From the NCBI GenBank assembly GCA_028355015.1, contig JAOMRN010000003.1, forward strand, positions 48,142-112,141: a DNA stretch of 64,000 nt, read 5' to 3'. This DNA comes from Methanobacteriota archaeon (lineage in GTDB: Archaea; Thermoplasmatota; Poseidoniia; Poseidoniales; Thalassarchaeaceae). Below, one piece after another: positions 1 through 64,000 of the stretch (within the stretch, counting starts at the first letter, position 1; each line of letters starts with the position of its first letter). The translations under genes were made by a program, and so were the position numbers. The notes under the pieces are model-generated. The model had not been told where the DNA came from and ran no database searches. It was given only the letters and a program-made list of their open reading frames with translations.

Positions 1-988
1 CCGGATTACCATTATTATTTGTCACATTAATCCAAGCCGAAATATCCATATTAATTGGAGATAATGGATATTCTAAATCAATATTTATTGTCTTTTGCCT
101 ACTGGTTGCCTGATATGATGATAGCGAATGAACTGCTGTGAAACCTAAACTTTCTATTGTTTCCATTTTCACATCTCCTCTAATAGCTGGACAAAACCAC
201 TTGTAACCGGTATCATCACCATCTGCATTAGTGCTAGATATATTGTATGAAGTACTGCAACCTCCATAATTAACGCCTGAAAAACCTTGGCTGACTACTT
301 CATAATTTGCACTTCTTTGAGATACGCTGTCGTCAGGAATATCTACATAGTCACTTTGACCATCATAATTCGTAGTTGCAGTATAATTCTGGCTCCATGA
401 TTCTCCAACTGACAACGGGAAGTCATATCCTTCTAATGGGGGCGAATAAGACTGATCTACCTCTAGGGTGCCAACTGAAACATCAACGCACCACCATAAA
501 AAATCTCTACAGAAATTAATATCAATCACCGCATTTTGAGATACAGTTGCAAGATCAGAGACTCTTACTGTAGAAACAGTACTCATAGTTACTTCTAAAT
601 CTCCTGGTTGGCCGTCAAGATTAATACTATTCGCTTCATAATAGCCATCTGATTCAACCTTGTAAACCAGAGTTGGATTATTATCTACTGTTGTCAAATA
701 AATATCTGTTACCGTACTTTCCAAAGTGCCTGTTAGAGTCTCTAAATCTGTATTTACTCCTGAATCAACTATGAAATCTACCATGTCTAAGTAACCATTG
801 TAGTTCCACCTGTCATTTACTTTCCAATCCGGGATATCAATTAAGTTTGAACTTCTAGATATTGAATCTATGCGTATTTTACTTTCTTCAAGTTCCTCTA
901 TCTGATTATCAGGGGCATATATTCCCGAAAATACCGAAATTAATAATAGAAAGGTCAGAAAATAAACTGTCTCAATCCGAGAGCGCAT
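1..988 (-). CDS. Secreted hypothetical protein. Partial: N-terminus at 988, gene runs off the window start
   Basis: ATG at 988 on the minus strand is followed by a signal-like hydrophobic segment (TVYFLTFLLLISVFSG). The frame stays open to coordinate 1. No recognisable catalytic motif. Confidence 0.45.
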   Translation of the reverse strand, partial: MRSRIETVYFLTFLLLISVFSGIYAPDNQIEELEESKIRIDSISRSSNLIDIPDWKVNDRWNYNGYLDMVDFIVDSGVNTDLETLTGTLESTVTDIYLTTVDNNPTLVYKVESDGYYEANSINLDGQPGDLEVTMSTVSTVRVSDLATVSQNAVIDINFCRDFLWWCVDVSVGTLEVDQSYSPPLEGYDFPLSVGESWSQNYTATTNYDGQSDYVDIPDDSVSQRSANYEVVSQGFSGVNYGGCSTSYNISSTNADGDDTGYKWFCPAIRGDVKMETIESLGFTAVHSLSSYQATSRQKTINIDLEYPLSPINMDISAWINVTNNNGNP

Positions 989-998
989 AGCGCTCTCG
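979..998. repeat. GC-rich perfect inverted repeat gagagcgc-ata-gcgctctc
   Basis: 8-bp arms read directly. It overlaps the start codon of the 1..988 minus gene and lies ~50 nt downstream of the tbp stop. Confidence 0.6.
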
Positions 999-1048
999 CA
1001 TAGTTACTCACACATCAATCTCTCGATTGAAGTTTCTCAAATTAAATT

Positions 1049-1819
1049 TCACAGTAAATCTGCTAACTCATCTTGTATGAACTGGACTGCTTCAAGAATC
1101 TCATCCTTGTGTCTTGCACCAGTAATAACCATCTTTCCACTTCCGAAAATTAGGCATACAACTTTAGGGTAATCTAATCTGTAAATAAGTCCAGGGAATT
1201 GTTCTGGCTCATACTCTACTTTGTCGAAAGGTAAGTGGAAGGTCAGATTATTTAGATTCAACTTTCTTGGAAGTGCAGCTAAAGGTTCTCCTTGTCTAAT
1301 TCCACGGATTCGGTCATCATTTGCTTCAACTTCTTCATCTGTTGCGGCTCTAATTGCTCCTCCTTCTAAATCAATGACACGTGTATTGTTATCATCCATT
1401 CTGGCGGTTCCATTATAGTCTTCTGGATAGAACAGAGAGTATGTAGCTACCATATTTTGAACTTCTATTTCAACATCCTTTAAGTCCCATGTGTCAATTC
1501 CTGCATTCTGTAAATCAGCAGTCATTCTTTCGATACCTGTGTGGATATTTTGTTCATTCTTTCCACCTGTGCAAACTGCTCTTCCTGAACGGAACATAAG
1601 GATTGCAAGTTTTGGGTCAACGACTCTGTAAACAACCCCTGGGAACTGTTCAGGTTCATACTCACAATTCAGCTGAATTGCGATATCCGGAAGATCTAGT
1701 TCTTCCGCGACTCGGGTTGATGCAACTACATTCACTACAGTTAGGCGTTCTTCGTCACTAAGCATATCATTCGCACTTATGTCCCCCTTATAAAGAATAG
1801 TTGTCATTAAATCGAACAA
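1049..1819 (-). CDS. tbp: TATA-box-binding protein (two TBP repeats) with an insertion in repeat 2
   Basis: Repeat 1: NVVASTRV...LNCEYEPEQFPGVVYRV...SGRAVCTGGK. Repeat 2: EVQNMVATYSL...VEYEPEQFPGLIYRL...SGKMVITGAR. These match the TBP core motif (NIVAS...EYEPEQFPG...SGK.V.TGAK). 256 aa against ~180-190 aa typical. Confidence 0.85.
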   Translation of the reverse strand: MFDLMTTILYKGDISANDMLSDEERLTVVNVVASTRVAEELDLPDIAIQLNCEYEPEQFPGVVYRVVDPKLAILMFRSGRAVCTGGKNEQNIHTGIERMTADLQNAGIDTWDLKDVEIEVQNMVATYSLFYPEDYNGTARMDDNNTRVIDLEGGAIRAATDEEVEANDDRIRGIRQGEPLAALPRKLNLNNLTFHLPFDKVEYEPEQFPGLIYRLDYPKVVCLIFGSGKMVITGARHKDEILEAVQFIQDELADLL

Positions 1820-1846
1820 AAGTCCGATTTCAAGCGATTAATTCGG

Positions 1847-2890
1847 TCAATTTCCTCTCAGATGAGCACCCTTGGAACCAAATTTGGAGATTAATGGTTT
1901 ACCTCCGCATATTTCAATTTCTTGAGCTACTCTTTCTGGATTATTTGTCAAGGCAACCATACATCCTCCACCTCCTGCTCCAGTCAGTTTTGAACCGAAT
2001 GAGTGTTGTCTAGTCATAGATACCATATTATCTAATGCCGGAGTACTAACTCCAAGAATCTTTAATTTCTCATGACAACTATTCATTGCTATGCCAACGG
2101 CCTCTAAACTCCCTAATTCTAGAGCTTTAAGACCCGCTTTTGTAATGTTTTCAATTGCTTCCATCTCATCATAAAGTTCTGGGTTTTCTTTCAATCTACT
2201 AGCCACCCCAGATACCATGTCGCCAGTAGGTGATGCTTCTCCAGTAAATCCCAGAACTAGCCAAGAATTAATTATTTTCTCATGTAAATCAATACTGTGT
2301 ATTGACCATTTTCTCTCCCCCTCTGGCGTCATCAGGCTAGTATCAAAAACATGCTCCCAATCCTCATTTTTTTCACCCGAAACTACGACGCAACCTCCCA
2401 ATGAACTAGCCGCTGAATCGGTGGGGCTGGCTCTTCCTGATTGAGCGCTGGCTTCTGCCGAATGACCTATTTTAGCCAATTCTATGCGATCAATTTTTTC
2501 TTCAGGTTTTGTTAATTTATGGAGGGCGGCTCCCATTGCATTTGATAATGCGGCACTAGATCCAAGTCCTGCTGCAGAAAACAAATCAGATTCAATATTT
2601 ATTCTTAGAGGGGGGCCATCATAATCAAAAATATCATTAATAATATGGTGGATATGTGGATTTTTTTCTTCTTGATATTTCATATATTCATTTGCATAGT
2701 ATGAATTTTTAATTCCCCATTCATCAGAAAAATCTAGTTTTACTTCTACTCCTGCATCGATTGCTACTGCTACTGCAGGATGCCCATAGACTACTGCATG
2801 CTCTCCAAATAAGATACACTTCCCGGGTGCGAAGGCAGTTGCCATGACTATCGGTGATGGGTATAGGAAATTAGTATTGGGTACGTTCAA
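1847..2890 (-). CDS. mvk: mevalonate kinase (GHMP kinase family)
   Basis: N-terminal PGKCILFGEHAVVYGHPA, GHMP motif GLGSSAA, C-terminal glycine-rich TGAGGGGC. Confidence 0.85.
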   Translation of the reverse strand: MNVPNTNFLYPSPIVMATAFAPGKCILFGEHAVVYGHPAVAVAIDAGVEVKLDFSDEWGIKNSYYANEYMKYQEEKNPHIHHIINDIFDYDGPPLRINIESDLFSAAGLGSSAALSNAMGAALHKLTKPEEKIDRIELAKIGHSAEASAQSGRASPTDSAASSLGGCVVVSGEKNEDWEHVFDTSLMTPEGERKWSIHSIDLHEKIINSWLVLGFTGEASPTGDMVSGVASRLKENPELYDEMEAIENITKAGLKALELGSLEAVGIAMNSCHEKLKILGVSTPALDNMVSMTRQHSFGSKLTGAGGGGCMVALTNNPERVAQEIEICGGKPLISKFGSKGAHLRGN

Positions 2891-2948
2891 TCAATCGGTT
2901 AATTGAAAGTGCGGTTTCTCTTCCGAGGCACATTCGGGGTAACTCAAG

Positions 2949-4961
2949 ATGGAAATGATGCACCCTTTAGAAATGCAATACGGGCCTGTTGACGGCTGGA
3001 TTATACTTCTTTTGATGGGTGGTTTATCTATCTCATTTTTCATATATCAAGTAGTGAAAGCGACTAGATTAGTAATGTTAGGAGCTCCAGACAATAGATT
3101 TGATTCTTGGGGTATTAGAATTAAAGAAATGCTGGTGGGCTGGCTAGGTCAAAAGAAAGTGCTCAGAGATAAGGTGGCAGGAACGATGCACGTCCTAATG
3201 TTCTGGGGTTTCCTCATGCTTGGAAGCGATATGTTAGATCTTGTAAGTGCAAATTATTTCTCAGATAAAATATTGCCCGAATTCCTTAATAATCCTTGGA
3301 ATGGAATTGTAGAATTAGGGTACATGACCGCTCTCTTGGGTGCCTTAGCTGCCTTGACTAGAAGGGTACTTTTCACCCCTGAAAAACTCAAAGGTAAATC
3401 TCAATTAGAAGGTAATTTTATTCTAGTTTTAATTTTGACAATAACCTCTACTTCTTTCATCATTGAGTCCTCTGAGAATCCTTCTTCAATATGGGAGCCT
3501 CTTGGCCATTGGGTCTCTGGTCTTGGTTTATCTGAAAATTTCATAGTAGCATCTTATTGGGCTCACATGATTTCGATTTGTTGCTTCTTAGTATTAATTC
3601 CTGTATCTAAGCATATGCATCTAGTTATGGCAATACCAAACGTATTCTTTCATGATACGCAAGCACTTGGTAAAATGCGTCCTCTTGCGATAGGAGATGA
3701 TGGCAAAGCGGTTCCTCTAGAAGATCTTGATATCGATTCTTTTGGAGTTAGTACGTTTGATCAATATACTTGGAGGCAGATTATTGATGGATGGTCATGT
3801 ACATCATGTGCGCGATGCCAGGACGTTTGTCCCGCTTATGAATCGGGCAAAGGCTTGAATCCAATGCAAGTAATCCATGATGTCAGGAACTATGCAAATG
3901 AATATGCTCCAATTCTCTTGAAGGGTGAAAATCCGGAGGAAACAATGTTAGCAAGAATCACCAGTGAGGCAGTTTGGGCGTGTACAACTTGTAACGCCTG
4001 TGTAGATATATGCCCTCTGTACATTGAACATGTCCCGAAACTAACAGAATTGAGAAGAAATGCTATGATGGAAACAATGGATTATCCTGAAGAACTAAAT
4101 GTTGCTATGGGTAATCTAGAATCTGCATCTAATCCATATGGTTTTGGCCCACATGAGAGGGCAGACTGGGCTTCTGATTTAGATGTCAAAGTAGGTCAGC
4201 CAGCAGAATATATTTATTTCGTAGGATGCGCAGCTAGTTTTGATGAAAGAAATCAAAAAGTAGCACGTGCAACAATTTCTCTGATGAAAGAGGCAGGATT
4301 AGATGTTGGAATCTTAGGGATGCAAGAAGGTTGTTCAGGTGATCCTGCAAGAAGAGCAGGTAACGAATACTTATTCCAAATGTTGGCTGAAACAAATATT
4401 ACGACATTCCAAGAATTAGGTGTTAAAAGAATCGTTGCCTCTTGTCCTCATTGCTTCCATACTCTAGGGAAAGAGTATGCAGATTATGGTGCTGATGAGT
4501 TAGAAGTATTCCATCATACAGAAATCATGGCAAAACTACAGGAAGAAGGAAAACTTCCTGAATTTGATAAAGATGGCACGAGTATCACTTATCATGACCC
4601 TTGCTATCTTGGTAGGATAGGAGACGTTATTGATGAACCTAGATCTGTATTAGGGGGTATTGATGTTGAAGTAGAGAGACATGGAAAAGATTCTTTTTGT
4701 TGCGGAGCGGGTGGCGCTCAGATGTGGATGGAAGAGGATTCTGATAAACGAGTCAATAAGATTCGCGCAGAAGAGATAGCAGCAACTGGTTGTGAAACAG
4801 TTGCAATAGGCTGCCCCTTTTGTTCAGTTATGGTAAAAGACGGATTAGACTCAGTAGGTTCTGACATGGATGTAAAAGATGTTGCAGAACTACTTTGGGA
4901 GCAGATTGTTGCTAGAGACGAAGAAATTCATGCGACGGCAAGTTTGAGTAATGAATCATGA
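2949..4961 (+). CDS. Membrane-anchored HdrD/GlpC-like Fe-S oxidoreductase. N-terminal multi-TM (cytochrome-b/NarI-like) domain fused to a 2x[4Fe-4S] + CCG domain
   Basis: Two CxxCxxCxxxCP motifs (CTSCARCQDVCP, CTTCNACVDICP) and a CCG signature (FCCGAGG). About 230 aa of His-containing TM helices at the N-terminus. Confidence 0.7.
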   Translation: MEMMHPLEMQYGPVDGWIILLLMGGLSISFFIYQVVKATRLVMLGAPDNRFDSWGIRIKEMLVGWLGQKKVLRDKVAGTMHVLMFWGFLMLGSDMLDLVSANYFSDKILPEFLNNPWNGIVELGYMTALLGALAALTRRVLFTPEKLKGKSQLEGNFILVLILTITSTSFIIESSENPSSIWEPLGHWVSGLGLSENFIVASYWAHMISICCFLVLIPVSKHMHLVMAIPNVFFHDTQALGKMRPLAIGDDGKAVPLEDLDIDSFGVSTFDQYTWRQIIDGWSCTSCARCQDVCPAYESGKGLNPMQVIHDVRNYANEYAPILLKGENPEETMLARITSEAVWACTTCNACVDICPLYIEHVPKLTELRRNAMMETMDYPEELNVAMGNLESASNPYGFGPHERADWASDLDVKVGQPAEYIYFVGCAASFDERNQKVARATISLMKEAGLDVGILGMQEGCSGDPARRAGNEYLFQMLAETNITTFQELGVKRIVASCPHCFHTLGKEYADYGADELEVFHHTEIMAKLQEEGKLPEFDKDGTSITYHDPCYLGRIGDVIDEPRSVLGGIDVEVERHGKDSFCCGAGGAQMWMEEDSDKRVNKIRAEEIAATGCETVAIGCPFCSVMVKDGLDSVGSDMDVKDVAELLWEQIVARDEEIHATASLSNES

Positions 4962-5391
4962 GTATAATCTTAAAGTCTGTCTCATTCGACCAACTATGAG
5001 TGATGAATTCAAATTTATGAGGACTTCTGTTCCAAACTTTGCAATCATATGTGGCGGCCTTCTTGTTATGTCTGGTATCGCCTCATATCTAATCAGCGAT
5101 ACGGGTAGTTTAACAGCGTTAATACCATCTATTTTTGGTGCTCCATTAATAATTTTAGGCCTTCTTTCAAATAAAAATATATCTAATAAGCATCATTATA
5201 TGCATGCTTCAATGGTTTTTGCTCTTATTTCAGTAATGGGTGGCCTAAGGATATTTTCAACATGGTCAGATGCAAGTGATTTAACAATATTTTCCCATCT
5301 ATTTTTGATAATAATTGGAGTTACATTTATGATTTCTGGAATACTTTCTTTCAGACATGCGAGGAAGTTGAGAGAGTCACTGGGTGAATAA
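4951..5391 (+). CDS. small integral membrane protein, hypothetical
   Basis: 3-4 hydrophobic helices, no motif. Start uncertain; overlaps the upstream stop. Confidence 0.35.
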   Translation: MNHEYNLKVCLIRPTMSDEFKFMRTSVPNFAIICGGLLVMSGIASYLISDTGSLTALIPSIFGAPLIILGLLSNKNISNKHHYMHASMVFALISVMGGLRIFSTWSDASDLTIFSHLFLIIIGVTFMISGILSFRHARKLRESLGE

Positions 5392-5393
5392 AA

Positions 5394-6080
5394 ATGAGGC
5401 CACTGATAGGTATTACTACCTCGGTAAATTCTAGAGATTATGAAATACCTAATCAATCAGTTGTAATATTACCAGAAAACTATCCTAAAGCAATCAGGAA
5501 AGCAGGGGGTATCCCTCTTTTAATATCTGAATGTGATGATGTGGACGAGCTCTTAGACTGTTTAGATGGATTAGTTATTTCTGGAGGAAGAGACATCAAT
5601 CCTAATTTGTATAGTCAAACTCCTCATGAAAAAACAACTGATTTTAGTGACATACAAGATTCATGGGAGATTTCTCTAATAGAAGGTGCAATAGAGAGGG
5701 GTCTCCCTCTTCTTTGTATCTGTCGAGGGCATCAATTACTTTGCGTAATCCGAGGTGGTCAATTGTTTCAGGATCTTCCTACTACTGAAGGATATGAAGA
5801 GCATGGTGCGACAGGTGGTAATTGGTCAGAACATATTATCAAACTTGAAAAAGATTCTTTAATATTCGAATTACTAGGTTCTGAAATTAGGGGAAACTCC
5901 GGACATCATCAAGGAGTATCTGATGCGGGAGATTTGAGAGTAGTAGGTAAGACATCAGATGGTTTGATTGAGGCTGTTGAATTAAATGATTATCCCTTCT
6001 TAATTTCAACCCAGTGGCATCCTGAAATGTTGGGGCAAGATTCGGTATTTGAGGGGTTAATTCAAGCCTCTTCAAGATAA
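5394..6080 (+). CDS. class-I glutamine amidotransferase-like / peptidase C26 gamma-glutamyl hydrolase (PuuD-like)
   Basis: GITT...GG(I/V)PLLI...SGGRDINP...LPLLCICRGHQLL...HHQG...QWHPE. This matches the Cys-His-Glu triad context of the C26 family. Confidence 0.7.
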   Translation: MRPLIGITTSVNSRDYEIPNQSVVILPENYPKAIRKAGGIPLLISECDDVDELLDCLDGLVISGGRDINPNLYSQTPHEKTTDFSDIQDSWEISLIEGAIERGLPLLCICRGHQLLCVIRGGQLFQDLPTTEGYEEHGATGGNWSEHIIKLEKDSLIFELLGSEIRGNSGHHQGVSDAGDLRVVGKTSDGLIEAVELNDYPFLISTQWHPEMLGQDSVFEGLIQASSR

Positions 6081-6120
6081 TATACAATTTGATTATTAAT
6101 TATGTCTTGCACGGCTAGTT

Positions 6121-6828
6121 ATGCCGGTAGGCAATAGTCCAGTGATTGGTATTACTTGTCCTTCTCGACCTACTAAATGGGCTAATTGGGATTTAGATGC
6201 AGTAGTGTTACCTACGACTTATCATAAGATGGTGATGCAATGTGGAGGAATACCTCTACTTATTCCTCCTGGCTGTAGTTCCGAAGTTATGAATAGGATT
6301 GATGGGTTAATAATCTCAGGTGGCCCTGACATTAATCCTCAGATATATGGTCAGAATAGTGGCTCATATACTAATGAAATATATCCTGCACAAGATGATT
6401 CAGAGATTGAGTTGATAAAATCTGCAATAGATAAGGACGTACCTCTTTTATGTATATGTAGAGGTTTTCAATTGTTATGTGCGATAAATGGAGGGGAGTT
6501 ACATCAACATTTACCAGAAACAGTAGGGTATGAAAATCACGGTGGTTGGAACGGTAGAGTCACAGAGCATGGAGTAGATATCATAAAGGGTACAAAATTA
6601 GAGAAAATAATGGGTACACATATTACTGCTAATTCTACGCATCATCAAGGAGTTAGTAATGCAGGAAATCTACTAATTTCTGCTTATTCAAGTCATGATA
6701 ACTTGATTGAAGCAGTTGAAATTGAAGAACTTAGATTTTGCATAGGTGTCCAATGGCACCCCGAGAGGATTAAACACACTAATTTGTATCTTGAGTTCAT
6801 TGAAACAGCGCGAGGTTCATCACTGTAA
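6121..6828 (+). CDS. second, tandem peptidase C26 / class-I GATase paralog
   Basis: Same motif set (VPLLCICRGFQLL, HHQG, QWHPE). Recognisably similar to the upstream gene. Confidence 0.7.
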   Translation: MPVGNSPVIGITCPSRPTKWANWDLDAVVLPTTYHKMVMQCGGIPLLIPPGCSSEVMNRIDGLIISGGPDINPQIYGQNSGSYTNEIYPAQDDSEIELIKSAIDKDVPLLCICRGFQLLCAINGGELHQHLPETVGYENHGGWNGRVTEHGVDIIKGTKLEKIMGTHITANSTHHQGVSNAGNLLISAYSSHDNLIEAVEIEELRFCIGVQWHPERIKHTNLYLEFIETARGSSL

Positions 6829-6831
6829 TAC

Positions 6832-8283
6832 GTGCACCGTGATTTGATAGGCATGGCGCAGCGACTCTATGATACCCGTTCTCGCAGTAAGAGAACCTTA
6901 GAGACATTAGTCGATGGTGAAGTCGGAATTTATGTATGTGGTATTACTCCTTATTCTCCCAGCCATATTGGTCATGCACGTCAAGCCATTGCCTTCGATA
7001 TCATAGTAAGGTGGCTAAGAAAGAGTGGTTTGAAAGTAAATCATATCACTAATTTTACTGATATTGATGATAAGATAATAAGTATTGCAAATGAAGAAAA
7101 TATAGATTTTCTCGATGTCGCGAATAGAAATATTGATGACTATTTTGAAGTTATGGATTTACTGAATGTGATCCCTGCTGATGCATATCCTAGAGTTACA
7201 GAAACCATACCCGGCATTATTGACATGATTAAGAATTTAATAGACAAAGGTCATGCTTACTCTTCATCCGATGGAGTTTACTTTGAAATTGATACTGCTC
7301 CTGAGAAGTATGGTCAGTTGACAGGACAAACATTAGAGATGGTTCGTGAGGGAGCGGGTGGTAGAGTTTCTGAAACTGGTTCTGGAAAAAAAAATCATAG
7401 AGATTTTGCTTTATGGAAAATAGCTAAACCTGGCGAACCATATTGGCCAAGCCCATGGGGGAACGGGCGCCCTGGTTGGCATATCGAATGTTCAGTAATG
7501 TCCTTGCAGCATCTTGGTGAAAAATTCGATATTCATGGCGGTGGTTCAGATTTAATTTTCCCTCATCATGAGGCAGAAATATTTCAATCAGAATGCTGCT
7601 TGAACCATGATCCTGTCGTACAATATTGGATGCACAATGGGATGATTAACGTTGATGGAGAAAAAATGAGTAAATCTTTAGGTAACTTTTGGACTATAAG
7701 GGATGCGATTTCTAAGATTGAACCATTGGAATTAAGATATAGTTTAATCAATGCCCCATATAGGCAACCTGTTGAATTTAATGATACGATACTTCAAGAT
7801 TCTTCAAGTCACTATCATAAATTATTGTCTGCATATGGGGAAGGCCTTTCGAAATCAGGTAAAAGTGATTGGAACGATTTAGATTTTTTACAAACGGCTG
7901 AATTAAATTTTTCCAATGGTATGGACGATGATTTCAATACTAGGGTGGCAATAGTTGAAATTCAATCCGTTGTCAAATATCTGAGGGAAAAATTAGATTC
8001 AGGTTCTGATAAAGAAATTTCATCAGCGGTCTCTTGGTTATCTGAGTTTGCAGGAAATGTGTTAGGAATATTGCCAGAAGATGAAGAGATTTTGGCAAAC
8101 ATTGAGAGGATTGAGGGTGAAAGAATGAGGCTCCAAGATCAAGTTATAGATTTACTCAGTCAGCGAAAAATAGCACGTCAGAATAAAGATTGGGGAAGAG
8201 CAGATTTAATTCGAAACCAATTAAATGAGATCGGAGTCATAGTTGAAGACTCTCCAAAAGGCCCTGTTTGGAAATTAAAATAA
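6832..8283 (+). CDS. cysS: cysteinyl-tRNA synthetase
   Basis: HIGH motif (CGITPYSPSHIGHAR), KMSKS (KMSKSLGN) and the class-I CysRS anticodon domain. The true start is possibly the internal ATG at 6853 (MAQRLYDT...). Confidence 0.9.
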   Translation: MHRDLIGMAQRLYDTRSRSKRTLETLVDGEVGIYVCGITPYSPSHIGHARQAIAFDIIVRWLRKSGLKVNHITNFTDIDDKIISIANEENIDFLDVANRNIDDYFEVMDLLNVIPADAYPRVTETIPGIIDMIKNLIDKGHAYSSSDGVYFEIDTAPEKYGQLTGQTLEMVREGAGGRVSETGSGKKNHRDFALWKIAKPGEPYWPSPWGNGRPGWHIECSVMSLQHLGEKFDIHGGGSDLIFPHHEAEIFQSECCLNHDPVVQYWMHNGMINVDGEKMSKSLGNFWTIRDAISKIEPLELRYSLINAPYRQPVEFNDTILQDSSSHYHKLLSAYGEGLSKSGKSDWNDLDFLQTAELNFSNGMDDDFNTRVAIVEIQSVVKYLREKLDSGSDKEISSAVSWLSEFAGNVLGILPEDEEILANIERIEGERMRLQDQVIDLLSQRKIARQNKDWGRADLIRNQLNEIGVIVEDSPKGPVWKLK

Positions 8284-8358
8284 TTTTCTAATTAATCAAT
8301 TAAACAATCGAGATTTGATAGCGAAGCACCGATAAGTCGCGCCATATCGCATAGTATT

Positions 8359-9795
8359 GTGTCTGACCTGTCCGTGGTACAAGCTATGTTTGTGATATTG
8401 ATAGTATCAGCTACTGCCACGGCTGGATGCCTAGAAGCGGTGGAATCAGAAATTAGTGCTGAAATTAATTGGGATGAAGATTTTATTTATGTCGACGACC
8501 CACTAACTCATAGTGACTCTAGAAATTTCATTGTAAGTTCTCCATTCTCTAATGAGACATGGGGGAATTCTTCATGGGCGGTATTTGGAAATGAAGAAGG
8601 AGGGAACTGTTGTGAGCACTATCTCGCAGGAACTAAAGAAGGATGGATAGTTAATTTTGGAGGTGAATATCCAACATGGTCTGAAGATAGAGGACATACA
8701 TGGCAAGAATATCAACCCACACTCTTATCACAAATCGGTTGCTTAGAACCAAAACCAACATTGCCCGGTCAAGAGGGTCTAGGGGAGGGGAGTATAGTCC
8801 AAGCAACAAATGGCGATTTGATATCTATGGGGTGGTTCCCATATCCAAGTGCTAGTGGGGCTGACCAATTCTATGCGTTTCTTTATGATGCTGAGGACCA
8901 AGAATGGAGTTGGTGTTTCAATAGAACACCTGAGCCATTCTATGACCGTTCATGGCAAGTCGAGGTAATTGGACCAATTAATGGTGGTATTTATGGTAAT
9001 GGAGACTATGCGAGTCTAGTAATATCTAATTTTTGGCACCAAGTACAAAATGTAGGCGGGCAAATTTCTACTGATGGCCTAAATTATGATTATTTTCCAT
9101 TCCCTGATAGGGACGCTAATCTAGATAATATTGAAGTCAATCTTATCTCTTCAGAGTTAGGGGTGGAGTGGGATTTCACTAAACCTCATAAAGAGATGCG
9201 ATCATTTCCCGTGCCTTCTGGAGGATTGTATTTTCCTGATTATTTTATAGATGGTACTGATGCATTTTTGGATACTTCTCTCAATTGGTGGTCGGCTACG
9301 AATGAGAATGGTTCTTCACTTCCTTCAGAATACTGTTCTTTTGATTCATCAAGCGCTTTACATTGTGTGATTTCGGAAGGAAATTCATTGACTCATTTAC
9401 TATCATGGGATGGTGGTGAAACATGGGAAAACAATACCTATGATTTATCTGAATCTGCAAGTGCTATAGAGGAATGGGAATATCATTCAAGTGGTATACA
9501 TGACCTTTTCGTTCTAAATGTAAGGTACCAAAGTTCATCCGGTCCAGACATAGATGTTGCTTGGCATGTTAGAGAATTCTCAGAGAGCCTTATTCCTGAT
9601 TCTCAAACATATATTGGTCAAGGGGATTTAGATTCTACTTCAGGAGCAGGTGCTGACATACGATTTGATTTTGCTAGTATGGGTATACTTCCGGATGGCG
9701 GTTCTTTTATTGCGTATCATGATTCATCAGATCCAGACCCTCTATTTGCAGTAGAAATGCTTCTACCTAGTAATTATCAAGATAATATGATGTAA
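8359..9795 (+). CDS. exported lipoprotein-like hypothetical protein
   Basis: Hydrophobic N-terminus ending in a lipobox-like ATATAGC. Start may be the internal Met at 8386. No other motif. Confidence 0.45.
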   Translation: MSDLSVVQAMFVILIVSATATAGCLEAVESEISAEINWDEDFIYVDDPLTHSDSRNFIVSSPFSNETWGNSSWAVFGNEEGGNCCEHYLAGTKEGWIVNFGGEYPTWSEDRGHTWQEYQPTLLSQIGCLEPKPTLPGQEGLGEGSIVQATNGDLISMGWFPYPSASGADQFYAFLYDAEDQEWSWCFNRTPEPFYDRSWQVEVIGPINGGIYGNGDYASLVISNFWHQVQNVGGQISTDGLNYDYFPFPDRDANLDNIEVNLISSELGVEWDFTKPHKEMRSFPVPSGGLYFPDYFIDGTDAFLDTSLNWWSATNENGSSLPSEYCSFDSSSALHCVISEGNSLTHLLSWDGGETWENNTYDLSESASAIEEWEYHSSGIHDLFVLNVRYQSSSGPDIDVAWHVREFSESLIPDSQTYIGQGDLDSTSGAGADIRFDFASMGILPDGGSFIAYHDSSDPDPLFAVEMLLPSNYQDNMM

Positions 9796-9809
9796 TAAGA
9801 GTTGAAAAA

Positions 9810-10658
9810 ATGAGTAATTTAGCTGAATCAAACCATCTAAAGAAAAATTATAGATCAATGATTCATGAGGTAATATTTGAGGCAGATACACCATCAGGGA
9901 AGTTATTTGACATTATTCTATTATTTTCTATTTCTGCATCTGTACTTGCAGTTTCTTTAGAAAGTGTTGACTCAATTAATCATGTATATGGGGATGAATT
10001 GTATGCCATAGAATGGCTCTTTACAATTCTTTTCTCTATAGAATATTTACTACGATTATACTCTGTTATGAAACCTATAAAATATGCAACATCATTCTTT
10101 GGTGTTGTGGATTTAGTCTCAATTTTACCCAGCTTTATAGGTTTATTATTTCCTTTAGCCGGTTTCCAAAGTCTTCTTGTACTTCGTGCACTACGCCTTC
10201 TAAGGATATTTAGGATATTCAAATTAACTCGATACCTAGGTGAAGCTACTGCATTAAGTCAAGCAATAATTAAATCTAAAAATCGTATTATTGTTTTTCT
10301 CTCTACTATTATAGTTCTCAGTTTCATAACTGGGGCTGGAATGTATTTAGTCGAAGGGCCTTCTAATGGTTTTACTTCAATACCTCAGAGTGTATATTGG
10401 GCGATTACTACACTAACGAGTACGGGATATGGAGATACGGTTCCTCAGACTCCGTTAGGGAAAATGCTTGCAATTTTTATCATGATTATGGGTTATAGTT
10501 TGATAATTGTTCCCACTGGAATAATTACAAATCAGTTGGTTAAATCCACTGAGATAAGTACACAAGCATGCCCTTATTGCTCTAAAGATGGGCATGATAT
10601 TAATGCTAAACATTGCAAATATTGCGGTACAGAACTTAATCCAGTAGACTTACAATAA
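9810..10658 (+). CDS. Voltage-gated-type 6TM potassium channel with a C-terminal zinc-ribbon
   Basis: Selectivity filter TSTGYGD. S4-like RALRLLRIFRIFKLTRY. C-terminal CPYCS...CKYCG. Confidence 0.75.
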   Translation: MSNLAESNHLKKNYRSMIHEVIFEADTPSGKLFDIILLFSISASVLAVSLESVDSINHVYGDELYAIEWLFTILFSIEYLLRLYSVMKPIKYATSFFGVVDLVSILPSFIGLLFPLAGFQSLLVLRALRLLRIFRIFKLTRYLGEATALSQAIIKSKNRIIVFLSTIIVLSFITGAGMYLVEGPSNGFTSIPQSVYWAITTLTSTGYGDTVPQTPLGKMLAIFIMIMGYSLIIVPTGIITNQLVKSTEISTQACPYCSKDGHDINAKHCKYCGTELNPVDLQ

Positions 10659-13600
10659 ATTTCACATTAATTCCATCTACTTCGAAGGAATTGAGATTCT
10701 TAGGAATTTTTTCATCATTTAGAGTTGCATCCCCTGCTCTAGTTTCTGTCTGGATATGGTTCCAATCTTCCACAAACAGATCTTGTCCTTCAACCCAAAC
10801 TTCTAGTTTTATAGATGATTCAACTTCAAGGTTCATTTCTTTCCTCTTAGCTTGTACATGTCTAATAATATCTCTCGATAATCCCTTTGATAATAATTCT
10901 TCATCAAGTCTCATATCTAATACTAGTGAGACATCTCCTATTTCATCCACAGAAATAGTTGCAGCCGCATATCCTTCTTTTTCTACTCTCCTAATTTCTA
11001 TATCTTCCATCGTGATATCATACCCTTCTAAGATACAGATTTCTGCCTCAATCTCAAGTAGAATATTATCTGGATCTGCTTCTGATAGTAAATTCAATAC
11101 TGCTGGTAAATCTTGCCTACACTTTTTCCCTAATGCTTTTCTATTAGGCGCGATTTCAATTTTTTGAAACCTATCTAGGTCTTCCTCTGTTGTCAAAGAA
11201 ACAACGTTCAATTCTTCTGCTAAGATATCATGAAATTCAGATATATCGGGTCCTCCTACTATCCATCCAGATTTGCAAGGTAATCGCTGTCTTCTACCTG
11301 CTTCTACTCTTACTCTTCTACCTGTTTCTGCTAATTTTCTAACTAATGCCATTTCTTGTTCTAGTACCCAGTTTTGAGTTGGTAAATTACTCGATACTAG
11401 TGATGAACCAACTGGCCAGTCTGCAAGATGAACTGATAATCCAGTCAAGTCTCTATGGATTTGGTCTGGTATGAAAGGTGCTACCGGTGCCATCAAACGG
11501 CAAACAGTGAGTAAAATTTCATGTAAAGTATGTTGACAAGATCTCTTATCATTACTATCATCTTCATTCCATAACCTTCTCCTTGATCTTCTGACATACC
11601 AGTTCGATAAATCATTAATTACAAAATTCTCTAGTTCTCTCCCTGCTTTATGGAAATCCCATGATACAAAATTTTCATGATAACTTTCAGCTACTGTGGC
11701 CATACGTGATAATACCCATTGATCAAGAGGACTCCTCTCCTTGACATTCACATGTCCCAAACTATCTTCAGGATCGAATCCATCTAGTGCTGCATAATCC
11801 GAGTAAAAACGATGTACATTCCATAGTGTCAGAAACATTTTAGCATAAGATTCTCTAACTCCATTTGAATCGAAGTTAGTTGGTGTCCAGGGGGCGCTCT
11901 GTGTCATCATATACCATCTAATAGAATCTGAACCCTCTTTATTGAAATGGTCCCAAGGATTGACTACATTTCCTCTCGACTTACTCATTTTCTTACCATC
12001 TTTGTCAAGGATATGTCCGAGTGAAAGACATCTTTTGTATGCTACATTATCGAAAACAGTAGTTGAAACGGCAAGTAGTGAGTAAAACCACCCTCTTGTT
12101 TGGTCTACGGCTTCACAGATATAATCTACCGGAAAAACTCCCTCGAATTTTTCTTTATTTTCAAATGGATAATGCCATTGAGCGAAAGAAGCACAACCTG
12201 AATCGAACCAACAGTCCATGACATAAGGTTCTCTAATCATTTCTCCTGAACATCCTTCATTATTGCAATTTAATTTCACATCATCCACATATGGCCTGTG
12301 TAATTCAGGAGGTTTAGGAGAGTCATCTGTTTTCATAGACATCATTTCATCGATACTTCCAATACAATGTTCATACTGACACTCTTGACAAATCCATACA
12401 GGTATTGGTGTCCCCCAGTATCTTTCACGACTAATAGCCCAATCTTTGATATTTGAGAGCCATTCTCCCATTCTTTTCGAACCAGTCCATTCGGGTGCCC
12501 ATTCTACTTCTGCATTATATTCTATAATTTGTTCACGCACTGCAGTCATTTTTACGAACCAACTATCCATTGCGTAGTATAGTAGCGGATGATCAGTTCT
12601 CCAACAATGTGGGTAGTCGTGTGTGTAGATGTGTTCTCGATATAAACTACCATTTTTACTAAGTAAGTCAATAATATCTGAGTCACACTCCTTAACATAT
12701 CTACCATCCAATTCTTGGTGAGTACCCCGAATAAATTTCCCATCAATACCTACTGTATGTTGTGCTGGAAATCCTTCTTTCATACCAAGATTATAATCGT
12801 CTTCCCCATACATAACTGCTGTATGAACCACTCCTGTCCCATCGCTAGTTGTAACGAAATCCGCTCCAACTACTGTCCACGCATTGGAATTACTTCCATC
12901 TATTGCACCCGGAAACAGTGGTTCATATGATTTACCAATTAATTCTGAACCAGGAAATTCTTCCAAAACTTCCATCTTATGACGTAGGACATTCCCTAGC
13001 AGATCTTTAGCCAGTATTAGTTCTTCACCTAGATTTGCACCCCCTCTACCTTCCCAAGAATTAGATGGCTCAGCGGTCACTTTAACACGGCAATAAGTTA
13101 CTTCAGGTCCTACTGCTAAACCTACGTTCCCAGGTAATGTCCAAGGAGTAGTTGTCCAAGCTAATATTGAGGCGTCGCTATCTGTTAATTTGAATTTTAT
13201 AAAAACTGCTGGTTCCGAGACTTCTTTGTAACCCTGTGCGACCTCGTGACTCGAATAACTAGTGCCTGTTTGAGGGCAATATGGTAATACTTTATGTCCT
13301 CTGAATAGAAGTCCCTTGTCGAACATTTGCTTCAACGACCACCAAGCTGATTCTATGTAATTATCATGTAGAGTGACATAAGGGTCGTCCATATCTACCC
13401 AGAATCCCATTCTTTCAGTCATTTCTCTCCATGCCTGTTCATAAGTCCACACACTCTCTTTACATTTCTGATTAAATGCTTCCATGCCGTATGCTTCAAT
13501 AGCCTCATTAGACATTAAATCAAGTTGTTTCTGGACCTCAATTTCCACAGGTAAACCATGAGTGTCCCAGCCCGCTTTTCTTTCAACTATATGGCCTTCC

Positions 13601-13827
13601 ATTGTTTTCCATCTACACACCATATCTTTGTAAAGTCGAGAAATTACATGATGGATTCCTGGTTTTCCATTTGCAGTAGGTGGACCTTCAAGAAAAGTAA
13701 ATGGTGAGTTTCCATTTCTTCTTTGTTCAATAGATTGAGTGAATGTTTTTTCATTATTCCATGTCTCAATTAAAGAAGTCTCAAGAGCTACTGGGTCTAG
13801 TTCGCCAGCGGTCTTAGGTACGGTCAT
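10636..13827 (-). CDS. ileS: isoleucyl-tRNA synthetase
   Basis: HIGH (PPTANGKPGIHHV), KMSKS (KMSKSRGN), ~1060 aa with an editing domain. The 3' end overlaps the K-channel 3' end by 23 nt (convergent). Confidence 0.92.
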   Translation of the reverse strand: MTVPKTAGELDPVALETSLIETWNNEKTFTQSIEQRRNGNSPFTFLEGPPTANGKPGIHHVISRLYKDMVCRWKTMEGHIVERKAGWDTHGLPVEIEVQKQLDLMSNEAIEAYGMEAFNQKCKESVWTYEQAWREMTERMGFWVDMDDPYVTLHDNYIESAWWSLKQMFDKGLLFRGHKVLPYCPQTGTSYSSHEVAQGYKEVSEPAVFIKFKLTDSDASILAWTTTPWTLPGNVGLAVGPEVTYCRVKVTAEPSNSWEGRGGANLGEELILAKDLLGNVLRHKMEVLEEFPGSELIGKSYEPLFPGAIDGSNSNAWTVVGADFVTTSDGTGVVHTAVMYGEDDYNLGMKEGFPAQHTVGIDGKFIRGTHQELDGRYVKECDSDIIDLLSKNGSLYREHIYTHDYPHCWRTDHPLLYYAMDSWFVKMTAVREQIIEYNAEVEWAPEWTGSKRMGEWLSNIKDWAISRERYWGTPIPVWICQECQYEHCIGSIDEMMSMKTDDSPKPPELHRPYVDDVKLNCNNEGCSGEMIREPYVMDCWFDSGCASFAQWHYPFENKEKFEGVFPVDYICEAVDQTRGWFYSLLAVSTTVFDNVAYKRCLSLGHILDKDGKKMSKSRGNVVNPWDHFNKEGSDSIRWYMMTQSAPWTPTNFDSNGVRESYAKMFLTLWNVHRFYSDYAALDGFDPEDSLGHVNVKERSPLDQWVLSRMATVAESYHENFVSWDFHKAGRELENFVINDLSNWYVRRSRRRLWNEDDSNDKRSCQHTLHEILLTVCRLMAPVAPFIPDQIHRDLTGLSVHLADWPVGSSLVSSNLPTQNWVLEQEMALVRKLAETGRRVRVEAGRRQRLPCKSGWIVGGPDISEFHDILAEELNVVSLTTEEDLDRFQKIEIAPNRKALGKKCRQDLPAVLNLLSEADPDNILLEIEAEICILEGYDITMEDIEIRRVEKEGYAAATISVDEIGDVSLVLDMRLDEELLSKGLSRDIIRHVQAKRKEMNLEVESSIKLEVWVEGQDLFVEDWNHIQTETRAGDATLNDEKIPKNLNSFEVDGINVKFIVSLLD

Positions 13828-13932
13828 GTCGATACCGACAGGATATGCTTTCTTGAACGTGACTAATCAAGATGAAACTGAATTAGCAAATAACCACGCC
13901 TTCAAAAGGTAGTGCCTAGTGGAAGATATTAG

Positions 13933-14574
13933 ATGTCAGAGGCTGTTTCAATAGAGGTTGGTGGAATGACCTGTACTGGTTGCTCTGATAGAGTCAAAAA
14001 TGCTCTTGAAGAAATAACTGGAGTTCATTCAGCGGAAGTTTCTCACGAATCAGGAATGGCTATCATTCAACACGATAATGTATCTAGAGATTCAATGGCA
14101 TCTAGTATCCTATCGATAGGCTATACTGTTGATGGTAAGGGTGAAGAATTTAATTGGCGCGATAGTAGTGTTTGGAAACAATCAGCACACAATACAAAGT
14201 GGTGTTTAGTTGGTTGCAGTATTGGCGATTTTGGTACTATTGCAGCCTTCCAATTTGTATTTACGGATTCAGGCTGGACTCCTATGATGATTATGTTACT
14301 GGCTATGTTTAATGGAATTATGACATCCATCGCACTTGAAACAGTAATTTTATCAGCTCAAATGGCTTTAAAAGAGGCTTTTAGGGTAGCAGTGGGGATG
14401 TCATTAATCTCAATGATTTCTATGGAGGCTGCAATGAATATAGTGGATTTAGCTTTAACAGGCGGTGCTAAACTTACTTGGTGGGTAATCATACCTATGT
14501 TTATAGCGGGATTTCTCACTCCTTGGCCGTATAATTATTGGCGACTTAAAAAGTACGGTGTTGCATGTCATTAA
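13933..14574 (+). CDS. heavy-metal-associated (HMA) domain fused to a 4-TM membrane domain
   Basis: GMTCTGCSDRVKNAL (MxCxxC HMA motif) at the N-terminus. Hydrophobic C-terminal half. Confidence 0.55.
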   Translation: MSEAVSIEVGGMTCTGCSDRVKNALEEITGVHSAEVSHESGMAIIQHDNVSRDSMASSILSIGYTVDGKGEEFNWRDSSVWKQSAHNTKWCLVGCSIGDFGTIAAFQFVFTDSGWTPMMIMLLAMFNGIMTSIALETVILSAQMALKEAFRVAVGMSLISMISMEAAMNIVDLALTGGAKLTWWVIIPMFIAGFLTPWPYNYWRLKKYGVACH

Positions 14575-14586
14575 GGTGGTATTAGA

Positions 14587-15363
14587 ATGTCGAAGTGGAA
14601 AAATCTTAGCGAAGATATCTCCAATTGGATTTTGGACTATGCCAATAGCAATAATATTTCTACTCTAGTAGTTGGAGTTTCAGGAGGTATCGATTCTGCT
14701 GTGACTTCTACACTCTGTGCTAAAACAGGTTTGAGAACTCTAGTAATCAACATGCCCATACATCAGAATGATTCAGAGTATAATCTTTCTAACCAACATA
14801 TGATGTGGTTGAGGTCAAATTGGGATAATGTAGAAAGTCATATAATTAACTTATCAAAAACTTTTGATGTTCTGAAAAATGAACTTAGTAAGAAAGAGGT
14901 CTCTGATATTGCTATGGTAAATACGAGAGCTAGGATCAGAATGGCAACATTATATTCATTGGCTGGTTCAAATAATGGTATAGTAGTTGGGACTGGAAAT
15001 AAAGTTGAAGACTTTGGAGTAGGGTTCTTCACTAAATATGGTGATGGGGGAGTTGATATTTCTCCTATTGCTGATATGTACAAATCAGAGGTATATCTCT
15101 TAGCAGATTCTTTAGGTATAATTCAAGAAATCCAAGAAGCCGCACCTACAGACGGCCTTTGGTCCGATGGTAGAACTGATGAAGATCAAATAGGTGCGAC
15201 ATATGATGAATTAGAGTGGGCTATGAATGAAATTGACAACCCCTCTGCTGAAAAAGAACTTAATGAAAGGCTTGCGGAAGTGATGAGAATTTATCTGAAA
15301 CTTAATTCAATGAATTCTCATAAAATGAACCCAATTCCTATTTTTAAATATAATAAACGATGA
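14587..15363 (+). CDS. nadE: NH3-dependent NAD+ synthetase
   Basis: PP-loop VVGVSGGIDSAV; length and pattern match NadE. Confidence 0.85.
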   Translation: MSKWKNLSEDISNWILDYANSNNISTLVVGVSGGIDSAVTSTLCAKTGLRTLVINMPIHQNDSEYNLSNQHMMWLRSNWDNVESHIINLSKTFDVLKNELSKKEVSDIAMVNTRARIRMATLYSLAGSNNGIVVGTGNKVEDFGVGFFTKYGDGGVDISPIADMYKSEVYLLADSLGIIQEIQEAAPTDGLWSDGRTDEDQIGATYDELEWAMNEIDNPSAEKELNERLAEVMRIYLKLNSMNSHKMNPIPIFKYNKR

Positions 15364-15393
15364 TTTCAATAGTAATAATCTTTCGCAAAACCC

Positions 15394-15915
15394 ATGGGTT
15401 CCTCAGAAGGATATGCTGATAGCGGCCATATTATGGCAGTTGAATTTGATAAAAAGATAATTATTTACTGGTGGTTAGTAGCAAATATGACTTTACTTTC
15501 TACTATCATAGGCATAGTAGTAATGATTTTTTGGGTACCATTTGGATGGTTGATTCATAAGAAACAGTATGAGCACATGTCTGCGGCTTTGACCGACCGT
15601 TCCGTCAATATGAGGATGGGTTGGTTGTTCAAGAAACAGCAAAATATCCCATTAGATAAATTAACTGATGTATCAATACACGAGGGTCCTATCCTGAATG
15701 CATTCGGAGTTGTCAGAATGCAATTCGAGACAGCGGGAGCCGCTCCATTTATCTTGACTGGTGTAAAAAACTCAGAGCAATTTCGTGACCTTGTACTTAG
15801 GCAAAGGGACTCTTTAGTTTCCAATCCTCAACACGCTGGCCCCTCAATTAGTTCGAACGAGGTACTTGTTGAAATCAGAGATTTACTAAAGAGTATAGAT
15901 TCTAGGCTTGAGTAA
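15394..15915 (+). CDS. membrane protein with bacterial-PH-like (YdbS/YdbT-type) domain, hypothetical
   Basis: Two TM helices then the pattern KKQQNIPLDKLTDVSIHEGPILNAFGVVRMQFETAG. Confidence 0.4.
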   Translation: MGSSEGYADSGHIMAVEFDKKIIIYWWLVANMTLLSTIIGIVVMIFWVPFGWLIHKKQYEHMSAALTDRSVNMRMGWLFKKQQNIPLDKLTDVSIHEGPILNAFGVVRMQFETAGAAPFILTGVKNSEQFRDLVLRQRDSLVSNPQHAGPSISSNEVLVEIRDLLKSIDSRLE

Positions 15916-15987
15916 CTACTTCACTAATGATGAATTATTCAACGCTACATTACAAAATACCAATACTAGTTACTTCTCGCAATATAC

Positions 15988-16515
15988 ATGGCTGAAGACC
16001 TCGAGGAGCCGAAATACGATTTAATACTTGATTTCGGGTCTTTTGAAACGCGCCTCTATCATGATACAATACAAGCTCGCGTTAATACAAATGGGGAAAG
16101 TCAAGATAGTATCTCTAATGGTTTCAGAACTATAGCCGGATACATATTCGGAAGTAATAATTCAGGTAAAAAAATAGCGATGACCGCCCCAGTTCATATG
16201 TGGAGTGAAGAAGAAATGACAAAAATGGCTTTCACTATGCCTTCAGAACATGAATTGTCAGATTTACCTATTCCGAATAATTCTTCTATCGAGATAGTTG
16301 AAGTTGAAGGTAAATTAACTGCTGCAATGAAATTTTCTGGCTTCGCTAGTCGGAGAAAAACTCATAGATTAAGTAAAAAACTATTAAAATTTATTTTACA
16401 AAATAAATTAGAACCCACCTCCTCTCATATATTGGCGATTTATGATAATCCTTGGACTACATTGCCTTTTTTGAGAAGAAATGAAATATTAATACCAATA
16501 AAAGATAATTTTTAG
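15988..16515 (+). CDS. SOUL/HBP-family heme-binding protein
   Basis: GFRTIAGYIFGSNNSGKKIAMTAPV matches the SOUL pattern (F..L..YI.G.N.....I.MT.PV). Confidence 0.55.
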   Translation: MAEDLEEPKYDLILDFGSFETRLYHDTIQARVNTNGESQDSISNGFRTIAGYIFGSNNSGKKIAMTAPVHMWSEEEMTKMAFTMPSEHELSDLPIPNNSSIEIVEVEGKLTAAMKFSGFASRRKTHRLSKKLLKFILQNKLEPTSSHILAIYDNPWTTLPFLRRNEILIPIKDNF

Positions 16516-16543
16516 TTTATATGATACAGTTTGAGGTGAATTA

Positions 16544-17260
16544 ATGAATATGCAGAGGTGTGGTGAGGATGAAGTTCTTTCAGCTTTTGAGAATAATGAA
16601 AATATAAGCCTTATTTTAGTGAAAAGAGAATCTTCTTCGTCTAAACTTCGAGAAATACTAGGATATGCTGAACGCTTGAAAATCAAGATTATTCATGGTT
16701 CAGAAAATGATCTTTGGAGAATGTCTCGGAATAATAGTCAAGGTGTCCCGAATATACTTGCTTTGGTAGGCCGTAACCCTGATTCTTCATTGGAAGAAGT
16801 TTTCTCTAATGGGGGTCTTGTCTGGCTTCTTGCAGGTGCGGCTTATCCAGTTAATATTGGTTTTTGTATAAGGACTGCAGAGGTTTCTGGAGCTAGTGCT
16901 GTCATAGTAGATGCCGAATTAAACAATCAGGAAAGAAGTGCCGCGAAACGTGCATCAATGAAAGCACATAGATTTTTACCAGTGCATTGGACTTCTGGAT
17001 TTGATGCAATAATATTGGCAAAGAAATTTGGTTTTAGAATAATTTCGGTAGAAGATGTAGGTACTGCCGCTCCTTGGGAAGTTGATATGACAGGAAATGT
17101 AGTTCTGATAGTTGGTGGTGAGAGAAATGGCATATCTGAAGAGATTCTATCTGAATCAGATGAAATAGTTCGTATACCTATGTCTGGTTTCGTCCCTTCG
17201 TTTAATCTTCAGGCTCCATTAAGTGCAGTCGCTATTGAAGCACAAAGACAGAGAAGTTAG
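16544..17260 (+). CDS. SpoU/TrmH-family RNA 2'-O-methyltransferase
   Basis: SPOUT motifs LLAGAAYPVNIGFCIRTAEVSGASAVI and VVLIVGGERNGISEEI. Confidence 0.75.
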   Translation: MNMQRCGEDEVLSAFENNENISLILVKRESSSSKLREILGYAERLKIKIIHGSENDLWRMSRNNSQGVPNILALVGRNPDSSLEEVFSNGGLVWLLAGAAYPVNIGFCIRTAEVSGASAVIVDAELNNQERSAAKRASMKAHRFLPVHWTSGFDAIILAKKFGFRIISVEDVGTAAPWEVDMTGNVVLIVGGERNGISEEILSESDEIVRIPMSGFVPSFNLQAPLSAVAIEAQRQRS

Positions 17261-17317
17261 TCATAATTAGATAAATCACCTTTATGCTTTATCGAGTCCC
17301 TACGTCACCCGGTAGTT

Positions 17318-19063
17318 GTGAATGTACCTAGTGAGTTAACTTTGATGCTTGATGGCAAACATGGTACAACTAAACAGAAGGCAGCGCGACTTGTAGTCGA
17401 TCTTGCATCGACAGCAGGGGCGATAGATTTTGTCAGATGTGAACACGCTCATGTTTCAGGTGTTAGTGTAATTACTGGAGGTCATGGTCTTCGTAGATTC
17501 CTATCGGACTTGGCAGGAGATGTTGAAGGAGTTGTTTCAATACCTACTACTCTCAACTCAGCAGGCTGTGATAGGGAGAAAATGGAGCAAATGGGTATCG
17601 ACTATCCAGACTTTTTGAAACATCAATTTGAGATTATTGAAGCCTATTCTAATCTAGGCATTGATGCCACATTATCTTGTACACCCTATGATAGAGGAGT
17701 AGAATTATCTGAAGGTATAGGTTCTTGGGCGGAATCAAATGCTGTCTGTTTTTCAAATTCTTATACCTCTTTAATCACTAATCGTGAATCTGGTTTATCT
17801 GCATTAGCTACTGCATTAACTGGATGGGCTCCTCTTTGGGGGCTTCACTTAGATGAGAACCGTTTCCCTAATATTCATGTAAAAGTTCAATGTTCCATGG
17901 GAAATATTTCCGACTGGAGTGTATTAGGTGATTGGATTGGTAAACAAATACGGCCTGAATGGAAACTTCCTTGGGGTATGATGCCACATATTTCTGGTCT
18001 CCCAGAATTTGCTAGTTTCGAAATGCGTAAGGCTTTAACAGCAGCAGCAGCAAATTATGGATGTCCTATGCTCTGGGCCGATGGCCATACAGTTTCTCCT
18101 CCCTATACTGATTCTTATGAAGGTGAATTAATATTCACAGAGAGTGACTTACAGATTCGTTATCAAGAATTAGCACCTAAAGGAATTGTTGATTTAGTTG
18201 TAATCGGTTGTCCTCAGGCGAGTGTTGGCGAAGTTAGAACTACTGCCTCTTTTGTTCGTTCGAGAATGGAGCTTGGGGAGGTTATTCCTAATCAGAGATT
18301 ATGGGTATTTACGAGTGGTCATAATTATGAGATATTAGAATCTGATGGTACTATCGATATTCTCGAAGAAGCAGGTGCATTAATTTTGAAAGATACTTGT
18401 CCAGAAGTCACTCCATATAACAGAAACAAGTACAATCATATATTGACTAACTCTCTAAAGGCTGAACATTATCTGACCTCTGGATTGAATAAAATGCCAA
18501 CTAGTGTATCTACAATCTCAGAATGCGTTGCCCATGCTTTTGATCCAACTCTAATTCAATCACCTAGGCCGAAATTAGGACATAATAATGTCAAACCAAT
18601 GTTCTCCAATAAAATTCATAAATCTGGTGAATTAAATCTTCTCGGAAAAAGTCTCCCTAGCCAGACAGAGTGGTCAATCGAAGGTCGAGCTTTGGTTACA
18701 GACGTTCCAATTACTTACCTCGGATATGTGAACAGAGACACAGGAGTTATTGAAGAGAGAGGTCATCCACTTGATGGTACAGCAATTGAAGATACGATTT
18801 TGATATATCCAAAAGGCTCAGGTTCAACAGTAGCACCATTTGTTTTAATGGGTTTAATGTATACTGGTAAAGGACCTAAGGCCATATTAAATTGTGATGT
18901 ATGCCCTCTTACTTTACCAGCAGCCTCTCTGTTAAACGTCCCTTATGCACATGGTTTCAACTTAGATCCGACTTTAGAAATAAATAGTGGCGACCAGGTA
19001 TCGATGTCACTTAGAGATGGGATTGTCAGTGTTTCCGTCATATCTCGTACAAGCGAGGATTGA
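17318..19063 (+). CDS. Aconitase-X (AcnX) family protein, fused large (DUF521-like) + swivel (DUF126-like) domains
   Basis: N-terminal LMLDGKHGTTKQKAARLVVDLAS...AHVSG pattern. C-terminal small-domain pattern ...GHPLDGTAIEDTILIYPKGSGSTVAPFVLMGL. Confidence 0.65.
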   Translation: MNVPSELTLMLDGKHGTTKQKAARLVVDLASTAGAIDFVRCEHAHVSGVSVITGGHGLRRFLSDLAGDVEGVVSIPTTLNSAGCDREKMEQMGIDYPDFLKHQFEIIEAYSNLGIDATLSCTPYDRGVELSEGIGSWAESNAVCFSNSYTSLITNRESGLSALATALTGWAPLWGLHLDENRFPNIHVKVQCSMGNISDWSVLGDWIGKQIRPEWKLPWGMMPHISGLPEFASFEMRKALTAAAANYGCPMLWADGHTVSPPYTDSYEGELIFTESDLQIRYQELAPKGIVDLVVIGCPQASVGEVRTTASFVRSRMELGEVIPNQRLWVFTSGHNYEILESDGTIDILEEAGALILKDTCPEVTPYNRNKYNHILTNSLKAEHYLTSGLNKMPTSVSTISECVAHAFDPTLIQSPRPKLGHNNVKPMFSNKIHKSGELNLLGKSLPSQTEWSIEGRALVTDVPITYLGYVNRDTGVIEERGHPLDGTAIEDTILIYPKGSGSTVAPFVLMGLMYTGKGPKAILNCDVCPLTLPAASLLNVPYAHGFNLDPTLEINSGDQVSMSLRDGIVSVSVISRTSED

Positions 19064-21231
19064 TGACTAACCTGTATCGCAGACCTATTGTGAGTACTCG
19101 TCCAGATCCCACCCCTTGCCGTCCACAAGATCTTGGAAAATTTGAAATTATTCAGAGAGACGGTGCTGCTAGAATTGGTCGTATTCATACTAAACATGGT
19201 TTACTTAATACTCCTATGCTTCTCCCAGTTGTCAACCCAAATATTCGAACAATAGAGCCGAGAGAGATGTGGGATAAGTATCGAGTAGAGGGCCTGATAA
19301 CAAATTCTTATGTTATGTGGAAACACGATGATCTCAGTGAATTTGCTTTAGAAAAGGGGGTCCATGAATTAATTGATTTCCCTGGAGTAATCGTCACTGA
19401 TTCAGGAACGTTCCAATCCTATGTATATGGTGACGTGGAAGTCGGTGTAGAAGAAATAGTTGAATTCCAAAGAGATATTGGTGTGGATATAGGAACTATG
19501 CTCGATGTTTTCGGTCGGCCAGATATGAGTAGAGATGAACTTATTTCTGCAGTTGAGGTTACCGCAGAGAGAGGCCCAATTTCTCTTGAAAAAGCAGGTG
19601 AAGAATTACTCCTTAATGGCCCAATACAAGGTGGCTTACATGATGACCTTAGAGCATTATCCGGTGAATTAATGGGAGGTATTAGGGGCGAATATAGAGG
19701 ATTTACTGTTCATCCGATAGGTGGCATTGTCCCTTTAATGGAAAATCAGAAATATAGAGAATTATTCAAAATTCTTCTCTCAGCGAAGTCTACTATACCT
19801 CCTAATAGACCAATTCATCTATTCGGTTGTGGTCATCCATTACTTTTCCCAATGTCAATAGCACTTGGAGTAGATATTTTCGATTCTGCTGCCTACGCAC
19901 TTTTTGCAAGAGGGGGGCGACTCCTAACACCAACAGGAACAGTCCGCCTCGAAGAAATTAATGAATGGCCATATCAGTCCTCAGAGTTATTTAATTGGAC
20001 TCCTGAAGAGGTTAGAGCATTAGATTCAAAAGAACGAGAAAAAATCTTAGCAAGACATAATCTAGAAGTCACTCAATCAGAATTAGCACGTTGCCGTGAG
20101 GCAGTAAGGAATGGGAAAATATGGAATTTAGCGGAAGAAAGAAGTCATTGCTCTGCCCAGTTAAGGGACGCTTTTTTGTGGATATTAGAACAGTTAGATG
20201 ACCCCGATGAGGGACCTGTTGGAATGTCATCGATGAGGATGATTTCATCTACTAATCCTGTGAGGGGAGGTGGCGAGAATTTAGTTGATGATATTGAAGA
20301 GAGGCCTCATATTTTACATTTTAAATCTTTACTTGCGATGCGATGGAGAATCCCCGGTTCTTGGTGGGATGAGTCATTGGATGTACCTCAAAGAGTGGTT
20401 ATTATTGAAGGTTCTAAACCACCATGGAGGGATAGTTCTCTGCACACCGTAATTTCTTGTTTAACAGATGAGCCAAGGTCAATAGTTCTTATTTCAACTC
20501 CTATCGGTCTAATACCTTACAGTATGGAAGACGTTTCCCCTTGGTGCCATATTGATTGCTCTGATGACGTTTGGGACTTGCCCCTCGATGAAGATGAAAT
20601 AATTCAAGAATTATTTGAGTTAGACCTATCAGATCTCCCATTTATCCGAATTTCTCCGGGGCCTAGCCCTGATGAGCGTATTGAAGGTAGTAAAATAATT
20701 AGAGATTGGCTTGATAGGTGTTCAATTGTAGATAAATTATCAGTTCTCAATGGCGTAACTCCTTCTTTGGGTTGCAAAATCACTTCTGAGATGACAAGTC
20801 GAAGGTCGAAGACAAATAGAATGGTAAACGTTTATTCTGGAGGCGTTCATACTATTTCTCCGAGACTAAATGATGGTGGTATTTCTTTAACATTAGAAGG
20901 TGCGAGAATGATTAACTCAGAATATTCCTCATCCCCTCTTATTTTTGGAGAAGAATTTGAAGGTGATGAATTAGATCACCCTGGGCTTGCTAGAGTTATG
21001 ATTGTTAATGATGCCATACCGTTTGTAGGTCAAGGAAGGAATGTCATGCAAGGCTATGTTTTGGGAGCTGACCCCCATCTTATTCCTGGGCAACCTTGTC
21101 TTGTAGTAGATTCTAATGGCGATTTAGTTGCACACGGTATTGCAATAACTACTGCTAGAGAAATGGCCTATCTTACCAAAGGACTAGCAGTTAGAGTTCG
21201 TGATGGTGCGCTTAAAGATTCAGATGTATAA
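19060..21231 (+). CDS. tgtA: Archaeosine tRNA-guanine transglycosylase (ArcTGT) with C-terminal PUA-type domain
   Basis: N-terminal TGT pattern (RIHTKHGLLNTPMLLPVVNP). 723 aa, longer than typical. Confidence 0.75.
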   Translation: MMTNLYRRPIVSTRPDPTPCRPQDLGKFEIIQRDGAARIGRIHTKHGLLNTPMLLPVVNPNIRTIEPREMWDKYRVEGLITNSYVMWKHDDLSEFALEKGVHELIDFPGVIVTDSGTFQSYVYGDVEVGVEEIVEFQRDIGVDIGTMLDVFGRPDMSRDELISAVEVTAERGPISLEKAGEELLLNGPIQGGLHDDLRALSGELMGGIRGEYRGFTVHPIGGIVPLMENQKYRELFKILLSAKSTIPPNRPIHLFGCGHPLLFPMSIALGVDIFDSAAYALFARGGRLLTPTGTVRLEEINEWPYQSSELFNWTPEEVRALDSKEREKILARHNLEVTQSELARCREAVRNGKIWNLAEERSHCSAQLRDAFLWILEQLDDPDEGPVGMSSMRMISSTNPVRGGGENLVDDIEERPHILHFKSLLAMRWRIPGSWWDESLDVPQRVVIIEGSKPPWRDSSLHTVISCLTDEPRSIVLISTPIGLIPYSMEDVSPWCHIDCSDDVWDLPLDEDEIIQELFELDLSDLPFIRISPGPSPDERIEGSKIIRDWLDRCSIVDKLSVLNGVTPSLGCKITSEMTSRRSKTNRMVNVYSGGVHTISPRLNDGGISLTLEGARMINSEYSSSPLIFGEEFEGDELDHPGLARVMIVNDAIPFVGQGRNVMQGYVLGADPHLIPGQPCLVVDSNGDLVAHGIAITTAREMAYLTKGLAVRVRDGALKDSDV

Positions 21232-21308
21232 TTCAGGTCTTGCAGGCGATTCATTCAATAGCGTAAATTCCAACGAAGTAATGACACCCGTAGGGTGTTG
21301 GTGATATT

Positions 21309-22304
21309 TTGACTGTTGATTCAGATCCTAAATTGGTAATTGAGACCAAAGATTTGGTCAAGATGTATGGTCCTCATATTGCTTTACAAGGCCTGAATTT
21401 GAAACTTCAATCGGGTGCTACAGGAATTCTTGGACCTAATGGTGCAGGTAAATCTACTTTCTTCAAGTGTATCTTAGGTTTGATTACAACTACTTCAGGC
21501 GAGGGTACTGTTTTGGGTTATGATATTAGAACTCAGGGCGATTTAATACGTTCAAAAATTGGATATATGCCTGAATATGACTCCTTGGATCCAGGGTTGT
21601 CTGCAATTGATCAAGTACGTTATTCTGGTGAATTAATTGGGATGAACCCCTCTCAAGCGACCCAAAGGGCACATGAAGTCTTAGAATATGTTGGCCTCAA
21701 AGATCAAAGATATCGTAAAATTGAAACATTTAGTACAGGCATGAAACAAGCAACTAAGCTTGCTTGTGCACTGATACATGATCCAGAAATACTGATCTGT
21801 GATGAACCAACAAATGGTCTTGATCAACGTGCTCGGGATTTTATGTTGCAAACACTTAGGAACACAGTTAATCAAGGTGGTAGAACAGTATTGATGAGTG
21901 GCCACGTTATGGATGATATCCAAGAAGTCTGTGATAACATTGTCATGATTCATAAGGGTAAAATCGTAGTCCATAGGAGAATCGATGAGCTTGCCAAACA
22001 AGTTGATGAAGAAATAGAAATATCTGTTTGGGGCGGTTCATCTAGGATGCAGGACTCTTTAGAATCTAAAGGACTTATAGTCAGACGTCTAGGTAGAGTA
22101 ATGAGGATTAAAGTAGAATCCGAAGAAACAATTTCACTAATTTTAGAATGTGCTGTTGAAAGTGGCGTGCAAGTAAGAAAGATGGGTGAATATGAACCAG
22201 ACTTAGAAGATATTTTCTTGCTCATAATGGATAAATTAGGCGCTGAAGTCAAGAAAACATCCGATCTTATGACTTTTGAGCATACCGGGGAGGCAAATGT
22301 ATGA
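21309..22304 (+). CDS. ABC transporter ATP-binding protein (ABC-2 type)
   Basis: Walker A GPNGAGKST, signature FSTGMKQ, Walker B ILICDEPTNGLD. TTG start in the track. Confidence 0.8.
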   Translation: MTVDSDPKLVIETKDLVKMYGPHIALQGLNLKLQSGATGILGPNGAGKSTFFKCILGLITTTSGEGTVLGYDIRTQGDLIRSKIGYMPEYDSLDPGLSAIDQVRYSGELIGMNPSQATQRAHEVLEYVGLKDQRYRKIETFSTGMKQATKLACALIHDPEILICDEPTNGLDQRARDFMLQTLRNTVNQGGRTVLMSGHVMDDIQEVCDNIVMIHKGKIVVHRRIDELAKQVDEEIEISVWGGSSRMQDSLESKGLIVRRLGRVMRIKVESEETISLILECAVESGVQVRKMGEYEPDLEDIFLLIMDKLGAEVKKTSDLMTFEHTGEANV

Positions 22305-23314
22305 GTGACGATTTGATTGATCTAGGTGGCGGTCAAACACGTATGGAGGTAGCATATGGTTCTGATGATGGAGATACTGATTCTTCAGCAATAGTTGCAA
22401 AGAAAGAAGCGTCTTTAGGAGCTATTTTCGAGCAAAATTATCGTCCATGGAATGGTAATCTTGGCCCTCGATGGGTTAGAAATTATGCGATTTTCCGGCA
22501 TCATGTTTTCGGATTATTCACTTCAAAGGGCCATAGGCATTACAATCCTTTTGTCAGACTAACTATTTTGGTCATATTCATCGGTGCTATATCTCCAATT
22601 GCTATGTTATTTTTCTCATCATTATTTGGCGCAGGCCCTGATAGTTTCATCGACAAAATGTGGGGTATTAATCGTAGTAATTTATGGGGGCAAGTTTTAG
22701 GATATTTTCCCAGAAATTTATGCTATTGGCCATTGCTAACTGCTCTTGTCGTTGGGGGTATGATTTCAGATGATAGAAGAAATGGTACTAGTGCAATATA
22801 TTTCTCTAGGCCGGTGACAAGAGTTGACTATACTTTGATGAAATATTTGAGCGTGGCAGTAGTTTTAGGTTTTGTTATAGTATTTTCTTACTTGGCATAT
22901 TACACACTTGCAATAGTATTCAAAGGAGAAGGTTGGGGATTTTTAATTGACACACTTCCTATGTTTTTATCTGGTTTATTGTGTAGTTTATTACTTGTCA
23001 TAACATATACATCCATTGGTCTTGCATTGTCAAGCATAAGTCAGAGTAGATTTTTTTCAGCGATTGCTTTTTTAAGTATAATATATGGTACGAAGTTAGT
23101 TGCCCTATTAGTCGATCTTCAATTCGATACTTCAATACTATACGTCTTAAGTCCCTATGACTGCCTTGCCCATTTAGGCCAGTGGTTATTGGGTTTAGAA
23201 CTCAATTATTCTCATTCATTATCTCTGTCTGTAGTTTCCTTGATAATGATGAATGTAATTTCAATTATGATATTAATTTCAAGAGTTAGTTCTTTGGAGG
23301 TGACTCGAGAATGA
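22301..23314 (+). CDS. ABC-2 family permease
   Basis: 6 hydrophobic helices, 4-nt overlap with the upstream ATPase gene. Confidence 0.6.
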   Translation: MSDDLIDLGGGQTRMEVAYGSDDGDTDSSAIVAKKEASLGAIFEQNYRPWNGNLGPRWVRNYAIFRHHVFGLFTSKGHRHYNPFVRLTILVIFIGAISPIAMLFFSSLFGAGPDSFIDKMWGINRSNLWGQVLGYFPRNLCYWPLLTALVVGGMISDDRRNGTSAIYFSRPVTRVDYTLMKYLSVAVVLGFVIVFSYLAYYTLAIVFKGEGWGFLIDTLPMFLSGLLCSLLLVITYTSIGLALSSISQSRFFSAIAFLSIIYGTKLVALLVDLQFDTSILYVLSPYDCLAHLGQWLLGLELNYSHSLSLSVVSLIMMNVISIMILISRVSSLEVTRE

Positions 23315-24252
23315 GTGAAGATAATAAAACTCCTTCAGTTATTTTAGAAAATGTTTCAAAATGGTACGGCCAAGTTATGGGAATCAATGATATTTCTTTA
23401 GCAATAGAAGGTGGTGTCACCGGGATACTTGGTCCAAATGGTGCCGGGAAATCTACACTATTCAAATTACTAATGGGTCGTCTAAAGCCGAGTCAAGGCA
23501 ATGTCAAGCTATTTGGAATAGATCCTTGGTCCGATACCTCTCCTTATCGAAGAATAGGTTATGTCAGCGAATCTGAAAGACTTTACGATTGGATGACCGC
23601 TCAGGATTTTGTATCTACACTTGCTAGATTACACGGTATGACCAGAGAAGAAGCAAATGCAAGAGCAGAGCATGTACTTGATTTCGTGGGTCTGCATGAT
23701 GTTCGTCATAAAGAAATCGGGAAGTATAGTAAAGGTATGCGGCAGAGGGTAAAAATTGCTCATGCATTAGTTCATGATCCTGATTTAATAATATTAGATG
23801 AACCATTGCATGGTTGTGACCCCATTGCTCGGACCAGTATAATGAATGTAATTAGGGAACTTGGAAGCCAAGGTAAAACAGTACTTGTATCCAGTCATAT
23901 TCTAGAAGAAATAGAACGAATTACTGAGCAAATAGTTATTCTTCATAATGGGAGACTACTCGCTCTCGGGAACTTATATGCTATTCGTGATCTATTGGAT
24001 AAACATCCTCATAGAATAATGATTACTACGGATGAACCGAGGAAGTTAGCAAGCGCATTTATAGGTGAAGAACCTGTATATGGTGTCAGATTTCCTGAAG
24101 AAGGAAAGTTGGAAATACAGACCAATGATTTATCTGCAGCTCATTCTGTTTTACCTCGGGTTATTGTTGATTCGAAAGTTTCAGTATCTCGGATAGATAA
24201 TCCAGATGATAATTTAGAATCATTACTAGGATACTTAATTGGAGGCACTTAA
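23311..24252 (+). CDS. ABC transporter ATP-binding protein (second ABC-2 type ATPase)
   Basis: Walker A GPNGAGKST, signature YSKGMRQR, Walker B IILDEP. Confidence 0.8.
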   Translation: MSEDNKTPSVILENVSKWYGQVMGINDISLAIEGGVTGILGPNGAGKSTLFKLLMGRLKPSQGNVKLFGIDPWSDTSPYRRIGYVSESERLYDWMTAQDFVSTLARLHGMTREEANARAEHVLDFVGLHDVRHKEIGKYSKGMRQRVKIAHALVHDPDLIILDEPLHGCDPIARTSIMNVIRELGSQGKTVLVSSHILEEIERITEQIVILHNGRLLALGNLYAIRDLLDKHPHRIMITTDEPRKLASAFIGEEPVYGVRFPEEGKLEIQTNDLSAAHSVLPRVIVDSKVSVSRIDNPDDNLESLLGYLIGGT

Positions 24253-25867
24253 TATGGATGATCAGGGTCGAGGTCTCTCAGAAACAGTTTGGACTCAAAT
24301 AGATAGGAAAGCCGGTGCTATAACAGAGTTGACCATACGTCAACTACGTAATCGAATATCAACTTGGGTTGTATTAGGCGTAGGTGTTTTATTGATATCT
24401 TTATTACTTGTATTTTATATAGATTCTATAAGAACAACTTTTGAACCAATAGACAACGATGGTGATAGTGAAGATTGGGACAATGATGGGTATCCTTTAG
24501 GCCAAGAAAGAATCTATGGGACTAGTGATTATGATACTAAAAATTACCCAGGTTCATCAGAATACATTTACCTAGGTGATATTGATTATAATGACCAACC
24601 AAGAACTCATTACGGCAATCATACATGGGTCTCAGTTACTGGATATTTTACACCCACTTGGATTGATAAAGAGGCTGAAAGCCCATTTATTTACTATAAT
24701 TGGATAGATTGGGGAGGTCGAGGAATAGATTGTCCTGATGGGAGTCCTTTTGAAGATTGGACTTATTTCCAGTCTCCGAGTTATTGTGTTCTCGAAAATG
24801 GTACTTATGTGGTATTTGCAGTGAGTTTCGCAGGAGAAGGTGAAATCTCTGTCGAGCCGGGTTGGTCTGCAGAATGGGGCTATATGACTGAGTCATTTTT
24901 TGTTGAGAAACATCCGAAATCAAGGTATATAGATGAAGATCCCATAAATGGCATAGATGATGATGGCGATTGTCTGAGAGATGAATATCTGACAGAAGAT
25001 GAATATCAAGATGATGGCAATAGAAATGGAATAAATTGTGATGTCGAATGGGTTTATGATCAGAATGGTAATTTAGTTTCAATTCAAGCCGATTATAATG
25101 TTGATGAGGACCCAGATGATTCTGAACATATAGGCGAGTCAAGCCACAGAACTTTCATTATTGGTACGGGGAAAATTGCCTTTGTAATGATTCTAGGCCT
25201 TTTCCTACCATTATTTTTGGCTCTAGGATTAGTTAGGGATGAGTCTGAAAATGGAACACTACATTACTTGCTTTCCAAACCTATTCATAGAGGGGAATTT
25301 ATCCTTTATCGACTATTAGGTTATCTCGGTATCGTAGTGTCATATACGGTGATACTTATTTTGATTGTCGCTCTAATTACTTCTCTGATAGGGCCTGGTC
25401 CTTCTATAGTGAGGTTATCTGATTATCCTGTGTGGATGGGTATTGCTCTCGCTACAATTTTGGTCTTAACTGCGTATGGTTCTATTTTCAATACCGTTGG
25501 TTTAGTAATGCCAAAATATGGCGTTTACATCTGTATTCTTTACGGTATATGGGAATTTTTAATGGGGTTATTTACAATCACAATTCCAAATGCAAGTATC
25601 ACAATGCTTTCTGTGTCTCATTGGGCTATTCAGATAATTGATGCAGTAGTCATGATATCTTGGAGTGATACATCTCTAATGCAACAAAAAGCAGAGGCCT
25701 TCGGCTTGGAAACTGGGATCTCCTTTTTCTGGCACCCACCCGTTCATACTTTGGAAACAGGAAATCCATTTGTCGCATTAATAATAAGTGTTGTAATCAT
25801 GTTATCAATTAGTATAGGTATGATTGCTATAGGACAGTTAATCTTTAGAAATAAAGAGATTATGTGA
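24239..25867 (+). CDS. ABC-2 family permease with ~270-aa acidic, Asp-rich extracytoplasmic domain between TM1 and TM2
   Basis: TM1, then DNDGDSEDWDNDGY / DDDGDCLRDE / DDGNRNG Ca-binding-like motifs, then YLLSKPIHRGEF (ABC-2 permease signature) and C-terminal TM helices. Confidence 0.55.
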   Translation: MEALNMDDQGRGLSETVWTQIDRKAGAITELTIRQLRNRISTWVVLGVGVLLISLLLVFYIDSIRTTFEPIDNDGDSEDWDNDGYPLGQERIYGTSDYDTKNYPGSSEYIYLGDIDYNDQPRTHYGNHTWVSVTGYFTPTWIDKEAESPFIYYNWIDWGGRGIDCPDGSPFEDWTYFQSPSYCVLENGTYVVFAVSFAGEGEISVEPGWSAEWGYMTESFFVEKHPKSRYIDEDPINGIDDDGDCLRDEYLTEDEYQDDGNRNGINCDVEWVYDQNGNLVSIQADYNVDEDPDDSEHIGESSHRTFIIGTGKIAFVMILGLFLPLFLALGLVRDESENGTLHYLLSKPIHRGEFILYRLLGYLGIVVSYTVILILIVALITSLIGPGPSIVRLSDYPVWMGIALATILVLTAYGSIFNTVGLVMPKYGVYICILYGIWEFLMGLFTITIPNASITMLSVSHWAIQIIDAVVMISWSDTSLMQQKAEAFGLETGISFFWHPPVHTLETGNPFVALIISVVIMLSISIGMIAIGQLIFRNKEIM

Positions 25868-25876
25868 AGTGTAATT

Positions 25877-27076
25877 ATGGTGGGTGATTCTGATCAATTC
25901 ATAGGAGATTATTCTTCATTATGGCGTTTAGATATGATGCCAAGTTTACCACGTCTCTCATGGTGGTGGTGGTGGGTAATTATTTTCATACCTGATCCCG
26001 ATAACCCTGGTCGTTCTAGACAATTAATGGTTTTATGGTCGTCTAAAGAAACTCCTGCAATTCGCGTTAATGATCATTGGTGGAAACCTGGTTCACGGAT
26101 GAGGGTCGATGAACATGGCGGTCACGTGGTCCCTGGTATGGTATGTTCTTGGTGGTTCGATGGACAAAATATGCATGAGCCATTAATTATTCGTGAGTGT
26201 AAAATGGTTTCAATAGACGATAAGCACCCATTATGGCCGGAAGAAGGTCAAGGGCATGGTTCCGGAGCGGTGGTACCATTGGTTGATGAGGATTTATCTT
26301 TAGGAATGACCAAAGGTAACAAGAAGTTTTGGTTGAATTTAACTAGTGACAAAAAAGCACAACTAAATGGTGCTCCCAAATCAATAACTGCTGAACTAAC
26401 TCCTTGGTGGGGGCCTCCAAGTCGATTGACTTACAAAAATAATGTTTTCTTCTCAGATATGGGTTATGATATCTTAAGAGTCCAGGGCACTAAAGCTTCA
26501 ATCGTAATTGATGATGAAAAATTTGAAGGTACTGGATACTTTCAAAAAGTTAGTGTCCAAGCCCCTACATTCCCTTGGTTTTGGGGTATGTTACATTTTG
26601 ATGATGGTTCATATCTTGACTGGTTCATGCCCCATATCTCATTTTCTTGTTTAAATTTAAATGATAAACCCTGGAAACTCAGAGATATATTTAGAAACCC
26701 TAAAATTGGAACTGGGATATTCCATGATGCTAAGAGAGATAGAACCGAGGAATTCAAAAAATGTACAGTTGAGTTAATTAAACCAGATTCTAGTGATGAA
26801 AATTTATTTGATAATGATGGTAATTCTTTGCCTAAATTCCGAGTGTCTGTTTGGAATGAAAGGACACAGATTGCTCTAGAAGTTAGAGCGGTATCTCGGG
26901 CTAAGTGGACTTTTGATCAGCCAACTAGAGCAGGTATGGTCAGTCATTTAACTTACAATGAATACCCTCTCCAATTATTAAAAATAGTGATTAAAGACGA
27001 AAATGGCACACGCACTAAGTCGGATTATTCTTGGATACACGGTAATGCAGAACATTCTTGGGGTTTCCTTCATTGA
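25877..27076 (+). CDS. hypothetical protein, Trp-rich (WWWWW run), no recognised family
   Basis: Long ORF in AT-rich DNA; LSWWWWWVIIFI segment near the N-terminus. Confidence 0.4.
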   Translation: MVGDSDQFIGDYSSLWRLDMMPSLPRLSWWWWWVIIFIPDPDNPGRSRQLMVLWSSKETPAIRVNDHWWKPGSRMRVDEHGGHVVPGMVCSWWFDGQNMHEPLIIRECKMVSIDDKHPLWPEEGQGHGSGAVVPLVDEDLSLGMTKGNKKFWLNLTSDKKAQLNGAPKSITAELTPWWGPPSRLTYKNNVFFSDMGYDILRVQGTKASIVIDDEKFEGTGYFQKVSVQAPTFPWFWGMLHFDDGSYLDWFMPHISFSCLNLNDKPWKLRDIFRNPKIGTGIFHDAKRDRTEEFKKCTVELIKPDSSDENLFDNDGNSLPKFRVSVWNERTQIALEVRAVSRAKWTFDQPTRAGMVSHLTYNEYPLQLLKIVIKDENGTRTKSDYSWIHGNAEHSWGFLH

Positions 27077-27095
27077 TAATTAAGGTGGTATATTT

Positions 27096-28025
27096 TTGGA
27101 AGATTTAATTTCTAGTTTTAAGTCATTAATTGATGATGAAGAAGTTAGAGGCGATTTTTCTTTTATTTCTGAGAAAGAGGTTCCTATTTGGAAAGGTAAA
27201 CCTACATTTTCATCTTATTTACCAAGATATTTTCTAGCCCTTTTTGTTTTCTTAATTCATTTCTGTTTTTACCGAGTTGCAGTGACAGTTTATGCCGAAG
27301 GAGAGAGCGGATATCTCAATATGGCCATACGTATAATAGATCAATTATTTGATTTAGTAGACGTATTTGCATTTGTCGTTGTTATGATTATATTTGCTAG
27401 GATTAATTATTTCCTTAATTTTACAACATCAACTACCAAAATCTCACTTTTCTTAGTTTTTATAGGTTTGATACCTTCTGCATGGTTTATCATAAATATT
27501 GTCGATTGGTTTTTATTATTAATTGGAAGAGAAGCATTGAATGTACCTGAATGGTTCGATACTTGGTTTTTAGCTCTAGGAATAATAAATTCTTTAATCA
27601 TATTTACTTTCTCAATAATATCTCAATTTTCATATTCTTATGTAATGACTGATAAAAATCTCTATATTCAAAGACGTCAATTTATTTTCTATAAATCTCA
27701 TATCAATATTTCCTTTGAAGATTTAGAAAACCTGATTACTCAACAGTCAATTTTTGGGAAATTAATTGGTATTGGAAATGTTTTACCTATTTTAAAAATT
27801 AACTCAGATGTTTCCCCTAAGGTCAATAATGAAAGAACAGGGATTCAAAAATTCATCTATGTAATCAAATTATTAATTTCTTATAAAAGATCTAGTAAAG
27901 AGATTATATTGCCTCCCTCAGAATGCTTTTTTGGCATTAAACAGCCAATGGTTATTTACGAATTAGCTAATGAATTGATAGATCTGGAAAATGGTAGACC
28001 CGATTTATTAGTTCAAAATGATTAG
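27096..28025 (+). CDS. polytopic membrane protein, hypothetical
   Basis: TTG start in the track; 5-6 hydrophobic helices. Confidence 0.4.
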   Translation: MEDLISSFKSLIDDEEVRGDFSFISEKEVPIWKGKPTFSSYLPRYFLALFVFLIHFCFYRVAVTVYAEGESGYLNMAIRIIDQLFDLVDVFAFVVVMIIFARINYFLNFTTSTTKISLFLVFIGLIPSAWFIINIVDWFLLLIGREALNVPEWFDTWFLALGIINSLIIFTFSIISQFSYSYVMTDKNLYIQRRQFIFYKSHINISFEDLENLITQQSIFGKLIGIGNVLPILKINSDVSPKVNNERTGIQKFIYVIKLLISYKRSSKEIILPPSECFFGIKQPMVIYELANELIDLENGRPDLLVQND

Positions 28026-28096
28026 TTTACTTAAGATTACTATTCCGCACCGTTCTTAATGTAAAAGCCATCGAGAGAGCCATAGAGGGATTCCCT

Positions 28097-28645
28097 ATGT
28101 CGGAAGAAGATATCGTTACAATTGCAGCACAACACATTACAAAAGGAGATTTCATGGGAGCCATGGAAATCTTTGAAGAACATGTTACAAACAATCCAAA
28201 AGATCCTGCTGGGTACCATGGTTGGGCTGAATCAGCAATGTTTGAGATACAAGAAAATGGTAATTTTGATGAAAAAGGCAACGATAGAATTAATGAAGGT
28301 AAAGTTCAATCATACCTTCGTAAGGCTGCAGGTTTAGAACCAGATAATTCTGAATACCAGGCAGCATATGCCAATGCATTAATTGAATTTGATAGAGTTC
28401 CAATGGCGGTAAGAGAGTTTCAGAAACTTATTCAATTAGGTAAGAAATTAGAGGATGTTGATGTATCATTCCATCTTTACGAGGCTGCAAAACAACTTAT
28501 TGATTCAATTGATGTAAAGGTAGGTTACGATAGAAGCGAACAGTTCGCTAGACAATTCATACCAGTTGCTATAGAATTTGCAATTCTTGGACTCGGATTT
28601 TCATCGGTTGACGAAGCAATGGAATATTTGTCTACTGAGGAATAA
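28097..28645 (+). CDS. small TPR-like helical repeat protein, hypothetical
   Basis: Alpha-helical repeats with A/Y/L periodicity. Confidence 0.35.
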   Translation: MSEEDIVTIAAQHITKGDFMGAMEIFEEHVTNNPKDPAGYHGWAESAMFEIQENGNFDEKGNDRINEGKVQSYLRKAAGLEPDNSEYQAAYANALIEFDRVPMAVREFQKLIQLGKKLEDVDVSFHLYEAAKQLIDSIDVKVGYDRSEQFARQFIPVAIEFAILGLGFSSVDEAMEYLSTEE

Positions 28646-28659
28646 TTGGAGGAATCCAA

Positions 28660-29541
28660 TTGAGTCGCGGCCGAATCATGGTCGCTTTTGGATATCATGG
28701 TGACTTGTTCCATGGTTCTCAAATTCAACCTAATGTCCCTACTGTGCAGAAAGCAATTGAGAATGCCCTTAGGAAAGTGAGTTGGTGGAGTGATGGCTGT
28801 TTAGAAATGTCTAGCCGAACTGATGCAGGTGTCAGTGTGAGGATGAATCTAGCTTGTATCGATGTCCCGCTTACAGTTTGGAATGAAGTTGATAAGAAAA
28901 CTATACTTCGTGTATTGAATAACAGGTTCCCAGAGGGATTATGTGCCTGGGATGTCATTAAAGTCGAGTCAAATGTGCGGAGTCGAGCAGCTAAAGCAAG
29001 GACATATTTATTCCGGACAGAATTAATTGAAGAATGGTCTGGTGGCATTGATGAGGAGTTATTTCTTAATGCTTGTAAAATAATTGTCGGGACTCATGAT
29101 TTCACAAATTTCTGTAAGTTAGAAGAGGATAAAAATCCTATTCGGACTATAGAAAAGTGCGAGCCATGGTATTCTTCTGATGGGCGAATAATTGGGATAT
29201 TGATATGTTCTGAGGCTTTTCTCTGGAACCAAGTAAGAAGAATAGCGGCAGCGATTACAGGAGTCGCTACCGGGCGAATCAAATTCAAATCACTTGAATC
29301 TGCGTTAAACAAACCAGATATTCCAATCGATCTAGGGAGAGCACAATCAAATGGGCTTATTTTATGGTCTATTGAGCATCAGTTTTCTCAAGAAATGGGC
29401 TTACATTGTAATCCTGATACACTTGGTTTTTCTATGCCACCTGAGAAAAAATATCGATTTAAGAGATGGTTGTCTATGGCTAAATTAGAAATGGGGTTGT
29501 TATTGGAAAGAGATTGGGAAGATTCACTTAATTCAATTTAA
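28660..29541 (+). CDS. truA: tRNA pseudouridine(38-40) synthase TruA/Pus3-like
   Basis: MVAFGYHGDLFHGSQIQP...SRTDAGVS (catalytic Asp motif RTDxGV). Confidence 0.75.
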   Translation: MSRGRIMVAFGYHGDLFHGSQIQPNVPTVQKAIENALRKVSWWSDGCLEMSSRTDAGVSVRMNLACIDVPLTVWNEVDKKTILRVLNNRFPEGLCAWDVIKVESNVRSRAAKARTYLFRTELIEEWSGGIDEELFLNACKIIVGTHDFTNFCKLEEDKNPIRTIEKCEPWYSSDGRIIGILICSEAFLWNQVRRIAAAITGVATGRIKFKSLESALNKPDIPIDLGRAQSNGLILWSIEHQFSQEMGLHCNPDTLGFSMPPEKKYRFKRWLSMAKLEMGLLLERDWEDSLNSI

Positions 29542-29962
29542 TCTCTAATTCTTCCCCATCTTTACATGGTAAAGATTCTCTCAAAAACGAACCTGAAATA
29601 ACTTCTGCGGTTTCCGTGTGTCTTGTCAAATCAGGGATTAATATTGCGCAAGCAATCCAATACTTACCATCTGCTGATATTTTTGCAGGGAATGCAGTAG
29701 CCCCTCCGAATGATTTTCCATCTCTTTCGAATCCCTTTATCCTGAATTTCTCAGTATGCTGTGAAACTTTACCCTCTTCTAGTCCAGATAATATTCTTAG
29801 ATTTCTGTAATTTGCCAAACTAGATTTATCCATATCTAGATTAAGAGTGCCAGGCCAAGCACTGACTTCTAACACCTGTTTAAACTGCTCTTGATAATGT
29901 GGTTGAGCCATAAAAACATGGGCTCTTCCGAGACCACTTGATACTCTACCGGAGAGGTGCAT
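29528..29962 (-). CDS. ribK: archaeal CTP-dependent riboflavin kinase (kinase domain only)
   Basis: GRVSSGLGRAHVFMAQPHYQEQFKQVLEVSAWPGTLNL matches the archaeal RibK pattern (GkV.sGlG.G.........Y..qf.......PypGTLN). 14-nt convergent overlap with truA. Confidence 0.7.
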   Translation of the reverse strand: MHLSGRVSSGLGRAHVFMAQPHYQEQFKQVLEVSAWPGTLNLDMDKSSLANYRNLRILSGLEEGKVSQHTEKFRIKGFERDGKSFGGATAFPAKISADGKYWIACAILIPDLTRHTETAEVISGSFLRESLPCKDGEELEIKLN

Positions 29963-30009
29963 ATTTCTCCGTCTACTATTCTATTCAAGAGGGTTGCCGC
30001 TTACAATTT

Positions 30010-30897
30010 TCATATCGATAGGGTATCATTCCTTTCACATATACTCCAGCCATATGATTCCACTAATTTTCTTTCTTCCGAATTATGGTCATTTACTGGA
30101 TTTGAATGGTTTAAATGTATGAATGAGATATCTGGATCGTTTATTTTTTTCATTCCCAAATAGTGAATACTATCTTCTATAGTTGGATGTGGTATTTTTG
30201 ATAAGTCTCTTCCTGGCAGTTCGTTTAGATTCCAAAAAGTCCCATCAACCAATGCAATATCAATTCTTAATGAAGTCAATAATTCTCTAATATTTCTTAC
30301 AGAAAAAGAATCTAATGTCTCACTCCATGAATCTTGATCTGGCAAGAATAAGAGATTCTTTCTTGGCCCTTTAATTAAAATAGCGGATGTATCGCCCAAT
30401 TCGCTTCGATGAGGTATTGGAATAAATTCTAATGTAAATCCACAATCATTCGTTGGTTGAAATTGATTTTTAGATATTAATCTAATATTCCCTTCTTCAA
30501 TCATTAATTTTACATCATTTCTTTCCTGCATAGAATCATTATTCATTTGACTCAAATAAATTGGTAAATTATTAACTCCCATTACAGGTTTTCCAAATTG
30601 GCCAATTCCTTCAACATGGCCGAGATGCAGGTGAGTAATTGTTACAGAGTCAGGGATGAATATTTTTTGTTCTATATCATCTCCACTCCATAATCTCAAT
30701 TGTTCAGATAAATTTTTTGTGACCTCTATTAGATGTTTTGAGCCATCACGTCCTTCTATGCCAAGAGATACAGGGTATCTCTTAAGTCCAGGATTCTCAT
30801 GAGCATTCAAGCACCTTTCGCATGAACATCCTGCCTGTGGAATGCCCGCATCTTGTGCGATGCCGAGTATTGTTACGATTATTTCTGGTTCCATCAA
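30010..30897 (-). CDS. MBL-fold metallo-hydrolase (PqqB-like)
   Basis: ITHLHLGHVEG His cluster. N-terminal CSCERC. Confidence 0.5.
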   Translation of the reverse strand: MMEPEIIVTILGIAQDAGIPQAGCSCERCLNAHENPGLKRYPVSLGIEGRDGSKHLIEVTKNLSEQLRLWSGDDIEQKIFIPDSVTITHLHLGHVEGIGQFGKPVMGVNNLPIYLSQMNNDSMQERNDVKLMIEEGNIRLISKNQFQPTNDCGFTLEFIPIPHRSELGDTSAILIKGPRKNLLFLPDQDSWSETLDSFSVRNIRELLTSLRIDIALVDGTFWNLNELPGRDLSKIPHPTIEDSIHYLGMKKINDPDISFIHLNHSNPVNDHNSEERKLVESYGWSICERNDTLSI

Positions 30898-30974
30898 AAG
30901 CGTCGTGTAGGCATGTATCTTTAACTCGTATGTTCATTTCCTCAATATCGTCTAATCGAAGCACCAATGTACTG

Positions 30975-32174
30975 ATGGGCTCTGTCAGGGTTATGGTTGC
31001 CGATACCTCTTGGATGTCGAAGCGTTTCGACGAACTACAAAATCAGGGTCTAGATTGGAATCCCCCTACTCTCCAAACGGCTAATGATGCCAAATGTACT
31101 ATAGATGGCAAGGAGACTATAATGCTTTCAGCAAATAACTATCTAAATTTGACTAATCATCCCAAGGTCATGAATGCCATGATATCTGCAACTAAGAAAT
31201 ATGGTTCTGGAAGTGGTTCAGTTAGAGCAATAGCTGGAACTATGGACATTCATCTTGAAGCCGAAAAAAAAGTGGCTGAATTTAAGAAGGTAGAATCTTC
31301 ATTAATTTACTCTGCTGGCTATACAGTGAATGTTGGCCTGATACCGACATTAGTCCGAGGCCCACAAGATATTATCATTAGTGATGAATTAAATCATGGT
31401 TCAATAATAGATGGAGTGAGATTAACTAAGGCTCGTCGTGGCGTATATGCTCACAATGATATGTCCGAATTAGAAGCCGTATTAATGCAAAATTCTGATG
31501 CAGAGAGAAAATTAATAATTACTGATGGCGTATTTTCAATGGATGGAGATATAGCTCCCTTAGATGAAATTACAAAATTAGCGGAAGAATATGATTCTAT
31601 GGTTTATGTAGATGACTGCCATGGTGAAGGAGTTCTCGGGAACAAGGGCGCAGGTATAGTTGATCACTTTAATTTACAAGGAAAAGTACATTTTGAAACA
31701 GGTTCTTTCTCTAAAGCATTAGGTGTTCAAGGAGGGATACTAGCTGGGACTGAAGAAGTTAGAAATCATGCATTGAATCATTCCCGCTCATGGCTTTTAT
31801 CTGGTAGTCAACCACCTGGTGTGGCAGCTGCTCAAAAGGCAGCAATAGAGGTATTAATGAGCGAGCCAGAGCATCATTCTAGGCTTTGGGATAATACTAA
31901 TTATTTCCGTAAAGAATTGCAATCTCTTGGTTTTGATACAGGAGTTTCTGAAACCCCAATAATCCCAATAATGTGCGGTGAATCTTTAGTTGCTAAACAA
32001 TTATCTGACGAACTCAGTCAAGAGAATGTGATGGCAGGTGCAATTGTATTCCCAATGGTCTCTCGTGATAAAGCGAGAGTGCGGACTCAAATGTCTGCCG
32101 GTTTAACAAGAGATGATTTAGATAATGTCCTACATTTATTAGAAAAAATAGGTCCTAGGATTAATTTAATTTGA
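30975..32174 (+). CDS. 2-amino-3-ketobutyrate CoA ligase / 8-amino-7-oxononanoate synthase family (class-II PLP aminotransferase)
   Basis: PLP-lysine context TGSFSKALGVQGG, DDCHGEG, GSGSVRAIAGT. The track ORF starts at 30822 but homology begins near the ATG at 30975 or 31014. Confidence 0.8.
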   Translation: MGSVRVMVADTSWMSKRFDELQNQGLDWNPPTLQTANDAKCTIDGKETIMLSANNYLNLTNHPKVMNAMISATKKYGSGSGSVRAIAGTMDIHLEAEKKVAEFKKVESSLIYSAGYTVNVGLIPTLVRGPQDIIISDELNHGSIIDGVRLTKARRGVYAHNDMSELEAVLMQNSDAERKLIITDGVFSMDGDIAPLDEITKLAEEYDSMVYVDDCHGEGVLGNKGAGIVDHFNLQGKVHFETGSFSKALGVQGGILAGTEEVRNHALNHSRSWLLSGSQPPGVAAAQKAAIEVLMSEPEHHSRLWDNTNYFRKELQSLGFDTGVSETPIIPIMCGESLVAKQLSDELSQENVMAGAIVFPMVSRDKARVRTQMSAGLTRDDLDNVLHLLEKIGPRINLI

Positions 32175-32183
32175 AGTGATATT

Positions 32184-32603
32184 ATGGTGGAATCATCGAC
32201 ATTAGATTCTGGAGCCATTAAATCAATGATGCACAGAATAAAATCAGTACCAATTACTGATACTTTGAAAATGCAAATATTAAGACTCGATAAAGGAGAA
32301 TGCGAGGCCTTTATTCCTAGAGAAAAGAAATGGGATGGGATTTATGAAACATTTCATGGTGGTATTCTTGCAACTATTGCAGACAGCATAACATGTTGGG
32401 CAATTCTGACTGAAATAGGTCCAAGTTCCAATGTCGCGACTACTGATTTTAATATACGTTTTTTACGCCCATGTAAGACTGATGTTAAATGCTTAGCTAG
32501 GACTATCAAAGTCGGTCGTACCATGAGTCTCGCAGAAGCAGAGCTCTTCGATGTAAACGATAAATTAGTCGCAGTTGCACAAGTAAATTATATCATTTTG
32601 TAA
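32184..32603 (+). CDS. PaaI/YbgC-type hotdog-fold thioesterase
   Basis: HGGILATIADSITCWAI and overall 139-aa hotdog pattern. Confidence 0.65.
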   Translation: MVESSTLDSGAIKSMMHRIKSVPITDTLKMQILRLDKGECEAFIPREKKWDGIYETFHGGILATIADSITCWAILTEIGPSSNVATTDFNIRFLRPCKTDVKCLARTIKVGRTMSLAEAELFDVNDKLVAVAQVNYIIL

Positions 32604-32606
32604 TAA

Positions 32607-33242
32607 TCAATCTAATTCTTCGATTGCATTTTCAATCTCAATATTATTCTTTTCAAAAATCTCTTCTTTTCTATTATCTGGATAAATCGTCATATGCATT
32701 CCTTCAAAAGGACCTAAATCTCTATCAATTCGTTCTAGGATTCTCCACCTTGGAGCATAAGATAATTGAATATATAGAGGGCCAGGGAGGATAATTAGTG
32801 AATATCCAATCCATTCTATGGTGTCAGATATTGAAAAAGTAATTGCAATTGTAGTTATTAAAAATCCAATGAATGGGAGTGGATAGATGTACCTTCTTCT
32901 TTTTTCTAATCTAACTGGAGGTCTCCTAAATATTGATGACATTAAACTTGAAGTCCCTCCTAAAAATCCGCATATAAATATGATAATCAGACTTTCATTA
33001 ACCCATCTTTCAATAATTGAATCCAGTTCTCTAGAATTCACATAGCCATCATAGGCTGTTGGTAATATCAGAGTCAAATTTATCATCAGAGCATAAATAA
33101 TTCCTATGAATACTGGATGTGAAAAGGATAATGGATATCCTAGGAAAAGTTGACTAATTGAACCTCCTTCTAGCATGATTCGATGCTCTTCATCGAATTC
33201 CTCTAGACGTTCACGCCACCTTGACATATTTCTCAGGCCCAA
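32607..33242 (-). CDS. membrane protein, hypothetical
   Basis: 4-5 hydrophobic helices, no motif. Confidence 0.35.
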   Translation of the reverse strand: MGLRNMSRWRERLEEFDEEHRIMLEGGSISQLFLGYPLSFSHPVFIGIIYALMINLTLILPTAYDGYVNSRELDSIIERWVNESLIIIFICGFLGGTSSLMSSIFRRPPVRLEKRRRYIYPLPFIGFLITTIAITFSISDTIEWIGYSLIILPGPLYIQLSYAPRWRILERIDRDLGPFEGMHMTIYPDNRKEEIFEKNNIEIENAIEELD

Positions 33243-33381
33243 GTGACGGCTCTTTCAGTATTGCGGGCGATAAATGTGTAATTATGTTGTTTTAAAGTAA
33301 TAATCGAATATTTCTATTTCTAATCGTAATATAGGAGATATTATCACTTGTTCACATGGGGAGTAGATTTTGTGATGCTAT

Positions 33382-34551
33382 ATGAGTAGTGAAGATGTAT
33401 TGTTTACAATTACTGGTAGAAATTTAGATTCAGGTTTAAGAGGAGTTCCTGTAGGCACCTGTCAAACATCTTTTGTCGATCCTCTTGAAGGCGTCCACTA
33501 TGTTGGTTACCCTGTTGAAGATCTGGTAAATATGGAGGAAGAAGATGTCATCTTTTTGTTGATGCACAAACGTCTTCCTACTGAAGAAGAAGCTCAAGAG
33601 TTTCACGCTGAGTTGACGCAGAGAGGTGAAAATATACCTACCGGTGCTCTCCGAGTTTTAGAATCATTAACTCCAGGGAGCGGTCACCCAATGGATTGGC
33701 TTTCTATCGGTATTATGGCACTCGGCGCAGCAGAGAATACAGGCGATACAAGAGCGGATGCGATGAATTTGATTGCTAGAATGCCTGAGCTAATGGCTAG
33801 GATTTTTAGATTAAGAGGTGGCGAAAAAGAGAAGTTACAACCTCGCAGACCGGGCCTCGGATTAGTAGAAAATTTCGTACATATGATGGGGTATAAAGGT
33901 CAGAAGGCTAGAGATATTGAGAGAGTTTTACGCTTCTTTTTCATTCTTCATATGGATCATGGTGGAGGAAACTTGTCTACCTTTTCTGGTAAAGCAGTAG
34001 CATCAGGCTGGGCATCAATTTACTCATCTATTTCTAGTGCAATGAATGCACTTTCTGGTCCACTTCATGGCAGAGCAAACCAAGCATGTCTCGAGTTCGT
34101 ACAAAGAATAGGAACTTCAGACCATCAAGAAATCGAGGATTTTGTTCGTACAGAATTAGAAAACAGGCGCCCAATATACGGATTTGGGCATGGTGTGCTA
34201 AGAGCAGAAGATCCTCGTGCACGCTTACTGATTGAGCTCGGAGAGGAAATTTGTCCAGATGATGACAATTTCAAAATCGTCAGAGCATTACGAGAAGTAG
34301 TTCCTCCAATACTTAGTGAAATACCTAAGATAAGCAATCCATATCCAAATGTAGATATTGCCAGCGGAAGTCTTCTTCATTCCGTTGGATTTAGAATGCC
34401 TGAGTACTATACGACTTTCTTTGGTTGGGCGCGTGTTGCCGGAATTAGTGCGCAAATACTAGATGAAAGAAATGCTAGAGATGGCAGAGGTACTCCAATT
34501 TATAGGCCCAAATATATCCCTAAAAATCAACCTTTGAGAAGATTAGAGTAA
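33382..34551 (+). CDS. gltA: citrate synthase
   Basis: Signature GFGHGVLRAEDPRA and FILHMDHGGGNLSTF. Confidence 0.85.
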   Translation: MSSEDVLFTITGRNLDSGLRGVPVGTCQTSFVDPLEGVHYVGYPVEDLVNMEEEDVIFLLMHKRLPTEEEAQEFHAELTQRGENIPTGALRVLESLTPGSGHPMDWLSIGIMALGAAENTGDTRADAMNLIARMPELMARIFRLRGGEKEKLQPRRPGLGLVENFVHMMGYKGQKARDIERVLRFFFILHMDHGGGNLSTFSGKAVASGWASIYSSISSAMNALSGPLHGRANQACLEFVQRIGTSDHQEIEDFVRTELENRRPIYGFGHGVLRAEDPRARLLIELGEEICPDDDNFKIVRALREVVPPILSEIPKISNPYPNVDIASGSLLHSVGFRMPEYYTTFFGWARVAGISAQILDERNARDGRGTPIYRPKYIPKNQPLRRLE

Positions 34552-35685
34552 TCAAGACCCCCCTCTATGCGATTTCCCCGTACCTCTGTGTCCAATTATT
34601 CGTGAAACTTCCCAAGGTAAACTTGATTCAGAAGTTTCATTTAAGAGTGTATCAATATCTCTTTCCCATAACCATTTTTTCTTCCATTTTTCAACAAAAT
34701 TTCTTCTTTCACTATCTGATAGTTCATACCAAGAGGGTATTTCCTCCTGTAATTCAGAAATTTTTGAGGCATGTTCGCCCATAGGAGTTTCATCTAATTC
34801 TTTTCTCATTTCATCTGTCAAAGGTTGAGTTGCAGGTTTTATCCAACGCGCATGACCTGAATCTAAAGTAACTGAATTAGGAGATAAATCATCAGTAAGA
34901 CCTGTTAAACCTGCATCTAGTAACAATCTTTCTGAATCTGATTTTGCAGGCCATACATAAATGGGATAACCTCTTCTATATTTTGTTAATCTATCCAATT
35001 TCTTACCTTCTAAACCCACTGTCCAACCAATATTGATTTTACTTTCAATACCTTTCAAATATTGTAGTGAACAAGGGAGCATAGGGGACCCTTCTTCTCT
35101 TTGTCTATCGATTAATTTAGGCAAAGAATTTGCTAAAAAAGAAGGAGTTGCTATAATTCTTTGAGTAGTCCAATTACCCCATGACCTAATATTAGGGCGT
35201 AGTCTACTAAATTCAAGATTAGTATTAATTTTCTTGGAAGCAGAAATAATCTTTGGATCGAATGAATAAATTACAGTACTACTACTGCTTCTTTCTATTG
35301 GTTGTAATAACTCATCTAATTTTTGAATCATCTTAATCATATGTTGTTCTTTTTCTCTACCATTGAACCATCCACCTGCCTTACCACTAGATGGATGTGG
35401 TGTTTTGAACTCTATACAAGTAAAAGCCCCTTCTTCTGTCCAACGACGAATAAAATCTTTATTTTCTAATAATTTATCCATGGTCTCTACATATTCAGGT
35501 AAATCATCAATTGTTAGGCACTCCGGATATTCTCCAAACTCTGTTTTTGAATCATGATGTAGGACTAGCATATCGTCCTCTGTCAATCGTAAATCTAGTT
35601 CTACACCATCTGAATTTATCATGCCATATACTAGAGCTTCAACTGTATTTTCTCTCGGTCGAATCCAATCTTTCTCGACCTCCAT
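34552..35685 (-). CDS. glycerophosphodiester-phosphodiesterase-like (degenerate) protein, hypothetical
   Basis: N-terminal RENTVEAL...GVELDLRLTEDDMLVLHHD resembles the GDPD start but lacks the HR dyad. The extreme C-terminus reads IIGHRGTG. Confidence 0.3.
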   Translation of the reverse strand: MEVEKDWIRPRENTVEALVYGMINSDGVELDLRLTEDDMLVLHHDSKTEFGEYPECLTIDDLPEYVETMDKLLENKDFIRRWTEEGAFTCIEFKTPHPSSGKAGGWFNGREKEQHMIKMIQKLDELLQPIERSSSSTVIYSFDPKIISASKKINTNLEFSRLRPNIRSWGNWTTQRIIATPSFLANSLPKLIDRQREEGSPMLPCSLQYLKGIESKINIGWTVGLEGKKLDRLTKYRRGYPIYVWPAKSDSERLLLDAGLTGLTDDLSPNSVTLDSGHARWIKPATQPLTDEMRKELDETPMGEHASKISELQEEIPSWYELSDSERRNFVEKWKKKWLWERDIDTLLNETSESSLPWEVSRIIGHRGTGKSHRGGS

Positions 35686-35732
35686 GACACTACGGCACTG
35701 TTGCTAATAATTAATCAAACGTTTTTTCCTAC

Positions 35733-35748
35733 ATTGGGGCGCCCCAAT
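35733..35748. repeat. perfect 16-bp palindrome ATTGGGGCGCCCCAAT in a divergent promoter region
   Basis: Read directly. GC-rich in AT-rich spacer between the 35685(-) and 35783(+) starts. Confidence 0.7.
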
Positions 35749-35782
35749 ACTAAAGTGTCGAAAAGTAAGCCGAGATATAGGT

Positions 35783-37645
35783 ATGGCCATGTCAGAGACA
35801 ATCGAATTAGATCAAAAATCAGACCCGCAAGCAGTAAAAGGATATGCATTTTATGACTGGGCTAAATCTGCATTTGAGACTTCAGTAACAGTTGCAGTTC
35901 TACCAGCTTGGTACGCGTATCTTTTCCTCAAAGCCAATGGTTTGACCACTACTATCGGTTCAATTGAGATGCAAGGTGATGCTGTTTGGTCCTTTGCAGT
36001 TGCTTTTGGCACATTATTTATAGCCATTATAAGTCCATCATTGGGTGTCATTGCAGATAGGAGAAGAATCAAGATGTGGTGGTTAAGAATTCTTACTTAT
36101 GTGGGAGCAGGATCAACTTTTCTCCTAGCATTTGCTCCATTGTTACCAGTAGATACTCAATGGATTTGGTTAATGGTTTTCTTCATGCTAGCTAATGTAG
36201 GATTGAATGGAGCAGGTGTATTCTACAATGCTCTTCTCCCACATATGGGTACCGATGATGAGATGGATAGAATTTCCAACCTCGCCTTTGCATATGGTTA
36301 TCTTGGAGGTGGGCTCTTACTTCTTGTTCACCTAATTATGGTATTATCTTTAACCGGTGATTGGGTTATTCCATTCGTCATGGCATCTTCCGGAATATGG
36401 TGGTATGGTTTCGCTCTAGTGACCTTCAAATTGGTTCCAGAACCTCCTATTGAAAATGAGATGCCTTCACTCGGTTTTGTATCATCTGCCAAACTGGCAA
36501 TCTCTGAAATTAGAAAGACTCTTAGTGAAGTTCAAAAATTTAGGACTCTTTTCATTTACATGTTAGCATACTTCTTCTTTATCGACGGTATAAACAGTGT
36601 AACTGCTTTAGGAGGTGTATTTGGTAGTACAGTTTTAGGTATCACTACAGTTGATTTAATTGTAACAATTCTTGCAATACAATTCGTAGCTTGGCCTTCT
36701 GCGCTTATGTTCACATCACTTTCCAATGGAGGAAAAATCCCCATGGTTAATCTTTGGGGCCCGAATAGATTTAAGATAATGATAATTAATGGAATTGGAA
36801 CTAAGAGAGCACTTAACGTATCATTGGTCGGATGGGTTATACTCTGTTTTGCAGCACTTTCTTTCGCTCCATTGGAATATACTGACCATACTGATTATCA
36901 GGTGCAGATAGAAGAAGTTGATGGTGAGTGGTTCTATACTCCACATGCAAATATACTCGATACCCCTATTGCTTTAGTTGAAGGTGGAGACGAACAGATA
37001 TGGGCTGAATCTTCATTACTTTCCTGGGGTATAGTACAGCAAAATGAGGATATTTCTGATGCTATAATCTATGAATGGGCAGGCTTCGATGATGATGGTA
37101 ATGCTATTGCCGTCAGCATAGCCTCCCTTACACCCGGAGAAATTACTTCTCTAACCGAATCGTTTGAAGATACTCGTTTTTCAATTAGTGTTAGAGATAC
37201 TTCAACCATGGTAGGTATTGATCATCCTACAAATCTTGGAGATGGTGTGATTGATTTTATTCCAGAAACAGTCAGGGATAAAGTCTGGGGTCCATTGCAA
37301 CTTTCAGTAGGCATACAATTCTTAATCTTAGGTTGTGCAATGGGTACATTACTCGGTGGTTCTCAAGGGTTAGCAAGGAGCATGTTTGGGCAAATGGTTC
37401 CTGAAACTAGAAGTGCAGAATTCTTTGGATTTTTTGGTTTCTTTGGTAAAGTTGCCGCGTTCATTGGACCATTATTGTATGGATTCATGACAGTGATGTA
37501 TGACAGTAGAATGGGTATTCTATCAATTGCAGTATTAATTCTGATAGGTGCAGTTATGATGCGAATGGTCGATCTTGAAGAAGGCCGATTAGATGCACAA
37601 GCCGAAGATGCTCGTAATCGCGGAATTACTATTCCTGAAGAGTAA
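35783..37645 (+). CDS. MFS transporter, UMF1/Atg22-like family, with ~130-aa extracytoplasmic insert
   Basis: N-terminal VKGYAFYDWAKSAFETSV (UMF1 hallmark), then 12 TM helices. Confidence 0.6.
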   Translation: MAMSETIELDQKSDPQAVKGYAFYDWAKSAFETSVTVAVLPAWYAYLFLKANGLTTTIGSIEMQGDAVWSFAVAFGTLFIAIISPSLGVIADRRRIKMWWLRILTYVGAGSTFLLAFAPLLPVDTQWIWLMVFFMLANVGLNGAGVFYNALLPHMGTDDEMDRISNLAFAYGYLGGGLLLLVHLIMVLSLTGDWVIPFVMASSGIWWYGFALVTFKLVPEPPIENEMPSLGFVSSAKLAISEIRKTLSEVQKFRTLFIYMLAYFFFIDGINSVTALGGVFGSTVLGITTVDLIVTILAIQFVAWPSALMFTSLSNGGKIPMVNLWGPNRFKIMIINGIGTKRALNVSLVGWVILCFAALSFAPLEYTDHTDYQVQIEEVDGEWFYTPHANILDTPIALVEGGDEQIWAESSLLSWGIVQQNEDISDAIIYEWAGFDDDGNAIAVSIASLTPGEITSLTESFEDTRFSISVRDTSTMVGIDHPTNLGDGVIDFIPETVRDKVWGPLQLSVGIQFLILGCAMGTLLGGSQGLARSMFGQMVPETRSAEFFGFFGFFGKVAAFIGPLLYGFMTVMYDSRMGILSIAVLILIGAVMMRMVDLEEGRLDAQAEDARNRGITIPEE

Positions 37646-37647
37646 TT

Positions 37648-38442
37648 TTATTTACTCATAATTTTATCAAATACTAATGCTACTTCTAGTAGCAGGATCA
37701 TTGGTCCTCCTACTAGGAACATTGATAGTGGATCAGGAGGGGATAGCAATGCCCCTAATACAATAGCGGTAAACCAAATAATACCCCTATTTTCTGTTAT
37801 GATAACCCTACTAACAATTCCATTTCTTAGCAATATCCATACTAGCAAGGGTGTTTGAAAACTGATTATTGACCCGAAGAATAGCCCTACTATGAATCCC
37901 ATCCAAGATTGTAATTGCCAAGTATTTGATAATCCTATATTAGTGGCATCATTTGCTAAGAATTCAAGAAGCATTGGTATCAATATTTTGTGTGCATAAA
38001 TGCCTCCAACTATGGCGAGTCCAAAAGCCGAAATGAGCGCTATCGTAAATTGGAAAAATCTAGGTTTACTTTTGTTTATCTTCTCTCTTTTAGCCGCAGC
38101 AAATATTTCTCTCCCATTTAATGCTAGATCTGAGATTATTAATCCTAAGGTTAGGATAAATCCTATTTTCGTAGCTATACTCAATCGAAGTAAAATAACT
38201 TCCATTGGTTGTAATATTATTAATTCTACTCCATTTGGCAAATATCCATCCATATTCATCATCCAATCAATAATTTCTCCTGAAAATGGATAACCTAGAA
38301 TCATCCCGGCTACAAAAACTGCAATGAATAGTTTTATCTTTCGCTTCAAATAATCAATTAAACCTACCAATTCGGCCATTGGGACCATGTCTCCGGGCCG
38401 TTCGTTCATGTTATTCCGTAGAGGTTCTATTCCTGAATACAT
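37648..38442 (-). CDS. tatC: twin-arginine translocase subunit TatC
   Basis: 6 TM helices; LLSPPDPLS motif and TatC-like N-terminus. Confidence 0.7.
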   Translation of the reverse strand: MYSGIEPLRNNMNERPGDMVPMAELVGLIDYLKRKIKLFIAVFVAGMILGYPFSGEIIDWMMNMDGYLPNGVELIILQPMEVILLRLSIATKIGFILTLGLIISDLALNGREIFAAAKREKINKSKPRFFQFTIALISAFGLAIVGGIYAHKILIPMLLEFLANDATNIGLSNTWQLQSWMGFIVGLFFGSIISFQTPLLVWILLRNGIVSRVIITENRGIIWFTAIVLGALLSPPDPLSMFLVGGPMILLLEVALVFDKIMSK

Positions 38443-38463
38443 CGCTCTGAGGTTTACTCATTC

Positions 38464-39579
38464 TTATCTTCTTAAAATTATAGATAGAATGTCTCCATCC
38501 TTCAGTCTATGGTCTAATCCGACTCTTTGCCAATCAAATTTTCCACTAGGTCCTTTTACTCTAGAGTATCTAAATTTTCTTACAAAATCTCTATGTAATT
38601 TAGCACAAACATCTCTCACAGTAGATGTATCTTTGATAATTAAAGGTTCGACTAAGTCCGCTTCTTGTCCCTGTGGCTTCAGATAAACGGACATAAAATG
38701 TAAATTTTCAAATATGAAATCTTTCATATTATCTATCCCTGTCCCTGTTTTTGCAGAAACTTGTAATACCGGCCAATTATGAGGTATCATTTCCATTGTT
38801 CTTTGGATGTCATCCTCATTAGCTAAGTCAACTTTATTGATTACTACTACTGCATTACTGTATACTCTATTACCTGCTAATGTATCTACAATATGATCGT
38901 CAGTGACATTTGTTCTTAGTGTCACTGTTGCTGAAACAATTCCAAAACTTCTTACAATTTCTTGTATCTCTTCATGAGTTAGATTTGTTTGTTTTACCGT
39001 TGATCTTACTACAATTCCTCCTCTATTAGATCTAGTGATAAATACTTGAGGTTCTTTTTGATTTAATCTCATACCAGATTTCCATAATTCTAAATCGAGA
39101 ATGTCGAAATGCGATTCTTGAAAAGGATCTAACACATACAGAACCATGTCAGCTCCTCTTATGACATTCAGAATTTCTTTTCCTCTCCCTTTACCATCAG
39201 AAGCTCCTTTAATCAGGCCAGGCAAGTCAAGAATCTGAATTTTAGCTCCTCTATGCTCCATTAAACCAGGTATACAAGTCAAGGTAGTAAATGCGAAATT
39301 CCCCACTTCCGACTCAACTTCAGTTAATTGAGATATCAGGCTAGACTTACCAACACTAGGGAAACCAACTAATGCGACCGAAGCATCTCCAGATTTTTTA
39401 ACTTCGAATCCTGGCCCACCACCACTAGCCTTTGCATGAGCTTGTGCTTTTTCCTTACGTGCTCTTAACGCTGCAATCTTTGCTTTTAGTTTACCAATAT
39501 GCGCATTTGTAGCTTTATTTTTCTGAGTTTTACCAATCTCATCTTCGAGTGACTTAATTTGTTCCTCGATTGTTGCCAT
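38464..39579 (-). CDS. DRG-family (Obg-class) GTPase with C-terminal TGS domain
   Basis: N-terminal KTQKNKATNAHIGKLKAKIA. G1 GFPSVGKSSL, G3 DLPG, NKVD. C-terminal TGS. Confidence 0.8.
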   Translation of the reverse strand: MATIEEQIKSLEDEIGKTQKNKATNAHIGKLKAKIAALRARKEKAQAHAKASGGGPGFEVKKSGDASVALVGFPSVGKSSLISQLTEVESEVGNFAFTTLTCIPGLMEHRGAKIQILDLPGLIKGASDGKGRGKEILNVIRGADMVLYVLDPFQESHFDILDLELWKSGMRLNQKEPQVFITRSNRGGIVVRSTVKQTNLTHEEIQEIVRSFGIVSATVTLRTNVTDDHIVDTLAGNRVYSNAVVVINKVDLANEDDIQRTMEMIPHNWPVLQVSAKTGTGIDNMKDFIFENLHFMSVYLKPQGQEADLVEPLIIKDTSTVRDVCAKLHRDFVRKFRYSRVKGPSGKFDWQRVGLDHRLKDGDILSIILRR

Positions 39580-39699
39580 ACCTAAACCCCTTATCGCGTC
39601 TGATTAATATGTTGATGGCCCCGACACCTATTCTTCAATTGAATGGACTAAGCGATAGTTCATGCCCTACTTCTCTTTGGATAGACCTGAGGGGCGACC

Positions 39700-40386
39700 A
39701 TGGCAGATGTGATACTAAATTTAGTAGATATGTCTATCTTCGAAGAATTAAGTCTGATGCCGGTTCAAGATATTCTCGATGAAGTTGAAAATCAAACACT
39801 GAGAATAAAGAGGCCAGAACTCGATCAAGGTTTCCATCGTGATTTTGAGGTCGATCTAGAAGGAGATATATTAGAATGGTCAGATAGAAATCCATTATTA
39901 GATTTATCTAAGTCAATAATGGAACAAAAGATTTCTTCTGATGAGCGCGCAAAAATTGGTATTTTATTGGCTAAATGGTGTTCTAAATCCGAATGGAGAT
40001 GTTGGGAAGCCCGTCTTTTTCTTTATGTCGAACCATCGCTCCCCGAATCTATTGATGGTTCTGATGAATTCCTTGAGTTCTCTACTTGGAATAGTTTTGC
40101 AAATACTCTATCTTCAACCGACAAAAAAAGTTATTCTGAATCAGTAGTTCTTGATTGGATGAAAAGAAGAGAGAATTTAGGCGAAACAATGGATCCTTCT
40201 GATGACCCAAGAATATTACCTACTATGGAAGTTCATAAATCGGCCAGTGAGTCATTACATATTTTTTTCAATAATCTTCGCTCCGAGAAAATCAGTTTGC
40301 TCGTGGGTCGAGAATATCTAGAATCGAACCTTTGGTCAATCGATGGTATTTATTTAGTAGATAAAATGGTGATTAATTATGACTGA
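39700..40386 (+). CDS. acidic hypothetical protein
   Basis: ORF only. Confidence 0.3.
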   Translation: MADVILNLVDMSIFEELSLMPVQDILDEVENQTLRIKRPELDQGFHRDFEVDLEGDILEWSDRNPLLDLSKSIMEQKISSDERAKIGILLAKWCSKSEWRCWEARLFLYVEPSLPESIDGSDEFLEFSTWNSFANTLSSTDKKSYSESVVLDWMKRRENLGETMDPSDDPRILPTMEVHKSASESLHIFFNNLRSEKISLLVGREYLESNLWSIDGIYLVDKMVINYD

Positions 40387-40993
40387 ATTGCCCCTCCTAC
40401 CACCTCCTCCTAGTTCGCCAATTAGTCCAGGTTTTGTTGTTTTAGGAAGATTTCAACCGTTTCATCGTGGGCATGCGATGATGCTCGAAGAAGCTGAGAA
40501 AATACGTATTAAAAATCATCCTAATTTAAAATTAATTATAGCGATTGGATCATCTAATCGCCCTGAAACTTTACGCAACCCCTGGTCAGCTACTGAAAGA
40601 ATTGAGATGATTTCGTCTTGGCTTGAAAATGAGGCAGATTTCGACGCAGTTTTACTAGCTATACCTGATATTGAAGATCCCCCTAATTGGGTGTCTCATG
40701 CTGAGAAATATCATGGAAGCTCTGGAATATTTTTTAGTAGTGATTCTTATTCTTGTAAATTGTATGAAAAATCAGGTTGGGATATAATCTCAATGCCTCT
40801 GATAAAAAGGGATGAGTTTGAAGGCTGGAGAGTCCGAGAAACTGCTAGAATGCTTTCTACAATTCATGATAAAGACGCTATTGATACAGTATTAGGAGTT
40901 TCAACCCCTCAATCTGTTGTGAACTATCTTGTATCAAATGATTGTCTGAAGAGACTCGCTTTCTTGGGTGAAGGCGGGGAACCAGTCGGCTAA
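40379..40993 (+). CDS. nadM: archaeal nicotinamide-nucleotide adenylyltransferase
   Basis: GRFQPFHRGH (HxGH nucleotidyltransferase motif in archaeal NMNAT context), ~200 aa. Confidence 0.75.
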   Translation: MTELPLLPPPPSSPISPGFVVLGRFQPFHRGHAMMLEEAEKIRIKNHPNLKLIIAIGSSNRPETLRNPWSATERIEMISSWLENEADFDAVLLAIPDIEDPPNWVSHAEKYHGSSGIFFSSDSYSCKLYEKSGWDIISMPLIKRDEFEGWRVRETARMLSTIHDKDAIDTVLGVSTPQSVVNYLVSNDCLKRLAFLGEGGEPVG

Positions 40994-43096
40994 TCAGGAT
41001 CCAAGATCATCCGGGCTAAATTCACAATTACCTTCACAAGTATCGACCACTGAACCGGTTGAAAGATAATGGAATGCCATTTCTCTTGCCATAGGCAATG
41101 CTCCTATAGCGTTGTGCGCAGGGTGAGGTTCTTGCCCATATTCATTACCTTCAGGAGCATGCATATAGCCCCCGTCAAAGAAAACACCCACTGAACCCAC
41201 ATGTCCCTCTTCAACAATACTTATTCCATATGGGGTGATTGTTGATGAGTTAAGTAGTGGTATTCCTCCTGTTCTCATCATTCTTGATGATGAAATGTTG
41301 GATATCTGTAAATCAGTTATAGAAAATAAAGTCATTAAATTAAATGGTTCTATTTGATCTAAATATCCCTCTTCTCTGAGACTTAGGTATGTGTCTGTCT
41401 CAGTAGAATCCCATAATGATTGCATTATAGACATTGCAACCGCTCGATCTAGTTGGTTTTCATAGCCATATTCGCTAGCAAAAATAAAGTGAAATTTGTC
41501 ATATTGCGTACATCTCTCAATAATATGTGAGAAAGAGGATCCTCCGGCCCACAGTACTCCTTTATCTAAATCAGGAGAAAGAGCAATTATCGAAGGTCCT
41601 CTTAATGCTCCATTTGAATATCCAGTATAGGTTGGATTAGTCGTATCTACTAACTTAGTCCCATCTTCTGAATAATATTCAGTTAAATCGGAGCAAATTC
41701 CAGTGAAGGTTTTTATCATGACTACTTGATTTATCATAGCTTGTTCTAATCTTTCGGCTTGATGTTGGAAGTATTGCATATTCAGAACTGCATACTCTAT
41801 GCTTGTGAAATCATCATCTGCCCAGCCATAAAAACTAGTACCTATCATTGCAATATTATTTTCATTTGCCCACCCGCTCAAACCAGAGGTATTTCCATTC
41901 CCTAGGAATCCATGCCCCCAGACTGTTAGATTAGCAGGTCCTTGTTCTGTTGCCGAATTTGGTATTACTAACCAGAAAGGGATTTCTCTATTTTCAACAA
42001 AGACTGGAGTCCTATCATCTATTGATGTTCTTCTTATGAGTGCTGGCGGAAAGAATGATTCAGTATATTGTGGCGTTGTAAATGTACCAGTCATCAACCA
42101 ATGGCTTCTATTTCCTTCCTCATCGAAAACCTCCGTATTTGATTCTACTGTGCATCCTATTCCATCTCCTATTCTTTCTAAAGCATCATTTCTCATTGAA
42201 AGTAATGGCCCGATCATTGATTCGGTTGAAGAGGTATGGAACTCCCAAGCAGTTTGAAGCTCACTTACTGAGATGTCAGAATTAGATTCTATCCAAGAGA
42301 ATAAGTTTTGAAACTCTGCTCTTCTATTTTCAATATCCGGCGACGAAGTAAGTTGTTGATATTTTATTGCAGCAAAACCTTCTGGAGTGGGGACCAATTC
42401 TCCAACTTGGTCAGTTAATCCAGATATTATTACAACATAAGGTGTATTATGTTCCAATGCTTCAATTGTTCTGATATGAAATATAGTTGGCTGGTCGATT
42501 TCAGATCTTATGTCAAGTTCTACCCAATGTGCAACCAATTCTCCAGTTAATTTATTCATTAAAATTGTAGGATGCCCGCTTTCTAGGCTTTTAGAAATAC
42601 TATACTGTCCTGCTAGTTCTGATACATCAGGGTCTACTGTAAAAGCAGTCATAATTTGTGTATTTGGGCTAACTCCGTCTATCTGATTAAGTATTGGAAC
42701 TTCTATTGGGCTAACAGTACCTGAACTAGGTATCGTGTTTGAAGAATAATGAATTCTTTTACCAGTAACCGTATTAGGGTCATTAATCAGAAACGCATCA
42801 GAAGGAAAGGGGAGCATACAATGTATTGAATTTGTATTGTCACATCCATCAATATGTGGTATTTCAAGTATTTCGATAGGTTCCTCATAGTAACAACTTT
42901 GATCATTTATTGTAGCATTTTCATTGAAATTTAATGCATCTGCATCAGTACATCCTAAAATTTCGAAAACTCCATCAGTCACCTCATCATTTACTACTGT
43001 ACATCCGGAAAGTACCATGGAAATACACAATAAAATTGCAATTTTAGATTTAGAATCTACCGTCATTATATTGTTGGGGTTCACGAAGGTTATCAA
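40994..43096 (-). CDS. large exported lipoprotein with possible alpha/beta-hydrolase-type nucleophile elbow (GYSNG), hypothetical
   Basis: Signal + lipobox (VLSGC), then the two-Cys motif GCTDADALNFNENATINDQSCYY. Confidence 0.5.
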   Translation of the reverse strand: MITFVNPNNIMTVDSKSKIAILLCISMVLSGCTVVNDEVTDGVFEILGCTDADALNFNENATINDQSCYYEEPIEILEIPHIDGCDNTNSIHCMLPFPSDAFLINDPNTVTGKRIHYSSNTIPSSGTVSPIEVPILNQIDGVSPNTQIMTAFTVDPDVSELAGQYSISKSLESGHPTILMNKLTGELVAHWVELDIRSEIDQPTIFHIRTIEALEHNTPYVVIISGLTDQVGELVPTPEGFAAIKYQQLTSSPDIENRRAEFQNLFSWIESNSDISVSELQTAWEFHTSSTESMIGPLLSMRNDALERIGDGIGCTVESNTEVFDEEGNRSHWLMTGTFTTPQYTESFFPPALIRRTSIDDRTPVFVENREIPFWLVIPNSATEQGPANLTVWGHGFLGNGNTSGLSGWANENNIAMIGTSFYGWADDDFTSIEYAVLNMQYFQHQAERLEQAMINQVVMIKTFTGICSDLTEYYSEDGTKLVDTTNPTYTGYSNGALRGPSIIALSPDLDKGVLWAGGSSFSHIIERCTQYDKFHFIFASEYGYENQLDRAVAMSIMQSLWDSTETDTYLSLREEGYLDQIEPFNLMTLFSITDLQISNISSSRMMRTGGIPLLNSSTITPYGISIVEEGHVGSVGVFFDGGYMHAPEGNEYGQEPHPAHNAIGALPMAREMAFHYLSTGSVVDTCEGNCEFSPDDLGS

Positions 43097-43098
43097 TA

Positions 43099-43629
43099 CT
43101 ATTGTTCCGTAACAATCACTTTAGCAGGTCTTAAAACTCGGTCATGGAACATGTATCCTTCTTCAATTACCTCAATTATCACTCCCGGTTGTTCATCATT
43201 TGGCGCTGGTATTGCTGCTATTGCTTCCATGAACGCTGGATCAAATTCTTTACCCAATGCTTCAATTCTTACTATGCCTTCATTTTGTAAAGTATTCTTG
43301 AGCCTCTCTAGAGTCATATCAACTCCTTTTATGATCTTCTCTGGATCATTATTTTCAATTGCCAATGCTTTTTCCAAATTATCAACTACAGGTAGTATAT
43401 TGGATGCTAAATTCATCCCCGCGAATTTCACTAATGTATTTCTTTCTCTAGCATATCGTTGCCTTAAATTGATAATTTCTGCGGCATTATACTGTTTTTC
43501 TGTTTCTAAATCTAGAACTTTTTCTTCGAGTATTTTTAGAGGATTAATTTCTTCCTCATCAAGAGTGGCTTCTTCTGGTTTTTCATCCACTTGCTCCTCG
43601 CCTTCGTCAGTCATGACCTTGGGTTTCAA
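43099..43629 (-). CDS. grpE: GrpE nucleotide-exchange factor
   Basis: Coiled-coil N-terminus and GrpE C-terminal pattern (FDPAFMEAIA...GYMFHDRVLRPAKVIV). Confidence 0.75.
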   Translation of the reverse strand: MKPKVMTDEGEEQVDEKPEEATLDEEEINPLKILEEKVLDLETEKQYNAAEIINLRQRYARERNTLVKFAGMNLASNILPVVDNLEKALAIENNDPEKIIKGVDMTLERLKNTLQNEGIVRIEALGKEFDPAFMEAIAAIPAPNDEQPGVIIEVIEEGYMFHDRVLRPAKVIVTEQ

Positions 43630-43658
43630 ACATCATTCAAGAATCCAATGGTCTTATG

Positions 43659-45437
43659 TTATTCGATATAGAAGTATTCGCCTGCAATTTTTTGCTCTCT
43701 ATCTTTACGACTATCTGGTTTGTTTATTCGCGGCCTATGTGACTCATGATCTCTTCTAAATGTGATATTTACATCTTCAAGGAATTTATTCATGCCTTTT
43801 CTGAGACTTAATGGGCCCACTGCATTTCCAACCTTTCCGCCTTCTCCGTCGAAAACTAGCAGTGAATCGCTGACAATATCTATGAAATAGATGTCGTGAT
43901 CAATTACCATAGCCGCTTTTTCATTACTTTCCATGGTTCTTCTTATTGCCTTAGCGGCTTCCATCCTTGCATTTGCATCGAGGTGAGCACTTGGTTCATC
44001 AAGAAGATACAAATCAGCTTCTTTCCCTAAGCAGATGGCTATACTTACCGCTTGCAATTCTCCTCCTGAGAGTTTTTTAGCCTTAAGTTCCAATAATTGG
44101 TCGACTTGCAATGGTCTGACTACTTGAGTATGGAATTCACCGGTTCTCCATTTATTCCCTAATTCTGTATTAAGCCAATCTTCGACACTTCCTTCGAAAT
44201 CTGTATTGACATGTTGAGGCTTATACGAAACCTTTGCTTCCATGGTACACCATCCTTGATCCGGCTCAATTTCACCAGCAATCATTTTCACCATGGTAGT
44301 CTTTCCTGTAGCATTAGGTCCTACTACTCCAACAACTTCTGCGCTTCTGACCATGCCTTGCCCTGTCTTGAGTTTAAAATCCCCAAGGGTTTTTTCCATA
44401 TCTCCCCATTTTAAAATTGGGAGTCCAACTTCTTCTCCTCTCACTCTTCCGCGCAAAAATTGTATTGGTTTATCTCTAATTCTAACATTTTCTTCTGGTA
44501 AGAAACCTTCTAAATATGCATTTATAGCACTTCTTGTCGATCTTGCAGGAGTGAATATACCGTATGCTGCACGCTCACCATATACTACATGCAGAAGGTC
44601 ACATAATACATCTAATATTGCCAAGTCGTGTTCTACTACAATCACTCTCTTACCCATTTCAGCTAGATTTTGTATGATTTTAACAATTCTCATACGTTCA
44701 TGTATGTCAAGGTAAGATGATGGTTCATCGAAGAAATATACTTCTGCTTCCTTCAACATTGTAGCACAAATAGCAACTCTCTGTAATTCTCCTCCCGATA
44801 ATTGCCCTATATTTCTATCTAATATGTGATTAATTGCTAATAACTCTGTATATTCTTTGAGTTCTCCTCTATCATCTACTCTTTCTAATAATTCTCTAGC
44901 ATTACCATCAAATATTTTTGGTAATTTATCTATATATTGCGGTTTTACAGCAATCTTTACACTATCTTCAGCTACAAGTTTCAAGTAATCTCTTAGCTCT
45001 CCTCTAGGAAATGAATCAATTATTTCATTCCAATCTAAAGAACTGATAGTCCAATCGCCTAAATTTGGTTTTATTGAACCAGAAAGAAGATTTATTGCAG
45101 TGGATTTCCCCATTCCATTAGGCCCTAGAATACCCACAACTTGTTTTTCTCTAGGCGCCGGAAGTCTAAACAGTCTAAACCCATTTTGATCATAACGATG
45201 AGTCATTTCCCCATCTAATTCTTCAGGGAGATTTGTGATTATTAATGCATCAAATGGGCATTTAGTAACACAAATCCCACACCCTATACAGAGAGGTTCA
45301 GAAACAATTGGTTTCCCACTAGAGTCATCAAGAATTATACATTCTATCCCGTTACGTACCGGTGGGCAAAAAGCCCAGCATTCTGCATTACATTTCTCAG
45401 GGCTGCACCGGTCTTCAAGAAGTACAGCCACCCTCAT
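43659..45437 (-). CDS. ABCE1/Rli1 ribosome-recycling ATPase
   Basis: N-terminal Fe-S domain (CSPEKCNAECWAFCP; CIGCGICVTKCP) plus two ABC cassettes (GPNGMGKST; GPNATGKTT). Confidence 0.9.
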   Translation of the reverse strand: MRVAVLLEDRCSPEKCNAECWAFCPPVRNGIECIILDDSSGKPIVSEPLCIGCGICVTKCPFDALIITNLPEELDGEMTHRYDQNGFRLFRLPAPREKQVVGILGPNGMGKSTAINLLSGSIKPNLGDWTISSLDWNEIIDSFPRGELRDYLKLVAEDSVKIAVKPQYIDKLPKIFDGNARELLERVDDRGELKEYTELLAINHILDRNIGQLSGGELQRVAICATMLKEAEVYFFDEPSSYLDIHERMRIVKIIQNLAEMGKRVIVVEHDLAILDVLCDLLHVVYGERAAYGIFTPARSTRSAINAYLEGFLPEENVRIRDKPIQFLRGRVRGEEVGLPILKWGDMEKTLGDFKLKTGQGMVRSAEVVGVVGPNATGKTTMVKMIAGEIEPDQGWCTMEAKVSYKPQHVNTDFEGSVEDWLNTELGNKWRTGEFHTQVVRPLQVDQLLELKAKKLSGGELQAVSIAICLGKEADLYLLDEPSAHLDANARMEAAKAIRRTMESNEKAAMVIDHDIYFIDIVSDSLLVFDGEGGKVGNAVGPLSLRKGMNKFLEDVNITFRRDHESHRPRINKPDSRKDREQKIAGEYFYIE

Positions 45438-45505
45438 AATGTCATCTCACTATTATTCTACTCAATATATCTTCTATCATATAGACTATTTTTAGCCCTT
45501 TTCAA

Positions 45506-46756
45506 TCAAACAGCAAAGAAACGATATCTCACATAAATATATGCAGCCAATCCTATTTTTTCTGTTTTAGATAATTGAGTTCTCTCAGAGAATACATCTC
45601 CATCATTCTTTTCGATTTTCTTCATAATTGAATGATAAAACGTTGTCATTGCTGCAGGAGAATATCTACTTGACTTATCTAGTAAAGAAAATAGCTTCAA
45701 TCCTCTTTCTCTATATTTATCTGCACGTGAAATAAATTCCGAAACAAATGGTTTCCATCCTGGGTGTTTCAAAATATCTTTCCCACTCTTCAAATCCTCT
45801 TCTGATATACCATATCTCTTCAGATCTTCTAATGGCAAATAAACGCGGTCTCTTTCAATATCTTCAGCAACATCTCTAAGAATATTCGTTAATTGCATAT
45901 AGATTCCCCAAGATTCAGCATATTCTCTTGCCCTTTTGTCATCATAACCATATATTTCTATACAAACTAGGCCTACTGTTGAAGCAACTTTGTAACAGTA
46001 CGAGTATAAATCCTCGAATGTTTCATATCTATTGCGGTGGAAGTCTTCTTCCATACCACTAATCATATCATCAAGTAATTGTCTAGAAATTCCATATTTA
46101 TTTACAGTATCTTTCAAAGCAATAAATATTGGGTCAGTTGATGTGACTTTCCCATAAGCGGTAGATAATTTCTTCCTGTAATAAAATAATTGCGACATTT
46201 TATCATTATATGACGAGCGTTCTAATACTGGTCTTCCATCGATTAATCTTTCAATTTTTGTCCTATAATCTATTGATTCTTGATTATCTTCTGACCCTCC
46301 AGGGAAATAATCAATGTAGTCTCCATCTGCAATATCATCTGCTCTTCTACAAAATGCGTAGTAAGCCATAATTGATCTACGTTCTTCCTCTGGAAGATAC
46401 TTGAATGAGTGGTAAAAATTCCCCGCTTCTCTTCTTGTTAGTTCTTCACAATAGTCGTAAGCCGAGTCGATTACTTCCTGAGGCATCGAACTTTCAGACC
46501 ATATTGCAGCATCTACATGGGTAAATGGATTTACTAATTCTCCCCGGGAGCCTATTACTCCCATGAAAACAGCTCCTTCTCTTAGAGTCTCTAGAGCTGT
46601 TATACTAATTGCATGAACTGCCTCTCTTGTCACGTTTACTGCTGTACGAACTTTCTCAATAGGTGCTGAATCTGAATCTGCATCGACAAGTGTGATACTA
46701 TTACCTAGATCGAACTCGACCTCAGTCTCAGAATCGCTAATCTGTCTCCCCGGCAT
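45506..46756 (-). CDS. squalene/phytoene synthase family (class-1 isoprenoid head-to-head synthase) with ~95-aa N-terminal extension
   Basis: YAFCRRADDIADG (first DxxxD) and NILRDVAEDIERDRVYLP (second). Confidence 0.75.
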   Translation of the reverse strand: MPGRQISDSETEVEFDLGNSITLVDADSDSAPIEKVRTAVNVTREAVHAISITALETLREGAVFMGVIGSRGELVNPFTHVDAAIWSESSMPQEVIDSAYDYCEELTRREAGNFYHSFKYLPEEERRSIMAYYAFCRRADDIADGDYIDYFPGGSEDNQESIDYRTKIERLIDGRPVLERSSYNDKMSQLFYYRKKLSTAYGKVTSTDPIFIALKDTVNKYGISRQLLDDMISGMEEDFHRNRYETFEDLYSYCYKVASTVGLVCIEIYGYDDKRAREYAESWGIYMQLTNILRDVAEDIERDRVYLPLEDLKRYGISEEDLKSGKDILKHPGWKPFVSEFISRADKYRERGLKLFSLLDKSSRYSPAAMTTFYHSIMKKIEKNDGDVFSERTQLSKTEKIGLAAYIYVRYRFFAV

Positions 46757-46830
46757 ACTACTCTCGTCTCGAGCCCAATTGATTTGTTCTTGAACCTCAC
46801 GCTAGATTGATTAAATCATAAACCGGCAAT

Positions 46831-47877
46831 TCAAGACATTTTTTTTGGATTTTTCCTACTAATACATAGCCAAATTGATTTTCTCATAATTTTCTTTATT
46901 TCTGGCCTTAAAACTTTTATTCTGTTATTTGCATCTAAAATATTCCCTTCCTTCAGGAGAACTAATGTTCTCTGACCAATTAGGATTGGCAACATACAAG
47001 ATAAACGAAGCCGATATTGATTTTTAGGTAACATCTCTATCCATTCGACAGCATTATCTAGATAAGTCTCCGCTCTTTCTAAATATAAATCAAATAAAGG
47101 TTTGAATTTGTCAATATTTTTAGAATTTAATAAATCTTCAGCGGTTAATTGGTATTCTCTAAGTGTATCTTGAGGAATGTAACATCTACCCATTAGTAAA
47201 TCTTCAGGCAAATCTCTCAAGATATTTATTAATTGTAATGACTTACCAAATTTTACTGCTTTTTCAAATAGAATATCTTTTTTCCCTTCATCTATTTGAA
47301 AAAGATGATCGAGTGACATGTGTGTCCAAAATTCTCCTACGCAACCTGCAACTCTGTATGTATAATCGTCTAATTGAGCTTCATTTTCAAGTGATATAAT
47401 TTGCTCTCCTGATGCATCATTAAATCGCTCTAAGTCTAATATTTGCCCACTAATAATTATTCCTAGACAGGTTCTTATTTTTTCTCTATCAGAATCCGTA
47501 ATTTTATCACTTTTTTCTAAGTAGTTCACAGGTATCATTGTATTTGATAATAATTCTGCCTCAGCCCCATTCTCCTGTATCTTCGCTAATGACGTAAAAT
47601 CAGGCAACCCTTTATTTGAGTCTTGAATTCTAGTGTTATATTCCTTTAGACCTTGAAGTAGAACTTTATTTTCACCAACTTTTGAGTCAGCAATGGTGTC
47701 GGCTAAACGAGCCAATATGTAGAGTAAACCGATATGCCTTCGTATTTTCTTTGGAAGTACTTTCAGGCTTAAAAAGAATGAACGAGACGTACCTTCAAGA
47801 AGAGAATCTATCTTTTTTTCCGATACGCTAATGCTTAGCATATCTTCTCCCATGGGCTTTGAGATAATACTCGACAT
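46831..47877 (-). CDS. second squalene/phytoene synthase family paralog
   Basis: LYILARLADTIADS and NILRDLPEDLLMGRCYIP. Confidence 0.7.
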   Translation of the reverse strand: MSSIISKPMGEDMLSISVSEKKIDSLLEGTSRSFFLSLKVLPKKIRRHIGLLYILARLADTIADSKVGENKVLLQGLKEYNTRIQDSNKGLPDFTSLAKIQENGAEAELLSNTMIPVNYLEKSDKITDSDREKIRTCLGIIISGQILDLERFNDASGEQIISLENEAQLDDYTYRVAGCVGEFWTHMSLDHLFQIDEGKKDILFEKAVKFGKSLQLINILRDLPEDLLMGRCYIPQDTLREYQLTAEDLLNSKNIDKFKPLFDLYLERAETYLDNAVEWIEMLPKNQYRLRLSCMLPILIGQRTLVLLKEGNILDANNRIKVLRPEIKKIMRKSIWLCISRKNPKKMS

Positions 47878-47899
47878 CTAAGACTCTCGCTTTTATAAT

Positions 47900-48820
47900 T
47901 CATCTTAATCCGGCATCTTTTAGGGCTTTGACTAATACATTTCCAATTTCTGAAGGGTCTCTTGCAACATAAATTCCTGCTTTCTCAAAGGCAGCAAACT
48001 TTTCCTCAGCAGTACCTTTTCCACCTGATATTATAGCACCTGCATGGCCCATTCTTTTCCCGGGTGGTGCAGTTGAACCTGCTACAAAACCTACGATTGG
48101 TTTACTCATATTTTTTGATGCCCATTCTGCGGCTTCTTCCTCAGCAGAACCACCGATTTCGCCAATCATCACGATTGCTTCAGTTTGGGGGTCCGCCTCA
48201 AAAGCTGATAAACAATCGATAAAACCGGTACCATTAACTGGGTCCCCTCCGATTCCTACGCATGTAGATTGGCCCTCATTAACACTCATTGTCTGTGCTA
48301 CTGCTTCATAAGTCAAGGTGCCTGATTTTGAAACGATTCCAATTCTTCCTTTAGCATGGATGAATCCTGGCATAATACCAACTTTACAGCCACCATTGTC
48401 CCCTGGAGTTATTATCCCAGGGCAATTAGGCCCTATTAGTCTTACATTGGGATATCCATCCACTTTAGCAACTGCTCTAATCATGTCTAAAATCGGAATC
48501 CCTTCTGTAATACATACAATTAGTCCTCCTCCATTTTCATCAAAAGCATCAGCTGCCTCAATTATTGCCGCAGCAGCGAATTTAGCAGGGACATATATCA
48601 CACTTACATCTGCATTAGTATTCTCAAGCCCTTCAGATACCGTATTGAAAACAGGGACATTTTTATTTGGTAATTCTACTATTTGCCCGCCTTTACCTGG
48701 AGTAACTCCTCCTACTACATTTGTTTGGTATTCGTCCATCATTGTACCATGGAAAGTTCCTTGTTTACCGGTAATTCCTTGAATCAATACTTTGCTATCC
48801 TCATGGATCCAAATTGACAT
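47900..48820 (-). CDS. sucD: succinyl-CoA synthetase alpha subunit
   Basis: [14 protein letters not shown] CoA-binding start; catalytic His region. Confidence 0.9.
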
Positions 48821-50028
48821 TATTCTTCACCTCTTGTTAATTCTACAATTTTAGCAGCACCTTCTGACAAAGTGCTTGCAGTATGTACATCCAAATCACA
48901 ATTATCTAGGACTAATTTACCTTCAACATGATTAGTTCCAGAAAATCGGACTACTAATGGTACTTCTAAACCAAGTTCATTAGATGCTTCTATTACGCTC
49001 CTAGCAACCATGTCACATTGGATTATACCTCCAAAGATATTAACTAAAATCCCCTCTACATTATCGTCTTCAAGTATTATTCCAAATGCAGTTGTTATTG
49101 ATTCTCTTGTTGCTCCCCCTCCTATATCTAGGAAGTTTGCTGGTTCTCCTCCATACAGTTTGATTACATCCATTGATGCCATTGCAAGTCCAGCACCATT
49201 AACTAAGCAACCAATATTCCCATCCAATTTAACATAAGACAATCCATGTTCATGTGCTCTTATTTCAACTTCTTCTTCTTCCGAATGATCTCTCATTTCA
49301 TCCATCCAGGGATGTCTGTATGACGCATTATCATCAAAACTAACTTTTGCATCCAATGCAATCATTTCTCCTGATTCCGATCGTACTAGTGGGTTAATCT
49401 CTATCATTGAGCAATCTCTCTCTACAAACATATTCGATAAGGAAATAAGCATAGATACTAAATCACTCTTAGAACCTCCAGAAAGGCCTAGTTTTTCAGC
49501 CATTTTTTCTGCATCTTTTTCATTTAATCCATCCACGGGGTGTGTCCAAATTTTGTGTATAGCATCGGGTGTATTTTCAGCTACCTCTTCAATATCTACT
49601 CCACCTTCTGTTGAAGCCATAATAAGCACGGATTTTGCCTCTCTATCCACTAGAAGTGCGAGATAATATTCATGTGCAATCGAACAACCTGCTTCTATGT
49701 ATAAATTGTTTACTATTTTTCCTTCAGGCCCGGTTTGTTTAGTGACTAGTTTTCTACCAATTATATTACTGGAATATGTCTCCACGTCATCTCTAGAAAA
49801 TGCAATCTTCACACCGCCTTCCATGACTAGATCTCCTGTCTTTTGATCATAAAGATTGCCTTTCCCACGCCCTCCTGCGTGAATTTGTGACTTCACAGCA
49901 ACTACTTTTGAATCTAAATTATCATATGCGGAGAGTGCTTCTACAACGGTTTTACAATGTATTCCATTCTGTACTTTTACTCCCGCTTGTTTAAACAAAG
50001 TTTTACCTTGATATTCGTGAATATTCAT
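48820..50028 (-). CDS. sucC: succinyl-CoA synthetase beta subunit
   Basis: [20 protein letters not shown]-grasp N-terminus. The track gives 50037; MNIHEYQ fits the usual start. Confidence 0.9.
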
Positions 50029-50132
50029 ATTTCTCATGCCTCGGAAACGAACTCGCTCTTTGAACGATGCGCCTATACAGGTTCAAATCTCAGACACGAA
50101 GTCCTGAAATGAATTGTCATATCCGCTAGGGT

Positions 50133-51101
50133 ATGGACGTAGTAGTTCTAGCAGGTGGTTTTGGGACTAGGTTAAGGCCTTGGACTGAAGGAAGGGCTAA
50201 ACCTTTACTTCCTGTTTTGGATAAAACACTACTCGAGAGAGTTGTTGAATGTGTACCTAATGAATTAATTGACAGGGTTGTAATTGCAGCAGGATATAGT
50301 ATCGCTGAAATGGAACAGTTCTTCAGTTCTAGTAATCTTCCTTATGATGTAATTATTTCAGTTGAAGACAGTCCATTAGGCACTGGAGGCGCCATAGCGA
50401 AATCTCTTGAACATCTGAATGGAGATGGTCCGGTTTTGATTCTCAATGGCGATTTAGTATCCAGCGTTGATGTCAATCAATTATTGAATTTCCATCAAGA
50501 AAAAAACGCATCAATAACACTTTCACTTTGGCATGTTGATGACCCAAGCCGATTTGGAGTATGTGGTCTTGATGAGTCAGGAATGATTACTCGGTTTCAA
50601 GAAAAGCCAGAACCAGGTACTGAATTTTCTAATCTAATCAATGCAGGCTGCTATCTTATTGAAAGAGATGTACTTGAATCTCTTTCTTTAAAAAAACATA
50701 GTATGGAGAGAGAAGTGTTCCCATTGATTGCAGATAAGGGAAAAATGGCAGGACTTGAATTTCAAGGATACTTTGTCGATGCTGGAACTCCTACTTCATT
50801 TATTGAAGCCACACAAGTTTGCATTTCTAATCTAAAATTCAAACTTGGTGCTATCGATGATAATAACAATTGGTTCCTTGATCAAGAATTCATAGATGAT
50901 TCTTATCGGATAACTGGTTCATCTGTTTCAAGTAATGTATCTATAGGAGATGGTTGTGAAATTGTTGATTGTGTGATTTTATCAGGGGCTAAAATTGGAA
51001 ATGGTTCTAAATTATATAGGTGCCTTATCGGTGAATCGAGTACAATTAATAACGACTCGAATATATCTGACAAGGTAATAGGACATCATGAAATCATCTA
51101 A
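50133..51101 (+). CDS. sugar-1-phosphate nucleotidyltransferase with C-terminal left-handed beta-helix
   Basis: VVLAGGFGTRLRPWTEGRAKPLLPV. Hexapeptide repeats at the C-terminus. Confidence 0.75.
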   Translation: MDVVVLAGGFGTRLRPWTEGRAKPLLPVLDKTLLERVVECVPNELIDRVVIAAGYSIAEMEQFFSSSNLPYDVIISVEDSPLGTGGAIAKSLEHLNGDGPVLILNGDLVSSVDVNQLLNFHQEKNASITLSLWHVDDPSRFGVCGLDESGMITRFQEKPEPGTEFSNLINAGCYLIERDVLESLSLKKHSMEREVFPLIADKGKMAGLEFQGYFVDAGTPTSFIEATQVCISNLKFKLGAIDDNNNWFLDQEFIDDSYRITGSSVSSNVSIGDGCEIVDCVILSGAKIGNGSKLYRCLIGESSTINNDSNISDKVIGHHEII

Positions 51102-51125
51102 TTTATCCGTTATTGTCATATCAGT

Positions 51126-51806
51126 TTGATGTCTCCGAGATTCATGAGTGAGCAGTTAGTAGTTGTGAATTTTAAAACATACGAGTCTGCTCATGGCGTA
51201 GCGGCAGAAGAATTAGCATCAATTATGGGACAGATAGAAACAGATGCAAGGATGATTGCTGTGGTGTCTGCGTTTGACTTATCTGCTGTTGTTTCCATGG
51301 CTCCAAATCTTGAGATTTGGACTCAACATCTTGATCCGATTAATTTTGGTTCTAATACCGGTTGGCTACATCCAGAAACTGCAATACAACGTGGTGCTAA
51401 AGGCACTCTAATTAATCATGCAGAGCATAAAGTATCAATTGAACACATCGCAATGTTACTAGATAGTGTTCCTGAAGGATTCACTGTTTGTGCGTGTGCA
51501 GCTGATATCGACGAAGCCAGAGCATTATCTGCTCTCCAACCAGACTATGTTGCTGTCGAACCACCTGGACTAATTGGTGGAGAAATGTCGGTGACAACAG
51601 CTGATCCTGAAATTGTTAGTGGAACCGCTCGTGCTATTCGGGAGATTAGTAAAGACGTAGGCATTTTGTGTGGTGCAGGCATCAAAAATGGACAGGATGT
51701 AGTTAAGGCCATAGAATTAGGGACTTCTGGAGTTTTATTAGCCAGTGGCGTAACTAAAGTTAAAGACGCCAAATCAGCTTTGGAAGATTTAGTTTCAAAA
51801 CTTTAG
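51126..51806 (+). CDS. tpiA: triose-phosphate isomerase, archaeal short type
   Basis: LVVVNFKTYESAHG start, ~220 aa. Probable start at the internal Met (51144). Confidence 0.8.
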   Translation: MMSPRFMSEQLVVVNFKTYESAHGVAAEELASIMGQIETDARMIAVVSAFDLSAVVSMAPNLEIWTQHLDPINFGSNTGWLHPETAIQRGAKGTLINHAEHKVSIEHIAMLLDSVPEGFTVCACAADIDEARALSALQPDYVAVEPPGLIGGEMSVTTADPEIVSGTARAIREISKDVGILCGAGIKNGQDVVKAIELGTSGVLLASGVTKVKDAKSALEDLVSKL

Positions 51807-51869
51807 GGAAATCCGGTAAATGATCTTATGCCATTAACATTTAGATAGTCATAGCTAATGATTAGATAA

Positions 51870-51977
51870 TCACTGTTTTGCTCTCTTTCGAGATGCTTTT
51901 CGGCGACGAAGCTTCTTCTTACGCCATTTCCAGCGTTGGTTTCCTTGCTTCTTCCAGGCACGTGAACCTCGCTTCAT
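51870..51977 (-). CDS. rpl41e: ribosomal protein L41e-like micro-ORF (35 aa, extremely basic)
   Basis: Translation MKRGSRAWKKQGNQRWKWRKKKLRRRKASRKRAKQ, stop TGA. The RWKW-RKKK-RR-K pattern matches the recalled L41e family. Absent from the ORF track (<60 aa). Confidence 0.55.
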   Translation of the reverse strand: MKRGSRAWKKQGNQRWKWRKKKLRRRKASRKRAKQ

Positions 51978-52058
51978 TCAGCACGCCGACCTACTGCCCC
52001 TATATGAGCGATTTGTAGTGTAAGAACAGACGTTCGTCCCTGGATGTGTGTGTTTGAG

Positions 52059-52135
52059 TGGTGGGCGATACAGGATTCGAACCCATGTCATCGGCTTAGA
52101 AGGCCGATATGATATCCAGACTACACCAATCGCCC
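52059..52135 (-). tRNA. tRNA-Arg (anticodon TCT), CCA encoded
   Basis: Reverse complement GGGCGAT...TATCGCCCACCA gives a perfect 7-bp acceptor. Anticodon stem TCGGC/GCCGA with loop CTTCTAA; T-loop TTCGAAT; A14 and GG present in the D-loop. Confidence 0.8.
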
Positions 52136-52169
52136 TTGGGCTGTCGCGGTAGTATCTCTCTCATGAACC

Positions 52170-52952
52170 CTACACCTCAGAGATATCTTCTAGAAGCTCA
52201 CCTACAGCATCTTCTAGTACGATTTGCATTTCTTCTACATCCTTTCCTGCACTGTAATTTAATTCACCATCATCTTGTATATCTTTCCTTATATCTTTGA
52301 CACTTCTTCCGATTATTTTACTAATTTCTTTTTTCTGACTTAAATTCCCTCTTCTTAAAGAAATTAAATTAATTATAGATGTGATACTACGTAGAACTCC
52401 TTCTACAACCGCTATTAAGAATAGGCTGCTGACGAATGAAGTTGCAATCTCTTCCAGACTTTGCAATAATTCTCTAATTTCAGAAACCTGAACCTGAGCA
52501 TCTCCCACTAAAAACACACCGAGTACGCCGAATGGTAGCATTTTTGCAACATCTCTTGAAAGATCTTCAGTCCAGTATGATAGTATTCTAACAGAACCTA
52601 CTACTGAAGTAGCAATTAGTGCGTTTCTTGAATGGTCTGCGTCTGAAGACAAGAGTGTCAAGATAATTGCCAATACTAATGTCCAGAACGTGAGTAGTAT
52701 TGGAATTATCAAAATATACTGTATTACGAAAGTAATTGATTTGATATATTTTTTAATTTTCCCAGTCAGATTATTTGAGTATTTATCTAGATTTAGAGTG
52801 ATCAAATCCCTTTTGGCTAAATTTCTATAGAAAATAAATACGAATATTGAGTAAGCAGATATAGCGAGAATTGCACCTAGAGTTGGATACGACTCATCAA
52901 TAATTAATCGAATAAGTTCCTCTACTTCAGCCCTGTTACTTGGTACATCCAT
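52170..52952 (-). CDS. membrane protein, hypothetical
   Basis: 5-6 TM helices, no motif. Confidence 0.4.
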   Translation of the reverse strand: MDVPSNRAEVEELIRLIIDESYPTLGAILAISAYSIFVFIFYRNLAKRDLITLNLDKYSNNLTGKIKKYIKSITFVIQYILIIPILLTFWTLVLAIILTLLSSDADHSRNALIATSVVGSVRILSYWTEDLSRDVAKMLPFGVLGVFLVGDAQVQVSEIRELLQSLEEIATSFVSSLFLIAVVEGVLRSITSIINLISLRRGNLSQKKEISKIIGRSVKDIRKDIQDDGELNYSAGKDVEEMQIVLEDAVGELLEDISEV

Positions 52953-52992
52953 AGTCTATGCTAGCCCTTTCATGGTAATATCGTTACGACTC

Positions 52993-53547
52993 TTATGATT
53001 TGAAAGGCATAGCGCATTTAGGGCATCTACTAGGCATAGTTACTCTTTTCCTCTCCCATGTATATCCACAGTCTCCGCATATCCACTGCCTTTCAGGTAA
53101 TTTCTCTAAGACTCTTTCTCGCATTTCTTGTAATACTGTCGAATCTGATAGTTTGGGCGGAGGTGCGATTTCCTTAGCTAAATCTGCATGTGTACTTCCA
53201 TGATCTAACAATCCAGATGCATGTAGTAACTCATGTACTAGTGTATGCTGATATAATTCTGAATCATTGTTTAATAATGGATTTAGACCAATTGTCACTG
53301 GCCCGCAAGAAACTCTAAGTTTTCTTCTACGAAAAAGCTCATTCGCGTTACATTCAAACCTAGTCATTCCTAATCTTGACTCATTTTTATCAATCCAGAT
53401 AAGTTGTAAGTTTTTTCCAAGATACTTCAAGAAAGGCGCTTCATTTTTTGTTAATTTAGACTTAAGTTCGTCTATTAATCCTTCAGGAAGCCATGGCTTT
53501 TCTGGTAGGTTGACTATTTTCTCTTCCTGCCCGCTGTCTCCAGTCAT
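52993..53547 (-). CDS. SprT-like zinc metalloprotease with C-terminal zinc ribbon
   Basis: HEXXH (LVHELLHASGLLDHG) plus CGDCG...CPKC. Confidence 0.55.
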   Translation of the reverse strand: MTGDSGQEEKIVNLPEKPWLPEGLIDELKSKLTKNEAPFLKYLGKNLQLIWIDKNESRLGMTRFECNANELFRRRKLRVSCGPVTIGLNPLLNNDSELYQHTLVHELLHASGLLDHGSTHADLAKEIAPPPKLSDSTVLQEMRERVLEKLPERQWICGDCGYTWERKRVTMPSRCPKCAMPFKS

Positions 53548-53600
53548 ACCGTTGCCTAATCCATTCTCCTTAAATGACCGTCGCAGGTCGCCTGTTCATA

Positions 53601-53677
53601 GGGCGTGTGGCGCAGCTTGGAAGCGCGCTTCTTTGGCTAAGAAGAGGCCCCGAGTTCAAATCTCGGCTCGTCCACCA
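53601..53677 (+). tRNA. tRNA-Ala (anticodon GGC), CCA encoded; atypical (U6-U67 mismatch, pyrimidine at 37)
   Basis: GGGCGTG...CTCGTCCACCA with G3-U70 (Ala identity pair). D-stem GCGC/GCGC, anticodon stem CTTCT/AGAAG, loop TTGGCTA, T-loop TTCAAAT. Confidence 0.7.
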
Positions 53678-53859
53678 TAATTTTCCACTCTGATTTTTGC
53701 CACAAACAGTAATATTAAATTACTCTTAAATTTTTATTATTTTTTAAAAATCGTATTTTTTGTTATTTTTTACTATTTACAAGTAATATTCCTGAAAAAC
53801 GCTTGACTGATAGAATTAATCGAAAACTATGGAAAATGAAAATTCTTTGAGCATTCTCC

Positions 53860-53897
53860 AATCAGTCTATATATGCTGCATAGACCCCATCAGATGA
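53860..53897 (+). promoter_or_regulatory. candidate archaeal TATA box (TCTATATATG, ~53864-53873) giving a leaderless transcript for oppA
   Basis: TATA sits ~24-27 nt upstream of the ATGs at 53894/53897. AT-rich 190-bp spacer upstream. Confidence 0.4.
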
Positions 53898-55924
53898 TGA
53901 AGCCTAGATTTAGTGCTCTATTTTTATGCACGCTGATGATTGCCTCGGTATTTGCCGGGTGTCTCGGTGGCGAAGACGATGTAGATGGTTGCATGGATGC
54001 AACCGCTAACAACTACAACGCTGACGCCACAGTAGACGACATGTCTTGTACCTATGACCCAACTATGACTTCCGTAATGGAATCATATGCGGCAGATACT
54101 ATGGCATATGATGACGCTTGGTCATCTCTGCAGAGCATACGTGCTTGTGCTGAGACAGGATCAAACAACCCATGCGAGATTGTTGAAATGACAATCGGTG
54201 ATGCATCTACGTTTGACCCTCATGATGCTTATGATTCAGCATCTGGTGACGTTATTGAGAATGTTTTCGATACCCTATACAGGTATGAAGGAGATGGCTC
54301 AGGAAATGCGATTATCGTACCACGTTTAGCTACTGGCCACACAATTAGTGATGACCAACTAACGTACACATTCACTCTACGTGATGATGTATACTTCAGT
54401 AATGGTGACCATATGACTGCTGAAGATGTTGTATATTCATGGGAAAGAGTGAATGAAATGGCAAGCCCACTTTCACACGTTTCTTGGATTACTGAACAAA
54501 ATTTTAACACGTCAGGTCTGACAATGATTGATGATACTCACTTTTCGGTAACTTTGATGCAACCATATGCTGGATTCATTTCTACAATCGCTTACACTGT
54601 TGGTGCTATTGTAAACAAAGACCTTTGTGAAGCCAATAGAATAGTTACTGCTGATGATCCTGCAACTGCTGATGTAGACGAGTCATCTGATGACTGGTGT
54701 CATGGATGGATGGACGAAGCACCTCTTGGTGCAGGTACCGGTGCTTACATTGTTGATTCATGGACTCGTGAGACTTCAATCGTTCTGACACCTAACTGGA
54801 TGTACTGGGAAGATGGTGGATTCAATATCAACCGTTTCACTTCACAAATAGTTACTGAAGCTTCAACTCGTCTTCTTGCTTTCCAAGATGGTGAGGCTGA
54901 TTTCGGTTCATTAAACATCGAGGATGAGCCAGAGTTCTGTGATAATTATGAAGATGGACCTAATGTAGTAGGTAAGGAAGGATTCGTTTGTACATACAGA
55001 GAATCTTTCACAATTACTCTATCTGCAATGAATGTTATGCCAAAGGCTCTAGATGCTGGTGAAGAAAGCAACAACACTGATGCTAACTCGTCTCTAGTTC
55101 TAAATCATGACTGTGATATGGATGGTACAATGGATTGTAACGTAATGTCACAATCTGCAGTTCGTAAGGCCATTGCATATGCTTTCGATTATGATACAGC
55201 ACGCCGTGATACATACAGCGGACAATTAGCTCCAGTATACGGCCCAATTCCTAATGGTTTCTTGTATGATGAGACTCAATCACAGGTATTCAGCTACGAT
55301 CTAACCATTGCTGAGCAAACTCTTGAAGATGCAGGATTCATCAAGCAATATGACTGTTCAAGTCTAACTGTTGCAGGTGCACCAACTGTAGTTGCTGAGG
55401 GAGATAGAGATGGTGACGAATGTCGCCTACCAAACATTCTGAGAATCATGGCTAACGAAGGTAACGATTACCGTATTGCTATGGCTGGTCAAATTGCACA
55501 GTCATTAGGTTCAATCGGTGTTGCAACTGATGGTGATGCAAAGCCTTGGGCTGAGTATCTAACAATGTACTACACTAGTACATTCGAGATCAGATTCAGT
55601 GGATGGGCTCCAGATTATCTGGACCCAGATAACTACTGGACTCCATTCGCTGCAAGTCACGATGCTGGCGGAGACGCATATGGTACAAATTACCACAATG
55701 CGGCTCTAGATGAGAATCTAACAGCAGCTCGTGTTTCAACAGACGATGCAGAGCGTACACAACTGTACAGTAATGCATTCGCTCTTTGGACGGAAGACCC
55801 GAACATGATAATCATCGGCCAAGGTAATGGTATTAGCGTAAAGCGTACTGATATTGTATCCGCTCCATGGGCAGCTATAGGCTCTGCTCACTGGTTTGAC
55901 TACGATAAGTTACCAGTAGCTTGA
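53894..55924 (+). CDS. oppA: ABC peptide/nickel-type substrate-binding lipoprotein (family-5 SBP, OppA/DppA-like)
   Basis: Signal + lipobox (VFAGC), two-Cys motif GCMDATANNYNADATVDDMSCTY, then the family-5 SBP body. The track start 53873 is probably too far upstream. Confidence 0.8.
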   Translation: MMKPRFSALFLCTLMIASVFAGCLGGEDDVDGCMDATANNYNADATVDDMSCTYDPTMTSVMESYAADTMAYDDAWSSLQSIRACAETGSNNPCEIVEMTIGDASTFDPHDAYDSASGDVIENVFDTLYRYEGDGSGNAIIVPRLATGHTISDDQLTYTFTLRDDVYFSNGDHMTAEDVVYSWERVNEMASPLSHVSWITEQNFNTSGLTMIDDTHFSVTLMQPYAGFISTIAYTVGAIVNKDLCEANRIVTADDPATADVDESSDDWCHGWMDEAPLGAGTGAYIVDSWTRETSIVLTPNWMYWEDGGFNINRFTSQIVTEASTRLLAFQDGEADFGSLNIEDEPEFCDNYEDGPNVVGKEGFVCTYRESFTITLSAMNVMPKALDAGEESNNTDANSSLVLNHDCDMDGTMDCNVMSQSAVRKAIAYAFDYDTARRDTYSGQLAPVYGPIPNGFLYDETQSQVFSYDLTIAEQTLEDAGFIKQYDCSSLTVAGAPTVVAEGDRDGDECRLPNILRIMANEGNDYRIAMAGQIAQSLGSIGVATDGDAKPWAEYLTMYYTSTFEIRFSGWAPDYLDPDNYWTPFAASHDAGGDAYGTNYHNAALDENLTAARVSTDDAERTQLYSNAFALWTEDPNMIIIGQGNGISVKRTDIVSAPWAAIGSAHWFDYDKLPVA

Positions 55925-55956
55925 GTCTTATTGACTAGTTCGGAAATACGTAAGGC

Positions 55957-56001
55957 CGATAACAGTCACTACGGTGGCTGTTATCGAGCCGTTTTTTTTT
56001 T
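55957..56001 (+). terminator. hairpin (9-13 bp stem CGATAACAG...CTGTTATCG) followed by a T10 run: attenuator/terminator between oppA and oppB
   Basis: Read directly; oligo-T tracts are archaeal termination signals. Confidence 0.5.
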
Positions 56002-56082
56002 GATTCTCTAAATGATTATTTTGAGAATTATAAATTGGTTTTTTAAACCAATATTTCAACCTAATTTAGGTGGGATTTGTCT

Positions 56083-57219
56083 ATGAAGCTACAAGAATTT
56101 ATTGTCAGAAGATTAATCCTCTTAATCCCTGTAATCATGGGAGTTTCAATATTCACATTCGCTATAGCCCAGATTATACCTGCCGACCCTGCAGCCGCCT
56201 TATGTGGTGAAAAATGTGGAGTAGTTGGCTCCAATGGACTAACTGCCTACGAATCTAATGTCATAAGATTGGGTCTTGATAAACCAGTATGGCAGCAATA
56301 TGTCATATATGTTACAAATCTTCTTGAGGGTGACTGGGGTGAATCAGTTACATTCCATCGTCCAGTAATTGAGAAGCTCAGAGATGCTGCTCCTATCACT
56401 CTTGAGATGTCTTTTTTATCTCTAGCAATGGGATTTCCCATGGGCATCACTTTAGGAATTTTTAGCGCAGTATGGCAAGACAAACTATTCGACCAGGCAT
56501 CCAGATTTGTTGCGATTGCATTTGTTAGTTTACCCATATTTTGGTTAGCCATGATGTTCCAATATATTCTCGGAACTCAAGTTGGTATATGCGATCCAAT
56601 AACTCAGGCTTTACCTTTGGTTCCTGATACTGAAGGTGGTTGTTTTCCTATATACGGGAGACATGATCCTACCTATACATTCCCAGATACAGGGACTGGG
56701 TTCCACTTAATCGATAGTTGGATTGTAGATGAGCCAACGAAATTCAATCCTCAGACAAATCGTTACGAAGTTTCAATGTCTCACATGGATATGTTTATGG
56801 ATACTTTAAAGCATCTATTCTTACCCTGTTTCACACTAGCAGTGGCGAGTACTGGAGGACTTCTAAGATATATGAGAGCCAGCCTTTTAGAGGTGATGAA
56901 TGAAGATTATGTTAGAACCGCTCGAGCTAAAGGAATTTCTGAAACTAGAGTCATTCTAGTCCATGCTGTACGTAATGCTTTGGTGCCAATAGTTACGATT
57001 CTAGGATTCTCTATAGGGGGTGCCATAGGAGGCGCTGTTCTTACAGAAACCATATTTGCATTCCCAGGTATGGGTAAAACAGCTGTCGATGCTATTGTTT
57101 ACTTAGATTTTTCAATGATAATGGGGGTTACTTTAGTTACGGCTATAATTTTCCTCCTCTCTAATTTACTTGTAGATATTTCATACGCTATAGTCGATCC
57201 AAGGGTGCGATTAGAATGA
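56083..57219 (+). CDS. oppB: oligopeptide/dipeptide ABC permease OppB/DppB-like
   Basis: MKLQEFIVRRLILLIPV start, EAA-loop region RTARAKGISE. ~60-aa insert relative to short homologs. Confidence 0.8.
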   Translation: MKLQEFIVRRLILLIPVIMGVSIFTFAIAQIIPADPAAALCGEKCGVVGSNGLTAYESNVIRLGLDKPVWQQYVIYVTNLLEGDWGESVTFHRPVIEKLRDAAPITLEMSFLSLAMGFPMGITLGIFSAVWQDKLFDQASRFVAIAFVSLPIFWLAMMFQYILGTQVGICDPITQALPLVPDTEGGCFPIYGRHDPTYTFPDTGTGFHLIDSWIVDEPTKFNPQTNRYEVSMSHMDMFMDTLKHLFLPCFTLAVASTGGLLRYMRASLLEVMNEDYVRTARAKGISETRVILVHAVRNALVPIVTILGFSIGGAIGGAVLTETIFAFPGMGKTAVDAIVYLDFSMIMGVTLVTAIIFLLSNLLVDISYAIVDPRVRLE

Positions 57220-59126
57220 GTGATTTCACCACTGATTTCATTTTGTATAGCATATATTTATTTTTCTTAATTTTTACTATTGGGATTATTTTTGATAAAA
57301 TAAGAGGTAAAAAGTGGGCAGAAAGCCTTGAAGATCGTGAGGAGGGATTCACACGATTCATCCAAGGCTGGAAACAAAGATTTTATGACTTAAAAAAAAG
57401 TTGGAAGATTTTTAGGAAATCAATACTTGCTATAATCGGTTTAACTCTTATAGTTACAGTTTCAACTATCAGTATTTTTGCAGATGATATTGCAGTCGAA
57501 CATCCTTACAGGAATTTGCAAGATACAGAAGATCTTTGGTGGATTGATAACGAACCAAGAAGAGAAGCTCCATTCTCGGAGGCATGCGATTGGCATGAGC
57601 AAGGGATTGATTTATTTGGAATAAAAACTAAAGGGTATTCTCGTTATGTACCTGCTGTTTCAGATCCAGTGATTGATGAAAACGGATCTCTTACACCAAT
57701 ACCCCTAGAAATTATTGAGATTGAATTTATCGAAGATGATTTAGGTTATGATTTGAATAATTCTTTGATAATAGTCTATAATGAAACCACATTTTTTGTG
57801 ACGGACGAAGCGTTAAACATTACTAGTTCAAAAATATGGGTCACTTATGAATTTCAGAATAATGACATGCATCATTGGTGGTTACCTGATGGTTATGATG
57901 TATGTATTATGGGTACCACAAATACCGGGCAAGATTTGTTTAGTAAGATATTATATGGTTCCCGTATTTCACTAAAAATAGGTATTACCGTTGCGTTCTT
58001 AACTGTTGCATTGGGTACAATTGTTGGAAGCATAAGTGGGTATTATGGCGGAGTTATTGACGAAGTAATCATGCGAATTACTGATGTATTCTTTGCAGTG
58101 CCTGGCTTGATTTTAGCAATGGCTTTTGTCGCCGCATTACAGAATACTACAAGCCTAACAATCGCGATGTCCACCGCAGCATTTTTATTGTTATTTTTTA
58201 ATATTCTTTCTACAAGAAACGTAATTTCTGAATTAATTACAGGAGAAGGAACCGATCGAAATTTAATGTTTAAAATAAAAAATAAATTGGCGTCACAGTC
58301 TGATTTAGAAAATAAAGTTTTTAATTTCAAAAACTCAATACTTGAAATCGCGTTATTTTTATTGCGCTTCAGAGGAGTTTTATTAGTAGGTTTAACATTA
58401 ATTTTCTTAGGGAGTTTTTGGCCAGAATTATGGTCAAATAATACTGACGTGAAGTTAGTTAAATCATTAACTTTAGTTGCGATTTTCACCCTATATGTGG
58501 TAATAACAATCTTGGATAAAACATTAAATGAAGGTGTACCTAGTAAATTGATTTCAAAGAGAATCTCTGAATCATTTGATTTTGGGAATCCTTATCGATT
58601 CTTAGCATTAAGGACGATTCTGATATTCATTTCAGTCGTTTTGTTAATTTTTGTAACTAAATCCAGTGATTCCGATTTTATTCTGATTAAGGACTTTGAT
58701 AGATTATGGAAAATTCAGGCTGCATTAATATTAACTGGTTGGCCTGGTTATGCAAGACTGATCCGAGGTCAAGTCTTGTACATCAGAGAGATGACGTTTG
58801 TAGAGGCAGCAAAATCTGTGGGAGCCCCTGATGGAAGAATAATGTTCAGGCATATATTACCGAGTGCTTGGGCCCCGTTGTTGGTTGCTTTTACACTTGA
58901 TGTAGGTGGTACAATATTATCTGCATCTGGTTTATCTTTCATAGGCCTCGGTGCTGAACCGGGGACTGCAGAATGGGGTATTCTGGTTTCTGATGGCCGT
59001 AGATTTTTCCCCAATTCCTGGTGGTTAGTGACATTCCCTGGTTTGGCGATTTTACTCACAACTCTTGGTTTCAATTTGCTCGGAGATGGATTAAGAGATA
59101 TAGTAGATCCGAAAAATAAGAGGTGA
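57216..59126 (+). CDS. oppC: Oligopeptide ABC permease OppC/DppC-like (636 aa). Long N-terminal extracytoplasmic extension and a ~190-aa TM-rich insertion
   Basis: Canonical blocks (GTTNTGQDLFSKILYGSRISL; GWPGYARLIRGQVLYIREMTFVEAAKSVGAPDGRIMFRHILP) are separated by residues ~310-500 of extra sequence. Confidence 0.75.
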   Translation: MSDFTTDFILYSIYLFFLIFTIGIIFDKIRGKKWAESLEDREEGFTRFIQGWKQRFYDLKKSWKIFRKSILAIIGLTLIVTVSTISIFADDIAVEHPYRNLQDTEDLWWIDNEPRREAPFSEACDWHEQGIDLFGIKTKGYSRYVPAVSDPVIDENGSLTPIPLEIIEIEFIEDDLGYDLNNSLIIVYNETTFFVTDEALNITSSKIWVTYEFQNNDMHHWWLPDGYDVCIMGTTNTGQDLFSKILYGSRISLKIGITVAFLTVALGTIVGSISGYYGGVIDEVIMRITDVFFAVPGLILAMAFVAALQNTTSLTIAMSTAAFLLLFFNILSTRNVISELITGEGTDRNLMFKIKNKLASQSDLENKVFNFKNSILEIALFLLRFRGVLLVGLTLIFLGSFWPELWSNNTDVKLVKSLTLVAIFTLYVVITILDKTLNEGVPSKLISKRISESFDFGNPYRFLALRTILIFISVVLLIFVTKSSDSDFILIKDFDRLWKIQAALILTGWPGYARLIRGQVLYIREMTFVEAAKSVGAPDGRIMFRHILPSAWAPLLVAFTLDVGGTILSASGLSFIGLGAEPGTAEWGILVSDGRRFFPNSWWLVTFPGLAILLTTLGFNLLGDGLRDIVDPKNKR

Positions 59127-59130
59127 TTTT

Positions 59131-61086
59131 GTGTCTGAAAATTCGTTATTAAAAATTCAAAATCTCAAAGTCCATTTCGACACACTTGAAGGCCCAGTTG
59201 AGGCTTTACATGATGTAAATCTTGAAGTTAAAAAGGGTCAAATAATGGGTGTCGTAGGGGAATCAGGATGTGGTAAGTCGGTTACCTCATTGACCAGTAT
59301 TGGATTAGCCACTTGTATCGTTGATGAAGGAAGTATCAAGTATGATGGTAAGGAAATGATTTTTCATGAAAGTGATAAAAATAATTCTCTTGTATTTCTT
59401 AGTAACATATTACCCTACATCGCAGTTTTAATTTTCTTCCCTGTAGGTTTTGTTTATCTAATGCCTTTTATGAATGATCCACTACTAGGTTTCCAAATCA
59501 TAATGTTAGGCTTTGGATTGATTATTATTTCTCTTATTATCAAATATTTTATTTACTCCGATTTAAGAGAACATGAGAAATTTATGAGATTTATTAGAGG
59601 TAATGAAATAAGTATGATTTTCCAAGAGCCAATGACTGCGTTAAACCCCCTATACACAGTTGAAAAGCAGATTTATGAGGTTATGAAGACCCATAACCGT
59701 TTAGTAGACTCTAGATTATCTCAATATGATAGAATTTTTTCTTCATTAAAGTCCCCATTTAGATTTATGTATAATTGGATTTTATCTGATCGTTTTTCAT
59801 CAATATTTTTCTTAATTCTTCTATTAACTTATCTTATAACTTCATGTATGGGACCAAACCTAATTTCTTCATGGGGGACTCGCTTTGCCGTAATATTCTA
59901 CGCTTCTGCCGAGGTATCAATATCATGCACTAATTATACGGATGAATTAATTTCTTATTGCTTTTTATTGATTCCTTTTGGTATACTAAGAGCCTCAATA
60001 AAATCCTCGATGGATAGAAAAGAAGACTTCAGAAAGATGTTGGTGTCAATTCCATATGTATCTGTCATATTATTATTGATTCTATGGTATGATAGTAGTC
60101 TTTTTTTGGGTGATTTATGGCATGAAGAATTAGAAATTTCTGACAACAATTGGGTCCATTCGGCGTTTATGATTGCTTTCTATTTCCCTATCATTTCATC
60201 ACTCTTTGTTGATTTCTCTAGGCTTGAAGAAGTTCATAGATTTTTGATAATTAGATCAATACCTTTTACATTTACTCTAGCACTAACTTATGCAATACTT
60301 CTGTGGACTCCTAATCAGGTCGTTGGAACCATCGTTGCTTTGGTGATGGTAATATCGATACCAGGTATGATATTGATTGATTACTTACAACTTGACCCTG
60401 CTCATAGAGGACAAGTAGTAAAGATTCTTGAAGATGTCCAGATACCTAATCCTGGGGCGGTTATTACAATGTATCCTCATGAGTTATCTGGAGGGATGCG
60501 TCAAAGAGTTATGATTGCTATGATGATGTCCTGTGAGCCCAAATTACTGATTGCAGATGAACCAACTACTGCACTTGATGTCACGATACAGGCTCAAATT
60601 CTTCACTTAATGCGTGATCTTCGAGATAGAAAGGGCACTTCGATAATGCTGATTACTCATGACCTTGGAGTTATAGCTGAATTATGCGACTCAGTATCAG
60701 TGATGTATGCGGGATCAGTTGTTGAGACAGGAACTATTGAAGACATACTTGCAAATCCAAGGATGCCATATACAATCGGACTTCTACATAGTATACCCAA
60801 GATTGTACACTCGGATGAACGCGAGGGGCGCACAAGTCTCCCGATAATTCCTGGTCAAGTTCCAGATCCAAATACTCACTTTGACGGTTGCCGTTTCCAT
60901 CCAAGATGTCCATTTGCAGACGATCTCTGTCGCTCAATTAGGCCAGAAATGATTGAAGTTAGCGAAGGGCATTATGCTGCTTGCCATCATACTGATTTAA
61001 CTATCATTTCTGAAGATGTAGAGTCTTCTTTTGATATATTTTCTAAGGAATTCGAAGGCGTGGGAGGTGAGGTAATTGTCAGATAG
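59131..61086 (+). CDS. oppD: Oligopeptide ABC ATP-binding protein OppD-like (651 aa). Two hydrophobic insertions inside the NBD
   Basis: GTG start. Walker A GESGCGKS ... ISMIFQEPMTALNP ... YPHELSGGMRQRVMIA ... Walker B LLIADEPTTALD, plus the oligopeptide C-terminal domain. ~72-aa and ~230-aa hydrophobic inserts. Confidence 0.8.
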   Translation: MSENSLLKIQNLKVHFDTLEGPVEALHDVNLEVKKGQIMGVVGESGCGKSVTSLTSIGLATCIVDEGSIKYDGKEMIFHESDKNNSLVFLSNILPYIAVLIFFPVGFVYLMPFMNDPLLGFQIIMLGFGLIIISLIIKYFIYSDLREHEKFMRFIRGNEISMIFQEPMTALNPLYTVEKQIYEVMKTHNRLVDSRLSQYDRIFSSLKSPFRFMYNWILSDRFSSIFFLILLLTYLITSCMGPNLISSWGTRFAVIFYASAEVSISCTNYTDELISYCFLLIPFGILRASIKSSMDRKEDFRKMLVSIPYVSVILLLILWYDSSLFLGDLWHEELEISDNNWVHSAFMIAFYFPIISSLFVDFSRLEEVHRFLIIRSIPFTFTLALTYAILLWTPNQVVGTIVALVMVISIPGMILIDYLQLDPAHRGQVVKILEDVQIPNPGAVITMYPHELSGGMRQRVMIAMMMSCEPKLLIADEPTTALDVTIQAQILHLMRDLRDRKGTSIMLITHDLGVIAELCDSVSVMYAGSVVETGTIEDILANPRMPYTIGLLHSIPKIVHSDEREGRTSLPIIPGQVPDPNTHFDGCRFHPRCPFADDLCRSIRPEMIEVSEGHYAACHHTDLTIISEDVESSFDIFSKEFEGVGGEVIVR

Positions 61087-62137
61087 GGAAACTTTAATCG
61101 AACTAAATGAAGTCAAAAAATGGTTTCCTATCAAGTCTGGTTTATTATCTCCTGTGAAGAATTTTGTCCATGCAGTTGATGGAGTAAGTCTTGTTGTAGA
61201 TAAAGGAGAAACATTGGGTATTGTTGGAGAGTCTGGTTGCGGAAAAACTACACTTGGTAGACTTATTTTAAGCCTCATACCAATTACATCAGGCTCAATA
61301 ATTTATGATGGTGTTGAATTAAGAAAAATGAAAAATAAAGATATCAGGAGAAAAATGCAGATAGTTTTCCAAGATCCCGGCGGTTCAATGAATCCCCGTA
61401 TGACCGTCAGATCAATAATTTCAGAACCTTTGATCGTCAATGGTTATTCTGATGGTGCTGAAATGACTAAAAAAGTAGGTGATTTATTAGAATCCGTTGG
61501 TTTGAAGAGGAATCATATGACTAGATTCCCTCATGAATTCTCAGGTGGTCAAAAACAGAGAGTTGCTTTAGCTAGGGCTCTAGCACTTGAACCAGATTTC
61601 ATCCTTCTAGATGAACCAACTAGCGCATTAGATGTTTCAGTTCAGGCCCAAGTGCTAAATTTATTAGATGAGATCCAGAGAGAAAGAGGTCTAACATTTG
61701 TTTTCATAACCCATTCTTTGAATGTAGTACATCATATTTCAGATAGAGTTGCAGTCATGTATCTTGGAAAGATAGTCGAACTAGCAGAAACTGATAATTT
61801 ATTTGAAAGCCCTGCTCACCCCTATACTCATGCTCTTCTTTCGGCTATCCCTGAACCAACAGTTGGTCAAGATAGAAATGAAAGGATAGTTCTAAGCGGA
61901 GATGTTCCGAGTCCTGCAGATCCGCCTTCAGGATGTCGTTTCCATACAAGGTGCCCAATAGCCAAGATCGGCGTTTGTGATGTAGATGAACCAGAATTAG
62001 TGAATATTAATTCGGGACATAAAGTAGCATGTCATTTCCCCTTGGCTCCCGGTGAAAAATTACCTTTGATTAACAATGGCATCCCATATGGTATTCACCC
62101 CCAGTCTTCAACTAACGCCTCTGATCAAGAGTCCTAA
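61076..62137 (+). CDS. oppF: oligopeptide ABC ATP-binding protein OppF-like (canonical size)
   Basis: GESGCGKTT, FSGGQKQRVALARAL, ILLDEPTSALD, C-terminal CRFHTRCP. TTG start. Confidence 0.85.
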   Translation: MSDRETLIELNEVKKWFPIKSGLLSPVKNFVHAVDGVSLVVDKGETLGIVGESGCGKTTLGRLILSLIPITSGSIIYDGVELRKMKNKDIRRKMQIVFQDPGGSMNPRMTVRSIISEPLIVNGYSDGAEMTKKVGDLLESVGLKRNHMTRFPHEFSGGQKQRVALARALALEPDFILLDEPTSALDVSVQAQVLNLLDEIQRERGLTFVFITHSLNVVHHISDRVAVMYLGKIVELAETDNLFESPAHPYTHALLSAIPEPTVGQDRNERIVLSGDVPSPADPPSGCRFHTRCPIAKIGVCDVDEPELVNINSGHKVACHFPLAPGEKLPLINNGIPYGIHPQSSTNASDQES

Positions 62138-62225
62138 AAAGATTAGAGTTAAACATCTCTGTGTACAAAGCAGATTGAAATTTACTCCTAGATTAGTCTA
62201 TGGCTTCAAACCATCCCGCCATGGT

Positions 62226-62579
62226 ATGGAGGGTCCCGAAGAGACATCTAATTCAGTCGATTTTATAGATAAGAAATCTCAGCAAGAAGAGTCTCTTTGG
62301 AGAATTAAAAAGGCATCCGATTTAAGGAGGCACAAAAGAGTTCAATCTATTGTTGGTCAACAGTTTGAAGGTTGGAAAGTCACATTAGGACGTCCATTGT
62401 ACCTTATTTTTTGTATACTATTTGATGGGCTAATATTAACTGAAATCCCAATTCGTTTAGGCAGAACTGTCCCTTCATGGATTTTATTTGGAGTAATATT
62501 AGGTTATGTCATAATGCTCCAGAAGCAATATTATGACCAATGGTTTGATGTCGATTTAACTGGTTTAGATATGAATTAA
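62226..62579 (+). CDS. small membrane protein, hypothetical
   Basis: The track ORF starts inside oppF (62076); the internal ATG at 62226 avoids the overlap. Two C-terminal TM helices. Confidence 0.3.
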   Translation: MEGPEETSNSVDFIDKKSQQEESLWRIKKASDLRRHKRVQSIVGQQFEGWKVTLGRPLYLIFCILFDGLILTEIPIRLGRTVPSWILFGVILGYVIMLQKQYYDQWFDVDLTGLDMN

Positions 62580-62597
62580 GGTTAATACTCCAAATTT

Positions 62598-62686
62598 CAA
62601 AATATTCATTTGCCTGTTCTAGGATTTAAAAAACATTAACTAATAATTCATTTGCACATTTTTCAATAGTTAAAATATTCATTTGA
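62598..62686 (+). promoter_or_regulatory. three direct repeats of ATTCATTTG (62604, 62646, 62677) upstream of the GSII gene
   Basis: Repeats read directly; spacings are 42 and 31 bp (about 4 and 3 helical turns). Putative TATA CATATAATAAAC sits ~30 nt before the ATG at 62783. Confidence 0.4.
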
Positions 62687-62782
62687 ACAATTATCTCTAA
62701 TTTGAATGGGTATTAGTTCTAATATGTGCTCGATAACTTTCCAATCGAACATATAATAAACCTCATTGTCAGACGGTAACTT

Positions 62783-63793
62783 ATGGCAGATAAAGCAAAA
62801 TTAGAGTACATATGGCTAGACGGATATAATCCTACACAGAATATGAGGAGTAAAACAATGGTGAGAAATAATTTTTCGGGCAAACTTGAAGATTGCCCTA
62901 TTTGGAATTTCGATGGTAGTTCTACCAAGCAAGCAGAAGGTGGTTCGTCAGACTGTTTATTGAAGCCGGTTGCAATATTTCCAGATCCAATGAGAGATAA
63001 TGGATATCTGGTTATGACTGAGGTCTTGAATCCCGATTCTACACCACATGTATCTAATGGTAGGGCAACAATCGATGATAATGATAATGATTTTTGGTTC
63101 GGCTTTGAACAAGAATATTTCATTATGGATGTGGAAACTCAACTACCGTTAGGCTTCCCATTAGGTGGATACCCTGGGCCTCAGGGTCTCTATTATTGCT
63201 CAGTTGGGGGTAAAAATACACATGGCCGAGCATTTGTAGAAGAGCATGCTGATTTATGTATTGCAGCAGGTATAAATTTCGAAGGAATCAATCAAGAAGT
63301 TGCATGTGGGCAGTGGGAATTCCAATTATTTGCTAAAGGAGCTAAAGCAGCTGGAGATGAATTATGGGTTGCTCGATATCTTTTAGATAGACTAACGGAA
63401 AATTATGGATATTATATTGAATATCATCCTAAACCAATAAAGGGCGATTGGAATGGATCGGGTATGCATGCTAATTTTTCAGATGCGAAATTACGTGATA
63501 GTGGAGACGAAGCAGTATTCCATAAAGTATGCAAAGCATTTGGCGAAAATATCAAGAGGCATATGGATGTTTACGGTGCTCATAATGAATTACGTCTTAC
63601 TGGGCTTCATGAAACACAATCTATTGATCAATTCTCTTACGGAGTTTCAGATAGAGGGGCTTCAATCAGAATCCCTATTACAACAGTAGAAGATGGCTGG
63701 AAAGGGCGCCTTGAAGACAGACGCCCTGCATCTAATGGGGACCCTTACAAGATTGCCTCAGCCATAGTTAAAACTACAAAATCTACGTATTGA
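62783..63793 (+). CDS. glnA: glutamine synthetase, type II (eukaryote-like GSII)
   Basis: EYIWLDG...MRSKT, FGFEQEYF, YYCSVGG, CGQWEFQ, LWVARYLL, PKPIKGDWNGSGMHANFS. These match GSII signatures, not GSI. Confidence 0.8.
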   Translation: MADKAKLEYIWLDGYNPTQNMRSKTMVRNNFSGKLEDCPIWNFDGSSTKQAEGGSSDCLLKPVAIFPDPMRDNGYLVMTEVLNPDSTPHVSNGRATIDDNDNDFWFGFEQEYFIMDVETQLPLGFPLGGYPGPQGLYYCSVGGKNTHGRAFVEEHADLCIAAGINFEGINQEVACGQWEFQLFAKGAKAAGDELWVARYLLDRLTENYGYYIEYHPKPIKGDWNGSGMHANFSDAKLRDSGDEAVFHKVCKAFGENIKRHMDVYGAHNELRLTGLHETQSIDQFSYGVSDRGASIRIPITTVEDGWKGRLEDRRPASNGDPYKIASAIVKTTKSTY

Positions 63794-64000
63794 TTTTTAA
63801 TAATCTAACTACTTCATCGGCACAACCCCAAGATAGAGTAACTCCTGCTCCTCCGTGGCCATAATTATGAATTATAATTTTGTTACTAATGATTTCTTTT
63901 TCCAGTCTAAGTTCATAACGTGATGGCCTTAAACCAACAGCTACCCCTATGATTTTGTTTCGATCTAATTCCGGCCATAATGCTTCACATTTGGAAAGAA
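63783..64000 (-). CDS. FAD-dependent oxidoreductase of the DAO/glycine-oxidase (ThiO-like) family, C-terminal fragment (gene continues beyond the window)
   Basis: C-terminus ...IIIHNYGHGGAGVTLSWGCADEVVRLL. Stop TAG overlaps the glnA 3' end by 11 nt. Confidence 0.5.
   Translation of the reverse strand, partial: LSKCEALWPELDRNKIIGVAVGLRPSRYELRLEKEIISNKIIIHNYGHGGAGVTLSWGCADEVVRLLKINT

Follow-up and report, generated by a model that had tools for sequence, protein, structure and literature searches.

The window, a stretch of 64,000 nucleotides, contains an oppABCDF operon whose five genes all lie on the forward (+) strand; Pfam matches identify an SBP_bac_5 protein (OppA), two BPD_transp_1 permeases (OppB and OppC), and two ATPases combining ABC_tran and oligo_HPY domains. 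The substrate-binding protein encoded by oppA (53873-55924; 683 aa; PF00496, E=4e-61) has a sole hydrophobic segment at its N-terminus, a signal with a lipobox-like segment (aa 13-31, ...FAGC). The B-type permease encoded by oppB (56077-57219; 380 aa) matches PF00528 and PF19300; by hydrophobic-segment count it has canonical TM helices only, plus ~33 extra non-TM loop residues, and alignment to E. coli DppB (8z1v_A) makes K285 of its coupling loop the counterpart of DppB K243. The C-type permease (oppC, 57216-59126; 636 aa) and the D-type ATPase (oppD, 59131-61086; 651 aa, catalytic motifs all intact) are both enlarged by inserts, and are followed by a canonical F-type ATPase without inserts (oppF, 61076-62137; 353 aa). 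This operon make-up, with an SBP_bac_5 protein, B and C permeases, and D and F ATPases bearing an oligo_HPY or four-Cys domain, is shared with the E. coli and M. tuberculosis systems.

Poseidoniales count among the most numerous archaea of the plankton. Because the oligopeptide transporter is the system for peptide uptake that most of their genomes are reported to encode (PMC6336850), its architecture bears on the acquisition of organic nitrogen and carbon by a major marine heterotroph.

The OppC permease and its TM3-TM4 insert

OppC belongs to a well-defined permease family. It matches BPD_transp_1 (PF00528) at 97.1 bits against a cut-off of 26.4, the insert splitting the match into two stretches, and E. 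coli DppC (8z1v_B) matches it with E=2.9e-55 in three collinear blocks over TM1-TM6. One segment, aligned to DppC 19-63, scores 19.6 bits against OppC_N (PF12911), below its 23.9 cut-off; aa 222-309 align to DppC 71-158, and aa 502-635 to DppC 166-299. This last block is the conserved core (58719-59123), in which TM4-TM6 and the EAA coupling loop (VEAAKSVG...HILP) lie; situated between TM4 and TM5 (FVEAAKSVGAPDGRIMFRHILP, aa 528-549), the loop can be aligned with the coupling region of DppC and is invariant in most columns. The collinear six-helix core, the EAA loop, and the C-terminal motifs are shared with the solved structures of E. coli DppC in DppBCDF (PDB 8z1v-8z1z) and OppC (8z21), and of M. 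tuberculosis OppC (8j5q) and DppC (8wd9). In place of a six-TM topology, ~11 helices are predicted: the six canonical ones, four in the insert, and one at the N-terminus. With ~11 helices, this OppC is a variant in architecture and still a member of the same family. Among the NCBIfam equivalogs (DppC, OppC, NikC and others) the best match reached 236 bits against cut-offs of 300-484, so the substrate class is not assignable from these models.

The N-terminal part of OppC had initially been annotated as a 230-aa ectodomain, which proves to be composite: a 58-aa extension (aa 1-58; 57216-57389) with one extra hydrophobic helix (aa 4-31, KD 2.52), the canonical TM1 (aa 59-92), and a beta-rich ectodomain of ~118 aa inserted in the TM1-TM2 outer loop (aa 104-221; 57525-57878) and unaligned to DppC. 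The extra helix is confined to the window's subclade, most orthologues beginning to align at aa 28-34. The ectodomain is well conserved, with AF2 strands at pLDDT ~80, and C124 and C230 are invariant. Together, the ectodomain and the N-terminal helix set this OppC apart from the solved DppC and OppC proteins.

In the extracellular TM3-TM4 loop, OppC carries 192 aa (aa 310-501; 58143-58718) where DppC has 7 residues. The same loop usually has 6-8 aa in the wider OppC family (119 measurable representatives), and the insert is therefore a real anomaly rather than an alignment accident. The initial annotation of a TM-rich insertion of ~190 aa (58143-58715, aa 310-500) was thus sound, as were the conserved blocks quoted on its two sides. 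Its count of about four extra hydrophobic helices also agrees with our hydropathy analysis, in which Kyte-Doolittle peaks of 1.96-2.83 fall on the four helices it listed, at aa 313-331, 380-398, 414-432 and 462-480 (19-mers on a hydropathy scale rather than calls of a dedicated TM predictor). Helix I1 (aa 313-333; 58152-58214; KD 1.96; AF2 helix 318-342) is predicted to run from outside to inside, I2 (aa 374-401; 58335-58418; KD 2.17; AF2 helices 369-405) from inside to outside, I3 (aa 411-438; 58446-58529; KD 2.21; AF2 helix 413-439) from outside to inside, and I4 (aa 462-486; 58599-58673; KD 2.83; AF2 helix 459-481) from inside to outside. As the number of helices is even, everything downstream (TM4, the coupling loop, TM5 and TM6) keeps its orientation in the membrane. 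Short strand-like flanks, TSLT... and ...EIVVIKDFDRLWK, bracket the insert; they are conserved, and shorter versions occur in relatives that have no insert.

Across the Poseidoniales OppC family the insert obeys the positive-inside rule, its two predicted outer turns averaging 0.1 and 0.1 K+R and its two predicted cytoplasmic loops 3.2 and 3.6. In the window's OppC, aa 334-373 and 439-461 are the stretches predicted to be cytoplasmic, and aa 402-410 are predicted to face outward. The AF2 model places helices across the insert (pLDDT ~68-85) and small strands at its base (aa 314-317 and 487-491); with a mean pLDDT of 65 and a poor Foldseek superposition on DppC (TM-score 0.13-0.32, rmsd ~20 Å), the model was used for secondary structure only, and no bundle packing is concluded from it. 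Hydrophobic 19-mers, even helix count, positive-inside charges, and AF2 helices all mark the insert as membrane-like rather than disordered.

The insert is conserved in the lineage. Every one of the ~60 orthologues examined in Poseidoniales (Marine Group II), which come from both families of the order, has an insert of 155-240 aa with 3-5 hydrophobic helices; extra residues in the same size range occupy the TM3-TM4 site in 120/120 best homologues, and four hydrophobic peaks are found in most of the 48 homologues examined in detail. At 60 genome loci with GC contents of 36-59%, the insert keeps ~50% hydrophobic residues and 3-5 helices at every locus, which excludes an artefact of AT bias. Within the insert a single motif is strongly conserved, N-P-x-R-x-L-x-L-R-T (aa 458-467; 58587-58616), predicted to lie on the cytoplasmic side at the start of I4: P459, R466 and T467 are invariant, and N458 and L463 are present in at least 90% of sequences. 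W402 and D434 are also invariant or nearly so.

A Pfam scan of the isolated inserts and the ectodomain found nothing above noise, the OppC insert giving no match at E<=1. A profile search with the insert alone returned 5 matches, all of them OppC fragments, a weak negative since the word prefilter missed most family members. Intein and homing-endonuclease motifs are absent from the insert, whose distribution, in all orthologues, is not sporadic. We conclude that 58143-58718 is a true insertion, translated and specific to the lineage, which places four predicted TM helices in the outer loop between TM3 and TM4 of OppC.

Hydrophobic inserts in OppD

The D-type ATPase is interrupted at two sites. 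Insert 1 (aa 78-151; 59362-59583) is a predicted 2-TM hairpin that separates the beta subdomain from the Q-loop strand, with two hydrophobic segments in 42/42 orthologues. Insert 2 (aa 194-423; 59710-60399) adds 4-6 predicted TM helices after the helix that contacts the coupling helix: six are found in this OppD, four in most orthologues (31/42), and an even number in 35/42. It begins 10 residues past the invariant E183, the equivalent of the DppB-contacting residue E114 of DppD. Lysines and arginines average 0.0 in the hairpin turns versus 5.6-5.9 in the flanks on the side of the nucleotide-binding domain (NBD; 5.9 for insert 1); turns at aa 111-118 and 391-397 are predicted to face outward. 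The AF2 model of OppD (mean pLDDT 49) was used only for insert 1, which it predicts as a helical hairpin. With eight hydrophobic 19-mers across its two inserts, OppD does not have the character of a soluble cytoplasmic domain, in contrast to the solved D-type ATPases, which are soluble proteins of 327-336 aa without hydrophobic inserts.

The catalytic apparatus around these inserts is intact, as Walker A (GESGCGKS), the Q-loop (FQEP), the LSGG signature (LSGGMRQR), Walker B (LLIADEPTTALD), and the H-loop (ITHDLG) are invariant in the 42 orthologues. The C-terminal oligo_HPY domain (PF08352) matches at 66 bits, and C587, C593, C600 and C618 are invariant; this four-Cys site corresponds to the [4Fe-4S] site of E. 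coli DppD and DppF, whose clusters are described in PMC12136057. OppF keeps spacings of 45 residues from Walker A to Q-loop and 59 from Q-loop to LSGG in every locus, and has no hydrophobic segment. With OppB limited to canonical helices, the initial observation that OppC and OppD gained membrane-helix inserts and OppB and OppF did not is upheld. In the searchable literature we found no TM inserts in OppD or other NBDs, and nothing relevant on inserts in OppD or OppF of Mollicutes, whose NCBIfam profiles are much longer at the same site.

Related transporters

The solved DppC and OppC proteins have a TM3-TM4 loop of 7 residues, against the 192 residues and four predicted TM helices of Poseidoniales OppC. 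Enlargement of permeases has precedents. Extra N-terminal helices and the P2 loop are the additions of MalF, and are placed elsewhere in the fold. Gain of helices by insertion is established for ABC uptake permeases including MalF (Zheng et al. 2013, PMC3654945), and MalF and other enlarged permeases share a principle with OppC: a type I core of six helices to which TM helices and a large outer-loop domain are added, the mechanism being unchanged. In the searchable literature we found no C subunit of the peptide family with four helices in the TM3-TM4 loop, and none that also has a helix-bearing ATPase. The insert architecture is conserved across the lineage and apparently undescribed.

The closest relative of both OppC and OppD is encoded by a paralogous MGII operon that forms the sister clade (loci L069-L073). 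At site 2 of its OppD there is a homologous 2-TM hairpin, which aligns with the two final helices of insert 2; at site 1 there is no hairpin. Its OppC has a large ectodomain and extra N-terminal helices, as against the four-helix loop insert of the window's OppC; the TM3-TM4 loop has only ~22 extra residues and no TM helix. Independently, in other lineages, an archaeal OppC (P0338, in L078) and a bacterial OppC (P0324, in L080) carry a TM-hairpin insert in the identical loop, with two helices versus four, and P0338 shares the strand-like flanks of the Poseidoniales insert. The partner OppD in L078 has a K/E-rich coiled-coil insert, and that in L080 has none; in other lineages, the OppD that accompanies extra OppC helices is either normal or bears an insert that is not TM.

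The OppC and OppD inserts had been called matching, which is true of their composition but does not extend to homology. HHalign comparisons of the OppC insert with OppD insert 1, with OppD insert 2, and with OppC's own TM2-3 and TM4-6 gave probabilities <=0.2%, ruling out internal duplication or copies of one module.

Roles and origins of the extra helices

We suggest, as the reading we consider moderately probable on the sequence evidence, that the additions form a peripheral, fast-evolving, topology-neutral membrane module, a four-helix bundle in OppC and anchor helices in OppD with a scaffold role, on a canonical type I peptide importer. With the translocation core, EAA loop and ATPase motifs intact, the complex would still import peptides in the canonical type I manner, dependent on a binding protein. 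At its periphery, the four OppC helices would make up a lipid-facing accessory bundle, whose conserved part would be the cytoplasmic NPxRxLxLRT motif at the turn from I3 to I4. OppD would have acquired 6-8 TM helices threaded through the ATPase fold, emerging beside the helix that contacts the OppB coupling helix. Together, the extra helices would act as membrane scaffold and anchor, widening the lipid-embedded periphery of the translocator, and those of OppD would tether the D-type ATPase permanently to the membrane, leaving the transport mechanism unaltered. Conservation of the cytoplasmic motif may point to a specific partner, and the scaffold idea names none. A helical conservation-moment analysis for a packing face gave p between 0.04 and 0.86.

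Once acquired, the inserts may have become topologically locked in, as the loss of one helix would invert everything downstream; such lock-in would explain the strong conservation of helix pattern and parity with poor conservation of sequence. Growth appears to have been stepwise, by hairpins: from 2 to 4 to 6 TM helices at OppD site 2, and in the OppC loop from 7 aa to a 22-aa hairpin, then 2 TM, then 4 TM. The TM3-TM4 loop beside the outer gate can take up a module of four membrane helices, and an NBD apparently tolerates TM hairpins in the part of its fold adjoining the coupling interface. If the extra helices are functional, they would represent a new way to build or regulate a type I importer.

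A somewhat unlikely alternative is that the inserts are functionless passengers, hairpins that entered permissive loops and are kept since removal would invert the topology or cause misfolding (a constructive neutral ratchet). Relative to an 88%-identical orthologue (L081), dN/dS is ~0.10 for the OppC insert, 0.002-0.01 for the OppC core, 0.002 for the TM4-TM6 segment, 0.04 for the ectodomain and 0.25-0.35 for OppD insert 2, values that are approximate because dS is ~1-1.5 and near saturation (against L003 and L004 synonymous sites are saturated); dN of the OppC insert is ~15-50 times that of the core. These high rates and the variation in length (155-240 aa) and helix number fit passengers as well as they fit a peripheral scaffold. 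Passengers would also account for the conservation of hydrophobicity and parity rather than sequence, for the lack of any domain or outside homologue in our searches, and for the same loops being insertion hot spots elsewhere, with 2-TM, coiled-coil and other inserts and the longer Mollicutes profiles. Against this, the insert is kept in every orthologue of both Poseidoniales families, its dN/dS is far under 1, NPxRxLxLRT, W402 and D434 hardly vary, and three separate insertions have accumulated in one transporter. If neutral, the inserts would provide a clear case in nature of constructive evolution, locked in by topology, within a membrane complex.

The initial annotation took the OppC and OppD inserts for a co-evolved accessory module that rebuilds one half of the transporter, a proposal that is partly supported overall; that their helices pack together as such a unit we regard as unlikely. 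Co-occurrence is perfect, in that the OppC insert and both OppD inserts are present in every one of ~50 complete Poseidoniales loci, with OppF always canonical; these loci are one lineage with one origin, however, and their agreement cannot count as independent support for co-evolution. OppC and OppD inserts alike are membrane-like and consistent in topology, their cytoplasmic ends lie near the membrane-NBD interface, the only conserved motif of the OppC insert is cytoplasmic, and in the paralogue the extra N-terminal helices of OppC accompany the OppD hairpin. The idea of a rebuilt half nevertheless conflicts with the subunit arrangement. In solved E. coli DppBCDF, DppB pairs with DppD and DppC with DppF (PMC12136057), and both residues corresponding to the DppB K243-DppD E114 salt bridge are conserved here (OppB K285 and OppD E183); OppD would therefore dock under OppB, and OppC over OppF, placing OppC and OppD in opposite pseudo-symmetric halves. 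The inserts also come apart in evolution, as in the paralogue an OppD hairpin goes with an OppC loop that has no TM insert, in other lineages the partner of an OppC with added helices is a normal OppD or one whose insert is not TM, and expansions in helix number fall in different subclades (in L005 and L029 for OppC, in the window's subclade for OppD). With inserts that have no sequence relationship besides, the additions to OppC and OppD do not look like one obligatory unit.

A peripheral scaffold also contrasts with a bolder proposal, which we consider quite improbable: that the MGII importer is a new architectural class in which the ATPase itself is polytopic, with 6-8 TM helices at two sites in its nucleotide-binding fold that join the 4-5 extra OppC helices in a second membrane domain of ~13 helices, with a role of its own beside the canonical 12-helix translocator. 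Candidate roles for such a domain are coupling of ATPase movements to the bilayer, gating of lateral access, and docking of a membrane partner via NPxRxLxLRT.

An artefact, whether an annotation or assembly error, an intein or mobile intervening sequence, or a low-complexity expansion driven by AT bias, is largely refuted and deserves next to no credence, as the reading frame is unbroken through the insert in >60 independent assemblies, no intein or other Pfam domain was found in it, dN/dS is below 1, the hydrophobic helices are still there at 59% GC, and the charges follow the positive-inside rule, even though the insert has a lower GC than its locus in the window's lineage (0.30 vs 0.385) and Lys- and Asn-rich loops. 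This richness, reported in the initial annotation, is found in the window's OppC; across the family it tracks low GC, and it fades in GC-rich orthologues.

The transmembrane insert of OppC

OppC is encoded in a five-gene opp operon of about 38% GC, lying entirely on the plus strand and comprising oppA (53873-55924; Pfam SBP_bac_5), oppB (56077-57219; BPD_transp_1), oppC (57216-59126; BPD_transp_1), oppD (59131-61086) and oppF (61076-62137), the last two matching ABC_tran and oligo_HPY; the Pfam matches of OppC and OppD are split into separate stretches. A contig from an uncultured Poseidoniales/Marine Group II (MGII) single-cell genome is 99% identical to the window across oppC. The start of oppC overlaps the stop of oppB (ATGA).

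OppC aligned to the solved E. coli DppC (8z1v_B) in three collinear blocks, with residues 59-103, 222-309 and 502-635 equivalent to DppC 19-63, 71-158 and 166-299. Residues 310-501 (58143-58718) place 192 residues where DppC has seven; the site is the TM3-TM4 loop, on the periplasmic side in the solved DppC structure (PMC12136057). The initial annotation described a TM-rich insertion with about four helices here, and we confirm it: four hydrophobic 19-mers (Kyte-Doolittle means 1.96-2.83) lie at the positions it gave. The homologous loop is 6-8 residues long in 97 of the 119 measurable sequences among the best 150 cluster representatives from a 1.8-billion-protein library. The accompanying “230-aa N-terminal ectodomain” is better split into three parts: a 58-aa extension (aa 1-58, 57216-57389) with an extra hydrophobic helix (aa 4-31) upstream of TM1, confined to the window's subclade of close relatives; canonical TM1 itself; and, in the outer loop between TM1 and TM2, ~118 well-conserved residues forming a beta-rich domain.

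All of the best 120 homologues (identity down to 51%; those named are all Poseidoniales or MGII) carry an extra 155-240 residues at the insert site, and 48 aligned representatives mostly have four hydrophobic peaks, with five or six in one clade. The hydrophobicity is not an artefact of AT bias, as across 60 genome loci the hydrophobic fraction stays at ~0.5, and the helix count at 3-5, at all GC contents from 36% to 59%. Over the same range Lys+Asn content drops from 0.13 to 0.04; the Lys/Asn-rich loops noted originally are therefore present in the window, but as an AT-bias effect that fades in GC-rich orthologues. Family-wide, the two predicted outer turns carry 0.1 Lys+Arg each and the two predicted cytoplasmic loops 3.2 and 3.6, which fits a predicted out-in-out-in-out path leaving TM4 onward unaltered. 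AF2, given the 48-sequence alignment, returned helices throughout the insert (pLDDT ~68-85) and two short strands at its base; because its overall OppC fold superposes badly on DppC, we used the model for secondary structure only. Stable hydrophobicity, charge pattern and modeled helices together argue for a membrane-like rather than disordered segment.

Selection acts on the insert, although it evolves 15-50 times faster than the core (dN/dS ~0.10 versus 0.002-0.01 against an 88%-identical orthologue, with dS near saturation). Little of its sequence is conserved apart from its flanks (TSLT... and ...IKDFDRLWKIQ) and a single motif, NPxRxLxLRT, at aa 458-467. This motif lies on the predicted cytoplasmic side, and its conservation suggests one or more specific contacts with a putative partner. 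No family matched the insert in a Pfam scan, and a profile search with it returned OppC fragments only. Comparison with OppC's own helices and with the OppD inserts found no relationship, so the OppC insert “matches” those of OppD in hydrophobicity but not in sequence.

Predicted membrane helices within the OppD ATPase

OppD aligned to D-type ATPases of M. tuberculosis and E. coli in three blocks separated by two inserts. Insert 1 (aa 78-151, 59362-59583, plus strand) is a 2-TM hairpin of two hydrophobic helices before the Q-loop; insert 2 (aa 194-423, 59710-60399, plus strand) follows the coupling-interface helix and contains six. Eight predicted TM helices thus fall within a nucleotide-binding fold whose catalytic motifs are all intact, an insertion arguably more unusual than that of OppC. 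All 42 OppD orthologues show two hydrophobic segments in insert 1; in insert 2, 31 of them show four, and the window's subclade shows six. Lys+Arg is zero in the hairpin turns and 5.6-5.9 in the ATPase-side flanks, as expected for helices that would leave and re-enter the cytoplasm. OppB has canonical helices only and OppF lacks any hydrophobic segment, bearing out the earlier view that OppC and OppD gained membrane-helix inserts and OppB and OppF did not.

In each ATPase, four cysteines (OppD aa 587-618, 60889-60984; OppF ~61900-62000) are retained in the C-terminal oligo_HPY domain; those of OppD are invariant across the 42 orthologues. Their arrangement corresponds to that of the [4Fe-4S] sites known from DppD and DppF of E. 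coli.

Co-occurrence and subunit pairing

For the operons of 77 genome loci we determined the length of the OppC loop and, in both ATPases, the spacings from Walker A to Q-loop and from Q-loop to LSGG. Loci with the OppC insert, drawn from both Poseidoniaceae and Thalassarchaeaceae, have a TM3-TM4 motif-to-motif distance of 184-255 aa, compared with ~29 aa (a 6-8-residue loop) for DppC of E. coli. Their OppD spacings are 114-120 from Walker A to Q-loop (canonical ~50) and 194-293 from Q-loop to LSGG (canonical ~60), and those of OppF are 45 and 59, against canonical values of ~50 and ~60. Every complete OppC-insert locus has long OppD spacings, the sole exception (L022) being a regex mis-call. 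Helix-number expansions of OppC and of OppD fall in different subclades.

This joint occurrence in all complete loci of the orthologous Poseidoniales family is split in the paralogue and in other lineages. The same MAGs contain another Opp operon (L069-L073; for example L072 3643-6744 and 6594-8030), the closest relative of both OppC and OppD. Its OppC has only ~22 extra residues and no helix in the TM3-TM4 loop, against 192 aa in the window. The additions to this OppC (ORFs of 767-1034 aa) lie elsewhere: further helices at the N-terminus and a giant ectodomain rich in Asp, with repeats of the DDDNDGD type. The OppD of this operon lacks the site-1 insert and has at site 2 a 2-TM hairpin aligning with the last two helices of main-family insert 2. 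Other lineages combine extra OppC helices with an OppD lacking TM helices. In one archaeal case two TM helices are inserted at the same OppC loop, between similar flanks, and the partner OppD carries a K/E-rich coiled coil at site 2. One bacterial OppC has a 2-TM insert next to an ordinary OppD, and where the additional OppC helices lie at the C-terminus or between TM1 and TM2, the ATPases keep a normal length of 325-336 aa. We conclude that the association is real within one family, tracing to one lineage, and is neither obligatory nor general.

The proposal that the OppC and OppD inserts rebuild one half of the transporter is not supported, in view of both this uncoupling and the subunit pairing. 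The solved E. coli complex pairs DppB with DppD and DppC with DppF, the B-D contact including a K243-E114 salt bridge (PMC12136057). The window OppD is D-type (3e-74 to DppD versus 2e-44 to DppF); its E183, aligned with DppD E114, is invariant, and OppB K285 aligns with DppB K243 inside an identical RTARAKG string. By homology, OppD would therefore sit beneath OppB, not OppC. Insert 2 starts ten residues past E183, where the top of the ATPase faces the membrane, making its entry into the membrane geometrically plausible, but beside OppB. We consider a direct contact between the OppC and OppD inserts rather unlikely.

Proposed role, precedents and surroundings

Neither the permease core nor the coupling loop nor any ATPase motif is disrupted, and the inserts add even numbers of helices at loops that tolerate insertion in other lineages. 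The transporter would be a canonical binding-protein-dependent peptide importer, its extra helices forming a peripheral, lipid-facing accessory domain that may enlarge the membrane-embedded body and tether the D-type ATPase. Such a domain could have grown by successive hairpin additions, and may be kept in part because without any one of its helices the downstream topology would be inverted. Helix gain is established in ABC uptake permeases (PMC3654945), making the OppC insert a variation on a known theme; the main interest is the membrane-threaded ATPase accompanying it. Our literature search found no account of a nucleotide-binding domain containing TM hairpins, nor of these MGII inserts; MGII genomics papers note the transporter only as present (PMC6336850).

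Soluble site-2 inserts of 100-110 aa, K/E-rich coiled coils, occur in archaeal OppD of L078 (7164-8441) and L074 (6661-7992), marking the helical-subdomain loop as a general insertion hot spot. Judged by profile length, Mollicutes ATPases also appear to carry sizeable inserts at this site: the NCBIfam OppD and OppF equivalog profiles NF043079 and NF043078 span 561 and 649 positions, their signature/Walker B halves starting at ~345 and ~487. Two OppCs (P0268, L082 259-1683; P0371, L083 1425-2837) extend ~120 aa past the normal C-terminus with 3-4 hydrophobic helices, the former paired with normal-size ATPases. Short contigs 99% and 53% identical to the window OppC, in Bacteroidota- and Acidiferrobacteraceae-labelled MAGs (L002 and L008), are probably mis-binned.

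OppA starts (53873-53970) with a hydrophobic signal whose last residues, FAGC, supply a lipobox-like cysteine and suggest that the binding protein is lipid-anchored. Just upstream of the operon, a 184-aa ORF on the minus strand (52993-53547) combines HELLH, a motif like that of zinc metalloproteases, with a CxxC...CxxC ribbon at its C-terminus. Downstream of oppF lies a short (336 aa) glutamine-synthetase-like gene (62783-63793, plus strand); a Gln-synt_N/C gene likewise follows the opp operon in another locus (L081), indicating conserved synteny.

Follow-up and report, generated by a model that had tools for sequence, protein, structure and literature searches.

The gene oppD, at 59131-61086 of the 64,000-nucleotide stretch of Poseidoniales DNA that we analysed (the window), encodes an intact OppD/DppD-type ABC ATPase in which two in-frame inserts carrying hydrophobic helices divide the nucleotide-binding domain (NBD) into three blocks. 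We consider it probable that this protein works as the OppD-type ATPase in a type I ABC importer of the PepT (Opp/Dpp/Nik-like) family in Poseidoniales, and that these supernumerary helices anchor it covalently in the membrane. An earlier note on this DNA had seen every canonical OppD block in order, and two in-frame insertions of about 72 and about 230 residues within 59340-60400. Both observations hold, and the inserts are now placed at 59362-59583 (74 residues) and 59710-60399 (230 residues).

The operon and the OppD core

The oppD gene lies in an operon (53873-62137) that also encodes a family-5 SBP, two BPD_transp_1 permeases and a second ATPase. The features of the locus are as follows.

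53873-55924, plus strand: SBP gene; 683 aa, family-5 SBP (Pfam SBP_bac_5, E 4.3e-61) with an N-terminal signal/lipobox-like segment
56077-57219, plus strand: OppB-type permease; 380 aa (Pfam BPD_transp_1 and BPD_transp_1_N)
57216-59126, plus strand: oversized OppC-type permease; 636 aa (phmmer and hydropathy)
59131-61086, plus strand: oppD ORF; GTG start, 651 aa, intact OppD/DppD-type ABC ATPase
59131-59361, plus strand: OppD block 1; aa 1-77, first beta strands and Walker A (GESGCGKS)
59362-59583, plus strand: OppD insert 1; aa 78-151, two hydrophobic helices (about 93-113 and 119-138) in a helical hairpin
59584-59709, plus strand: OppD block 2; aa 152-193, containing the Q-loop strand (ISMIFQEP) plus the helix in contact with the coupling helix of the permease
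59710-60399, plus strand: OppD insert 2; aa 194-423, in which a basic amphipathic segment (198-219) leads into about six hydrophobic helices
60400-61086, plus strand: OppD block 3; aa 424-651, remainder of the helical subdomain, LSGGM, Walker B with its Glu, H-loop and oligo_HPY
61076-62137, plus strand: OppF-type ATPase; 353 aa, canonical and uninterrupted (Pfam ABC_tran at 35-183 in one stretch, plus oligo_HPY)
62226-62579, plus strand: small conserved ORF; about 117 aa, two hydrophobic helices, directly 3′ of oppF

The earlier note had given OppF a canonical length and a start 60 bp downstream of oppD. The length stands, and the spacing is replaced by an 11-nt overlap of oppF, from a TTG start, with oppD; the same overlap is annotated in locus L082. 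The SBP-B-C-D-F operon is kept in loci L081-L086 and L088, and a gene of 117-124 aa, with conserved motifs on alignment, occupies the position of the small ORF in L081, L082 and L088. The window copy of this ORF has no Pfam or NCBIfam match, and we regard its two-helix product as a candidate extra membrane subunit. We also scored the named NCBIfam equivalogs, including OppD, DppD, NikD and GsiA. The best scores for oppD, 300.7 bits with the OppD subfamily model and 288 with that of DppD, stay below the curated cut-offs of 575 and 541, and thus ‘Opp’ is used here as an architectural label only. All equivalog matches of the SBP likewise fell far below their cut-offs, so that a substrate, be it peptide, nickel or other, is not assignable.

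The canonical core of OppD is complete. Against M. tuberculosis OppD (PDB 8j5q_D), phmmer aligned the protein in three ordered blocks, with residues 5-77, 152-193 and 424-624 corresponding to 3-76, 83-124 and 127-323. The ATPase motifs follow in their usual order (GESGCGKS at 43-50, Q165, LSGGM at 452-456, LLIADE at 472-477 and H510) and are invariant or nearly so in 78 homologues. Pfam recovers ABC_tran in two stretches (E 7.1e-23) and oligo_HPY (PF08352, E 3.7e-18) at aa 531-600. Four putative Fe-S cysteines (587, 593, 600 and 618), invariant in the same 78 homologues, reproduce the [4Fe-4S] ligand pattern of E. coli DppD (PMC12136057). Foldseek recovered the three-dimensional fold of DppD/OppD, with a TM-score of 0.88 when normalised to the target and 0.45 when normalised to the query. 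What OppD, at 651 aa, does not have is the contiguous soluble NBD of about 320-340 aa found in all solved members.

Boundaries and predicted membrane character of the inserts

The earlier note had suggested fixing the insert boundaries against canonical OppD, and a 150-sequence alignment does so. Insert 1 has 74 residues against 6 in canonical OppD/OppDF (+68), and insert 2 has 230 against 3 (+227). In insert 1, a short acidic loop (MNDPL) joins the two helices, and a basic helical stalk leads back into the core. The helices of insert 2 lie at about 222-240, 273-290, 304-321, 342-360, 375-392 and 397-419, and the last of them reaches the NBD helix at 423-435 after only about three residues. 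Site 2, where this insert sits, follows the post-Q-loop helix and precedes the next helix of the helical subdomain.

The reading of the inserts as hydrophobic helices is borne out by hydropathy and by charge. With a hydrophobic window defined as 19 residues at a Kyte-Doolittle value of at least 1.6, insert 1 contains windows at 93-111 and 119-137, and insert 2 at 222-240, 300-318, 342-360, 372-390 and 398-416, with values of 1.7-2.6; the additional segment at about 273-290 was taken from the hydropathy map. Lysine plus arginine counts per loop are 0, 1, 0 and 0 on the predicted outside and 1, 12, 5, 2 and 2 on the inside; in all, the outside loops have one among 61 residues and the inside loops have 22, a positive-inside pattern. 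Across 78 homologues, the loop of insert 1 has no lysine or arginine and its C-terminal flank has a mean of 6.0. Transmembrane (TM) segments were assigned from the Kyte-Doolittle scan, and the automatic counts, odd in 11 of the 78 sequences, were resolved by eye to even numbers. Read in this way, orthologues carry 2, 4 or 6 helices at site 2, and P0052, a natural deletion variant, lacks what reads as two helices. The earlier count of two helices in insert 1 and about six in insert 2 is thus accurate for the lineage of the window and does not extend to orthologues with 2 or 4 at site 2.

An AF2 monomer model of OppD built from the 150-sequence alignment reached a pLDDT of 84.8 and a pTM of 0.74; this set added diverse canonical and fused OppD sequences to the 78 in-family ones, which alone gave a mean pLDDT of 44. 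Insert 1 is modelled as helices at 85-110 and 117-141/143-159, with a pLDDT of 92-98 for the hairpin. Insert 2 is all-helical and confident at both ends, and its middle (aa 240-340) is weak, with a pLDDT of 38-73. We found no significant Pfam match for the isolated inserts, no homology of the insert 1 hairpin with those of insert 2 (hhalign probability ≤5%) or of the OppC insert described below with those of OppD (BLASTP), and nothing in the PDB that covers the OppD inserts.

The inserts are a clade-wide property. The earlier note had proposed looking for homologues with the same inserts in metagenomes, and near-identical 651-aa proteins occur on 136 and 95 contigs (NCBI, JGI, ENA, Tara and Logan). 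All 65 of the homologues analysed within a monophyletic Poseidoniales clade have at least the two-helix insert at site 2, and these 65 insert-bearing proteins are monophyletic on a neighbour-joining (NJ) tree of the core only. On this tree the class with only two helices appears in two places, with short internal branches. In a search of 1.84 billion representatives, matches that run through the inserts were confined to three full-length clusters at 50% identity, plus fragments. A scan of GTDB genomes with the generic patterns MIFQEPM and NPLYTVEK returned 80 bacterial loci and none from Poseidoniales; the bacterial matches lie only within query residues 63-155, in and about the Q-loop block. 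Public records name such proteins ‘oligopeptide/dipeptide ABC transporter ATP-binding protein’, which hides the inserts.

Extra helices across the transporter, selection and competing readings

OppD is accompanied by an enlarged OppC in all loci examined. When aligned by phmmer with E. coli DppC (8z1v_B), residues 59-103, 222-309 and 502-635 of OppC match 19-63, 71-158 and 166-299. Outside these blocks lie an extra TM helix at the N-terminus (aa 8-26, by hydropathy), an extracellular insert of some 118 residues (104-221) and, in the outside loop between TM3 and TM4, a four-helix hydrophobic insert of some 190 residues (310-501) that is kept in L081, L082 and L086. OppB is near canonical (7-166 and 239-378 match 3-157 and 197-336 of E. 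coli DppB, 8z1v_A), with about 70 additional residues in a soluble loop. The extra helices therefore number 1+4 in OppC and 2+6 in OppD in the window, and four in the OppC loop with 2+4 in OppD in L081. The sister lineage L088 has a hairpin in the OppB loop, four N-terminal OppC helices and only a two-helix OppD insert. As OppC, and OppB in the sister lineage, also bear supernumerary helices, the phenomenon concerns the whole transporter and not OppD alone.

These observations are consistent with a model in which the three sequence blocks of OppD would fold into a normal DppD-like NBD, with two of its loops expanded into TM helical hairpins or bundles, two helices at site 1 and six at site 2. 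Each insert would leave the cytoplasmic domain, span the membrane an even number of times and come back, and the ATPase would thereby be anchored covalently beside the permeases. In E. coli DppBCDF, DppB pairs with DppD, E114 of DppD forms a salt bridge with K243 of DppB, and the helical subdomain rotates by about 20 degrees on ATP binding (PMC12136057). By homology, OppD would sit under OppB, and its E183 corresponds to E114 by the offset of the alignment blocks rather than by residue-level alignment. Since site 2 lies within about 10 residues of the coupling-helix contact and its junction with the helical subdomain is rigid, the rotation would be passed directly to membrane helices. The OppD inserts, the 1+4 helices of OppC and possibly the small two-helix protein would together form a shell of supernumerary TM helices packed against OppB and OppC, round the 6+6 core. 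The role of the inserted helices would most likely be permanent tethering or stabilisation of the complex.

The earlier note had argued that the inserts are under coding constraint and not junk. This was upheld, and the selection on them is purifying: dN/dS, at 0.03 in the core, reaches 0.08-0.13 in insert 1 and 0.2-0.35 in insert 2, as estimated from a metagenome scan with insert 2 that gave only four loci, enough for this ratio. The open frame of insert 2 was matched by none of 20,000 base shuffles, and that of insert 1 by 0.5%; the other five frames of insert 2 contain 10-30 stops. Among 42 population variants, the predicted helices hold 11 variable sites, none of which changes to a charged residue.

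A rival reading is constructive neutral accretion, in which hydrophobic hairpins, real TM helices without a specific function, arose in tolerant surface loops of several subunits, were parked harmlessly in the bilayer beside the transporter, and are kept only because their loss would mean misfolding. The sites of the extra helices differ between L088, L081 and the window, as neutral accretion would have it, and the presence of extra helices in different subunits by lineage fits this reading as well as a specific function. The middle of insert 2, its least constrained part, varies from 127 to 239 residues with a dN/dS of 0.25-0.36. In the closest pair of sequences (98% identity), the inserts differ by seven non-synonymous substitutions and no synonymous ones, which near-neutral drift over a short time could explain. 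The same reading draws on the inserts having no detectable homology with one another, with the OppC insert or with any Pfam family, and on the fact that both sites are insertion hot spots elsewhere (a soluble Mollicutes-like insertion at site 2, an acidic soluble one at site 1 in the fused OppDF P0208). However, insert 1 keeps a steady length of 69-76 residues under its low dN/dS; P117, G120, P378, L391, W392, P394 and P411 are conserved within the inserts in 78 sequences of about 54% overall identity; no clade member has lost the hairpin at site 2; and co-variation with other parts of the protein may lie behind the high AF2 confidence of the insert 1 hairpin. Neutral accretion seems to us unlikely.

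A stronger version of covalent anchoring, which we hold doubtful, would place the peptide-type importers of Poseidoniales in an architectural class of their own and make the ATPase an integral membrane protein whose helical subdomain is welded to TM helices, these forming an accessory module with the lineage-variable OppC/OppB helices and the small protein. NBD motions would then drive the module directly, bypassing or supplementing the coupling helix, and the module could gate, regulate or stabilise transport in unusual archaeal membranes. The helices of OppD, OppC and the small protein could also constitute a distinct membrane module, driven by the ATPase helical subdomain, that serves as a second gate or pathway, as a docking site for the membrane-anchored SBP, or as a lipid- or voltage-sensitive regulator. 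The short junction of the last insert 2 helix with the helical subdomain, the nearby coupling-helix contact, the pairing of enlarged OppC with enlarged OppD and the conserved small gene 3′ of oppF all accord with this idea. Yet we noticed within the inserted helices no conserved polar or charged residues pointing to a pathway, and helix number and position vary between lineages; we think such a distinct module very improbable.

That the inserts are an artefact, such as a chimera or a pseudogene, or a non-protein element is close to negligible. Their GC content is lower than that of the core (0.27 and 0.32 against 0.40), but independent projects recovered the identical architecture on hundreds of contigs, both inserts have a dN/dS below 1, and inserts also occur in orthologues whose loci have 53-55% GC, at both sites in L081 and at site 2 alone in L088. 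The last point also led us to reject AT-rich drift as a source of hydrophobic filler. An intein was rejected on the junctions (IF|HESD, REHEK|FMRF, NRL|VDSR and DYLQL|DPAH), which lack a Cys/Ser start and a His-Asn end, and Pfam gave no Hint/intein match to the inserts alone at E ≤10. We rejected a mobile repeat of RPE or MITE type, as blastn and tblastn of the inserts within the 64-kb window returned self matches only. An intron and a chimera were rejected on the insert searches, the contig count and an Rfam scan of the whole window that found only two tRNAs. A chimera or frameshifts in the interval, homologues showing the inserts to be absent and the region a pseudogene, and inserts not predicted as membrane helices had been named in the earlier note as grounds for abandoning its reading. 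We encountered none of them: the protein recurs on hundreds of contigs, homologues retain the inserts, and these are hydrophobic helices.

Comparison with known ABC proteins

In the usual ABC transporter, soluble NBDs dock on the membrane domains via the coupling helix, either non-covalently or by terminal fusion. The solved relatives of the window protein, E. coli DppD/OppD and M. tuberculosis OppD (8z1v, 8z21 and 8j5q), are contiguous, soluble and peripheral, with about 320-330 aa per NBD and a C-terminal [4Fe-4S] domain; compared with them, the window OppD has about 295 extra residues and about eight hydrophobic helices in two internal loops. Fused TMD-NBD proteins (type IV/V exporters, MacB-type proteins and fused importers) resemble it in joining TM helices and ATPase in one polypeptide. 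In those proteins, however, the NBD is contiguous, and the membrane domain, which makes up the translocation pathway, precedes or follows it in the chain, whereas here the helices interrupt the NBD and the canonical OppB and OppC are still separate genes.

The OppD and OppF proteins of Mollicutes (NCBIfam NF043079, MMSYN1_0167, 561 positions; NF043078, OppF, 649 positions) also have an insertion at site 2, and residues 426-617 of the window protein match positions 345-531 of the Mollicutes profile, as against about 127-313 in canonical models. Judged by inspection of related fused proteins, inserts of the Mollicutes type are long, charged and soluble (K/E-rich in P0276; large, acidic and at site 1 in P0208), unlike the hydrophobic ones described here, and on inspection the two kinds showed no similarity in sequence. 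More distantly, the coiled coil of Rad50/SMC, the insertion domains of UvrA and the regulatory insertion of CFTR show that the stretch of the ABC fold from Walker A to the signature can accommodate very large insertions. These are soluble coiled coils, zinc modules or disordered loops that serve in DNA binding or regulation, and to our knowledge none of them spans the membrane. Supernumerary helices as such have a precedent at the N-termini of type I importer permeases such as MalF, which has 8 TM helices against a core of 5-6, and the enlargement of OppC here and of OppB in L088 is a change of the same kind; we know of no importer with such helices in its ATPase, only in permeases.

The earlier note had not recognised the architecture as a described one, and in agreement with this our literature search gave no account of an ABC ATPase with membrane helices threaded through its NBD. 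A published MGII metatranscriptome study does not mention the opp genes. An intact NBD with membrane helices beside the coupling-helix groove would be a natural experiment on how much covalent restraint an ATP-driven rotation tolerates, and would also show how membrane complexes acquire supernumerary helices. The uncultured Poseidoniales rank with the most abundant archaea of the plankton and are believed to feed on peptides and proteins. An odd feature in a transporter that all of them retain provides a concrete target for study.

An OppD-type ATPase gene interrupted by two inserts

The 651-aa OppD-type ATPase belongs to a five-gene operon, in which 'Opp' is used as an architectural label only:

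53873-55924, family-5 substrate-binding protein (SBP), first gene
56077-57219, OppB-type permease, second gene
57216-59126, + strand, OppC-type permease of 636 aa, third gene
59131-61086, + strand, OppD-type ATPase of 651 aa with a GTG start, fourth gene
61076-62137, canonical OppF-type ATPase, fifth gene

The SBP begins (53873-54100, + strand) with a signal- or lipobox-like segment, …VFAGCLGG, followed by a short Cys-containing, Asp/Asn-rich module, DGCMDATANNYNADATVDDMSCTYD; its SBP_bac_5 domain starts after this module, at about residue 148.

Using phmmer against all PDB chains, we found that OppD matches M. tuberculosis OppD and E. coli DppD and OppD in three ordered blocks, residues 5-77, 152-193 and 424-624, which we call the core. 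In an alignment of 150 sequences, insert 1 (site 1, residues 78-151) comprises 74 residues in the window OppD versus 6 in canonical or fused OppD, and insert 2 (site 2, residues 194-423) comprises 230 versus 3. The frame of insert 2 was open in 0 of 20,000 composition-preserving shuffles, and its other five frames hold 10-30 stops. The two alignments and the open frame confirm the claim of the earlier note that this OppD is interrupted by two in-frame inserts; its sole slip was to place oppF 60 bp downstream of oppD, as the genes instead overlap by 11 nt. The Walker A, Q-loop, signature, Walker B with catalytic Glu, and H-loop are all present, as are all four Cys of the C-terminal Fe-S domain, and across 78 homologues the catalytic motifs and these cysteines are invariant or nearly so.

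The inserts are real rather than artefactual. The same 651-aa protein occurs at 98-100% identity in NCBI, JGI, ENA, Tara and Logan assemblies (individual sequences are present on 136 and 95 contigs), under the source labels Euryarchaeota archaeon, Candidatus Poseidoniales and Candidatus Thalassarchaeum. Public annotation of insert-bearing OppD is always the ordinary 'oligopeptide/dipeptide ABC transporter ATP-binding protein'. Both inserts are found in all homologues at 74-82% identity (577-662 aa) and in all at about 54% identity (538-631 aa). The inserts lack intein features, and an intein was rejected; the window contains no second copy of their DNA, and the only RNA elements that Rfam identified in it are two tRNAs.

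In codon-aligned comparisons with metagenome loci, dN/dS was about 0.03 for the core, 0.08-0.13 for insert 1 and 0.2-0.35 for insert 2. Thus, the inserts are translated and constrained, but selection on them is much weaker than on the catalytic core. Within insert 2, constraint tends to be lower in the middle than at both ends, though not in every comparison. Across 42 population variants, 11 sites within predicted helices vary, none of them to a charged residue. The closest pair differs in the inserts by 7 non-synonymous and 0 synonymous changes, a pattern that near-neutral drift could produce over short time scales.

Membrane character and predicted position of the inserts

A Kyte-Doolittle scan detected two strong hydrophobic helices in insert 1 and five in insert 2, where the hydropathy map adds one more at about 273-290. 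With a cytoplasmic location assigned to the blocks of the nucleotide-binding domain (NBD), Lys plus Arg number 0, 1, 0 and 0 in the predicted outside loops and 1, 12, 5, 2 and 2 in the inside loops, an asymmetry also seen on average over the 78 homologues. Helices in a loop of a cytoplasmic domain must be even in number, and the 2, 4 or 6 insert 2 helices that we read by eye from hydropathy maps of orthologues agree with this; automatic counts were odd in 11 of the 78 sequences, for which the even counts come from reading by eye. A natural deletion variant, P0052, lacks what reads as two insert 2 helices.

AF2 modelling of the window OppD gave a pLDDT of 44 with in-family sequences only and, with 150 diverse sequences, a pLDDT of 84.8 and a pTM of 0.74. 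Insert 1 is predicted to form a helical hairpin (85-110 and 117-141), from which a helical stalk (143-159) runs into the Q-loop strand (block pLDDT 92-98). Insert 2 is predicted to be all-helical, with confidence that is high at its start (198-239), moderate over the last three helices (340-419) and weak across 240-340. About 3 residues separate its last helix (395-419) from a helical-subdomain helix (423-435).

In E. coli DppBCDF, DppB is the partner of DppD, E114 of DppD is salt-bridged to K243 in the coupling helix of DppB, and the helical subdomain rotates about 20 degrees between states (PMC12136057). The nearly invariant E183 of the window OppD corresponds to DppD E114 by alignment-block offset rather than residue-level alignment. 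As insert 2 begins ten residues after E183, homology suggests that site 2 would lie at the NBD-permease interface, and the insert 2 helices may be rigidly tied to the moving subdomain.

Extra helices in other subunits and distribution among lineages

Compared with E. coli DppC, the window OppC is also long (636 aa versus about 300 usual), and contains:

residues 8-26, extra N-terminal hydrophobic helix, window-type lineage only
residues 104-221, extracellular (ectodomain) insert of about 118 aa
residues 310-501, insert in the outside loop between TM3 and TM4, about 190 aa long and containing four hydrophobic helices

The related loci L081, L082 and L086 all conserve this four-helix insert. Directly 3' of oppF, an ORF of ~117 aa (62226-62579, + strand) encodes two hydrophobic helices; no Pfam or NCBIfam match to it was found. 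Genes of 117-124 aa sit at the equivalent position in L081, L082 and L088, keeping the motifs TLGR…C.L.DG…TE…GrT…LQ…Y…F.VD, and the encoded protein may be a further membrane subunit of the transporter.

When 1.84 billion representatives were searched with a profile, matches extending through the inserts came from only three full-length clusters (50% identity) and from fragments. The search also recovered P0265, a 412-aa protein that lacks insert 1 and whose site 2 insert is no more than a two-helix hairpin; proteins of its family span 411-429 aa, with one member labelled Thalassarchaeaceae. We take P0265 to be an orthologue of the window OppD because its locus, L088, shares with L081 and L082/L083 a downstream small ORF, MFS, glutamine synthetase, DAO and DUF92 genes. 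The L088 opp region (3-4510) is Thalassarchaeaceae-like and has a GC of 0.53. Its OppC (766 aa) carries four extra N-terminal helices and an Asp-rich, acidic ectodomain of about 380 aa, with no extra helices in the TM3-TM4 loop, and its OppB has a two-helix insert within an outside loop. Lineages seem to differ in how the supernumerary helices are apportioned among subunits.

In a core-only NJ tree, 65 of 65 insert-bearing proteins form one clade; fused OppDF proteins of bacteria, several of them from Verrucomicrobia, make up its sister group. The other ABC ATPases of the window are all canonical. AT-richness is ruled out as the cause of the inserts, since they also occur in orthologous loci with 53-55% GC (L081 at both sites, L088 at site 2 only).

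Other features of the window include:

62783-63793, + strand, short glutamine-synthetase-like gene (336 aa) with Gln-synt_N and a partial Gln-synt_C (profile positions 15-155 of 344 only), syntenic with the opp operon in L082, L083, L086 and L088
25877-28025, + strand, ORFs of 399 and 309 aa without a Pfam match, 3' of two ABC-2-type transporter gene pairs; the 309-aa ORF lies within the window's lowest-GC kilobase (27001-28000, GC 0.293)
10636-13827, - strand, 1063-aa ORF, the longest in the window
17318-21231, + strand, aconitase X gene (581 aa, AcnX and swivel domains), then a TGT gene (723 aa, including C2 and PUA domains) taken to be an archaeosine-type tRNA-guanine transglycosylase; both genes are consistent with the window being archaeal

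Relation to known systems and possible roles

The Mycoplasma OppD model has about 218 extra positions at site 2, where Mollicutes-type proteins (NCBIfam models NF043079 for OppD and NF043078 for OppF; P0276, 1191 aa) carry K/E-rich inserts of about 200-300 aa. At site 1, P0208, a fused OppDF of 940 aa taken from its acidic composition to be haloarchaeal, has an acidic insert some 150 aa long. Judged from related fused proteins, the inserts of other OppD/OppF lineages at these sites are probably soluble, and both loops appear to be general hot spots for insertion in the OppD/OppF NBD family. Large soluble insertions are tolerated by the ABC fold, as in Rad50/SMC and UvrA. In fused TMD-NBD transporters the membrane domains are terminal, whereas the helices of the window OppD are internal to the NBD. 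In the full-text literature that we reached, with most subscription journals outside it, we found neither an ABC NBD described as containing transmembrane helices nor any account of an insert-bearing OppD in Marine Group II.

We assign no substrate to the transporter, as every NCBIfam equivalog score is far below its cut-off. Collectively, our data best support a functional PepT-family importer whose OppD is integral to the membrane, with supernumerary helices anchoring it next to the canonical permease core. Constructive neutral accretion of helices is a serious rival, because different lineages carry the helices in different subunits and constraint on the central part of insert 2 is poor. 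The helices could also make up a specific accessory membrane module that the helical subdomain drives, a possibility that is unsupported. For a functional importer with a membrane-anchored OppD, tethering or stabilisation would be the most economical function of the supernumerary helices.
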